Shown: positions 1 to 32,000 of the stretch, one piece after another | Numbering within the stretch: position 1 is the stretch's first letter | Layout of the letters: the number at the start of each line of letters is the position of its first letter | Assembly (NCBI GenBank): GCA_003056265.1 | Contig: NBVN01000006.1 | Location: forward strand, 48,678-80,677 | Origin: Zestosphaera tikiterensis | GTDB lineage: Archaea > Thermoproteota > Thermoprotei_A > Sulfolobales > NBVN01 | Direction: 5' to 3' | DNA: 32,000 bases | Notes under the pieces: generated by a model | What the model saw: the letters and a program-made list of their open reading frames with translations, nothing else | Database searches by the model: none | Told to the model about the DNA's origin: nothing | Made by a program: the position numbers and the translations under genes

Positions 1-438
1 ATAAGCTTTCATACCCTCAATTAAGATCGTTGTTGGTGGTTTCTTCCTAGAGTATGTTGTCGACACTAAATCTATTGATTTTAGAGTTAACGTTTCGTAA
101 GTTGGTAGGTAACCTCTGCCTAACCTTTCTGAGAAGCTTTCAAGGAATTTCTCAACTACTTCATCAGCTTTCACACCTTCAACTATTACATCCACATCCA
201 TAGTTCTATATACGCGGGCTGTATAGACTTCAACGGCGAAACCTCCTGTGATTACTATCCTTCCTAAACCCTCCTTCTCTAAAGCTTCATTAAGCCACGC
301 AATGAAAAACAAATACCTCTTGGTTTCGTCTTGGATTGATTTAAGCTTAGGTAGTATGGAGGTTTTAAATACATTACTTAATTTCTCGACGAACTCAACA
401 ATGCTTAAATCCTTAAAACCCTCCTCTCCCTCGACCAT
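1..438 (-). CDS. Pol-beta superfamily nucleotidyltransferase-fold protein, partial (runs off left edge)
   Basis: Absent from the ORF track because it has no stop in the window. ATG at 438 (minus) directly follows a TGA, and the frame stays open to base 1 (146 codons): MVEGEEGFKDLSIVEFVEKL...LGRIVITGGFAVEVYTARVYRTMDVDVIVEG. This gives G-G-x16-D-x-D, the minimal NTase signature. Confidence 0.6.
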   Translation of the reverse strand, partial: MVEGEEGFKDLSIVEFVEKLSNVFKTSILPKLKSIQDETKRYLFFIAWLNEALEKEGLGRIVITGGFAVEVYTARVYRTMDVDVIVEGVKADEVVEKFLESFSERLGRGYLPTYETLTLKSIDLVSTTYSRKKPPTTILIEGMKAY

Positions 439-605
439 TCAACAACACCTAAATAACTCGGTATAAGTTCCTTAACTAGTGAAGCCAGCTTTAAAGACTC
501 GCTTAAATCCCTACGCGTTGTTCTATACCTACCTCTGCTTAAATACACGCTCTTGTACGCCCTTCTAAACCTCTCAACGTCTAATGACGTTTCATAAATA
601 AACAT
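405..605 (-). CDS. hypothetical small basic protein upstream of and overlapping the NTase gene
   Basis: 66-aa ORF (MFIYETSLDVERFRRAYKSVYLSRGRYRTTRRDL...) whose 3' end overlaps the NTase start by 34 nt in another frame. No recognisable motif. Coding status is uncertain. Confidence 0.3.
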   Translation of the reverse strand: MFIYETSLDVERFRRAYKSVYLSRGRYRTTRRDLSESLKLASLVKELIPSYLGVVEWSRERRVLRI

Positions 606-693
606 CTTAAGCCCCCTTCAACCCGTAACATATCTTTAAAGCTTATCACTCCCTAACGATTAACTTAAAGCGTTAATAAATTCTTTAAACATA

Positions 694-870
694 CGGCCCT
701 ACTTCCTATCCTATTGGCTGACGGCCCCTGTTGTTTTTAACAGGGGTTCTCCCCCTAGGGCTTGCATTACTTCTCTGAAGCCCCTCACCGGGAGTGCATC
801 ATCTATCAGTTCCCGCCGTCAGCTCCGGGAAGGTGTGGGTCTCATCCCAAGCTACGGTTGCCCACACCCA
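694..870 (+). ncRNA. candidate structured non-coding RNA (identity unresolved)
   Basis: A GC-rich island in an AT-rich spacer with no ORF. Nested perfect helices: 717-725/815-823 (gctgacggc/gccgtcagc) encloses hairpins 726-732/739-745 (ccctgtt/aacaggg), 758-763/778-783 (gggctt/aagccc) and 790-794/810-814 (gggag/ttccc). A further 8-bp stem lies at 832-839/861-868 (ggtgtggg/cccacacc). The G-T pairs (716/824, 794/810) are only valid wobbles on the plus strand. Confidence 0.35.
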
Positions 871-1025
871 ACACCAAAACATTAAACAAGAAAAACTTAA
901 AAACATTCACCCCGCCTTAAAAGGCAGAGCCTCAAACAGATGGTGAATGGTAACGATGTAGACTAAGGTGTTTTACGTGCTTCGATTTAATAGCTTCTAA
1001 AGAGAAGTGGTTTTTAGGGTTTCTT

Positions 1026-1832
1026 ATGCGTGTAGTGAGGGTAGGTTATTTAATAAGCGGGTTAGTGTCTTTAGCTTTAATACTCTACATCCTTAACTTA
1101 ATTTACCCGTACTATCAAACCCCTACGGAGGTGGTGTTAGTTACGTATGACGTTATTTACTTACCGCTACCTAAGAAAGTAAGTAACGTTTCTGTTGAGG
1201 AGGCGATTCTTTGGAGGAGGAGTGTTAGGGACTACGCTAAAGACCCGATAAGGCTTGAGGACCTATCCATGATTTTATGGGCTACTTATGGGGTTACTGA
1301 ACCTACGTGGGGTTTTAGAGCAACTCCAAGTGCCGGCGCTACATACCCGCTTGAGATTTACCTTGTTGTAGGTGAGGAAGGGGTTTTAATTGATGGGAAT
1401 GCATACTTAGTTGCTGGGGTTTATAAGTATGATGGGAGGAAACATCTGCTTAGGTTAGTTAAGCAAGGTGATTTTAGGGAGGAACTCTACGTAGCTGCGA
1501 TTAAGCAGGAATGGGTTAGAAACGCGCCGGTAAGTATAGTTATCTGCGCGGTCTTCGAAAGAACTACCTCAGTATACGGGGTTAGGGGGGAGGTTAGGTA
1601 CGTACCGATGGAGGTTGGCCACGCAGGTCAAAACATATACTTAATGTCTACCGCGCTTGGTTACGGAGCGGTGGTTGTAGGGGCTTTCATAGATGAAGAC
1701 GTATCTAAAGTAATCAACGCAGGCGTTAATGAAGTCCCTATGTACATAGTACCTATTGGAGTTCCTAAAACCCCCTACAGAACCACCTTCAAAGATATAG
1801 AGAACTACATAATTAAAGCGAGAGGTGGTTGA
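1026..1832 (+). CDS. SagB-type dehydrogenase / nitroreductase-family protein with N-terminal TM helix
   Basis: 268 aa. WRRRSVRDY...LSMILWATYG...RATPSAGATYPLEIYLVV...GVYKYD matches the SagB/nitroreductase pattern. The N-terminal segment LISGLVSLALILYILNLI is hydrophobic. Confidence 0.8.
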   Translation: MRVVRVGYLISGLVSLALILYILNLIYPYYQTPTEVVLVTYDVIYLPLPKKVSNVSVEEAILWRRSVRDYAKDPIRLEDLSMILWATYGVTEPTWGFRATPSAGATYPLEIYLVVGEEGVLIDGNAYLVAGVYKYDGRKHLLRLVKQGDFREELYVAAIKQEWVRNAPVSIVICAVFERTTSVYGVRGEVRYVPMEVGHAGQNIYLMSTALGYGAVVVGAFIDEDVSKVINAGVNEVPMYIVPIGVPKTPYRTTFKDIENYIIKARGG

Positions 1833-2170
1833 AAACGTCTAGAGCTCTTAAACTAGCTCTTTTAATTGTTGAGACTTCATCAATACCCCTCTACGTAGTT
1901 ATAACAGCCTACATACTAACGGGGTATCAAATACTCTTCAAGGAAGTGAGGCTAATCCCTAAAGCTGAAGTAATACACACAGACCCACTTTTAAGAACCT
2001 CCTTAATCATTTTAACCTACCTACACTCAATCTCAGGGTTAAACATCTTAATCAATCGAAGAGTGAAGAATAAAGCCTTAAAAACGCTGCTAGAGTATAT
2101 AGCCTTAATAGCTACAACGACCTTATTAGCAATCCCACTAACGCTAGAGCTGGTTAGATTCGCTAGGTAA
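1829..2170 (+). CDS. small integral membrane protein (unknown function)
   Basis: 113 aa with about three hydrophobic segments. Its start overlaps the stop of the upstream gene by 4 nt (translational coupling). Confidence 0.55.
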   Translation: MKTSRALKLALLIVETSSIPLYVVITAYILTGYQILFKEVRLIPKAEVIHTDPLLRTSLIILTYLHSISGLNILINRRVKNKALKTLLEYIALIATTTLLAIPLTLELVRFAR

Positions 2171-2522
2171 TCCATAACCGTTTTAATGTAAGTTACTGTA
2201 GATGTTTCACGAGGGAATTAAGTACATAGGGTCTGACTTCATCATATCTATCTCCGCTCTATCTCTCCACCAAACCACCTTAAGCGAGGATGAAGTCTCA
2301 TTGATTAGGTGTTATCCTTACCTTCATCTCCTCATCAAATCATTAACCTAACCCTTTTACTTCTACACTTTATAAGTATTACGTCATAAGAAATTAAAAC
2401 AAACAATGGAACAACATCTTCATGGCTCTTTATGTTTGTTTCAATTCCAGTCCTCAAGAAGTGACCTATAAGCTTAAAAGTTTAAAAGGCTATGTGAGTG
2501 ATGTTGCCGGTGTGTTGCTGAG

Positions 2523-3248
2523 TTAGATTTTTGTGTATATCTCCACACCTAATTTTTTAGATGCCTCGATCGCTTTCTCTTCAGCATATGGTGTCACTAT
2601 GATTAGTCTTTCAGGTTCTCTTCCTGTTTTCTCCTTATATAGTTCTGCCTTCCTCTTGAATTGATATACGTCTGACGCTCTAACATGTGATGATACTTCA
2701 ATTAATGTAAGTTTTCCATCCTTAATCGCTATATCTACTTCAACTTCGCTTGGGTAACCAAACACCACGCCTCTCTCGTCATACGTTACCCATTTTTCAA
2801 CTTTAAGCCCTAACTCCTTCTCCAATACTCCTCTTAAGCCTTCTCTAAACGCTTCCTCAGCCATCAACCCCCACCTAGCACCTAAAGCAGATATGTGTCT
2901 ATTAACAAGCTCAAACCCTTTATTCATGTCTTTTCTAAGTTCTATGAGTTCTTCCTCATGTCGGTCGAGTCTTTTAAGGACTTCTTTTATCACTTCCTCA
3001 TGTCTGTCAAGCCTTTTGAGAATTTCCTGTAATACTTCCTCATGGTGGTCGAACCTCTTAAGCATTTCTTTTATTACTTCTTCATGACTATCAAGTCTCT
3101 TGAGGATTTCCTCTATCACTTCCTCGTGCTTATCAAGTCTTTTAAGGATTTCTTCTAAACCTATTAAACCAGCTACAGCATATCTAAACTCCTCATCCTC
3201 CTTCAAAAGCTTCAATATCTTAGACTTAAGCTCCGCAACCTCCATCAC
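2523..3248 (-). CDS. coiled-coil repeat protein with C-terminal PD-(D/E)XK-like domain (DUF3782-like family of thermophilic archaea)
   Basis: 241 aa. Five tandem 14-aa units (ILKRLDxHEEVIxE) are followed by ...GYPSEVEVDIAIKDGKLTLIEVSSHVRASDVYQFKRKAELY..., a restriction-endonuclease-like beta-strand pattern. Confidence 0.75.
   Translation of the reverse strand: MMEVAELKSKILKLLKEDEEFRYAVAGLIGLEEILKRLDKHEEVIEEILKRLDSHEEVIKEMLKRFDHHEEVLQEILKRLDRHEEVIKEVLKRLDRHEEELIELRKDMNKGFELVNRHISALGARWGLMAEEAFREGLRGVLEKELGLKVEKWVTYDERGVVFGYPSEVEVDIAIKDGKLTLIEVSSHVRASDVYQFKRKAELYKEKTGREPERLIIVTPYAEEKAIEASKKLGVEIYTKI
2937..3152. repeat. in-frame tandem repeat, about 42 bp x 5, inside CDS 2523-3248
   Basis: Encodes EILKRLDKHEEVIE / EILKRLDSHEEVIK / EMLKRFDHHEEVLQ / EILKRLDRHEEVIK / EVLKRLDRHEEELI (aa 33-104). 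Confidence 0.9.
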
Positions 3249-3469
3249 TTAACATCTCTATCTAATTACGTAATTATAAAAGGAAATATAAATCGCCTTC
3301 GTTTAATATGCTCTTACAATCAATTGTAGTAGACGTAGCAGGTAGTTAACATCTGTGAAGACCTATTATGGTAAGATTTTATAAGTTATTTGTTAAGGGT
3401 ATTTGGAAGTAGTGCTTGATATTTAGGTTTTTACTGCCTAAAATTTATTAAGTATGTTGTTCTTAGGTT

Positions 3470-4243
3470 ATGGGTGGTGTTGTGAAGTTGTCTAGGCTTA
3501 GATGGTGTGTGTTACTTCAGCTTGCTAAGGCTTGGAGGTTTGGCTTAAGTGTATCTATATCTCGTGTGATTAAAGTGTTTAACTTAAATTCTTCGCTGGT
3601 ATATGGGTTTCTTCGTGAGCTTGAAGAAGATGGTTTAGCTGAAAGAACTCAGCGTGGATGGTGGGCTTTAAGTAACACTCGTAGGGCGAGGGTTCTTGCT
3701 GAATATATTCTGGAGTCGGTTAATGATGGAATACATGATTATTGGGTTAAGCACGTTCCGGAGGTTTACTACTATATTGCTGAGCCTCCTAGTGTAGAAT
3801 GGCTTGGTTACCCTAGTGAAGCGCTTGTGATAGTTGATGAACGTCTTAAGAATGGATTAAAACCTCCTAGCGGATATAGAGTTATATATACTGATATGAG
3901 GGGGCGTAGATGGAGGTATGAATGGAGTTTAGGATATTCAAGAGGGTTACCTGAGCAAAGCATAGCAGATCTTTTAAGCTATGATTCCTCATATCCTGTA
4001 GAGCAGTATATACTATCCAACATAAGTCGGGTAGACCTCGATGAAGTAGCTAAGAAAGCTACTGCGAAAGGGCTTAAAAGACTTTCAACGTTCTTAGCTT
4101 TCCTTAGGCTAGCTACGGGTAAGCTGTTACCTACAGGCTTTAACTACCTAACATTACTGGATGAGGGGGTACTTAACGAAAAACTAAGTGAGTATACGAT
4201 GTTAATATTTGCGAACAACGTAGCTGAGGAGAGGAGGTTATAG
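3470..4243 (+). CDS. winged-HTH protein, AbiEi-like putative antitoxin/regulator
   Basis: 257 aa. The N-terminal wHTH (LVYGFLRELEEDGLAERTQRGWWAL) is followed by a C-terminal domain ending ...GLPEQSIADLLSYDS, reminiscent of the AbiEi/COG5340 C-domain. Its stop lies 3 nt before the start of the next gene. Confidence 0.55.
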   Translation: MGGVVKLSRLRWCVLLQLAKAWRFGLSVSISRVIKVFNLNSSLVYGFLRELEEDGLAERTQRGWWALSNTRRARVLAEYILESVNDGIHDYWVKHVPEVYYYIAEPPSVEWLGYPSEALVIVDERLKNGLKPPSGYRVIYTDMRGRRWRYEWSLGYSRGLPEQSIADLLSYDSSYPVEQYILSNISRVDLDEVAKKATAKGLKRLSTFLAFLRLATGKLLPTGFNYLTLLDEGVLNEKLSEYTMLIFANNVAEERRL

Positions 4244-4246
4244 AGC

Positions 4247-5311
4247 TTGAGCGATGCTTCCTACAGTGAAGGAGGTGATGAAGGTAACTTAGATAAGCTA
4301 CTGGAGGAAACCCGTTTAAGGCTTAAGACATTAGTACCTGATTACTCGCAACTACCTATTATTACTCGTAAACTACCTGGAGTTGAATACGGCTTAAAGA
4401 AGTGGGAACTTAACAATGTTGAAAGAGGTTTAGAGAGAGTATGGCATATAATGAGGTTATTACGTCTTCTCTCCAGGTACTTTGGTGAGAAGCTATTCTT
4501 CGGCGGCGGCTCAATTTTAAACTATATATACATGGTTAAATATCGTGAGCCGCCTAGACTTACATTCGTTCTCGACTCAGCTTGGTATAGGGAGGTGAAG
4601 TCTAAGAGGGTTATACTAAAAGAGATGGCGGGATTTAATAAGTGGTTAGCTGAGAACGGCGCTATCCTAGAGGTGCCTACATCCACCTCGAAGAAGGTAA
4701 CGCTACTCTTAGTTGAATACGATGTCGAGAAAGACTTCTTCCCAGAGCTTCTCTCACTACGTATGCCCGTTATAACTAGGTTTGACGGTAGGCCCTTCCA
4801 TGAATTTCTTAATATACGCGACTACAACGTCATAAGGATGCTTCGAAAGGTATTCAACGAAGTCCTCGGGGTTGAGGATCCGCGAATAGACTACGTAAGG
4901 TTTGAGGTTTCATTAAACCCAGCGGGTATGCAGAGGGAGGAGGTGATGTTGGAAGACTTATTTGGTTTAAGTATTAAAACATGGATCACTTCTCTTGAAT
5001 ATCAGTTAGCATCTAAGATAACTTATAAAGTTGGTAGGGAATTCGGGGCGGCTCTAGAGTATAATCTTCATGACATCCTTAAAGCGGTTTTAGACCTTAG
5101 GCTACTTAAGTACGTAGACTCCAGTGAGGTTAAGAAGTATGTTGAAAACGTATCATACAGCATAGTGGAACACAACCTGAAAAGCCTTCTAAAACCTGAG
5201 GGAAGGAAGTTATGGGACGTAAACTATCACTACACACTCATTAGAAGGAAGTATACCTTAGAGCAGCTAGTAGGGGAAGTTGAAGCACTTCTAGAGAATG
5301 TGTTAAGATAA
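4247..5311 (+). CDS. AbiEii/DUF1814-like nucleotidyltransferase-fold protein (putative toxin), degenerate catalytic motif
   Basis: 354 aa with a TTG start abutting the upstream stop. KLFFGGGSILNYIYMVKYREPPRLTFVLDSAW aligns by eye with the GG[ST]..(n)..R.S.D.D motif, but reads V-L-D where D-x-D is expected. Confidence 0.5.
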   Translation: MSDASYSEGGDEGNLDKLLEETRLRLKTLVPDYSQLPIITRKLPGVEYGLKKWELNNVERGLERVWHIMRLLRLLSRYFGEKLFFGGGSILNYIYMVKYREPPRLTFVLDSAWYREVKSKRVILKEMAGFNKWLAENGAILEVPTSTSKKVTLLLVEYDVEKDFFPELLSLRMPVITRFDGRPFHEFLNIRDYNVIRMLRKVFNEVLGVEDPRIDYVRFEVSLNPAGMQREEVMLEDLFGLSIKTWITSLEYQLASKITYKVGREFGAALEYNLHDILKAVLDLRLLKYVDSSEVKKYVENVSYSIVEHNLKSLLKPEGRKLWDVNYHYTLIRRKYTLEQLVGEVEALLENVLR

Positions 5312-5424
5312 CAGTTCTAAAAAATTGTTTTAAGTGATGGCTTAACTACCGACACTTAATGAGTGTTATTGAGGATAGTGTTTTCAATCATCTTACTCGC
5401 GTGACTCCTAAAAGTATACCATGC

Positions 5425-5730
5425 CTAGATTTTCAGTAGTTCATGTTCTTTTATGAATCTTTTATACCAACCCTCGTAGAGCTTCTTCGTTACTATATGT
5501 AGCTCTATAGGTGCGTCTATACTTCGATATACTCTCGTCATGATCTCGTACTTCTTATCTGTTTTCTCGGTAATTACTAGGATATCTATATCGCTTGCGA
5601 CCGTGTAGTTCCCGCGGACAACCGAGCCGAAGACGTAGACTTCAGCTTGCGGATCAAATTCCGTAACTATTTTCTTCACTTCCTCGGCAATTACCCTGTA
5701 GTTCTCGAGTGTTTTAAGCTCCTTCGGCAA
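5425..5730 (-). CDS. minimal nucleotidyltransferase (MNT, HEPN-MNT toxin-antitoxin type)
   Basis: 101 aa. VYVFGSVVRGNYTVASDIDILVIT is the classic GS-x9-DxD MNT motif. Confidence 0.9.
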   Translation of the reverse strand: MPKELKTLENYRVIAEEVKKIVTEFDPQAEVYVFGSVVRGNYTVASDIDILVITEKTDKKYEIMTRVYRSIDAPIELHIVTKKLYEGWYKRFIKEHELLKI

Positions 5731-5851
5731 CCCGTTTAAACACCTCCTTCACAAACTTCATTAAGTCCCTCGCCTCAGCATCCTCATAAATTATTGGGAG
5801 GTAGCGTGAAGTTATGTATGCCTCCTCAAGCCTAGCGATGTCAAAAACATA
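5714..5851 (-). pseudogene. HEPN-domain C-terminal remnant (truncated partner of the MNT)
   Basis: The minus-strand frame opens right after an in-frame TAG (5854-5852): YVFDIARLEEAYITSRYLPIIYEDAEARDLMKFVKEVFKRVAEGA*. This is the HEPN C-terminal helix pattern (RY.P...), and its stop overlaps the MNT start. No intact N-terminal HEPN half was found upstream. Confidence 0.5.
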
Positions 5852-6227
5852 CTAACGAAAAAGTTTATAAACCTTTCCACTCCCGCCATAAATAACGAAG
5901 GCTTTCGGTTGTAGCGTAATAAGCCTATTTATAAGAAGGTCTTATTAATGTCTCCCTTGCTTTCAACCTTTTTCGGTTGCTTCACCGCTTCTCAAAGACT
6001 TAGATCACCTACTATTTCTGTCGGGAGGCTTCGAAAGTTTTAAGCCCATCATAAATAAGGTATTTTGTGAAGTTACCGTAAAATATGTATTTTACCAACG
6101 TTATGTTAATGTTAAGGGGTGAGAGACTTTAAAGGGGTATGACGAAGTATTTGAGGTTTTTGACAAATACTACTTAAAGTATGATGCTTGGTACTTAAAT
6201 AATCTTAACATTTCAGCATCTGAGAAG

Positions 6228-6782
6228 TTGTGTATTAGGCTTCTCGCACCCTATGGTATTATCTTAGATATCGGTGTAGGCACGGGGATCCTCACTAGCG
6301 GCTTATCTAATACAATAGTTGGTGTAGATCCCGCTGAAAACCCGCTGAAGATCGCCAGCAATCGTGGTATTCTACCTGTGAATGCTTACGGCGAAGAATT
6401 GCCGTTTAGAGATGAAGCTTTCGACACCGTGCTTATTATAGTAACTCTATGCTTTACAGATAAACCACTTAACATATTGTTTGAAGCATATAGGGTTTGT
6501 AAAAGAGGCGGTAAGCTAATAGTGTGTGTTGTTCCACGTGAAAGTGCTTGGGGAAGATACTATTTTTTAAGGAAGATACGCAGTGAAAGCGTATTCTATG
6601 AGTATGCAAGGTTCTATAGCGTGAAAGAAGTAGAAGATATGATGCGTTATGTAGGGCTTAAAATAAAGCGATACTGCTCGACACTGACTTACGATCCATC
6701 TATGCCACCTTATATCGAGTACCCTAAGCTGCAGAAAGACGAGGAAGCCGGATTCATATGTGTGGAAGCTATAAAGGAATGA
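6228..6782 (+). CDS. class I SAM-dependent methyltransferase (Methyltransf_11-like)
   Basis: ILDIGVGTGILT is SAM motif I; FDTVLIIVTLCF and GGKLIVCV are also present. The frame is open and family-like (GYDEVFEVFDKYYLKYDAWY) back to a stop at 6120-6122, with no ATG/GTG/TTG before 6228. Confidence 0.85.
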   Translation: MCIRLLAPYGIILDIGVGTGILTSGLSNTIVGVDPAENPLKIASNRGILPVNAYGEELPFRDEAFDTVLIIVTLCFTDKPLNILFEAYRVCKRGGKLIVCVVPRESAWGRYYFLRKIRSESVFYEYARFYSVKEVEDMMRYVGLKIKRYCSTLTYDPSMPPYIEYPKLQKDEEAGFICVEAIKE

Positions 6783-7465
6783 AACGATCTTAGGCTACCT
6801 CCATCAATAACGATAACTATCCCAGTTATGAAGCTTGCCTCTTCTGAAGCTAGGAACACTATTGTATTTGCTATATCTGATGGCTTACCTAACCTACCTA
6901 AGGGCATGGCCTCAATTATAACTTCAAGTGTTTGCGATCCGATAGGGTCTGGAGCTATCACGTCAACCGTTATGTTGAAGGGTGTTAACTCTAAAGCTTT
7001 CGTAAACCCTATTATTCCTGCTCTATTTACTGTGAATAATGCGTTGGTATTGGAAAGCCCACAAGCCCTTGCTATCGACAATACGTTGATTATCCTGCTG
7101 TATCTTGCTTAACTATCGTAGGTTCTGTAAACCTAGTGAATAGAAACGTGCCTTTTTAAGTTTACGTTGATTACCTCATCTCAATCCTCCCCACTCATTT
7201 CTAAGAATGGCTTAAATGGGTATATGCCTGCGTTATTAACAAGCATGTCTACCTTAACGTTGTCCCTCTTCGACAGATCTCTGACGACGTCAAGAGCTCT
7301 AACGTTAAATCTCTCCGCTTCCTGAGATACTTCGTGAACTTTATCCATTAAATCCACCAGAACTACGTCAGCTCATTCACTTGCTAACTCGAGAGATATC
7401 TCCCTACCTATACTCATAGCAGTGCCGGTTATTAAAGCCGCTCTACCTTTAAATTTAGAACTCAA
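6710..7465 (-). pseudogene. short-chain dehydrogenase/reductase (FabG-like) pseudogene
   Basis: A single frame from TTG 7465 reads KGRAALITGTAMSIGREISLELASE*ADVVLVD...MLVNNAGIYPFKPFLEMSGED*DEVINVNLK...IH*VY...DS*ARYSRIINV..., then ORF 6710-7081 (...AGIIGFTKALE...MPLGRLGKPSDIANTIVFLASEEASFITGIVIVIDGG). In-frame stops are at 7375-7373 (TGA), 7183-7181 (TGA), 7135-7133 (TAG) and 7111-7109 (TAA). The catalytic YxxxK reads FTVNR. Homology ends near 6795, after which the frame runs into the convergent methyltransferase gene. Confidence 0.85.
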
Positions 7466-7635
7466 TTAACTCACTATGATGTACATGGATATATATCATG
7501 TTGGAAAGTTTATAAGGCTCCGTTAGGATCTTCAGATATAAAAACTAAGTTTTAAAACAACAGCAACTACTTAATCGTTATCTAATATCAGAGAATGTTA
7601 TGCGAACGTAATTGAAAGTTAATGAAGTAATTAAA

Positions 7636-9912
7636 CTATGTGGTGAGTTCCTTAACGTATGACTGCAGGCCTCTATTCTCTATCCTATATATTTTGTCGG
7701 CTATGTCCTTAACTTTCTCCTCATGTGTTACTATGATTATTTGTTTTAGGTTGCTCGCTACCTGCTTAAGTATTTCGAAGAGTTTCTCTCTGTTCTCCTC
7801 GTCTAGGTAGACCGTAGGTTCGTCAAGTATTATAGTTGATACTTTACCCATGAGCATCTCAGCTAGGGCTAGTCTTAAAGCTATCGCTATGCTTACCTTC
7901 TCACCTCCTGAGGCGTTCTTAACGTTTAGCTCTTCATCGTTTACATAGTAGCTTATGTTATATTCATCATCTATTTTTAATCGCTCTATACCTAGCTTAA
8001 ACCCCTTAAGTATTTCGTTAGCTCGCCTCTCAAGTTCCTCCCTAGCTTTAACAGTTAACTTCTTAGCGATTACGCCGTCCCTACCTAAGTAAGCCTCGCT
8101 AAACTCTCTTAAAGTCTTAACGACTTTCTTCCTCTGCTCTATATCCTCAAGAGCTTTCCTTAACTCCTTAATCTCCTCAGCGATTCTAACCTCCCTATCG
8201 CATATTTCCTCAAGCCTCCCCTTAATAAGCCCAACCCTCCTATTCAAGTCGTTTAACTGATTCCTCAAAGCGTTTACGTGATTAACTACCCTACTTAAGG
8301 AGTTGTTTATAGCTGACCTCACTTTAATTATATCGGATCTACTTACGTTTAAGCTTAACGTTACGCCAGTAACTGAAGCGTAGGAGTTGAACTCATTAAG
8401 TAAGCCCTCCACATCCAACTCTAATTCAGTAACGTCGCCTAACTCAGCCTTAAGGTTTTCTAACTCAATTGAAACCTTAGTGAATTCTTCCTTAAGTTTA
8501 AGGAGTTGATCTACGCATTCGTTAAGCTCCCTACTTAAGCTTAACTCGCCGCAGAGCTTTACAGCCTCGGAAGCCAGCCTTTCCTCCTCCTCACGAGCCC
8601 TCCTTAACTCCTCACTTAACGTCTCTTCAGCCGTAAGTAACCTCCTAAACTCCCTCTCCATAGCTTCAACTTGCTTAACTGTTTTCAATAAAGCATCCAT
8701 TTCTCTCTTTAGATCCGCCAGCCTCACTTTAAGGTTTTCAGACTCTTCGATAAGGTGTTGACGTATTGACGTAGGGTCTTTAATTAATGACCCGCATATA
8801 GGGCATTTACTTGATTCACTAACCTTATTTAAGTACACGTTATATAGGTCTATTAAGGACTCCACCCTAGCTATGTCGTTGGTGAGGGCCTCACCCCTAG
8901 AGTTTAAACCCTCCTTTAACTCCTCTAAGTCTTGCTGGCTGGATACCCGCCTACCGAAGAGTTCCGAAGCTTTTGAAGTTAACGAGTTTAAATCGCTTCT
9001 TAACTTATTAATTCGTGCGGTTACGTCACTAACTGATTTACGTGCCCTAACGAGGTTTTCTGGACTCCACGCACTTAAAACCTTAAGTTCATCATATCTT
9101 GATTTAAGCTCTTTAAACCTACGCATTATTAAAGCCTGTTCAAACATATCTAAAGCTTTAACGGCGTTGCTTAAGTCGCTTCTCTCACGCTCGGCTTTAT
9201 CTATCCTCTCCTCAAGCTCTTTCAACTCTTTAGATAGCGCTTCATATTCTTTCTGAAGCTTCACAACCTCCTCCTTAACCCTCCTCTCCTCCTCCTGAAG
9301 TTTAGAAAGCCTTACCCTCCTATCGCTTTCCTCAGCCGTTAAAACCTTCTCTTTAGAGTTTAACGCAGTCTTAACTACTTCGAGGGCGTTGATTAGGTTT
9401 TCCAAACCGAATAGGCTTAATATCTCTTCACGCCTCTCCGAAGGCTTTAAATCTATTATCTTAGTTAACTCGTCTTGAAGGCTTAATATCGTGTTCCTAA
9501 CTAAATCAACAACGAGTTCATGCCTACTAACCCCTAACAAACTCGATATCTCTTTAATCACTGGGTTGAAATTCACAGCTTTTAAAACCTCCCCACCCTC
9601 CTTAATCTCGTAAAGCCTTACTGAATCGCTACCGTCAAGCGATACCTCCCTCACAACTTTAAAACTACGCCCACCAACCTCGAAGACAACCGCTATAGAG
9701 CCTTTCCTATACCCCCTATGTAGTAAGGACTCCTTCCTACCCTCCCTAACGCTGTACTTCGGCGTTGGGAATAACGCGACGAAAAGCCCTTCAACAACCG
9801 ATGACTTACCGGCTCCGTTAGGACCTACTAAAGCGTTCACGCCCTCCGTGAACTCCAGCTCTGAATTTCTATGAGATAGGAAGTTATTTAGGTATACCTT
9901 CTTAATAATCAC
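7636..9912 (-). CDS. rad50: Rad50 DNA double-strand-break repair ATPase
   Basis: Walker A GPNGAGKSS, long coiled coil, zinc hook CPICG, signature SGGEKVSIAIALRLAL, Walker B TIILDEPTVYLD and H-loop VTHE. Its start overlaps the mre11 stop. Confidence 0.95.
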   Translation of the reverse strand: MIIKKVYLNNFLSHRNSELEFTEGVNALVGPNGAGKSSVVEGLFVALFPTPKYSVREGRKESLLHRGYRKGSIAVVFEVGGRSFKVVREVSLDGSDSVRLYEIKEGGEVLKAVNFNPVIKEISSLLGVSRHELVVDLVRNTILSLQDELTKIIDLKPSERREEILSLFGLENLINALEVVKTALNSKEKVLTAEESDRRVRLSKLQEEERRVKEEVVKLQKEYEALSKELKELEERIDKAERERSDLSNAVKALDMFEQALIMRRFKELKSRYDELKVLSAWSPENLVRARKSVSDVTARINKLRSDLNSLTSKASELFGRRVSSQQDLEELKEGLNSRGEALTNDIARVESLIDLYNVYLNKVSESSKCPICGSLIKDPTSIRQHLIEESENLKVRLADLKREMDALLKTVKQVEAMEREFRRLLTAEETLSEELRRAREEEERLASEAVKLCGELSLSRELNECVDQLLKLKEEFTKVSIELENLKAELGDVTELELDVEGLLNEFNSYASVTGVTLSLNVSRSDIIKVRSAINNSLSRVVNHVNALRNQLNDLNRRVGLIKGRLEEICDREVRIAEEIKELRKALEDIEQRKKVVKTLREFSEAYLGRDGVIAKKLTVKAREELERRANEILKGFKLGIERLKIDDEYNISYYVNDEELNVKNASGGEKVSIAIALRLALAEMLMGKVSTIILDEPTVYLDEENREKLFEILKQVASNLKQIIIVTHEEKVKDIADKIYRIENRGLQSYVKELTT

Positions 9913-11084
9913 TTCCTCCTCACCAACTCCTCAAGTTTTTTATAGAGGCTTCTATCCTTAACCAACAGCTCCAGAATTAACTCCACGTCTTTATCGCTGG
10001 TTGAACTAACTAAAGCCTGAACCAACTGTGTGATGCCCTCATCTTTAAACGTTTCTTTAATGACCGCATCTAAACTAACTGTAGATACGCCCTCACCACG
10101 GCCCTCCCCAACCTCGAGTTCCCCACCTTCAGCTGTTTTAGTCAGTATTCGAAAGTCGGAGATTAACCCCCTCTCAACAGCCCTACTTAACTCCGTTCTA
10201 AGCTTCTCAGCTTCAAACCTGCTTAATTTAGATGTGAGCTCCACGTACAGGATGGGCTTCTTAACTAGGTTGTGACTTCCTAACCTACCTAAGCTTTGCT
10301 GAAGTTCGTTAACGTTTTTAATCACTAACTTCGCAAACCTTCTAAACCTCTCTAAACGTATGTGTTGAAGTACCGCTTCAGAACCACTTAAATCAACTAA
10401 AACAACGTATCTCTCATCCCTATATTCTTGAATGTCTTGAGCTTCTGTAGAGCCTGGGTATACGATAGGCGGGTTTCTAATGTTTGGATATACGTAGTTT
10501 ATGTGGTAATCCCCTAAAGCCACGTAGTTATACTCTTTAACAGGTAGTTGAGTTATTGAGATGTGATAGCTGGGTAAGCCCAACTCCTGAAGCAGTATAT
10601 GCGCTATGAGGATCTTCTTACGTGCTTCAGGGGGTTTAACCTTACTTAAGACTTCCTTAGCCATAGAGCCTTCGAAGTAGGGGATGCCGGTAACCCCTAA
10701 GTCCCCTGAGTTAAGCTTAACCACTTCGTTTTTTACGTCGCCTGGAGACTCACCTAACGAGTGAGCAAGCCCTAACTCCTTAAGTACGTGTATTGGTGAG
10801 GCTCCAGCACGTTTAGCCATGTCATGCTGACCCGCCACAACAATGAACTTTATGTTCCGTTCTCTCAACTTGTTTAAAGCCTTAACTGCGTATACGTAGG
10901 GTCTTGGAGGAGGTCTGAAGTCGTCGAATAGATCTCCTGAATGTATTACGGCGTCTACATGTTCTTTAATCGCTATATCTATAGCTTCATCGAAGACTTC
11001 GTAGAAGTCTTTCTCCCTCTCGAAACTTCCAGTAAAGGGTTTTGAAGAGCCTAAATGCGTGTCTGAAACGTGAAGTAGTAACAT
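9909..11084 (-). CDS. mre11: Mre11 nuclease
   Basis: Phosphoesterase motifs DTHLG, GDLFD, AGQHD and GDYH in canonical order. Sits immediately upstream of rad50. Confidence 0.95.
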   Translation of the reverse strand: MLLLHVSDTHLGSSKPFTGSFEREKDFYEVFDEAIDIAIKEHVDAVIHSGDLFDDFRPPPRPYVYAVKALNKLRERNIKFIVVAGQHDMAKRAGASPIHVLKELGLAHSLGESPGDVKNEVVKLNSGDLGVTGIPYFEGSMAKEVLSKVKPPEARKKILIAHILLQELGLPSYHISITQLPVKEYNYVALGDYHINYVYPNIRNPPIVYPGSTEAQDIQEYRDERYVVLVDLSGSEAVLQHIRLERFRRFAKLVIKNVNELQQSLGRLGSHNLVKKPILYVELTSKLSRFEAEKLRTELSRAVERGLISDFRILTKTAEGGELEVGEGRGEGVSTVSLDAVIKETFKDEGITQLVQALVSSTSDKDVELILELLVKDRSLYKKLEELVRRK

Positions 11085-11101
11085 CCTTAAACCACCTTAT
11101 C

Positions 11102-12712
11102 TTAAAGCTCCGTTAAGGAGCTCCTCTCCTTAGCTTTAGAGGCTTCGGAATTACGCTCTATTAACTTGTCCCTCCATACACTCACTACTTTAGGTGAGGC
11201 ACCTAACTTCTTACCTTCGTGTTTATCTATGTGAGCGTAAACAGTGAACCTCCCCACCCACTCACCAACTAAGATCGCGTGTCCCGGCGGGAAAGAAGGC
11301 ATTAAGTTGGAGTACTCCTCGCTTAACACGTCTGAAAACTCAACTACTTTATTTCTATCCATGGTTTGAACTAACTTGAAGAAGGCGAAGTTCTGAACCT
11401 GCGATACTATCGCTGGGTCTAAAGTCCTCGGTCTCTGACTAACTATAGCTAACATAGCCCCGAATTTCCTGCCCTCCCTAACGAACCTCTGGAGGGCTTC
11501 CTTAGATTCCGTATGTCTATTCTCACTTAAGAATATGTGGGCCTCCTCAACAACCAGGAGTGTTGGGATCGCCCTCCTCTCCTTCAAAGACCAGAGCAGG
11601 TCTTCAGCGATTACCTTAAGCATCCAGTCCTGCTCGCTATCCGTTAACTCGGAGACGTCCACATCTATTATCCTCTCAGGCGCTATTAACTCACTAACTT
11701 CAGGCATGTCTAGGCTTGTTTTATGCCATTCGAAGAAGTCCTCTATCTTATCTATTATGTTATCCCTTAGCTTATCGTCTTTAGGTACGGCTTTAATCAC
11801 CTCGCCTTTAAGGAGTTCCTCATAAGCTTGTATTTCGCTTAAGTCACCACCTACCGCACGTCCAGACGCTTTAGCTAACTCAACCACAGCTTTAGATAGG
11901 GGTATCCCCTCCTTCGAAGCCTTCTCTAAGATCCTACCGTTTAAACTTTTTATCGCGTTCCTCAATATCCTCCTTTGCTTGGTTGCCCCCGGCTCGGAAA
12001 TTATGAACATCGTAAGCAATCTAATAGGGGTTTTAATTAAGTTTATGCTTGCTTCGTAAGACACGACCTCAACCCTACCTGGGTTCTCGCTTTCCAACTT
12101 ATACTCGCCGTGTGTGTCGAAGATCACTACGCTACCGCCTAATCCAGCCACCCTATCCGCTAAGACCGCTATGAAGTTGCTCTTACCTGAGCCCGTAACC
12201 CCAGTTACTAAGAGGTGCTTTACTAAAGCGTTTACGTTAACCCTAACTTCAATGTCTTCTTCGTGGCCGGCTAGAGAACCCACTCTAATGCTTTCCTCCG
12301 GGTCTTGCCTGTAGATCTTGCTGAGGTGTTGTGGGGTTGCTAAATATACTTTAGTTTCAGGCGGGGGTGGGTACGTAGGTACTGAAGGCCTGTCTTCAGT
12401 TATGTCCGCTATGAGTATAGCGTCCATTACGGACTCCCGCTTAAGTTCTAAAAGCTCTGGAGCTTCAACAACTACTGTGGGGATTGACGTAGGGGGTTTA
12501 CTCATCACAGGCGTTAAAGACTTGAATTGAGTTGCGCCTATAAGACCTACTACATCCCTCCTCATGACGTTCTTAGATCTTGGGTCTTTAACCTGGTAGT
12601 TTAAGTATACATACGTCCCTACGGGTAAGGGATACCTAGCCTTAACGCTTATCCTCGTCGGTGAGGACTCCTCACCAACAACGCCTACCTCAGTTAGGTT
12701 CTGAACGCTCAT
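11102..12712 (-). CDS. herA: HerA hexameric DNA helicase/translocase
   Basis: Walker A GVTGSGKSN and Walker B LLVVEEAH. Its start overlaps the nurA stop by 4 nt and it lies in an operon with mre11/rad50. Confidence 0.9.
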   Translation of the reverse strand: MSVQNLTEVGVVGEESSPTRISVKARYPLPVGTYVYLNYQVKDPRSKNVMRRDVVGLIGATQFKSLTPVMSKPPTSIPTVVVEAPELLELKRESVMDAILIADITEDRPSVPTYPPPPETKVYLATPQHLSKIYRQDPEESIRVGSLAGHEEDIEVRVNVNALVKHLLVTGVTGSGKSNFIAVLADRVAGLGGSVVIFDTHGEYKLESENPGRVEVVSYEASINLIKTPIRLLTMFIISEPGATKQRRILRNAIKSLNGRILEKASKEGIPLSKAVVELAKASGRAVGGDLSEIQAYEELLKGEVIKAVPKDDKLRDNIIDKIEDFFEWHKTSLDMPEVSELIAPERIIDVDVSELTDSEQDWMLKVIAEDLLWSLKERRAIPTLLVVEEAHIFLSENRHTESKEALQRFVREGRKFGAMLAIVSQRPRTLDPAIVSQVQNFAFFKLVQTMDRNKVVEFSDVLSEEYSNLMPSFPPGHAILVGEWVGRFTVYAHIDKHEGKKLGASPKVVSVWRDKLIERNSEASKAKERSSLTEL

Positions 12713-13752
12713 GTGAACTCACCCAACACTTCACGTCCTGAAAAGATGTTTCCGTAGCCTAACTTCTGCATTACTGAGGTTACTTCAGAGTTTTTGAGTT
12801 TGCTTGTGGCGTGGGCTATCCGCAGAGGTTCTGGATATCCGTTGCTGGAGTATTTCATAACCGTTGATAATATCCTACGTACTTCATCAACTTCCTTAAC
12901 GCCTGGGATGCTTACTTGATAGTATGGACCTCCGTATCCAAGGCTGACGTAAGTTACTGTCATCGGTATAAGCCCTGACACGTCGAATTCCCTCCTATTT
13001 AACGGGGGCGGTAACTCATCCTTACCGACGACTATAGGTTCTATTATGTGAGGCTCTAGAGGTAGTTTTAAAGTGTTTCTAAAGTAGTTTAATACAGCTA
13101 CGTCGTTTACCTCCCTACTAACTTTAGGGTCTTTAAACCATTCCCTAGCGTAGTAATTCAGCTTTACAGACTTGGATATGAATACTAAAGTAGCTGATTG
13201 TGAAAGCCTCCTTAGGGAATCCCTGATGTCCTCCCATAACTTCCTCACTTCCTCCCTCTTCTCTTTAACGCCTTTAAGTCCGAAGCTTAAGAACGATATT
13301 AAAGAACCGTCTAACATAGCTATGTAGCCGGACTCACCATCCAGTAAGTCCTCAATAAGTTGTAGCTCGTAAAGTCTTGACCTCATCTTAACTATCCTCT
13401 CTATTACGTGATCAGGTACTGACTCCTTTTCTGTATGGGAGTGTTTCTCATAGCCTGCCTTAACTTTCAAGTCTGTTGAGGGCCCCCCGCCCGACCTACA
13501 GTACTTTAAACCAACTGCTTGGATTAAATATAGGGTTACGTAAGCAAAGCTTTTCTTAACGTAGCTTGAGTCGGAAGATAAAACGCCTTGAATATGTAAC
13601 GCGTCGTTAGAGTCTAAACCCACGTACTTAACGTTCACGTCTTTAACTATCCCGCGAATGTTTCTTAAATCCTTATCTATGTCGGATAACGCCTCGAAAA
13701 GCTTCTCAACGGTTTCATCGTATAAAGGCAGTCCCACACACCCAACAAACAC
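12709..13752 (-). CDS. nurA: NurA 5'-3' nuclease
   Basis: 347 aa with a GTG start. NurA-like acidic motifs (SSDSSY, AMLDGSLISF). The assignment also relies on its position coupled to herA. Confidence 0.8.
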   Translation of the reverse strand: MFVGCVGLPLYDETVEKLFEALSDIDKDLRNIRGIVKDVNVKYVGLDSNDALHIQGVLSSDSSYVKKSFAYVTLYLIQAVGLKYCRSGGGPSTDLKVKAGYEKHSHTEKESVPDHVIERIVKMRSRLYELQLIEDLLDGESGYIAMLDGSLISFLSFGLKGVKEKREEVRKLWEDIRDSLRRLSQSATLVFISKSVKLNYYAREWFKDPKVSREVNDVAVLNYFRNTLKLPLEPHIIEPIVVGKDELPPPLNRREFDVSGLIPMTVTYVSLGYGGPYYQVSIPGVKEVDEVRRILSTVMKYSSNGYPEPLRIAHATSKLKNSEVTSVMQKLGYGNIFSGREVLGEFT

Positions 13753-13972
13753 TACTAACCAACGTTTAAAACCTTCACTTACTTAAGCTAGTTTGCGGGG
13801 GCTTTAAAAGTATGACCTAAGGGTGGGGACGCGGCTTTAATCACTTTAAGTAAAGACCACGTTAAGTAATACTTAAGCGTAGCCGTCTCTCAACGTTAAC
13901 GCTTAAGTGAAAGTAATGAGCGGTGGGGTGTTTTGAATGTGTGGATTGCAGTTCTTAAGGTTTTATTGAGGG

Positions 13973-14902
13973 CTACGGTTCTGTAGCGCTTTCCTCAATT
14001 ATTAACGCTACCTCCTTAGGATCTATCGATGCTTTAACGCCTAAGGGAATTGTTATGTTTGGTTTTCCATGCCCGAATTTCACGCCTTTAAGTATGGGCT
14101 TATTTAAAGGTTTTAACACCTCCTCAAATACTTGATTTAATGTTAGGCTTTCCTCAGGGTTATCCGTCTCGCAGTTTGTGAAGTGTCCTAACACAATCCC
14201 AGCTGCTTGATCTAGCTTTCCAGAAAGCCTCAGCTGGGTTAACATCCTATCCACTCTATAAGGTTTTTCATTAACCTCCTCTAAAACAAGTATCTTGCCC
14301 TTGGTGTCTATCTCGTATGGTGTGCCGAGGGTTGAAACGATTAGGGATAGGTTGCCTCCCACGACCTCACCTTCAGCGAAGCCCTTAACCAGCATTTCCT
14401 CGCCGGCGATCTCCCCCAGAGGTTCTGAGGTTGTTAAAGCTTTAATTAGATATTCCTTAGTAACTTCATCTAGTTCCTCGCTAATGAACTCCACCGTAGG
14501 CATGGGGCCGTGAAACGTTATTAAACCGGCTTTTTGATTTAAAGCTATATGTAACGCGGTTATGTCGCTATACCCTAAAAGCACCTTAGGGTTTTTAGAG
14601 ATTAAGCCGTAGTCAAGTAGGTTTAACAACCTTAAGGAACCGTACCCACCGCGAACAGCGAAAACAGCTGAAACTTCAGGATCTACGAACATATTCATTA
14701 GGTCTGAAGCTCTAACGCCGTCTTCACCAGCTAAGTAGCCATGCCTGAGGTAGCAAGACCTACCCACCTTAACCTTAAAACCAAACCCCTCAACAAACCT
14801 TACAGCACGTTCTAACTTACTCGGCTCCACCGGACGTGCTGGAGCTACAAACCCAATAACGTCACCCTTCTTCAAGGCTTTAGGCCTTACATACTTAGCC
14901 AA
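13973..14902 (-). CDS. LD-carboxypeptidase / MccF-like S66 serine peptidase
   Basis: KKGDVIGFVAPARP, AVRGGYGSLRLL and LLGYSDITALH (nucleophile Ser) all fit the S66 family. Confidence 0.85.
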   Translation of the reverse strand: MAKYVRPKALKKGDVIGFVAPARPVEPSKLERAVRFVEGFGFKVKVGRSCYLRHGYLAGEDGVRASDLMNMFVDPEVSAVFAVRGGYGSLRLLNLLDYGLISKNPKVLLGYSDITALHIALNQKAGLITFHGPMPTVEFISEELDEVTKEYLIKALTTSEPLGEIAGEEMLVKGFAEGEVVGGNLSLIVSTLGTPYEIDTKGKILVLEEVNEKPYRVDRMLTQLRLSGKLDQAAGIVLGHFTNCETDNPEESLTLNQVFEEVLKPLNKPILKGVKFGHGKPNITIPLGVKASIDPKEVALIIEESATEP

Positions 14903-14937
14903 GGATAATACCTCCCTATCCTACCGTAGATATGCTT

Positions 14938-15450
14938 TCAACCCCTACCTAAATACTTAGTCAACAACCTTCTAGCAGTTAACGCCTGCCTACAGTCAGG
15001 ACATACGTAGATATCAGTATGCATATATAAATCACCAACCCTTTTATTAATCTCAACAACTAACTTAACTGGTGTGAAGGCTCTACCGCAGACCTTGCAA
15101 GTAACCGTTCTAAACACAAGTTCCCGCATTACGTCCTTCAGGTTAAACACGCTTAGTTCGAATTTGTTTGTTGTTTTTATTGCTTTTTGTGGGCATGTTT
15201 GTACGCACATCCAGCAGAATATACATCTACCTATGAAGTATTTTAGTATTGTTTCTTTTTCGTTTACTTCTATTGTTAATGCTTTTGGCGGGCATATCCT
15301 AACGCAAGCACCGCAACCAACACATTTAACAGGATCGATCTCAATCAAACCTCTAAACTCAGAAGTAACTAAAGAAGACTCAAAAGGATACCTCCTAGTA
15401 ACAGTACCAACAGTAGCTGAAGCTTTAAGAACCTTCAAAAACTTAACCAC
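14938..15450 (-). CDS. 2x[4Fe-4S] ferredoxin subunit of membrane-bound hydrogenase (HycF/NuoI/CooX-like)
   Basis: CVGCGACVRICP and CIFCWMCVQTCP, plus a C-terminal CxxC...CxxC as in HycF-type subunits. Confidence 0.85.
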   Translation of the reverse strand: MVKFLKVLKASATVGTVTRRYPFESSLVTSEFRGLIEIDPVKCVGCGACVRICPPKALTIEVNEKETILKYFIGRCIFCWMCVQTCPQKAIKTTNKFELSVFNLKDVMRELVFRTVTCKVCGRAFTPVKLVVEINKRVGDLYMHTDIYVCPDCRQALTARRLLTKYLGRG

Positions 15451-17153
15451 TAACTACCACCCTTAACACTTAACTTAATTAACGGTACCCTCTCAATCTT
15501 ACCTGTTTTTATGTTTATTTTTATTGCTCTGTCTGTGCATGAGAAGCATGGGTCTATGCTTGCTATTGTTATTGGTGCGTCAGCTAAGTCAACACCTCTT
15601 AACATCGTGGGTACTGCCTGTAGGTTTTGATACGTTGGGGACCTAACTCTCCATCTATAGGGTCCATACATGCCGGTAATCACTAAATGTATTACTTCGC
15701 CTCTTGGTGCTTCAACGTTTCCTAGCCCTAGCTTCATTGGCTGTGGTTCCCATGAATTAACTTTGATTTCGCTACCTGATGGTATTGTGTCGAGTAGTTG
15801 TTCTATTATGTTTATTGATTCGTATACCTCATCTATTCTTACTAACGTTCTAGCTAGGTTATCGCCTTCACTATACGTTGGTATTGAAAAACTTACGAAG
15901 TGGTAGGCGCCGTAGGTGTAGTCCTTCCTAACATCCCTACTAAGTCCTGAACCTCTAGCCGTAGGCCCTACCAACGAATAAGCTCTAGCCTCACCACCAG
16001 GTAAAACACCAGTACCCGATAACCTCCTCCTAACCTGAGGTACGTTAAGGAGAACTTCGGCAAACCCTTTGTAATCCTTCCATACTTCTTTTAGTGTTTG
16101 TTTTGTTTTTTCTATTTTTTCTTTGTTTATGTCTTTTCTTACCCCACCTACTAAGTTTATTCCGTATGTTTTCCTACTACCTGTTAATAACTCAGATAAA
16201 ACCATAACCTTCTCCCTAATCCTCCAAGCATACATAAAGCCTGTGTCGTATCCTAGCAAATGTGCCGCTATCCCCAGCCATAGTAGGTGGCTATGTATTC
16301 TTTCCAGCTCTAGTATTATTGTTCTTATGTATTGTGTTTTTTCAGGTACTTCAATGTTTAAAGCTTCTTCAACAGCTTGAGTATATGAAACAGAATGAAC
16401 AAAACCGCAAATACCGCAAATCCTCTCAGCAAGAAAAGGAATCTGGTCATAACCCATGCTTTCGCCTAGTTTTTCAATACCTCTATGAACCATAAAACCA
16501 ACATATCTAGCGTCAACGACCTTCTCTTCCTTAATATACAGCTCGAAATACTCCGGTTCGTGAAGTGCTGGGTGGTAAGGACCTACAGGTATTAAAGCTA
16601 CTTCTTCAGCTCCTACTTCAAGGGCTTTCTCACGTACTTGTGGTTGATATAGTTTTTTTATTTCTTCTGTTGTTATGTCTTTTTTTAGTGGGTGTATTTC
16701 TTCAGGCCAATCATCAGGTAATACAAGCCTTTTAAGAAACCTACCACTAAACTTAACGCCCATTAAATCATGAGCCTCAAGCTCATACCAATCACAAGCC
16801 TTAACAACGTCGGAAATGGAGGGTATTTCATAATGTTTTGATAGAGCCGCAGGTATCTTAACCTCTAAGATTACGTTTACTCCCTCCCTATCTAAGCCGA
16901 AGACGTAGTAAAGCTTAATTGAGTCGTTAATTAACTTCTCATCCGACGCTACCATAGTTCTTAAGTATACGTCCTCCTCAGACTGTAGGGCTTCAGCTAC
17001 TTTACGTAGGCATTCACTTTTCACAGACACTTTAACTGTTTTATCATGTATGAATTCTATCGACGTATGTGGCCCGCATAAGTCCTTAATCCTATTCAAC
17101 ACCTTAACTGTTTGGGTTTCCCCGCCTTCTTTAATTAGTAGCTGCTTAACCAT
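15450..17153 (-). CDS. [NiFe] hydrogenase large subunit, NuoC-NuoD fusion (HycE-like, group 4)
   Basis: 567 aa. The N-terminal NuoC-like domain (LVLPDDWPEEIHPLKKD) is followed by the NiFe ligands RICGICGFVHS and DPCFSCTDR, then a 25-aa tail. Confidence 0.9.
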   Translation of the reverse strand: MVKQLLIKEGGETQTVKVLNRIKDLCGPHTSIEFIHDKTVKVSVKSECLRKVAEALQSEEDVYLRTMVASDEKLINDSIKLYYVFGLDREGVNVILEVKIPAALSKHYEIPSISDVVKACDWYELEAHDLMGVKFSGRFLKRLVLPDDWPEEIHPLKKDITTEEIKKLYQPQVREKALEVGAEEVALIPVGPYHPALHEPEYFELYIKEEKVVDARYVGFMVHRGIEKLGESMGYDQIPFLAERICGICGFVHSVSYTQAVEEALNIEVPEKTQYIRTIILELERIHSHLLWLGIAAHLLGYDTGFMYAWRIREKVMVLSELLTGSRKTYGINLVGGVRKDINKEKIEKTKQTLKEVWKDYKGFAEVLLNVPQVRRRLSGTGVLPGGEARAYSLVGPTARGSGLSRDVRKDYTYGAYHFVSFSIPTYSEGDNLARTLVRIDEVYESINIIEQLLDTIPSGSEIKVNSWEPQPMKLGLGNVEAPRGEVIHLVITGMYGPYRWRVRSPTYQNLQAVPTMLRGVDLADAPITIASIDPCFSCTDRAIKINIKTGKIERVPLIKLSVKGGS

Positions 17154-18037
17154 GATAGAATCACCAAGAGGGAAATAATGATGAGTGTGGTTGTCGTAAG
17201 GGTTTTCAAGCTTAAGTCTATTCTAGTCCTACCAAGTAAAGCCGCTGTAAAGCCGTAACTTAAGTAGATCATTAAGCCGAAGGTTACGTTCGCCGCTAGT
17301 TTTATTGCGGGGTTTGTAAGGGATGTGAATGGGGTTAGGATTAGATACGCGGTGATGAAGCTTAATAAGTACTTCTTAAGTATGTGTGTGTATGAATATA
17401 TGCTTAGTAAAGGACCGCTTAACTCTATTAAAACCCCGCTAGCTAGTTCAGGTTCTGCTTCATGAATATCGTAGGGCACCCTACCACTGCTTACGTACGT
17501 AGTGATTACGACTAACGCAACACTAATTACGTAGGAAGTTATTAGCTGAGGGGACGTGTCGCTGGTGAGGTTTTTAAGAGCTGTTATTGAGTACAGCACA
17601 CCTACGAAAAAGCCTACCTCATTAACTACTTGAAGCAGGATTTTCCTAAAACTACCCACTACCGCGTAAGGGTTTGAAGTCGTTAACGACGTTAAGGATA
17701 TTAGTACGTGCGACCCAGATATTAACAATACAGTTAACGCTAGGTTTGCCGGGGTGAAAACATCTTGAGCGACAATCCAGATAGTGGAGGCTGTGGCGGT
17801 GACAGCCGTCACTAAAGCTATTGAAGATATGGTTAAGGTTAATTCAGCGCCTTTAGGAACTATTAACTCCTTAACCGCGAGTTTACGTAAGTCGTAAAAC
17901 GTCTGAAGTATGGTTGGAGGACCTACTCTAAACTGTATTTTAGCCCTTACTTTCCTTTCAATACCGTCAGCTAGTGGGGGAATTAAAAGCGAGAGAGTTA
18001 CAACAACCGCTTGAAGGATTAGTGTGGGAGTATCCAT
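17135..18037 (-). CDS. hydrogenase membrane subunit (HycD/NuoH/CooK-like)
   Basis: 300 aa, polytopic. DGIERKVRAKIQFRVGPP...QTFYDLRKL is the NuoH/HycD N-terminal signature. Confidence 0.85.
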   Translation of the reverse strand: MDTPTLILQAVVVTLSLLIPPLADGIERKVRAKIQFRVGPPTILQTFYDLRKLAVKELIVPKGAELTLTISSIALVTAVTATASTIWIVAQDVFTPANLALTVLLISGSHVLISLTSLTTSNPYAVVGSFRKILLQVVNEVGFFVGVLYSITALKNLTSDTSPQLITSYVISVALVVITTYVSSGRVPYDIHEAEPELASGVLIELSGPLLSIYSYTHILKKYLLSFITAYLILTPFTSLTNPAIKLAANVTFGLMIYLSYGFTAALLGRTRIDLSLKTLTTTTLIIISLLVILSWLSSY

Positions 18038-18414
18038 GCGTAAAACACCATCATAAGTAGTGAAGCTACGAGGAGGAAATCCACATATAGAGACATAACA
18101 GCTAAAGCGTCCTCCATAACTGCTTGAAGACCTGCTACATATCTTGTAAAGATTCCGTAGGCTCTTACTACAGCGCTTTCTGAGTGGCTAAAGCGTTTAT
18201 AAGCCTCGCTGGCTGAGCCTATGATTAGATTCACGAAGGAGTTCTCAAGGTCTGAAAAGGTCAGCGTAGGTCGTGGGAGTTTTTCAACCTTAGCTTCCTC
18301 ACTAGGTTTAAAAGCCTTAGTTAAAACAGATCTTAACTTAAGCAACGCATACATTAACTTCAGCATTAGGGAGTTTATAAAGCGAGGTTTTACTACGGCG
18401 GGTTCGCTACTCAT
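18019..18414 (-). CDS. hypothetical small protein with C-terminal TM helix, embedded in the hydrogenase operon
   Basis: The track ORF runs 18019-18435. The likely start is ATG 18414 (MSSEPAVV...), which forms a TAATG overlap with the upstream stop. No NuoB-type Cys motifs; the only hydrophobic segment is LYVDFLLVASLLMMVFYAWIL. Confidence 0.5.
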   Translation of the reverse strand: MSSEPAVVKPRFINSLMLKLMYALLKLRSVLTKAFKPSEEAKVEKLPRPTLTFSDLENSFVNLIIGSASEAYKRFSHSESAVVRAYGIFTRYVAGLQAVMEDALAVMSLYVDFLLVASLLMMVFYAWILPH

Positions 18415-19946
18415 TAAACACTCCCTCCTAACCATAGGGGTTTTGACAAGATGTTCTTAACGTATGTGTAGGCATACCACATAACGGCTAAAGCTAACGT
18501 ACTTAAAACAAGTAAAGACGCTGTTAACGTAGAGCCTAAAGCGTGAAGGCCTAACACAATCAGCGTTGGGAACGTAGCTACGACATTCATTAAAGACATC
18601 GTAAAATCGCTTGACTCCAGCTGGGGAACGCCCCTAACCTCACTTGGGGGTTTCACCTTAATCGCCCCCCAGTAAGTCAGCATGTATCTACTGCCGTAAG
18701 CAGCTGATAGAGCTAGCCCAACAGCTAAAACACTCACTAGTAAGACCCCTACAGGAGGTGAGTTAAGTATGGCTTCAGCGAAGCCTGTGAAGACCAAGAC
18801 CTTACTGACGAACCCTAAGGATGGCGGTATGCCTATGAGGGACATAGTGGAGATTAAAGCTGAGTAGGTGGGTTTAGGCGCTACCCTCCCTAAGTAACCG
18901 AGTTTAGGAAGTTCTCTAGTGTGTGTTAAAACCTCAACAACGCCTGAGTTCATGAATAAAGCTGCTTTAAATATACCATGCGCTAATGAGTAAAGTAAAG
19001 CACCCGTAAATAAGACGTCTAAGTTGAATAACCTATACGTGGTTAAAGCCAAGACTATGATGCCTGTGTTTTCTATGGTGCTATACGCTAACACCCTTTT
19101 TATGTCTGTCTGCGTTAATGCTTGTAAACCACTATATATTACAGTTATCGAGGATAGGAAGGTAAGCAGGTATAGCGTGTAGTCCGTTGAAGGTACTGAA
19201 GGTATAATCCTAAATATGCCATAGATGCCCATCTTAACCATAACACCTGATAAAACAGCTGAAGCCGGTGCTGGAGCTAGTGAGTGAGCGTCTGGAAGCC
19301 AGAAATGAAACGGAGCAACGGCTGCCTTACCTAAAAAACCAAGTAGTATAAGCGTGTAAAACGCTGGGTTAACGTCAGTTAAGATTTTGTTTAACCCATT
19401 CACGGGCGTTAAGAAGGCTTCACCTAAACTTAACTTGCCGGCAACCACGCCTAACATAGTTAATAAAGCAATGTCTGAAGGTATCATAGAGATTAAAAGA
19501 TATCTTAAACCAGCGACTAAAGTCCTTCTCTCAACTTCATAAACTATGTTGAAGAAGCCTATTATCTCCGCGAAAAGCCAAGCCATAATGAATATGGAGA
19601 GCTCGGTAGAGATGAAGACGAAGTATATGCTGAATACGAACGTATCTATCAATGAAGTAAGTCCTCCCCCACCGTATTTAACGCGTTCGTATGTCTGCGT
19701 GTAGACAGTTAGGAAGGCGCCAACCAACAGGCATAAAACCGCGAAGACCTTCGAAATTACGTCTAAGCCGCTATAGTAAAAAAGTGTGAACCCGATTAAG
19801 ATTGCGTATATAAAAACCTTCACATACGCTTTAAAACCGTTTTTTATGAGGGAATTAACTGTAATGACGGCTAAAAACGCTACGGTGGTTACCACGTATT
19901 GCTGAGGGATTAAACCTACCTGCGATGTTAGGTTTTTAATAATCAT
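18414..19946 (-). CDS. antiporter-like hydrogenase membrane subunit (HycC/NuoL/CooM-like)
   Basis: 510 aa, polytopic. FWLPDAHSLAPAPASAVLSGVMVKMGIYG matches the NuoL/M/N core motif. Confidence 0.85.
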   Translation of the reverse strand: MIIKNLTSQVGLIPQQYVVTTVAFLAVITVNSLIKNGFKAYVKVFIYAILIGFTLFYYSGLDVISKVFAVLCLLVGAFLTVYTQTYERVKYGGGGLTSLIDTFVFSIYFVFISTELSIFIMAWLFAEIIGFFNIVYEVERRTLVAGLRYLLISMIPSDIALLTMLGVVAGKLSLGEAFLTPVNGLNKILTDVNPAFYTLILLGFLGKAAVAPFHFWLPDAHSLAPAPASAVLSGVMVKMGIYGIFRIIPSVPSTDYTLYLLTFLSSITVIYSGLQALTQTDIKRVLAYSTIENTGIIVLALTTYRLFNLDVLFTGALLYSLAHGIFKAALFMNSGVVEVLTHTRELPKLGYLGRVAPKPTYSALISTMSLIGIPPSLGFVSKVLVFTGFAEAILNSPPVGVLLVSVLAVGLALSAAYGSRYMLTYWGAIKVKPPSEVRGVPQLESSDFTMSLMNVVATFPTLIVLGLHALGSTLTASLLVLSTLALAVMWYAYTYVKNILSKPLWLGGSV

Positions 19947-19954
19947 TTAAACAC

Positions 19955-20155
19955 CTATTTAACGTGGCCTGCGAAGAATATAGTATGTTTTAAAAAGTCT
20001 ATCTTCACTAACGTGTATTCCTCGCTTAGAACGAGTTTCTTACCTTCTATATTGTATAGAACGTATTTAGGTCCTTCTTTTTCGAGGAGGATTACGTCGT
20101 TCAATAAAGTTTCTTCGGTGTTGTTTTTAATTAATATTGCTTTAGATTCACACAT
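19955..20155 (-). CDS. cooT: CooT-like nickel-binding CODH maturation protein
   Basis: 66 aa with Cys at position 2 (MCESKAILI...). The size, beta-rich pattern and position next to cooC fit the CooT family. Confidence 0.6.
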   Translation of the reverse strand: MCESKAILIKNNTEETLLNDVILLEKEGPKYVLYNIEGKKLVLSEEYTLVKIDFLKHTIFFAGHVK

Positions 20156-20172
20156 TTAAATCCCCTTAATAT

Positions 20173-20979
20173 TTACTGTTTACCGTAGTTTTTATACTTT
20201 ATAATTTTCTTAGATAGCGCTGAAACGTCTTCATATATGATTGAGTTTTTAGGTATGCTGTCCAGCCCTAAACCCTTAACTTCAAGAGTCGGTATGTTGG
20301 GGTCGTACCTCACTATAAAATACGGTACTTCACCCTCTTTAAAAACTTCGTTGAAGACGTGAATGGCTTCCCTTACCTTAACCACTTTATTTAACACGAC
20401 TATGTTGTTAACGACGTTTAACTCCTTAGCTAAGTCCACTAACTTCTTAGCTATTTTAAGGGATTTCACCGTGGGTTCCGCCACGGTTAAGTTTAAATCG
20501 AAACGCTCAGCTAAGCCCCTACCGAAGACTTCAGCACCTGCTTCAGAATCTACTACGATTATCTCGTCTTTGCGTGTGAAGAGCCGAAGCAGTAAAGCCT
20601 TACCTAAAGCTATGGCGGGGCATAAACAACCTTCTTTACTAGCGTCTATACTTCCTAGCACTAGGAGCCTCAGCTTATCGTTTATCTTCACTGCGTACTT
20701 ATCGACTAGGTCGTCGACTTGAGGCGTTAGAGAGAAGAATATCCCCCACCCCTCCCCGGGCCTGGCTCCCGTGCGTTCCTCAATTAAAGACTCGTTCTTA
20801 GATATGGGTATTATCTCCTCATGTTTGGCTAAGCCTAGGCTTTGACCTATGTTGGGGACTGAGTCAGCGTCAACAACTAAAACTCGATATCCGTTGCTTG
20901 ATAGGGTTAAAGATAGGGCGGCCGCTATGGTTGTTTTACCAACGCCTCCCTTACCAGACACTAGTATCTTCATAATCAA
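20173..20979 (-). CDS. cooC: CooC nickel-insertion ATPase for CODH
   Basis: P-loop GKGGVGKTT and the CxC nickel motif (EGCLCPA). MinD/ParA-like, adjacent to cooS. Confidence 0.9.
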   Translation of the reverse strand: MIMKILVSGKGGVGKTTIAAALSLTLSSNGYRVLVVDADSVPNIGQSLGLAKHEEIIPISKNESLIEERTGARPGEGWGIFFSLTPQVDDLVDKYAVKINDKLRLLVLGSIDASKEGCLCPAIALGKALLLRLFTRKDEIIVVDSEAGAEVFGRGLAERFDLNLTVAEPTVKSLKIAKKLVDLAKELNVVNNIVVLNKVVKVREAIHVFNEVFKEGEVPYFIVRYDPNIPTLEVKGLGLDSIPKNSIIYEDVSALSKKIIKYKNYGKQ

Positions 20980-21060
20980 ACCGTGACGACTTCTTCAACT
21001 CTAATCTAATCTAATACTCTGTAGAAGTTGAGGTTTTAAATGTTTAAAAACGTGGTGGGG

Positions 21061-22974
21061 TTAGGTAGGCCAGCCGAGCTTCCTACGTTTCTCCATAATA
21101 ACGTTTAGTAAGGTCTCAGCAGCTTTCTCCGGGTCTGGTTCTACGTAGAACTTACCTCCTAGAAGACCTTCAACATCCTCTGTAAGGATTTTAGTTACTT
21201 TCTGACTACCTAATACTGGGGGTACGGTGCCTAAATGTACGAAGACTCCGGAAGCTATGAAGTACGTTCCTATACTTACGGCTTTCTCACTCATCCACTC
21301 AGGCGCTGAACCAACTACGGGTAGGTCAGGTATGTCAACACCTAATCTTTCGGAGATCGCTTTCAACACTATTAAAATCCTCGAGCAGTCTACGCAGCTA
21401 CCCATATGAAGACATGGCGGTATGCCTAAAGCCTCGCAAACCTTCCTTAGCCCGGGGCCTGTGTATTTAATCGCGTCTAACGTTAGGAGTCCGTGCATAG
21501 CCGCGGCTATAGCCCAACACCCAGTACCTACTACGAGGACGTCGTTCTCGATTAACTTCTTAGTTATGGTTATGTGGCTGTTGTTATGCTTTACTTTGGG
21601 GTTGTTACATCCTACGATTCCCGCTATGCCTTTGATTACGCCGTTACGTAATGCGTCGATTAGAGGGTCTAAACTGCCTCCTAACGCGTTTAAGATTGCT
21701 TCAACGCTGAATCCAGCAATCACCTCAGATTTATGCTTGGGTATGTAGACCCTCTCCTTAGGTCTTGAGGGGTAGTTCTCTATGGCTAGCTTAACTATCT
21801 TCTCAGCTATTTCGTCCGCATGGGTTGGTTCAAACTCTATGTGTATGGCTCCGGGGATCTTCATCTTAGGCTCTGTAGTTATTATTTTAGTGTGGTAACA
21901 TCTAGCTACATCAACTAAAGCAGGCCATACGCATTGGTAGTCAACTATCATAGCCTCTACAGCGCCGGTAATTATAACTAACTCCTGCATTAGGTAATTA
22001 CCTACAGGTTGAATACCTAAGCGCATGAGGGTTTCATTGCCTGTGCAGCACATACCTACTACGTTAACCCCCTCCGCACCGAATTTCTTAGCGTATTCAA
22101 GCATTTCCTTACTCATAGCTTTCTCAACGATTTTCATAGAGAGTACTGGGTTATGGCCGTGAACGACTAGATTTACTGCGTCCTCCCTCAGCACGCCTAA
22201 GTTAGCGTAGCTTTTGAGGGGTTTCGGCGTCCCGAAGAGTATGTCGCTAAGTAGTGTAGCCATCATCGAGCCGCTCCAGCCGTCTGCTAACGCTGTTCTA
22301 ACGCCGTGGGTTAGGAGGCTTAACGGGTCTGCGTCAACGCCCACGTGGGTTCTATGCATTGCTTCACATATCTCCCTATCTATGTTTCTAGGCATTACGC
22401 CTAACTTACTCCATAAGCTTAACCTCCTAGCCGGCGCTAGAGCCTTAACTAAGGCTAGAGGTTCTTCGTCCTGCTTGCCGAACTCCCTCTCGAGGATGTT
22501 AACTAGGTCGAGTAGTATTTCCTGGTCTGACCTGCCATCTACTTTAACGCCTAACGCTGTGGCTACGCTTTTTAATTTATCGCTATCCGTCACTTTATAA
22601 GCTTTCGTGAGGCCTTCGGCTGTAAACCTAGCTACTCTAACTATATCTCTCGCGTGGTCGCTGTGTGCTGCGGCGCCGGCGGCTATAGCCCTTAGTAAGT
22701 TCCTCGCTACTATAGTGTCTGCTGTAGCTCCGCATACACCTCTTGAGGGTCCGTAACCGTAGGGGTCTATCCTGCATGGACCCATGTTGCAGTTCCTGCA
22801 GCAAACCCCTAACAGCCCAAACCCGCATTGAGGTTGTTGCTCTAGATATCTCTGCCATACAGTCGAGATCTCCTCTTCCTCCGCTTTCTCTATTAACTCA
22901 GGCACTCCAGGAGTTATCGATATCTTCTTGGCTGGCGGGAGTCTAAACCTTAAGTATTTAGTTCGTTCATCCAT
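21061..22974 (-). CDS. cooS: anaerobic Ni,Fe carbon-monoxide dehydrogenase catalytic subunit
   Basis: 637 aa. The N-terminal CGFGLLGVCCRNCNMGPCRI (B/D-cluster Cys pattern), VVHGHNP and GMCCTGNE are typical of CooS. Confidence 0.95.
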   Translation of the reverse strand: MDERTKYLRFRLPPAKKISITPGVPELIEKAEEEEISTVWQRYLEQQPQCGFGLLGVCCRNCNMGPCRIDPYGYGPSRGVCGATADTIVARNLLRAIAAGAAAHSDHARDIVRVARFTAEGLTKAYKVTDSDKLKSVATALGVKVDGRSDQEILLDLVNILEREFGKQDEEPLALVKALAPARRLSLWSKLGVMPRNIDREICEAMHRTHVGVDADPLSLLTHGVRTALADGWSGSMMATLLSDILFGTPKPLKSYANLGVLREDAVNLVVHGHNPVLSMKIVEKAMSKEMLEYAKKFGAEGVNVVGMCCTGNETLMRLGIQPVGNYLMQELVIITGAVEAMIVDYQCVWPALVDVARCYHTKIITTEPKMKIPGAIHIEFEPTHADEIAEKIVKLAIENYPSRPKERVYIPKHKSEVIAGFSVEAILNALGGSLDPLIDALRNGVIKGIAGIVGCNNPKVKHNNSHITITKKLIENDVLVVGTGCWAIAAAMHGLLTLDAIKYTGPGLRKVCEALGIPPCLHMGSCVDCSRILIVLKAISERLGVDIPDLPVVGSAPEWMSEKAVSIGTYFIASGVFVHLGTVPPVLGSQKVTKILTEDVEGLLGGKFYVEPDPEKAAETLLNVIMEKRRKLGWPT

Positions 22975-22979
22975 TTAAA

Positions 22980-23597
22980 TCACCCCCAAGAAACTGATGA
23001 GTACATCTGCCGTAACTCAATAAGTTTAGACGGCGTTGTTTCCTCGGTGACTACCCTCACGTAGACCTTACCCGGCGTTGCTTTACCGCTGACTAACTCC
23101 TTAGCTTTAGATGCGCTTAACTCCCTTAGGAAGTCTTCAAGATATCCATATCTTAACGCGCCTGTAGGGCATGCTTCAACACATGCGGGCATTAAACCCT
23201 TCCTAACCCTATCCACGCAGAAATCACATTTAACTGCCTTCCCCACAGCTACGTCTATCTTAGGATGGCCGAAGGGACACGCTAAAGAACACATGCCACA
23301 CCCTATGCATTTAACAGCGTTAAGCAGTACGAAGCCTTCGGGACTTCTGTAAATTGCTTTAGTAGGGCATACGATCTCGCAAGGTGCTTCAGTACAGTGT
23401 TGACACCTCATGGGTATGCTGAATATAGTGTCAACAGGCACCACTCTAATCCTAGCTGAGGGTTTAGGGGTTTCTAAATGTGCGGTGAGTGTAGACTTAG
23501 TTATTGAGTGTTCTGTCGCGCAAGCTACTTCACATGCTTTGCAGGCTAAACAACGCGTAGGGTCTATAAATATGACGAGCTGTGAAATAGATCCCAC
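22980..23597 (-). CDS. cooF: CooF-type 4x[4Fe-4S] ferredoxin
   Basis: Four cluster motifs: CLACKACEVAC, CQHCTEAPCEIVCP, CIGCGMCSLACP and CDFC...CVEACP. GTG start, 5 nt upstream of cooS. Confidence 0.9.
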   Translation of the reverse strand: MGSISQLVIFIDPTRCLACKACEVACATEHSITKSTLTAHLETPKPSARIRVVPVDTIFSIPMRCQHCTEAPCEIVCPTKAIYRSPEGFVLLNAVKCIGCGMCSLACPFGHPKIDVAVGKAVKCDFCVDRVRKGLMPACVEACPTGALRYGYLEDFLRELSASKAKELVSGKATPGKVYVRVVTEETTPSKLIELRQMYSSVSWG

Positions 23598-23665
23598 CGA
23601 ATTTACTTACTCGTGCGTGAATTAAACGATTTCGAATTCTATGGTTGGAATATATACTTAGCTAA

Positions 23666-24781
23666 TTATTCGATTGATTGATCACGGCTTCCTAGCTGGC
23701 GTTCTTTAAAGTCTTTATAGAGCTCAACCAGCTTAAGCCCTTCTGAAGTTAATGTGGTTTTACCTCGGCTTACACCCCCTCTAGTTGAGTGTATTAATTT
23801 AGTCTTAATGCGTTTTTCAAGCTTACGTATTCTTTCAACGCATGTGGATGGGCTTATCTTAAGTTCTTTACATGCTTTACGTAAAGAGCCTAACCTATCA
23901 ACGAGATCTAACAGTTGTATGGTTTCCTCAGGTATTACGACGTCGTTTACCTTTAGGTTTAAACTTACTAAGGGCTTAACCTTCATACCGCTAGCTATTG
24001 TTAGAGGGCATGGCTTCCTTAAAATCTCTTTTAACTCGTTATTAGATGACGGGATTAAGTTCTTCGTTAGGTTGTCGTAAGGGCATTTACCCACTTTACC
24101 TGAGTGATCTACGTAGATTTTAAAGCATTCGGAGGCTTTAGGGTGGTTTAAAAACGTTATTTTATGTCCTTCAACGTAAGCTACGGAGGCTTTATACCCG
24201 TATAGGAATCCGTACGGGAGGCCTACGTCATAACCTTTCTCTAGGAGGGTGTTTTTAAATGGTGTTAGGTTCTGATCGCATGAGTATGGAGGTTCACCAA
24301 CTCTAACTTTCAACTCGTACTTCCTGCTTAAGTTGATTAAACGCTTAAGTAAGGCTTCGTTGATTCCAGCTGGGCTTAACGAAGCATATATAGCTAAGTT
24401 CTCAACGCCGAAGCTTACCATAGCGTTAACGCGCTTCTCTAGGTTTGTTAAGTTGCTGAGGTCGTTAACTACTATAGGTACTTCATCGAATTTACTTATT
24501 AAGTCTTTACTTAAGTTAGCGATCTTAACCTCAGGAACGAAGAAGTAAACCTTATCTGCGGTTGATTTCAACACATCAACAACTTCGGAGGCTTGGTTGG
24601 TAGTTGTTGGGCATAGAAGTACTGCTTCGTTAAAACGTACGTTACTTAACGACTCTAGGCATTTCATAATTAACTTTAAATCTCCTGAGTTGTTAACTAC
24701 ATCGTCCCCGAAGTTTAAGCTGCAGTTAACGCATTTATTCCCGCAGTAGTTGCTTAACCTAAGTAGAAGGGTTTTCCACAT
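23666..24781 (-). CDS. radical-SAM/SPASM-like domain fused to ModE/LysR-type HTH (putative regulator)
   Basis: 371 aa. The N-terminal LRLSNYCGNKCVNC gives CxxxCxxC. ECFKIYVDHSGKVGKCPY looks twitch/SPASM-like. The C-terminal LLDLVDRLGSLRKACKELKISPSTCVERIRKLEKRIKTKLIHSTRGGVSRGKTTLTSEGLKL is a ModE N-terminal HTH pattern. Confidence 0.6.
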   Translation of the reverse strand: MWKTLLLRLSNYCGNKCVNCSLNFGDDVVNNSGDLKLIMKCLESLSNVRFNEAVLLCPTTTNQASEVVDVLKSTADKVYFFVPEVKIANLSKDLISKFDEVPIVVNDLSNLTNLEKRVNAMVSFGVENLAIYASLSPAGINEALLKRLINLSRKYELKVRVGEPPYSCDQNLTPFKNTLLEKGYDVGLPYGFLYGYKASVAYVEGHKITFLNHPKASECFKIYVDHSGKVGKCPYDNLTKNLIPSSNNELKEILRKPCPLTIASGMKVKPLVSLNLKVNDVVIPEETIQLLDLVDRLGSLRKACKELKISPSTCVERIRKLEKRIKTKLIHSTRGGVSRGKTTLTSEGLKLVELYKDFKERQLGSRDQSIE

Positions 24782-24878
24782 GACTTACTTTACCGTAATT
24801 ACTTTCTTTAACGTTAGTTATAACTTTCACGTTATCTTCTTAAACTTTGTTTTTAATGTGTGGTTTACGTATTAATCG

Positions 24879-26093
24879 GTGGTTTTCACGGGTTGGGAGG
24901 AGCTTAGGGGGTTGTTCCCTGCTTTAAAGTATTTTAAAGCGTTTTTAAATACTGCGTCTGAGGGTTTAGCTCCCGTAGGTGTTTTGAAGGCTTTAACGTA
25001 CTTCGCTGATGTTTTATCCACTCATGATTTAAGGTTGAATGAAGTTCTCGAGTCTATGGTTGATGAGGCGCGTGGTGAGGTAGCTAAGCTTGTTGGGGGT
25101 GGTGTTGATGAGGTGGCTTTCACCGTTCAAACTACTGATGGTTTGAAGAGGGTTTTATCCTCTCTTAATGTTGGGAGGGGTGATGTGGTAGTTAGCGTTG
25201 ATTTGGAGTTTCCGACGGTGTCTTCCTTGATTAAATCCCTCTGTAGTGTTAGGGGTTGCGTGCCTAGGGTTGTTGAGGGTTTTGGGCGTTACGACGTTGG
25301 GTTTTTCGAGGAAGTCATTGACGATAGGACTAAGGCCGTGGTTGTTTCCTCTGTTAATTGGGTTTCTGGGTGGAGGTTGGATTTAAGGAGGTTGTCTAAG
25401 GTTGTTCACGACCGCGGGGCTTTACTCGTGGTTGACGGCGTGCAGCATGTTGGGGCTTTAAAACTTGACGTTAGGTATGAAGGGGTTGATGCTTTATGTG
25501 TTGGTGGGGAGAAATGGCTTTTAAACCCGTATTTAGGCTCTGGTTTTATGTATGTTAGGAGGGAGTTAATCGAGGATTTAGATGTTGGGGTTTACGGCAT
25601 CTTAAATAGGGAGCCCCCACCCAGCGGGTGGTCTTCCTACTGGCCCGACCCAAGTAAAGACCCTTGGTCCTTACCTGAAGTTTCTAAAACTGCGGTGAGG
25701 TTTGAGTGGGGTGGTGGTAGGCCATACCCTCAGGTACTGACGTTATATGAGGCCGTCAAGCTAATTAACTCGGTAGGTATTGAGAGCATTGAAGCCAGGG
25801 TTCTCGAGTTGAGGGGGTATTTAATTAAGAGGTTGGTTGAGGAAGGTTATGAAGTCCTACACCACGTCGAGGATAGGAGGGCGTGGTCCGGGATAACCTT
25901 AGTTAAGACTGGCTTACCTCAAGACAAGGAGTTAGAGTTGGTTAGAAGGCTTGTTAGGATGGGTGTAGTAGTTTCGTATAGAGGCGCGAGGAACTTCTCA
26001 GGCGTGAGGGTTTCAACACATTTCTACAACGACTTCAACGACGTTGAAGAATTCGTTAAAGCATTGAATGAAGAGAAGGTTAAGTTGAGTTAA
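24879..26093 (+). CDS. class V aminotransferase-fold PLP enzyme (cysteine desulfurase/selenocysteine lyase-like)
   Basis: 404 aa with a GTG start. LLVVDGVQHVG and CVGGEKWLLNPYLGSGFMYVRRE (PLP-Lys context) fit class V. Confidence 0.75.
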   Translation: MVFTGWEELRGLFPALKYFKAFLNTASEGLAPVGVLKALTYFADVLSTHDLRLNEVLESMVDEARGEVAKLVGGGVDEVAFTVQTTDGLKRVLSSLNVGRGDVVVSVDLEFPTVSSLIKSLCSVRGCVPRVVEGFGRYDVGFFEEVIDDRTKAVVVSSVNWVSGWRLDLRRLSKVVHDRGALLVVDGVQHVGALKLDVRYEGVDALCVGGEKWLLNPYLGSGFMYVRRELIEDLDVGVYGILNREPPPSGWSSYWPDPSKDPWSLPEVSKTAVRFEWGGGRPYPQVLTLYEAVKLINSVGIESIEARVLELRGYLIKRLVEEGYEVLHHVEDRRAWSGITLVKTGLPQDKELELVRRLVRMGVVVSYRGARNFSGVRVSTHFYNDFNDVEEFVKALNEEKVKLS

Positions 26094-26345
26094 GCTTAGA
26101 AACGCTTAAGCTTGGGCTATAACGTTATTCATGGTTGTTCTTAGTAGTTTCGGTTCTTTCATGGCTATCATGTATGCTGATGTTGCGTGTCTAGGGCTTA
26201 TAGGCTCAGCAACTTATAAACTCACTTGATGACTTCAGGTTTCTGAGATTCGTGAATAAACCGCAGTGAAAGGGCTCGAAGAGACCTTAATTAATCCGAG
26301 GGTGGCAAACGCAAACACAAACACCAAAATAATCAAAACCACTCC

Positions 26346-26369
26346 GAATCTATAAAATAGAATTGAAAG
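26346..26369 (+). repeat. 24-bp repeat, copy A (inverted partner at 31194-31217)
   Basis: gaatctataaaatagaattgaaag. Its exact reverse complement occurs at 31194-31217, and the flanking bases differ on both sides. Confidence 0.9.
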
Positions 26370-26632
26370 ACGCACCAAACGAATACATAACCATAGACAC
26401 AATACCTAAAATAGCACTATACACAGCAATACTACTTACAAAAACAGCAGAACAACAACCCATAAAAACAAACCAAAACGCATGAGTCTCAACACTGCCT
26501 CACAAACTCAATCCGTTTCTCCCTAGATTTTCATTCTGAAACATGAAGGCACAGTTCGTGTGAACGGTTAAGGTTTGAATAACAGCATAGATATAATACC
26601 GGGGGTTCTACGATAGGTTTGTTGCTATAATG

Positions 26633-27478
26633 CTAGTTTATAATGAATGCACCACCTTCTTTTGATACCATTATTCTGCTTCCGACGTGTATGTTGAGTA
26701 ACATATTCTCTTTTGCTAGGATATTGCGAATTGTATCTCCGCTACAGTGTATAGCGCCAATCTTTTCGACTCCGAGAGCCTTAAGTTTTTCTACAATGGA
26801 GATACATTCCTCTTCAGATGCTCCAGCTAGGTGTAGACCACCTATTACTGTTTTAACTCTTGCGATTTTCACGGCGTTTTGAACAATATTTACGATGCCT
26901 GGGTGGCTACAGCCAACGAAGAGAATACCTCCATAGCCATTTACGTTGATTAGAAGTGATGTTTCCCATGGAGGTCCATATAAAGGCTTCAATATGTATA
27001 TACCTGGGGATATCTCAAGAGTGTTGTTCACAACTCTATTGGCGGGAGTTCCTGGAGCTCCATAGACAGCAACGCTATTTGCGTTTAACGCCTGCAGACC
27101 TCCGACATGATCTCCATGTTCATGGCTTAAAACGACAACGTCTATCCTAGATAGGTTAACACCAAGCCTTTCAGCATTATACCTTAAAACATTTGGTGAA
27201 GGACCTGTATCGAAGAGTATCTCCATATCAGGTATTCTAATATATATGCTTAAGCCCCAAGCAGTAAGAAGATTAGAGTTAGACAGACTAGGAGTATTAT
27301 CAACTACAACAACAGCCTCCACCCACCCAACACCACCTCTAGGAGACGTTGATACAGTTACCTGACTCTGCTCAAATCTATGATGTAATACAAAATACGA
27401 TATGGATATGAATATAAAGCCTATTAACACCAAAACTATAACCATAATTACTAAGTTAACATTCGTCTCATTCACCAA
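26633..27478 (-). CDS. membrane-anchored metallo-beta-lactamase-fold hydrolase
   Basis: HxHxDH motif (LSHEHGDHVGGL) and an N-terminal TM helix (LVIMVIVLVLIGFIFISISYFVL). Confidence 0.85.
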   Translation of the reverse strand: MVNETNVNLVIMVIVLVLIGFIFISISYFVLHHRFEQSQVTVSTSPRGGVGWVEAVVVVDNTPSLSNSNLLTAWGLSIYIRIPDMEILFDTGPSPNVLRYNAERLGVNLSRIDVVVLSHEHGDHVGGLQALNANSVAVYGAPGTPANRVVNNTLEISPGIYILKPLYGPPWETSLLINVNGYGGILFVGCSHPGIVNIVQNAVKIARVKTVIGGLHLAGASEEECISIVEKLKALGVEKIGAIHCSGDTIRNILAKENMLLNIHVGSRIMVSKEGGAFIIN

Positions 27479-27961
27479 CCTACATTCTAGGATAAACTAC
27501 TTATATTTCTTAACTTTTCTAATAAATGAGTAAAAATACTACAGAAATCAGTACGTAAACTCCATTACTAGCTTTAGGAGATTAATCTACGTTAATCTCT
27601 TTATGAACACTATATTCTTGTGGTAAATATTAAGATTATTAAGTAGAGATATGAAGATCCTTCAGGGGATTTCATATTGTTGGAGGTGATTATGTCACCT
27701 AAAGGCATTAGCAATTGCGATTGCATTACAGATAATGTATCTATAGAGAATGGTATATTCTTTAAAGATGAGAATTGGAGGAGGTTGAGAATGTTGCTGA
27801 ACGAGTGTGTGCTCAGACGTCATTATGCGTTATGGCTTGATACGCCTCCTGCGCTAATTATGCAAGTCGCAGTTACGACCTCAAAACGCGCTACTACATA
27901 CGCTTTCATCACGCACTAGGATGTTGTTTCGTTTTGACGTTTCCTCGTCTATTGATGGTGT

Positions 27962-28138
27962 TTGGAAGTTATTGATCGTTTAAGGGATGTTCTCCTATGT
28001 TTGGGTGAATTGGAGGATGCTGGCCGAGAGTCTTATAGGCACGGTGGTGCTGGCAGGCCTCCTAGAAATCCTCTTAACATATTGAAAGTCTTAGCAGTCA
28101 AGCTTGTAAGGAACCTTCAAAGCGATAGAGAGCTGTAG
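27962..28138 (+). mobile_element. IS transposase N-terminal fragment (InsH/DUF772-like), truncated
   Basis: ...GELEDAGRESYRHGGAGRPPRNPLNILKVLAVKLVRNLQSDREL* resembles the GRP..P...LK.L.....L.SDRELE motif of IS5/IS1182-type transposases. It is stopped after about 58 codons and no DDE domain follows. Confidence 0.5.
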
Positions 28139-28529
28139 AGGTGCATGTGAAGTGATCTTACTTACGATACTGTGGAAATTGTAGAATACGTAGTTAACCA
28201 TCTAAGTAAAAATGAGTTAGAAACGCCTTTAGACATTACATTCAATACTTATACTGTACTGTAAAAGGAGAATATCGCCTAAAACGTTCGGTTGGATTAC
28301 AGAGGTGGTGCCTCCAAGAAGTTATAAATTAGACCATATCAAATAAGCTTAGAAGAAGTTAAGAAAACATTAAAATTCCTTAAAAACAAACATCAAATAT
28401 ACTACACTACTATTTTAAAATATCTGGAGTTAATCGGTCGGAATGGACTTTGTTAAAACTTATGGGGGGAGGGGGGAGTATATACCTTGAACTTTATTAG
28501 AACGAAGACCCTTAGATGGTGATTTTGGT

Positions 28530-29159
28530 TTAGCCTTCTTTACAGAATGTTGCGATAATTTTAATGGCTCTATGCGGGTCTTTGAGTATGGAGCTATACA
28601 TGAATCTTCCTTTATACATGCTTTGTACGTGTTGCAGTATCCCCTCTACATACTTATCTAGTGGATGAAGTGATACAAAAGCCCATTTAATGTCTGTGAA
28701 GTCAAGTAGGGTCTTAGCCATTAAGCTGTGTTGCTTATCAAAGTACACCTTAGCCTCTATAGCCGTAACCCTCCTATCACATTCACTATGTATATCAACT
28801 ACCCATTTTATCTCAGAGTCCCCAAGCCTTAGATAGATTCTTTCCCCCCTCCTCAATATACATGTGCTTTTTAACTCCTCAGAGAGTTTCTTATAGAGCC
28901 ACTCCTCAAAGATCGTTCCAGTAATCCCTCCTGGAGCCCTAGTACCTCTTTCAACACCTTTCAACCACCCATCTCTCAACATTTCGATGAGCTCCTCCGC
29001 AAGCATTCTATCAGCATCTGTATAACTTTTGGCGTAATCTTCAAACCTCCTCAAAATCCAAAAGAACCCACAGAGCTCCGGAGATTTACCTCTATTATAG
29101 AAGGGACATAACTTTAAATCTTCCACACAACGATTTAAGAACTTACATATCAGCAACAA
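28530..29159 (-). CDS. PD-(D/E)XK nuclease-like protein with Cys-rich N-terminus (function unknown)
   Basis: 209 aa. KWVVDIHSECDRRVTAIEAKVY gives D-x12-E-x-K. Four N-terminal Cys lie within 30 residues. No adjacent methyltransferase. Confidence 0.45.
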   Translation of the reverse strand: MLLICKFLNRCVEDLKLCPFYNRGKSPELCGFFWILRRFEDYAKSYTDADRMLAEELIEMLRDGWLKGVERGTRAPGGITGTIFEEWLYKKLSEELKSTCILRRGERIYLRLGDSEIKWVVDIHSECDRRVTAIEAKVYFDKQHSLMAKTLLDFTDIKWAFVSLHPLDKYVEGILQHVQSMYKGRFMYSSILKDPHRAIKIIATFCKEG

Positions 29160-29717
29160 ACGAACCCACCCACTAGAAAACTAGTATAAATATAAATACA
29201 AATACTTTTACTTTTATAAAATTAAAGTATATGTTAGGCTTCAACCTCTTAAAGATACCTAAGGAGTTAACCGTACTTAAACACTTCGTAGGTAGTAACG
29301 TAGGAGGACGTTTACGCTGAGTTAGTGTGTAGTTATTTAAGGTGGTTAGTTTCTTTATTTAACTTTCTTCGAAATCTCTTAACGCGTACGTTACATATGC
29401 TAAGCAATTAGGTTTAATGTGTATAAGCACCTAAGGCTATAAGGAGTAGTTCTACGTAGTTCAGCTCCTAACCTCCTTCCTCACTCCACATAACTTAGCC
29501 TCACCGACAAATCTACAAACGTCATACCTTCAGTCTTTAGAAATTCTCTTAGAAGTTGAGCTTGTTACAACCTTAGTTGTTGCAGTGGTTATTTGCTATC
29601 TCCATAATAAATCTCCAAAGCCTTTCTTAAAACCTTCACCGCAGCTCAAACCCACCGTAACCTACTACTCCTTAGTAACTGAGGTTTATATAGAGTGCTT
29701 TAAAACTGGTTTAAAAG

Positions 29718-30403
29718 TTATGTTGAGCCAAAAATTATGTTAGCAAGTCTTTCTTTTATTTCTCTAGCTTTAGTCTTCATGTCCTTTATTGTGTCTTCGT
29801 TTAACTGCTCTATGGGTTCAGTTGTTGGAGTATTGCTGTCTCGTATAATTATCACGTCTGGATCGCCGCCAACAGTTACATCAACGTCTTCAGCCACCCA
29901 AGATATTATGAACGCCACCCTTTTAGCGTTCTCGAAAACATCGAGATCTTTCTTAAGCAAAAACTTAGCCAACGATGTAGCATAGGGACCTCCGTGACCT
30001 GTACATAGAAAATCCATTGCTTCTCCATATCCCACGCCGTGTATATAGTACAGCAACGCTCTACCATTAACAAGAAACTCCCTACTCGCCATCAACACTC
30101 CTATAGGCATCTCTTCCTTAACACGCTCTTTATACCTTTCAGTAAGCTCAGCTATAATATCCTCGGCAATAACTTTCATTTCATAAAGAGTATCTACACC
30201 CCGCCTACGCTGTAGCTCCGCATTAAGCAGGTAGAGAAAATCGTCTCTAATTCCTGTAAGCCCCTCAACAGCTAAAGCAACGTTACTAACTATGAAGATT
30301 TTATTGGAATATTCGGCTTCACCGCTCGAAGAACCTTTCTATCACTTCCTAAAACTACTCCATCCTTACTTCTAATACCTATTATCAGAGTCACCGTACT
30401 CAC
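29718..30403 (-). pseudogene. proteasome-beta-like Ntn hydrolase, frameshifted
   Basis: GTG 30403 gives MSTVTLIIGIRSKDGVVLGSDRKVL.., which stops at a TAG. The shifted frame continues SGEAEYSNKIFIVSNVALAVEGLTGIRDDF...YEMKVIAEDI into ORF 29718-30179 (...CTGHGGPYATSLAKFLL...). The shift must lie within about 30321-30340. Confidence 0.6.
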
Positions 30404-30556
30404 CTACTCCAAATGTTTTAAAATTCTCTGAGTAGCAATCCTCCTCCTTTTCTCCCTATTGATGAGTCTTATCAGATCTAGCGGAGTTTCTATCCTAGTG
30501 GACTTCCTCCTTCTATTAGCCTCCTTAAGCACATCGAGGGGATTTTTCATATCCAT
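30404..30556 (-). CDS. hypothetical 50-aa highly basic protein (below ORF-track cutoff)
   Basis: MDMKNPLDVLKEANRRRKSTRIETPLDLIRLINREKRRRIATQRILKHLE*. The TAG stop directly abuts the GTG start of the proteasome-like gene. Confidence 0.3.
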   Translation of the reverse strand: MDMKNPLDVLKEANRRRKSTRIETPLDLIRLINREKRRRIATQRILKHLE

Positions 30557-31193
30557 CTCCAATTCTTGCCTTTAAAGTATATCTCCATAATAATATATGG
30601 TATAACGGCATAATAATATATTAAGGTTGATAATCCGTTGAAATAAATTGATTAACAATACTACATACTTGCCCAGACTACAGCAATCCTAGAAAATAAA
30701 ATATCGCCGAGTAGCTATGATTCAACTACTTCAAGCATAATACCCTACCAGAGCGTACACAGAAGCATTATATAATTACAGCATCTCCTCAGCAAACAAC
30801 GAAACACAAGACATATAAACTTAATAAACCTCTGGAAGAGCCGAACCCTGCCCCTACACCCACATTTAAAACATAACTAAACATTACATGAAAACCTTAG
30901 AAAGTTAATTCAAGCATAAGCTAGGTTTCCGATTTCCTAAGACCGTCAACGGAAGTTAAGTGTAAATTTACACTTAAGAACAACATGACAGAACACTCTA
31001 CTTGGTTCTAAGGATCTAAGTTCTAAATAAGTAATCAAACTCACATCACGGCTATGTAGCCCTCGGAAAGCAAATTCTAACTACTGCCTAAAACTACAGA
31101 TGTTGTTAACTCATTTTCAGCATTGAGTGACTCTCAACTCTATCCTATAGATTTACCATACCTTCAGCTGGCGTCTCTTCATAAGACTTTTGG

Positions 31194-31217
31194 CTTTCAA
31201 TTCTATTTTATAGATTC
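31194..31217 (-). repeat. 24-bp repeat, copy B (inverted partner of 26346-26369)
   Basis: ctttcaattctattttatagattc is the exact reverse complement of copy A. It contains the stop codon of the truncated nitroreductase ORF. Confidence 0.9.
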
Positions 31218-31558
31218 CCCGCCTCCATACTTTGAACCCACTTCCTAACGCTTCCTTTGGGGTAGGGCTCCTTAAGCACTTTCGTAGCGTAGATTACGTG
31301 AGCTTCCTTAAGCAACTCATAAATCTTCCTACGCTTCCCCTCCGACATAACCACAACGAAAAACCACTTCTCCACACCCCCAGCTATAGGTGCCCTAACC
31401 CCAGCCTCCAAAACCTCATTAACCACATCAACAGGTAAGGGATCAGGCCTAAATACACGTACCGAAGCCCTCGAAAATATCACCTCCTTAACATCCAACC
31501 GATACAAACACCCCCAACAACACATAACGCAATCCAAGAAATTAAATCCGTGAGACAC
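31208..31558 (-). CDS. nitroreductase-family protein, N-terminal half only (probably truncated/pseudogene)
   Basis: VKEVIFSRASVRVFRPDPLPVDVVNEVLEAGVRAPIAGGVEKWFFVVV is a nitroreductase N-terminal pattern. The ORF ends after about 100 family-like residues, inside repeat copy B. The C-terminal FMN-binding half is absent. Confidence 0.6.
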   Translation of the reverse strand: MSHGFNFLDCVMCCWGCLYRLDVKEVIFSRASVRVFRPDPLPVDVVNEVLEAGVRAPIAGGVEKWFFVVVMSEGKRRKIYELLKEAHVIYATKVLKEPYPKGSVRKWVQSMEAGNL

Positions 31559-31669
31559 CCCAACCAGAGCTCCTAAGAAGCTCCTTAAGCTTTATGGAGG
31601 AGAAAGCTATGGCTAGGGTCTCAAGCTTTATTAAAACATTAAATATCTTAGGCTTGTTTTAGAGAAAAA

Positions 31670-32000
31670 TTACTTTCGTTTTATGAAGTACCCTAAAGCT
31701 ATACCTACAACCAACAATACCACAGCTACTATTCCTGTTGTAGTCCACTCTACAGCTCTTTCAGTTTTTATTATTGATGTAATCGATGGTATTGTAACAG
31801 TTCTCTCACTCATAATAGTTGTTGGAACATATGTTGTGTATGTTGTTACAACAGTTGTAGGAATCGTTGTTCTAACTGTAGTTGGAATGGTTACTGTTGT
31901 AGGAGTAGGAATAGTTGTTGTAACCGTTGTAGTCTCCCTTAATGTAGTAATTTCTTTAACCGTTGTGGTAAAGGTCTTCTCCGCAGTAACTGTTGTAGGT
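31670..32000 (-). CDS. Thr/Val-rich repetitive surface protein, C-terminal part with TM anchor (partial, continues beyond right edge)
   Basis: The minus frame is open from 32000 to a TAA at 31672-31670: PTTVTAEKTFTTTVKEITTLRETTTVTTTIPTPTTVTIPTTVRTTIPTTVVTTYTTYVPTT...WTTTGIVAVVLLVVGIALGYFIKRK*. Absent from the ORF track because it has no start in the window. Confidence 0.65.
   Translation of the reverse strand, partial: PTTVTAEKTFTTTVKEITTLRETTTVTTTIPTPTTVTIPTTVRTTIPTTVVTTYTTYVPTTIMSERTVTIPSITSIIKTERAVEWTTTGIVAVVLLVVGIALGYFIKRK

Follow-up and report, generated by a model that had tools for sequence, protein, structure and literature searches.

A CO dehydrogenase-linked [NiFe]-hydrogenase operon of Zestosphaera tikiterensis lacks a small-subunit gene and may borrow the product of a paralogous cluster

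In Thermococcus onnurineus NA1, the CODH-Mch-Mnh3 cluster (group 4b), which we take to support CO-dependent hydrogenogenic energy conservation, presumably carries cooF-cooS-cooC directly upstream of a hydrogenase with a fused large subunit, together with a small subunit of its own and a complete Mrp (Mnh3) antiporter module. The operon of the hot-spring archaeon Zestosphaera tikiterensis described here has the same CO dehydrogenase genes directly upstream of its hydrogenase, but neither of the latter two components. In Escherichia coli formate hydrogenlyase-1 (FHL-1; HycB-G plus FdhF; PDB 7Z0S; group 4a), the gene order hycC-D-E-F is accompanied by a HycE-type NuoC-NuoD fusion as large subunit, a HycF subunit with two [4Fe-4S] clusters and a C-terminal CxxC...CPxC quartet, just two core membrane subunits, and an input enzyme joined via a poly-ferredoxin; the Zestosphaera operon has the same order and all of these features. 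FHL-1 also has HycG, the small subunit holding the proximal [4Fe-4S] cluster, for which the operon holds no gene. Since the FHL electron relay runs from HycF through HycG cluster G1 to the NiFe site (PMC9474812), the small subunit is needed.

The window, by which we mean the whole 32,000-nucleotide stretch analysed (32 kb out of an 80.7-kb contig), contains a single minus-strand operon running from cooF-cooS-cooC-cooT through genes for NuoL/HycC-like, 131-aa membrane, NuoH/HycD-like, NuoCD/HycE and NuoI/HycF-like proteins (Table 1). An earlier note on this DNA had recognised only the hydrogenase part, at 14938-19946; ORF checking and Pfam searches reproduce those genes and their order, hycC-(small TM)-D-E-F, but 19946 is not the start of the operon, which continues upstream through cooT, cooC, cooS and cooF. 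Neighbouring hydrogenase genes overlap by 1-19 nt, which suggests translational coupling. The LD-carboxypeptidase gene beyond them is possibly co-transcribed, and the 371-aa HTH protein upstream of cooF (TIGR00637 ModE domain, E 3.5e-13, below cutoff) is, by its position only, a candidate regulator.

Table 1. Operon genes, flanking genes and conversion tracts, in positions of the window
Feature	Position	Strand	Evidence
371-aa protein, C-terminal LysR/ModE-type HTH, directly upstream of cooF	23666..24781	-	PF00126 HTH_1, E 1.2e-9
cooF-like 4Fe-4S electron-transfer protein, 205 aa, first gene of operon	22980..23597	-	PF13247 Fer4_11, E 1.8e-23
cooS, Ni-CO dehydrogenase catalytic subunit, 637 aa	21061..22974	-	PF03063, 616 bits
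cooC-like Ni-insertion ATPase, 268 aa	20173..20979	-	CbiA/ParA-type P-loop matches
cooT, CODH accessory protein, 66 aa	19955..20155	-	PF10133 CooT, E 1.6e-9, 38.4 bits, cutoff 27
NuoL/HycC/HyfB-like antiporter-type membrane subunit, 510 aa, A-type paralogue	18414..19946	-	PF00361 Proton_antipo_M
131-aa protein, one C-terminal TM helix, no Cys	18019..18414	-	Position between NuoL-like and NuoH-like genes
NuoH/HycD-like membrane subunit, 300 aa, A-type paralogue	17135..18037	-	PF00146 NADHdh, E 4e-35
[NiFe] large subunit, HycE-type NuoC-NuoD fusion, 567 aa	15450..17153	-	PF00329+PF00346+PF00374
Second gene-conversion tract, 3' part of large-subunit gene	15499..15598		99/100 nt identical to L012
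NuoI/HycF-like subunit, 170 aa, final hydrogenase gene	14938..15450	-	Fer4 family matches
Gene-conversion tract common to A and cluster B	15150..15401		247/252 nt identical to L012
Intergenic junction, 35 nt, where relatives have the small-subunit gene	14903..14937		Sequence read
LD-carboxypeptidase (S66), full-length flanking gene, outside hydrogenase	13973..14902	-	PF02016+PF17676

The catalytic equipment is intact. CooS scores 753 bits against TIGR01702 (CO_DH_cata), far over the equivalog cutoff of 478. The large subunit (PUA31839.1), which among solved structures is closest to E. coli HycE (7z0s_E, E 1e-121), has a C-terminal processing extension and the motifs RICGICG and DPCFSCTDR; because both NiFe Cys pairs are kept, the complex is not Ehr-type degenerate, as the earlier note had argued from RICGICG and DPCFSC. 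The NuoI-like subunit has two [4Fe-4S] motifs (C43-C53, C76-C86) and a C-terminal quartet (C118, C121, C150, C153). NCBIfam scores of the window subunits lie under the Hyc/Hyf equivalog cutoffs, including those for hydrogenase 4 subunit B, the top match of the NuoL-like subunit, and for formate hydrogenlyase iron-sulfur subunit, that of the NuoI-like subunit. The 131-aa protein (138 aa if read from the longest ORF, which reaches 18435; the JGI annotation of strain contig L098 has the 131-aa version) has no match in Pfam, NCBIfam or PDB. It can be aligned with 110-117-aa proteins in the same slot of relatives, where a small protein between the NuoL-like and NuoH-like genes is conserved throughout this hydrogenase family.

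No NuoB/HycG gene, domain or remnant occurs anywhere in the 32 kb. Profile search found no PF01058 match in any of the ORFs, disposing of a hidden small-subunit domain; CCxxE, GxCxxxGG and GCPP have zero matches in six frames of the whole window, and the looser GxCxxxG has five, all in stop-interrupted frames. With three HycG-type small-subunit queries taken from relatives, the best tblastn hit in the window had E = 0.17. These searches bear out the claim that overlapping genes, a 35-nt gap and then the LD-carboxypeptidase gene leave a small-subunit gene no room, and its absence extends to two strains and three assemblies. The absence is also as unexpected as had been supposed. In every relative examined (those closest to the window locus being paralogues at a different locus, not its orthologues), a PF01058 gene of 162-181 aa directly follows the NuoI-like gene, overlapping its stop, and is itself followed by an 85-87-aa gene, so that its absence in the window is a departure from the family norm. 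That the peptidase gene took the place of the small-subunit gene, an idea raised in the earlier note, is conjecture, the closest relatives being such paralogues. The Mrp-linked group 4b clusters of Zestosphaera and Ignisphaera (L001-L005, L008-L012) share the core order NuoL-small TM protein-NuoH-NuoCD-NuoI; they differ from the window in having seven Mrp-type genes upstream instead of cooFSCT, and a PF01058 small subunit, the 85-87-aa protein and a Pyr_redox_2 + Fer4_11 pair downstream, where the window has nothing. An operon encoding no small subunit could be read as a complex active without any NuoB-type subunit, the HycF-like subunit or CooF passing electrons straight to the NiFe site. This is very improbable: the FHL relay requires cluster G1 of HycG between HycF and NiFe, with each hop under 14 Å, HycG also contributes a conserved loop at the interface of membrane and soluble arms (PMC9474812), and no operon protein provides an additional cluster, the 131-aa protein being excluded as a source because it has no Cys.

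The same genome carries, on another contig, a paralogous and complete Mrp-linked cluster (B), with large subunit PUA32385.1 and a HycG-type small subunit, PUA32387.1, that directly follows the cluster B NuoI gene as in all relatives examined. A dedicated, co-regulated small-subunit gene elsewhere in the genome had been named in advance as grounds for abandoning the earlier proposal; the gene found comes close to this, but it belongs to cluster B and is not dedicated to the window operon. The earlier reading thus stands for gene order, Cys pairs and absence, but had missed both the CO dehydrogenase link and this second cluster, which largely explains the missing-subunit puzzle.

Comparison of the two clusters shows that the window cluster (A) is an old paralogue. 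Its membrane subunits NuoL and NuoH are about 44-53% identical to orthologues in relatives (NuoL 51-53%, against the Mrp-linked orthologues of other Zestosphaera; NuoH 44-47%, but 96% to P0243 in a second strain). Identity to cluster B or its orthologues is only 17-60% for NuoL, NuoH and the 131-aa protein, as it is for residues 1 to ~120 of the large subunit and the C-terminal 70 residues of NuoI, whereas cluster B is 73-92% identical to its own orthologue. Superimposed on this divergence is a mosaic. Large subunit A is 81% identical to its paralogue P0241 of the same genome, with tracts at 100%, and residues 1-100 of NuoI are 90% identical to the paralogue against 37% for residues 101-170. 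At the nucleotide level, tracts at 94-100% identity cover the NuoI Fe-S core and at least one stretch of the large-subunit gene (the second tract of Table 1, flanked by patches at 52-68%); the rest of the NuoD domain, compared at protein level only, is 90-100% identical between A and B in most windows. In the columns of the NuoI tract, cluster B is 76-86% identical to the sister species (L005), and the B-like distances of the tracts to that species imply that B was the donor and A the recipient. The NuoD domain and NuoI Fe-S core of A have thus been overwritten by conversion from cluster B, so that the peripheral-arm core of A is almost the same as the one alongside which the B small subunit evolved, while the A regions that match the docking parts for the electron-input module of E. 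coli FHL are still divergent. Conversion may, however, merely follow sequence similarity, without selection for interface compatibility.

Such a near-identical repeat of ~250 nt raises the question of a mis-join, in which the true CO-linked cluster would run on into a small-subunit gene. Homology to cluster B stops exactly at 15150, the 3' edge of the tract, and this is also the breakpoint of short-read contigs L009, L010 and L013, of which L009 and L013 share their first 30 nt and diverge beyond. The Logan contig L013 (SRR17771679) is nevertheless 100% identical to window positions 15179-5882, and the JGI contig L099 (3300005800), which at 99.0% identity and 16 SNPs represents a second strain, extends from the 3' end of the large-subunit gene through NuoI and the 35-nt gap across the LD-carboxypeptidase gene. 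Both contain the NuoI/LD-carboxypeptidase adjacency; two independent assemblies, of which one represents a second strain, thus reproduce the junction and rule out an assembly artefact. Moreover, in L099 the A-type large-subunit tail leads across the repeat to the A-type NuoI C-terminus, with the LD-carboxypeptidase gene beyond, in L012 the B-type tail leads across it to the B-type C-terminus, with the small-subunit gene beyond, and the unconverted patches are all of divergent A type in the window and all of orthologue-like B type in P0241 and L012. A mis-join is effectively refuted.

To evaluate selection, dN/dS was calculated against strain L098 (97.5% nucleotide identity to the window), whose contig ends inside the large-subunit gene and does not include NuoI. 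The values (NuoL 0.28, 131-aa gene 0.25, NuoH 0.30, 5' part of NuoCD 0.075) indicate purifying selection on the A hydrogenase genes, at about 0.08-0.30 and significantly below 1, with a synonymous excess in the three membrane genes at p < 1e-5. The coo genes gave 0.08-0.15, and the roughly twofold higher ratio of the membrane genes is compatible with some relaxed constraint. One might accordingly regard the cluster as a decaying or non-functional remnant, a truncated paralogue that, having shed its small subunit and perhaps an Mrp module, no longer makes an active enzyme and leaves CooS/CooF electrons to ferredoxin or cluster B. The loss of a subunit indispensable in characterised group 4 enzymes (PMC9474812), the absence of the Mrp module and 86-aa gene present in all related clusters, and the precedent of a CO dehydrogenase coupled to a distally encoded hydrogenase in Carboxydothermus pertinax (PMC6557876) all favour decay. 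We nonetheless consider it unlikely, if a serious contender, given that all five ORFs are full length at 40-55% amino-acid divergence from orthologues, that dN/dS is well constrained, that every metal ligand is kept, that gene junctions overlap tightly and that the same architecture is maintained in at least two strains.

The most likely reading, to which we assign a probability of roughly 0.55 on the sequence evidence, is that of a minimal CO-hydrogen lyase supplied in trans with the cluster B small subunit. The input module would consist of CO-oxidising CooS and CooF, with CooC and CooT as maturation factors, and the HycC-, HycD-, HycE- and HycF-like subunits would, with the 131-aa single-pass membrane protein, make up a Hyc-type group 4 [NiFe]-hydrogenase module; recruitment of PUA32387.1 would let one small subunit serve two isoenzymes and the complex evolve H2 from CO. 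The mosaic would then keep the core that contacts the small subunit the same as in cluster B, and leave the input-docking surfaces peculiar to A. In E. coli FHL the HycF extension contacts HycB and faces FdhF (PMC9474812); the unconverted C-terminal Cys-quartet extension of NuoI is its counterpart, which fits specialisation for another input module. A dedicated, divergent orphan small-subunit gene elsewhere in the genome would make borrowing superfluous. The region inspected is 32 kb of the 80.7-kb contig, and PUA32387.1 is the only small-subunit gene of the genome among the top 120 out of over 7,800 homologues, outside which a copy at ~50% identity, as divergent as other A-type subunits, would fall. 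Such a gene is quite unlikely, however: published descriptions of the genome contain only two group 4b clusters (PMC11467010), an extra rearrangement would be needed because the small subunit directly follows NuoI in every related cluster, and homogenisation of the A core towards B would be unnecessary had A its own partner. Two hydrogenases therefore probably share one small subunit, the gene for which lies in the sister operon.

To our knowledge, no case has been documented in which two group 4 hydrogenases share a small subunit, and searching the literature turned up none. Against FHL-1 the operon maps one-to-one, with CooS/CooF replacing FdhF/HycB and HycG the single missing component; the additional 131-aa single-pass protein between the HycC and HycD homologues and the crenarchaeal host are particular to the window. 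The cooF-cooS-cooC(-cooT) module recurs in Coo-type CODH-ECH clusters (cooMKLXUH-cooFS; group 4c) and in MAGs of Asgardarchaeum abyssi (L014) and a Pyrodictiaceae member (L018), and against the closest CooS homologues and their neighbours identities are 60-74% for CooS, 45-54% for CooF and 50-58% for CooC. Both the Coo-type clusters and those adjoining the closest CooS homologues, however, include a small-subunit gene and have another gene order, and the window hydrogenase genes are related to the organism's own Mrp-linked cluster, not to Coo-type ones. As an analogy of working only, with no claim of membership, cyanobacterial NDH-1 isoforms (NDH-1L and NDH-1MS) place separately encoded paralogous modules on a shared core that includes the NuoB homologue. 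There, sharing is demonstrated and the antiporter-like NdhD/NdhF subunits are the ones exchanged, whereas in the window the catalytic large subunit would be among the exchanged components, with the small subunit as the common one. A hydrogenogenic CO pathway split over loci is known from C. pertinax, where CODH-II couples to a distally encoded ECH (PMC6557876); there the whole, complete ECH is distal, whereas in Z. tikiterensis a single hydrogenase subunit would come from elsewhere.

The Zestosphaera tikiterensis window, which belongs to a Desulfurococcales crenarchaeon, holds its CO-linked operon (cluster A) as a single tight gene array on the minus strand, running from 23597 to 14938, with overlaps of 1–19 nt among the five hydrogenase genes and gaps of 5–81 nt elsewhere. 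The large subunit is 100% identical to PUA31839.1 (80,677-bp contig), its translation contains RICGICG and DPCFSCTDR and ends in an extension of 25 residues, and its closest solved structures are HycE (7z0s_E, 1e-121) and MbhL (6cfw_L, 5.6e-76). The HycF-like protein, whose gene uses a GTG start, carries two [4Fe-4S] motifs and a CxxC-x28-CPxC quartet. The longest ORF for the small membrane protein is 138 aa (to 18435); the ATG at 18414 gives a 131-aa version whose start shares one base with the NuoL-like stop codon and which is also the version called by JGI in L098, a contig from a second strain. This protein has no family or structural match in NCBIfam or PDB. Directly upstream of cooF lies a gene for a 371-aa protein that may regulate the operon in response to CO; its N-terminal part is Cys-rich and matches no family, and its C-terminal part holds an HTH of the LysR/ModE type. 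Elsewhere in the window, a DUF3782 protein with a PD-(D/E)XK nuclease domain is neighboured by two ORFs that have no family match.

Features of the window and of related contigs. Values of dN/dS (Nei-Gojobori) compare L098 with the window; A–B nucleotide identity is measured against L012, a contig of the paralogous cluster B.
Feature	Sequence	Position	Strand	dN/dS	Match or value
cooF	window	22980-23597	-		PF13247
cooS	window	21061-22974	-	0.14	TIGR01702, 753 bits (cutoff 478)
cooC	window	20173-20979	-	0.15	CbiA/ParA matches
cooT	window	19955-20155	-	0.08	PF10133 CooT
NuoL/HycC/HyfB-like antiporter subunit (NuoL_A)	window	18414-19946	-	0.28	PF00361; best NCBIfam HyfB, below cutoff
131-aa single-pass membrane protein	window	18019-18414	-	0.25	
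NuoH/HycD-like subunit (NuoH_A)	window	17135-18037	-	0.30	PF00146
HycE-type NuoC-NuoD fused large subunit	window	15450-17153	-	0.075 (5' part)	PF00346+PF00374
HycF-type (NuoI-like) Fe-S subunit	window	14938-15450	-		Fer4 families; best NCBIfam FHL iron-sulfur subunit, below cutoff
S66 LD-carboxypeptidase	window	13973-14902	-		full length
371-aa HTH protein	window	23666-24781	-		LysR/ModE-type HTH
DUF3782 protein	window	2523-3248	-		PDDEXK_10
ORF	window	3470-4243			
ORF	window	4247-5311			
A–B region	window	15603-15504			99-100%
A–B region	window	15503-15406			52%
A–B region	window	15405-15150			94-100%
A–B region	window	below 15150			39-64%
Pyr_redox_2 + Fer4_11 pair	L001	13011-14565			flavoprotein, ferredoxin-like
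Pyr_redox_2 + Fer4_11 pair	L009	1031-2599			
Pyr_redox_2 + Fer4_11 pair	L004	5776-7328			
85-87-aa protein	L009	753-1013			
85-87-aa protein	L001	12734-12991			
85-87-aa protein	L005	12724-12984			
85-87-aa protein	L004	12630-12893			

Cluster A has the large subunit of a membrane-bound group 4 [NiFe] hydrogenase (Hyc/Hyf-like), with the NuoD fold (PF00346+PF00374) and, as the earlier note had read them, both CxxC pairs (RICGICG, DPCFSC); an Ehr-type degenerate complex is rejected because both NiFe-ligating pairs are retained. NuoH-like, NuoL-like and 2x[4Fe-4S] NuoI-like subunits are likewise encoded in the window, and CooS, CooF and CooC share one operon with the hydrogenase genes, as in CODH–hydrogenase systems. 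The PF01058 small subunit (NuoB/HycG, CooL or equivalent), carrier of the proximal [4Fe-4S] cluster, that would be encoded with the large subunit, and would complete such a hydrogenase, is missing from the window. So is the Mrp-type antiporter module characteristic of subgroup 4b: Mrp families had no match among the scanned window ORFs, and the hydrogenase genes are flanked by cooFSCT and, at the other end, by the LD-carboxypeptidase gene with nurA-herA-mre11-rad50. PMC11467010 assigns the Z. tikiterensis hydrogenase to group 4b and, citing St John et al. 2019, treats CO-dependent growth and H2 production as suggested by gene content only.

The absence of a small-subunit gene from the operon, as claimed in the earlier note, was borne out by several searches. 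The PF01058 profile matched none of the operon ORFs, and a small-subunit domain hidden within one of them, a possibility that note had raised, is thereby rejected. Six-frame translation of the 32-kb window gave no match to CCxxE, GxCxxxGG or GCPP, and the looser GxCxxxG occurred five times, always in a stop-interrupted frame. In tblastn, three HycG-type small subunits of relatives gave only chance matches to the window (best E = 0.17). After the 35-nt gap that follows the NuoI-like stop, the LD-carboxypeptidase homologue proved to be a full-length gene, and tblastn together with the junction sequence rejects a pseudogene remnant, be it in the gap, within the peptidase gene or in the 220 nt ahead of nurA. 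The idea that the 131-aa protein carries a cluster in the small subunit's place is rejected, since the protein lacks cysteines and spans the membrane with one helix only. The small-subunit gene is thus really and robustly absent from the window operon. The peptidase gene may be co-transcribed with the operon, because it lies only 35 nt from the NuoI-like stop; murein is not expected in an archaeon, yet this S66 homologue stands between the hydrogenase operon and nurA-herA-mre11-rad50.

The junction recurs in other assemblies, with the 3' end of cluster A seen in two very close strains only. Logan contig L013 (SRR17771679) matches window 15179-5882 with 100% identity. JGI contig L099 (3300005800) differs from the window at 16/1,598 positions and therefore represents a second strain; it covers the last 181 large-subunit codons, the complete HycF-like gene and the 35-nt gap, and continues into the peptidase gene. 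The starts of L013 and of L009 and L010 (identical contigs of cluster B) all lie exactly 30 nt before 15150, at window 15179, and the first 30 nt are common to all three before L013 and the other two diverge, the pattern left when a de Bruijn graph branches where a repeat ends. A mis-assembly at such a common repeat could in principle have swapped the 3' ends of the two clusters. This is rejected, since L099 joins an A-type tail to an A-type NuoI C-terminus and L012 joins a B-type tail to a B-type C-terminus, each consistent in an independent assembly; moreover, the unconverted patches are all A-type in the window and all B-type in the cluster B large subunit (PUA32385.1, P0241) and L012.

The nearest large subunits, from Zestosphaera spp. 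and Ignisphaera sp. 4213-co (57–76% identity), are without exception encoded in Mrp-linked clusters, whose layout is clearest in Zestosphaera: seven Mrp-type genes (MrpF, MrpG, MbhD, MnhB, NuoK-like, MnhE and a second antiporter subunit) are followed by genes for NuoL-like, 110–117-aa, NuoH-like, NuoCD and NuoI-like proteins, and then by a PF01058 small subunit (162–181 aa), an 85–87-aa protein and a Pyr_redox_2 + Fer4_11 pair. The earlier note's expectation that a hycG-type gene should directly follow the NuoI-like gene therefore holds in the relatives examined, every one of which has the small-subunit gene, as does cluster B of the same genome. The 85–87-aa protein always follows the small subunit in Mrp-linked clusters, has invariant C8, R19-H20 and C28, and has no relative in Pfam, NCBIfam or PDB; its gene, too, is lacking in the window. 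The Pyr_redox_2 + Fer4_11 pair, which may be a dedicated electron-input module of cluster B, lies 3' of the small subunit and 86-aa gene in Zestosphaera, separates the Mrp genes from the NuoL-like gene in Ignisphaera, and is cut off on short contigs. In the closest relative, the NuoI-like gene (L005 11691-12213; also L006, L007) is called as 90 aa within an open frame of ~170 aa and probably has a non-ATG start, like the GTG-start gene of the window.

The small subunit of cluster B is PUA32387.1, a 173-aa protein from a 454,821-bp contig with 91% identity to the query (the closest relative's small subunit). PUA32385.1, on the same contig, is the second member of the window large subunit's 90%-identity cluster, and, to judge by the two accession numbers, NuoI comes after the large subunit and before the small one. 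On metagenome contigs L009–L012 this cluster reads large-subunit 3' end, NuoI, small subunit, 86-aa gene, Pyr_redox_2 and Fer4_11. PMC11467010, citing St John et al. 2019, describes two group 4b clusters in Z. tikiterensis, of which one contains cooS and the other a Na+/H+ antiporter, and no mention was found there of a cooS cluster without a small subunit. Because a complete paralogous cluster holds the small-subunit gene, the puzzle is reduced, though not removed.

By sequence comparison, cluster A is a mosaic in which old paralogous sequence alternates with gene-conversion tracts of recent date. Nucleotide identity between A and B alternates sharply near the NuoI-like gene, while B and its sister-species orthologue L005 share 70–88% over all these regions. 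At the protein level, the first ~120 large-subunit residues are 17–60% identical between A and B (73–92% between B and L005), and farther on A and B agree at 100% in several stretches, where each is only 87–97% identical to L005. The B-type distance to L005 in both copies of the tracts indicates B as donor and A as recipient. Conversion has left the NuoI Fe-S core and most of the NuoD domain of A B-like; the HycF-like C-terminal Cys-quartet extension (residues 101–170) and the NuoC-like N-terminus of the large subunit escaped it. The membrane subunits of A have diverged widely from every orthologue (NuoL 51–53%, NuoH 44–47%, 131-aa protein 31–36%), which marks A as an old duplicate. The end of L098 (window ~16635) and the starts of L009, L010 and L013 fall inside large-subunit or NuoI-like genes, beside the conversion tracts. 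Since short-read contigs of both clusters break there, automated surveys will often see truncated clusters and could miscount subunits.

Could cluster A simply be a decaying pseudogene array? JGI contig L098 (3300020567) is 97.5% identical to the window in nucleotides and covers cooS-cooC-cooT-NuoL_A-131aa-NuoH_A with the 5' part of the large subunit. The genes compared have dN/dS of 0.075–0.30, and the three membrane genes carry significantly more synonymous changes than expected (p < 1e-5). These values, and ORFs that are still full length at ~50% divergence, argue against decay.

The coo and hydrogenase genes of cluster A have different affinities. The closest CooS homologues come from a Candidatus Asgardarchaeum abyssi MAG (74%), bacterium GBS-1 (71%), an uncultured Desulfurococcales MAG (70%) and a Pyrodictiaceae MAG (60%), and where the contig was long enough and hydrogenase genes were detected beside cooS (L014, L018), those genes include a small subunit and follow a different order from that of the window. 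A metagenome scan with A-type NuoH found only relatives at 39–41% identity, and a genome-collection scan with the window's large subunit found no relative. Exact-protein look-ups of that large subunit, its database copy P0001, the paralogue P0241 and the 170-aa NuoI-like protein gave no recorded entry. The hydrogenase part of cluster A derives from the lineage's own Mrp-linked type. Among CODH-linked group 4 hydrogenases the arrangement is a variant not described before, and it implies that the small subunit is probably shared in trans.

Apart from HycG, every subunit of E. coli FHL-1 has its counterpart in the operon, CooS/CooF standing in for FdhF/HycB. In FHL, electrons pass from the HycB clusters through F1/F2 of HycF and cluster G1 of HycG to the NiFe site, with all hops < 14 A; HycG also contributes a conserved interface loop, and HycF touches HycB with its C-terminal Cys-quartet extension, which is turned towards FdhF (PMC9474812). 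The relay through G1 and the HycG loop indicate that a small subunit is needed. We infer, as the simplest model, a trans-assembly in three parts: (i) the A proteins would assemble with the B-encoded small subunit, (ii) the B-like core of A would provide the fit to it, and (iii) A-specific surfaces would provide specificity for CooF/CooS. Two [NiFe]-hydrogenase isoenzymes would then use one small subunit, the CO-dedicated catalytic, Fe-S and membrane subunits docking onto the one from the Mrp-linked housekeeping cluster and perhaps onto the Mrp module encoded there as well; recurrent conversion would keep the small-subunit-binding core identical, and the input-docking surfaces (NuoC-like N-terminus, HycF-type Cys-quartet extension) would stay specialized for CooF/CooS. 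We give this reading a probability slightly short of one half (about 0.45). A literature search found no precedent for a group 4 hydrogenase that obtains its small subunit in trans.

The core subunits of group 4 hydrogenases and of complex I are generally regarded as fixed, co-encoded sets. Should selection indeed be keeping the large subunit while a paralogous operon supplies the small one, gene clusters could not be scored in isolation in genome-based predictions of hydrogenogenic carboxydotrophy. The pair of clusters would also be a natural experiment on which HycE/HycF surfaces must match the small subunit and which the input module, and the sharing is open to experiment because Z. tikiterensis NZ3 is cultured. 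The hydrogenase core would, in that case, be modular in the manner of the membrane modules of cyanobacterial NDH-1.

Follow-up and report, generated by a model that had tools for sequence, protein, structure and literature searches.

Gene and locus

The locus raises the question of what kind of regulator stands in front of the carbon monoxide (CO) operon of Zestosphaera. In the window, i.e., the whole stretch of 32,000 nucleotides that was analysed, positions 23666-24781 on the minus strand form a real ORF of 371 aa with an ATG start. By ORF, family and synteny, it was assigned as a corR-like gene encoding a CorR-family transcription factor. The genes that follow on the same strand are cooF (22980-23597; Fer4_11 ferredoxin-like), cooS (21061-22974; Ni-CODH catalytic subunit, Prismane E 4e-185), cooC (20173-20979), and cooT (19955-20155), the last being supported by a CooT Pfam match in the near-identical locus L001. 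Next are the genes of an energy-converting Ech-type [NiFe] hydrogenase (14938-19946), i.e., antiporter-like, NADHdh-like, fused 30k/49k large subunit, and Fer4. The corR-like stop codon and the cooF GTG (23597) are separated by 68 nt, and these ORF coordinates confirmed the co-orientation and spacing given in an earlier sequence-only reading. When the protein alone was the query of a word-indexed search, a 99% identical metagenome sequence was the sole match. A scan of genome contigs with the window protein gave no match.

Relation to CorQR

CorQR was reportedly named and genetically described as the CO-responsive regulator of Thermococcus onnurineus NA1 by Kim et al. in 2015, and corQ is said to be genetically required in that organism. 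In the naming used here, CorQ is taken to be the V4R protein and CorR its HTH partner. By exhaustive HMMER search with residues 1-280 as query, the window protein was placed in a small archaeal family of 27 clusters at 50% identity. The 27 representatives were all 347-381 aa long with the same architecture, except for two truncated entries. The family reaches CODH loci of Thermoproteota, Asgard, Nitrososphaerota, and Hydrothermarchaeota, and it contains P0123 of T. onnurineus and P0058 of T. barophilus together with the window protein.

In BLASTP, the alignment of P0123 and the window protein covered 368 residues (E 5e-42, 27% identity) and included all seven conserved cysteines. P0123 and P0058 were 53% identical at 100% coverage, and the window protein matched the T. 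barophilus locus in tblastn (E 3e-38). In the T. barophilus MP locus, a V4R gene is followed by P0058 and then by cooF-cooS-cooC-cooT-Mch, so that P0058 is at the corR position. The locus search with the Thermococcus sub-alignment did not recover T. onnurineus, and the word-indexed protein search with alignment A1 added little. The published CorQR consists of a V4R protein and a LysR-type HTH protein flanking the codh cluster; that description credits the V4R domain with sensing and swaps the names CorQ and CorR relative to the usage here (PMC6557876). TON_1016 is the transcriptional regulator heading the codh cluster TON_1016-1031 (PMC2718504, PMC4463584). By homology to P0058, P0123 is the candidate TON_1016/corR product.

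On this homology, the window protein is related to CorR, i.e., to the DNA-binding component of the archaeal CorQR pair. The sequence-only reading had stated that CorQR is without such an architecture and had proposed a candidate new Fe-S-based regulator of the CO operon. The first statement is refuted by the full-length homology to the HTH protein of the CorQR locus (P0123, P0058), and as a full-length homologue of the CorQR HTH partner, the protein belongs to the CorR family and does not found a regulator class of its own. The Thermococcus and Zestosphaera proteins share length, three-part architecture, the seven cysteines, and the C-terminal ModE/LysR-type HTH, and both genes lie directly upstream of cooF-cooS-cooC-cooT-hydrogenase. 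They differ in the 27% identity of the proteins, in the host, which is here a crenarchaeon (Desulfurococcales) with an Ech-type and not an Mch-Mnh-type cluster, and in the conserved P-x-P-x-x-H-P after C57, which is degenerate (PTTTN-Q) in the window protein.

Conserved neighbours and missing corQ

The link of the gene to the coo operon, as already proposed from the sequence, was upheld by gene neighbourhoods. In 19/20 distinct non-Zestosphaera loci, the family gene adjoins cooF-cooS, and in 17/20 of these loci a V4R (CorQ) gene is adjacent or in the same cluster. Unlike in Thermococcus, no corQ was found next to the gene or elsewhere in the 32-kb window by tblastn with five V4R proteins and by a CorQ HMM made from nine sequences and run against the six-frame translation (best E 0.36, compared with 1e-66 for the positive control). 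Since corQ is absent from this genome segment, the Zestosphaera CorR would act by itself or together with a partner encoded far away. Three lineages are without a nearby corQ, i.e., the window, L021, and L002, and they keep the N-domain cysteines, the one exception being C13, replaced by Tyr in the L002 protein. A faster divergence of the protein without corQ was ruled out because every CorR pair falls within 23-39% identity, irrespective of corQ status.

Domain architecture

The N-terminal part, residues 1-181 (24239-24781, minus strand), was predicted as a degenerate radical-SAM-like (beta/alpha)6 core by AF2 model, Foldseek, and N-domain profile. The AF2 model from the single sequence was poor (pLDDT 46), and the model built on the family alignment was used instead (pLDDT 85.7); it shows six alternating strand/helix units in the core. 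A conserved GLPYGxLYGY motif is placed on one face of this predicted barrel. In Foldseek against PDB, the top 15 matches were all radical-SAM enzymes. ThiH was first listed (7e-7), the other top matches included SuiB, EpeE, SpeY, HydG, BlsE, HydE, PylB, viperin, BtrN, and anSME, and ModE came next. The TM-scores were modest (0.3-0.45), and generic TIM-barrel enzymes were lower in the list. The best PDB matches of the N-domain profile, i.e., HydG, YydG, ThiH, SpeY, SkfB, and BlsE, were in register but weak (E 0.035-0.9). Neither Pfam Radical_SAM (PF04055) nor SPASM matched the window protein even at E<=10. PF04055 was found below threshold in five of the 27 family members (16.8-23.6 bits vs cut-off 29.5), one of these matches being residues 9-161 of T. 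barophilus CorR. Because of the missing Pfam match, the radical-SAM assignment rests on the predicted fold, the weak in-register profile matches, and the sub-threshold relatives. The radical-SAM identity given by the sequence-only reading is thus supported by fold and CX3CX2C motif and not by the Pfam sequence models; of the rest of its architecture, the ModE-type HTH stood, and the twitch-like cysteine hairpin is probable.

The CX3CX2C motif described earlier was confirmed as C13, C17, and C20 (24722-24745, minus strand; residues 13-20, CGNKCVNC). The aromatic that usually precedes the third cysteine is missing; the residue in front of C20 is Asn, and an aromatic is rare there across the family. 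The earlier remark that no GGE-type SAM motif is evident also held, and LCP is in its place (residues 56-59, LCPT). In the profile alignment, C57 (24611-24613, minus strand) falls on the first Gly of the motif in both YydG (TGGE) and HydG (GE). As both the aromatic and GGE are absent, SAM binding by the window protein is unlikely, and the protein is probably not catalytic as a radical-SAM enzyme.

The next part, residues 185-262 (23996-24229, minus strand), was predicted by AF2 model and Foldseek as a beta-rich twitch/SPASM-like subdomain. Strands span 185-224 and a helix spans 247-255, with C258 after the helix. Residues 219-233, CFKIYVDHSGKVGKC, hold the C219-x8-G228-x4-C233 motif, which is one residue shorter than the classical C-x(9-15)-G-x4-C and gave no Pfam SPASM match. 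The longest Foldseek alignments were to the SPASM/twitch enzymes SuiB, BlsE, anSME, and SpeY, and with the conservation of the hairpin motif they are compatible with the resemblance to a twitch/SPASM site that had been noticed for this cysteine pair. Like the radical-SAM enzymes carrying twitch or SPASM domains (BtrN, SpeY, BlsE, anSME, SuiB, EpeE/YydG), the window protein has a predicted (beta/alpha)6 core with CX3CX2C after strand 1, and its C-terminal beta-hairpin with C-x8-G-x4-C, behind which come a helix and one more cysteine, is a candidate counterpart of theirs. It differs in the LCP for GGE, the missing aromatic, the scores below all Pfam thresholds, and the fusion to a DNA-binding domain; in addition, whole subfamilies miss one cysteine set.

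The cysteine motifs are not due to chance, because they are kept in most of 117 distinct family sequences, i.e., C13/C20 in about 94-96, C57 in 108, C219 and C233 in 108, and C258 in 104; G228 is kept in 103. The sequences without N-terminal cysteines were mostly truncated gene calls or belonged to one subfamily. Set A (C13, C17, C20, C57) and set B (C219, C233, C258) are each lost as a unit, though not in the same subfamilies, and this pattern points to two distinct metal sites. Set B is jointly absent in a Thermofilum subgroup, and loss of C57 was seen only jointly with loss of CX3CX2C. By alignment and this co-loss, C57 is a candidate fourth cluster ligand, its closeness to the CX3CX2C loop being taken from the alignment alone. 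The [4Fe-4S] cluster with an open coordination site that had been suggested is thereby doubtful, and a fully Cys-ligated cluster would fit at least as well.

The C-terminal part, residues 284-361 (23699-23932, minus strand), is a ModE/LysR-type winged HTH, as the sequence-only reading had found. HTH_1 (PF00126) matched above the gathering score (E 1.2e-9) and was matched by all 27 family representatives. ModE_repress (TIGR00637) matched at E 3.5e-13, with 49.5 bits vs a cut-off of 98.5, the HTH part alone being matched. The family profile hit 2ijl (E 3e-11) and ModE 1b9m (E 5e-8) in PDB, and the ModE structures 1b9m/1o7l were matched by Foldseek, ranked after the radical-SAM/SPASM/twitch enzymes.

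Candidate operators and promoter

Two operator-like palindromes were found at the corR-cooF junction, both on the minus strand. The candidate proximal operator, ATATTC-N8-GAATTC (23634-23653), is 7 nt upstream of a putative TATA-like element, TTTAATT (23620-23626, minus strand), read from the sequence. The candidate distal operator, GTGATC-N8-GAATAA (23666-23685), has two mismatches to GTRTTC-N8-GAAYAC and overlaps the corR stop codon. The centre of the TATA-like element lies about 26 nt ahead of the cooF GTG, and at this position the cooF mRNA would be leaderless.

The GTRTTC-N8-GAAYAC palindrome recurs just 5' of the TATA box of cooF in different phyla, i.e., in Zestosphaera, a Desulfurococcales MAG, Thermococci, and Hydrothermarchaeota, so that the Thermococcus gene has a similar site. 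The arrangement of palindrome, 6-7 nt, and TATA was also present in L017, L013, L014, and L015. The best palindrome match in the corR-cooF spacer beat shuffled sequences (p 0.014), the pattern being partly derived from the scored loci. In the whole window, palindromes with two or fewer mismatches were not enriched (four found vs 3.8 expected), and two of the four lie within 52 bp at the junction. No operator-like palindrome was found in the spacer upstream of corR (24782-24878), and autoregulation thus has no support here. The k-mer enrichment in corR-cooF spacers was swamped by AT-rich words, and the sigma-70 promoter/terminator scan was irrelevant for an archaeon. The candidate operator may be of use in engineering CO-to-H2 strains.

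Proposed control of the coo operon

Taken as a whole, it is likely that a CorR-family transcription factor controls the adjacent cooF-cooS-cooC-cooT-Ech operon through an Fe-S N-domain. CorR would dimerise via its ModE-like domain and bind the two candidate palindromes, which are 32 bp apart, the nearer one ending 7 nt before the TATA box of cooF. From these sites it would activate cooF transcription, as CorQR does genetically in T. onnurineus; by this analogy, the window protein is a candidate for CO-dependent positive control of the CODH-hydrogenase. The N-domain, with the CX3CXphiC aromatic missing and L-C-P for GGE, would no longer bind SAM. It may instead carry two clusters, a [4Fe-4S] cluster on C13/C17/C20, with C57 as the probable fourth ligand, and another on C219/C233/C258. 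Their redox or ligation state could be set by CO directly or by CO-oxidation electrons via CooS/CooF/ferredoxin, and this state would switch the HTH between inactive and active forms.

The question of haem-free CO sensing in archaea dates from the genetic description of CorQR in 2015. The few consulted papers that mention CorQR ascribe sensing to the V4R protein and treat CorR merely as a LysR-type DNA binder, and the assignment of an Fe-S sensor domain to the CorR family is apparently undescribed. The conserved but degenerate module of the CorR family, predicted as radical-SAM/twitch and bearing two cysteine sets that can be lost separately, makes a concrete and testable sensor hypothesis. 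A tentative step further is that this domain is the sensor itself and able to work without CorQ, which would be the first Fe-S sensor of CO or CO-driven redox and the first radical-SAM-fold pseudoenzyme as input of a transcription factor. If the CorR domain does sense, Zestosphaera, Nitrososphaerota, and the hydrogenase-only relatives would show that it can function without the V4R partner.

Alternatively, the N-domain could be a structural or partner-docking module whose cysteines bind Zn or stabilise the fold. CorQ would then do all sensing, and the Zestosphaera gene would need a distant corQ or be constitutive. The frequent co-encoding of V4R (17/20 other loci), the five conserved cysteines that CorQ has of its own, the sensing role given to V4R in the literature (PMC6557876), and the subfamilies without set A or set B agree with such a module. 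However, [4Fe-4S] clusters are classically held by CX3CX2C in a radical-SAM fold and by C-x8-G-x4-C in a twitch fold. Many polar residues of the N-domain are conserved as well (E52, S123, G125, Y132, G162, Y194, Y196), and the three corQ-less lineages retain its cysteines, bar the one in L002. The docking module is therefore regarded as unlikely, and the Fe-S N-domain is preferred.

Two further readings are much less probable. The closest folds include the metallo-cofactor maturases HydG and HydE, and the gene is located among the maturation genes cooC and cooT, so that the radical-SAM/twitch fold and cluster motifs could belong to an active enzyme fused to the HTH, e.g., an autoregulating CODH/hydrogenase maturase or modifier. 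However, LCP replaces GGE and the aromatic is absent across the family, and subfamilies without CX3CX2C or the twitch cysteine set keep the HTH and the locus. In addition, an active CODH complex was obtained in P. furiosus from TON_1017-1031 without TON_1016 (PMC4731540), and an enzyme is hardly probable. The chances are equally poor for a wholly new Fe-S regulator unrelated to CooA, RcoM, and CorQR, in which the open iron of a three-Cys cluster binds CO or SAM. In its favour are CX3CX2C, the twitch-like pair, the HTH, the coo synteny, and the lack of corQ in the window, but the full-length homology to the HTH protein of the Thermococcus CorQR locus already contradicts unrelatedness. Moreover, corQ is beside most relatives, and the covariation of C57 with CX3CX2C speaks against an obligatorily open site.

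A ModE-like regulator responding to molybdate or tungstate, with a coincidental coo neighbourhood, can practically be dismissed because Pfam found no Mop/TOBE molybdate-binding domain in the window protein or any of the 27 family members and no mod/wtp transporter genes were found in any family locus examined, the neighbourhoods being constantly cooF-cooS and never Mo/W transport, although the ModE N-domain is the best HTH match and some database names are molybdate-related. The winged HTH with its RGG...G..LT wing resembles that of E. coli ModE in profile and fold, but it is C-terminal here and N-terminal in ModE. In a 2026 survey, KEGG K02019 (modE) serves as the CorQR proxy, and the two Thermoproteota CODH/ECH genomes in the accessible part of its table are scored as without a detected regulator (PMC13077300).

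Comparison with other CO and Fe-S regulators

DNA-binding domains under the control of a Cys-ligated Fe-S cluster are generally familiar from FNR, NsrR, IscR, WhiB-like proteins, and SoxR, but the folds of these proteins are unrelated. To our knowledge, none of them uses a radical-SAM/twitch scaffold or is known to respond to CO. By HMM searches, no haem-binding domain and no CooA/RcoM homology was found in the window protein. CooA and RcoM contain haem and are built on a CRP/FNR or PAS-LytTR architecture, but they are likewise encoded next to coo operons and activate those operons.

The regulator gene and its family

The regulator was encoded by a single ORF of 371 aa with an ATG start (window 23666-24781, minus strand). 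All peptides quoted in the sequence-only reading were present in it, i.e., CGNKCVNC at residues 13-20, LCPT at 56-59, CFKIYVDHSGKVGKC at 219-233, and the HTH stretch at 284-361. Its stop codon lies 68 nt upstream of the GTG start of cooF, which encodes a Fer4_11 protein (22980-23597). The same strand carries cooS (21061-22974; Prismane match, E 4e-185), cooC downstream of cooS, cooT (19955-20155), and, downstream of cooT, five energy-converting hydrogenase genes. A class-V aminotransferase gene is placed divergently upstream of the regulator (24879-26093, plus strand). The nearest relatives of its product were the SufS/NifS/CsdA cysteine desulfurases, yet it scored far under every NCBIfam cut-off. 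That it could supply Fe-S to the regulator or to CODH is only a guess.

A word-indexed search with the window protein returned nothing but a metagenome copy, 99% identical and with the genes in the same order. Exhaustive HMMER search with residues 1-280 against 1.84 billion representatives found 27, of which 25 were 347-381 aa long and two were truncated entries. All aligned end to end with the HTH at the C-terminus, and HTH_1 was matched by every one (27/27). PUA31847.1 of Zestosphaera tikiterensis fell in the cluster of the window protein. By source name, the family covered Zestosphaera tikiterensis, Desulfurococcales, Acidilobales, Pyrodictium, Thermofilum, Asgard archaea, Nitrososphaerota, and Thermococcus barophilus, and its members were annotated as LysR family, winged-HTH, ModE-like, or hypothetical. 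The ModE-type HTH proposed earlier was confirmed in the window protein by significant matches to Pfam HTH_1 (E 1.2e-9, over the gathering score) and the NCBIfam ModE repressor domain (E 3.5e-13).

The N-terminal domain

The radical-SAM/SPASM-like domain proposed in the sequence-only reading was not matched by sequence models in the window protein but is supported by the predicted fold. Radical_SAM, Fer4_12, and SPASM models did not match the window protein, whole or in pieces, at E<=10, and the sole radical-SAM trace was ThiH (E 0.011, residues 7-63). Among the 27 family members, five gave sub-threshold Radical_SAM matches, all in one register, among them Asgard P0005 (E 6.5e-5), P0006 (E 1.3e-3), and T. 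barophilus CorR (E 8e-3, residues 9-161). Fer4_12 was matched by one of the 27.

In the AlphaFold model, built with a 27-sequence alignment (mean pLDDT 85.7), strands and helices alternate in six units across residues 2-181. A beta-rich subdomain (185-224) and a helix (247-255) come next, and a three-helix winged HTH forms the C-terminal part. The first 15 Foldseek matches in the PDB were all radical-SAM enzymes, namely ThiH (7e-7), SuiB, EpeE, SpeY, HydG, BlsE, HydE, and PylB; viperin-like enzymes, BtrN, and anSME were lower in the list, and ModE matched the C-terminal part. The longest alignments (about 300-340 columns) were to SPASM/twitch enzymes. TM-scores were modest (0.3-0.45), and ordinary TIM-barrel enzymes appeared further down. 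The best PDB matches of an N-domain profile, i.e., HydG, YydG/EpeE, ThiH, SpeY, SkfB, BlsE, BioB, and BtrN, were weak (E 0.035-0.9), and every one was aligned on CX3CX2C.

In the profile alignments, the family L-C-P stood opposite T-G-G-E of YydG and G-E of HydG, so C57 is found where the GGE motif for SAM binding has its first glycine. This agrees with the earlier remark that a GGE-type motif was not evident. The residue before the third cysteine is Asn in the window protein and rarely aromatic in the family. From these two features, the N-domain is read as a radical-SAM-derived module that would have lost SAM binding. The classical twitch/SPASM pattern is C-x9-15-G-x4-C, whereas the window protein has C219-x8-G228-x4-C233, one residue short, followed by a helix and C258.

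Cysteine conservation was surveyed in 117 distinct family sequences, each of at least 330 aa. All seven cysteines (13, 17, 20, 57, 219, 233, and 258) were kept in 76. The Pyrodictium-type sequences (7/117) jointly lacked 13, 17, 20, and 57 and kept 219, 233, and 258, and the Thermofilum-type sequences (9/117) kept the first four and jointly lacked the other three. Only the first three were absent in 13 sequences, at least some of which (340-aa Thermococcus entries) are N-terminally shortened gene calls. That the cysteines disappear in sets points to two independent sites, and the joint loss of C57 with CX3CX2C argues that C57 belongs to the first of them. We infer that four-cysteine ligation would take the place of SAM at the unique iron. 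The N-domain probably binds Fe-S clusters, and that these clusters sense CO or redox state is a tentative suggestion. A domain serving as a scaffold while CorQ, the V4R partner of CorR, does the sensing seems unlikely. That the protein is a working radical-SAM enzyme with an HTH attached is very improbable, because SAM motifs are absent, whole subfamilies are without one cysteine set, and P. furiosus produces an active CODH complex with TON_1017-1031 alone, according to PMC4731540.

Relation to CorQR

P0058, the family member of T. barophilus MP, is encoded between a 186-aa V4R-domain gene and cooF-cooS-cooC-cooT-Mch-Mnh, the same layout as in the corQR-codh-mch-mnh3 region of T. onnurineus. 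Searching with P0058 found the 369-aa T. onnurineus protein P0123 (53% identity, 100% coverage). The alignment of P0123 to the window protein spans 368 residues (27% identity, E 5e-42), and each of the conserved cysteines is kept in P0123. In the original 2015 CorQR paper, CorQ was reportedly the V4R protein and CorR the HTH protein, and deletion phenotypes and a positive role of CorQR are said to have been described. The naming is reversed in PMC6557876, where a V4R protein and a LysR-type HTH protein flank the cluster and CorQ is the one with the LysR-type domain, CorR the one with the V4R domain. PMC2718504 and PMC4463584 place a transcriptional regulator at the head of TON_1016-1031, with TON_1017 as CooF. 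By orthology and this literature, we infer P0123 to be TON_1016.

The window gene most likely encodes a member of the CorR family that regulates the coo-ech operon next to it. The sequence-only reading had proposed a CO regulator unlike CorQR; such an entirely new class is contradicted by the CorR homology and hardly credible. The gene is a corQ-less new member of an already known family.

Neighbourhoods of relatives

Gene context was scored by tblastn and called genes in 22 non-window loci, i.e., 20 distinct ones after removal of the near-identical Zestosphaera L001 and the duplicate contig L007 (= L006). The coo linkage held, as cooF-cooS adjoined the regulator in 19 of the 20. In the exception, L002, the regulator precedes an Mrp-Mbh-type hydrogenase without CODH. 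A ModE-like Mo/W regulator, for which the sequence-only reading expected orthologues beside molybdate/tungstate transport genes, can be practically dismissed, since there is no Mop/TOBE domain and no such (mod) genes occurred in any tabulated locus.

A V4R gene was immediately upstream in 16 of the 20 distinct loci and at the opposite end of the cluster in L022; none was found in L002, L021 (Nitrososphaerota), the window, or its metagenome copy L001. For corQ, the window was searched by tblastn with five V4R proteins, and its six-frame translation was scanned with a CorQ HMM of nine sequences; neither gave a match in the 32 kb (best E 0.36; positive control E 1e-66). One subgroup of the family, which has a shorter HTH wing (P0019/21/24/25 type), had no nearby V4R gene (L002 10001-20417; L021 7001-15098). 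In the nine-sequence alignment of CorQ-type V4R proteins (L003, L004, L006, L017-L020, L022, and L023), five cysteines were invariant (YEC-x2-C, LC-x-FEAG, C-W-x-x-G, F/Y-C-x-F), so these proteins may be metalloproteins themselves.

CooS was 65-89% identical among loci, whereas the regulators were only 23-39% identical. The CooS comparison was of window 21061-22974 with L003-L023, spanning Thermococci, Thermoproteota, Asgard, and Nitrososphaerota. As the regulators were this dissimilar throughout, the Zestosphaera protein is typical, not unusually divergent. The difference suggests that the coo cluster has spread laterally while its regulator evolved very fast.

Candidate operator

GTRTTC-N8-GAAYAC was found between corR and cooF in a Desulfurococcales MAG (L017), several Thermococci, and Hydrothermarchaeota, 6-7 nt from a TATA box. 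In 10 of 13 loci, the match significantly exceeded those in shuffled spacers, and the 10 include loci outside the pattern derivation, with p 0.014 (window), 0.002 (L003), and 0.002 (L004). The window has two candidates with two mismatches each, i.e., ATATTC-caaccata-GAATTC (23634-23653), 7 nt before TTTAATT, and GTGATC-aatcaatc-GAATAA (23666-23685) over the corR stop codon. Such matches numbered four in the whole window against 3.8 by chance, and two fall within 52 bp at the corR-cooF junction. Archaeal activator sites usually abut TATA/BRE on the upstream side, and the palindrome position fits the positive role of CorQR. These suggestive, partly post hoc palindromes are candidate operators.

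Novelty and other window genes

In the CorQR literature passages, no mention of an Fe-S or radical-SAM domain in CorR was found, and the radical-SAM/twitch nature and two cysteine sets seem to be new. A 2026 survey took KEGG K02019 (modE) as the CorQR proxy, and part of its table lists two Thermoproteota CODH/ECH genomes with no regulator detected (PMC13077300). Crenarchaeal members like the window protein have therefore probably been overlooked.

The Ech-type cluster (within 13973-19946, minus strand) contains antiporter-like, NADHdh-like, fused 30k/49k large-subunit, and Fer4 genes. A NuoB/HycG-like small-subunit gene (Oxidored_q6) was not found in the 32-kb window (tblastn best E 0.44). It comes after the Fer4 gene in L002, L004, and L023; in the window an LD-carboxypeptidase-like gene (Peptidase_S66, 13973-14902) is placed there instead. 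Directly 3' of the hydrogenase/peptidase genes is a complete archaeal NurA-HerA-Mre11-Rad50 repair operon (7636-13752, minus strand), and in L022 a NurA gene is also close to the family member. The 123-aa ORF at 6710-7081 (minus strand), matching only the C-terminal part of adh_short_C2 and overlapping the end of a methyltransferase ORF (6228-6782, plus strand), is probably a gene fragment. A 116-aa nitroreductase fragment is located at 31208-31558.
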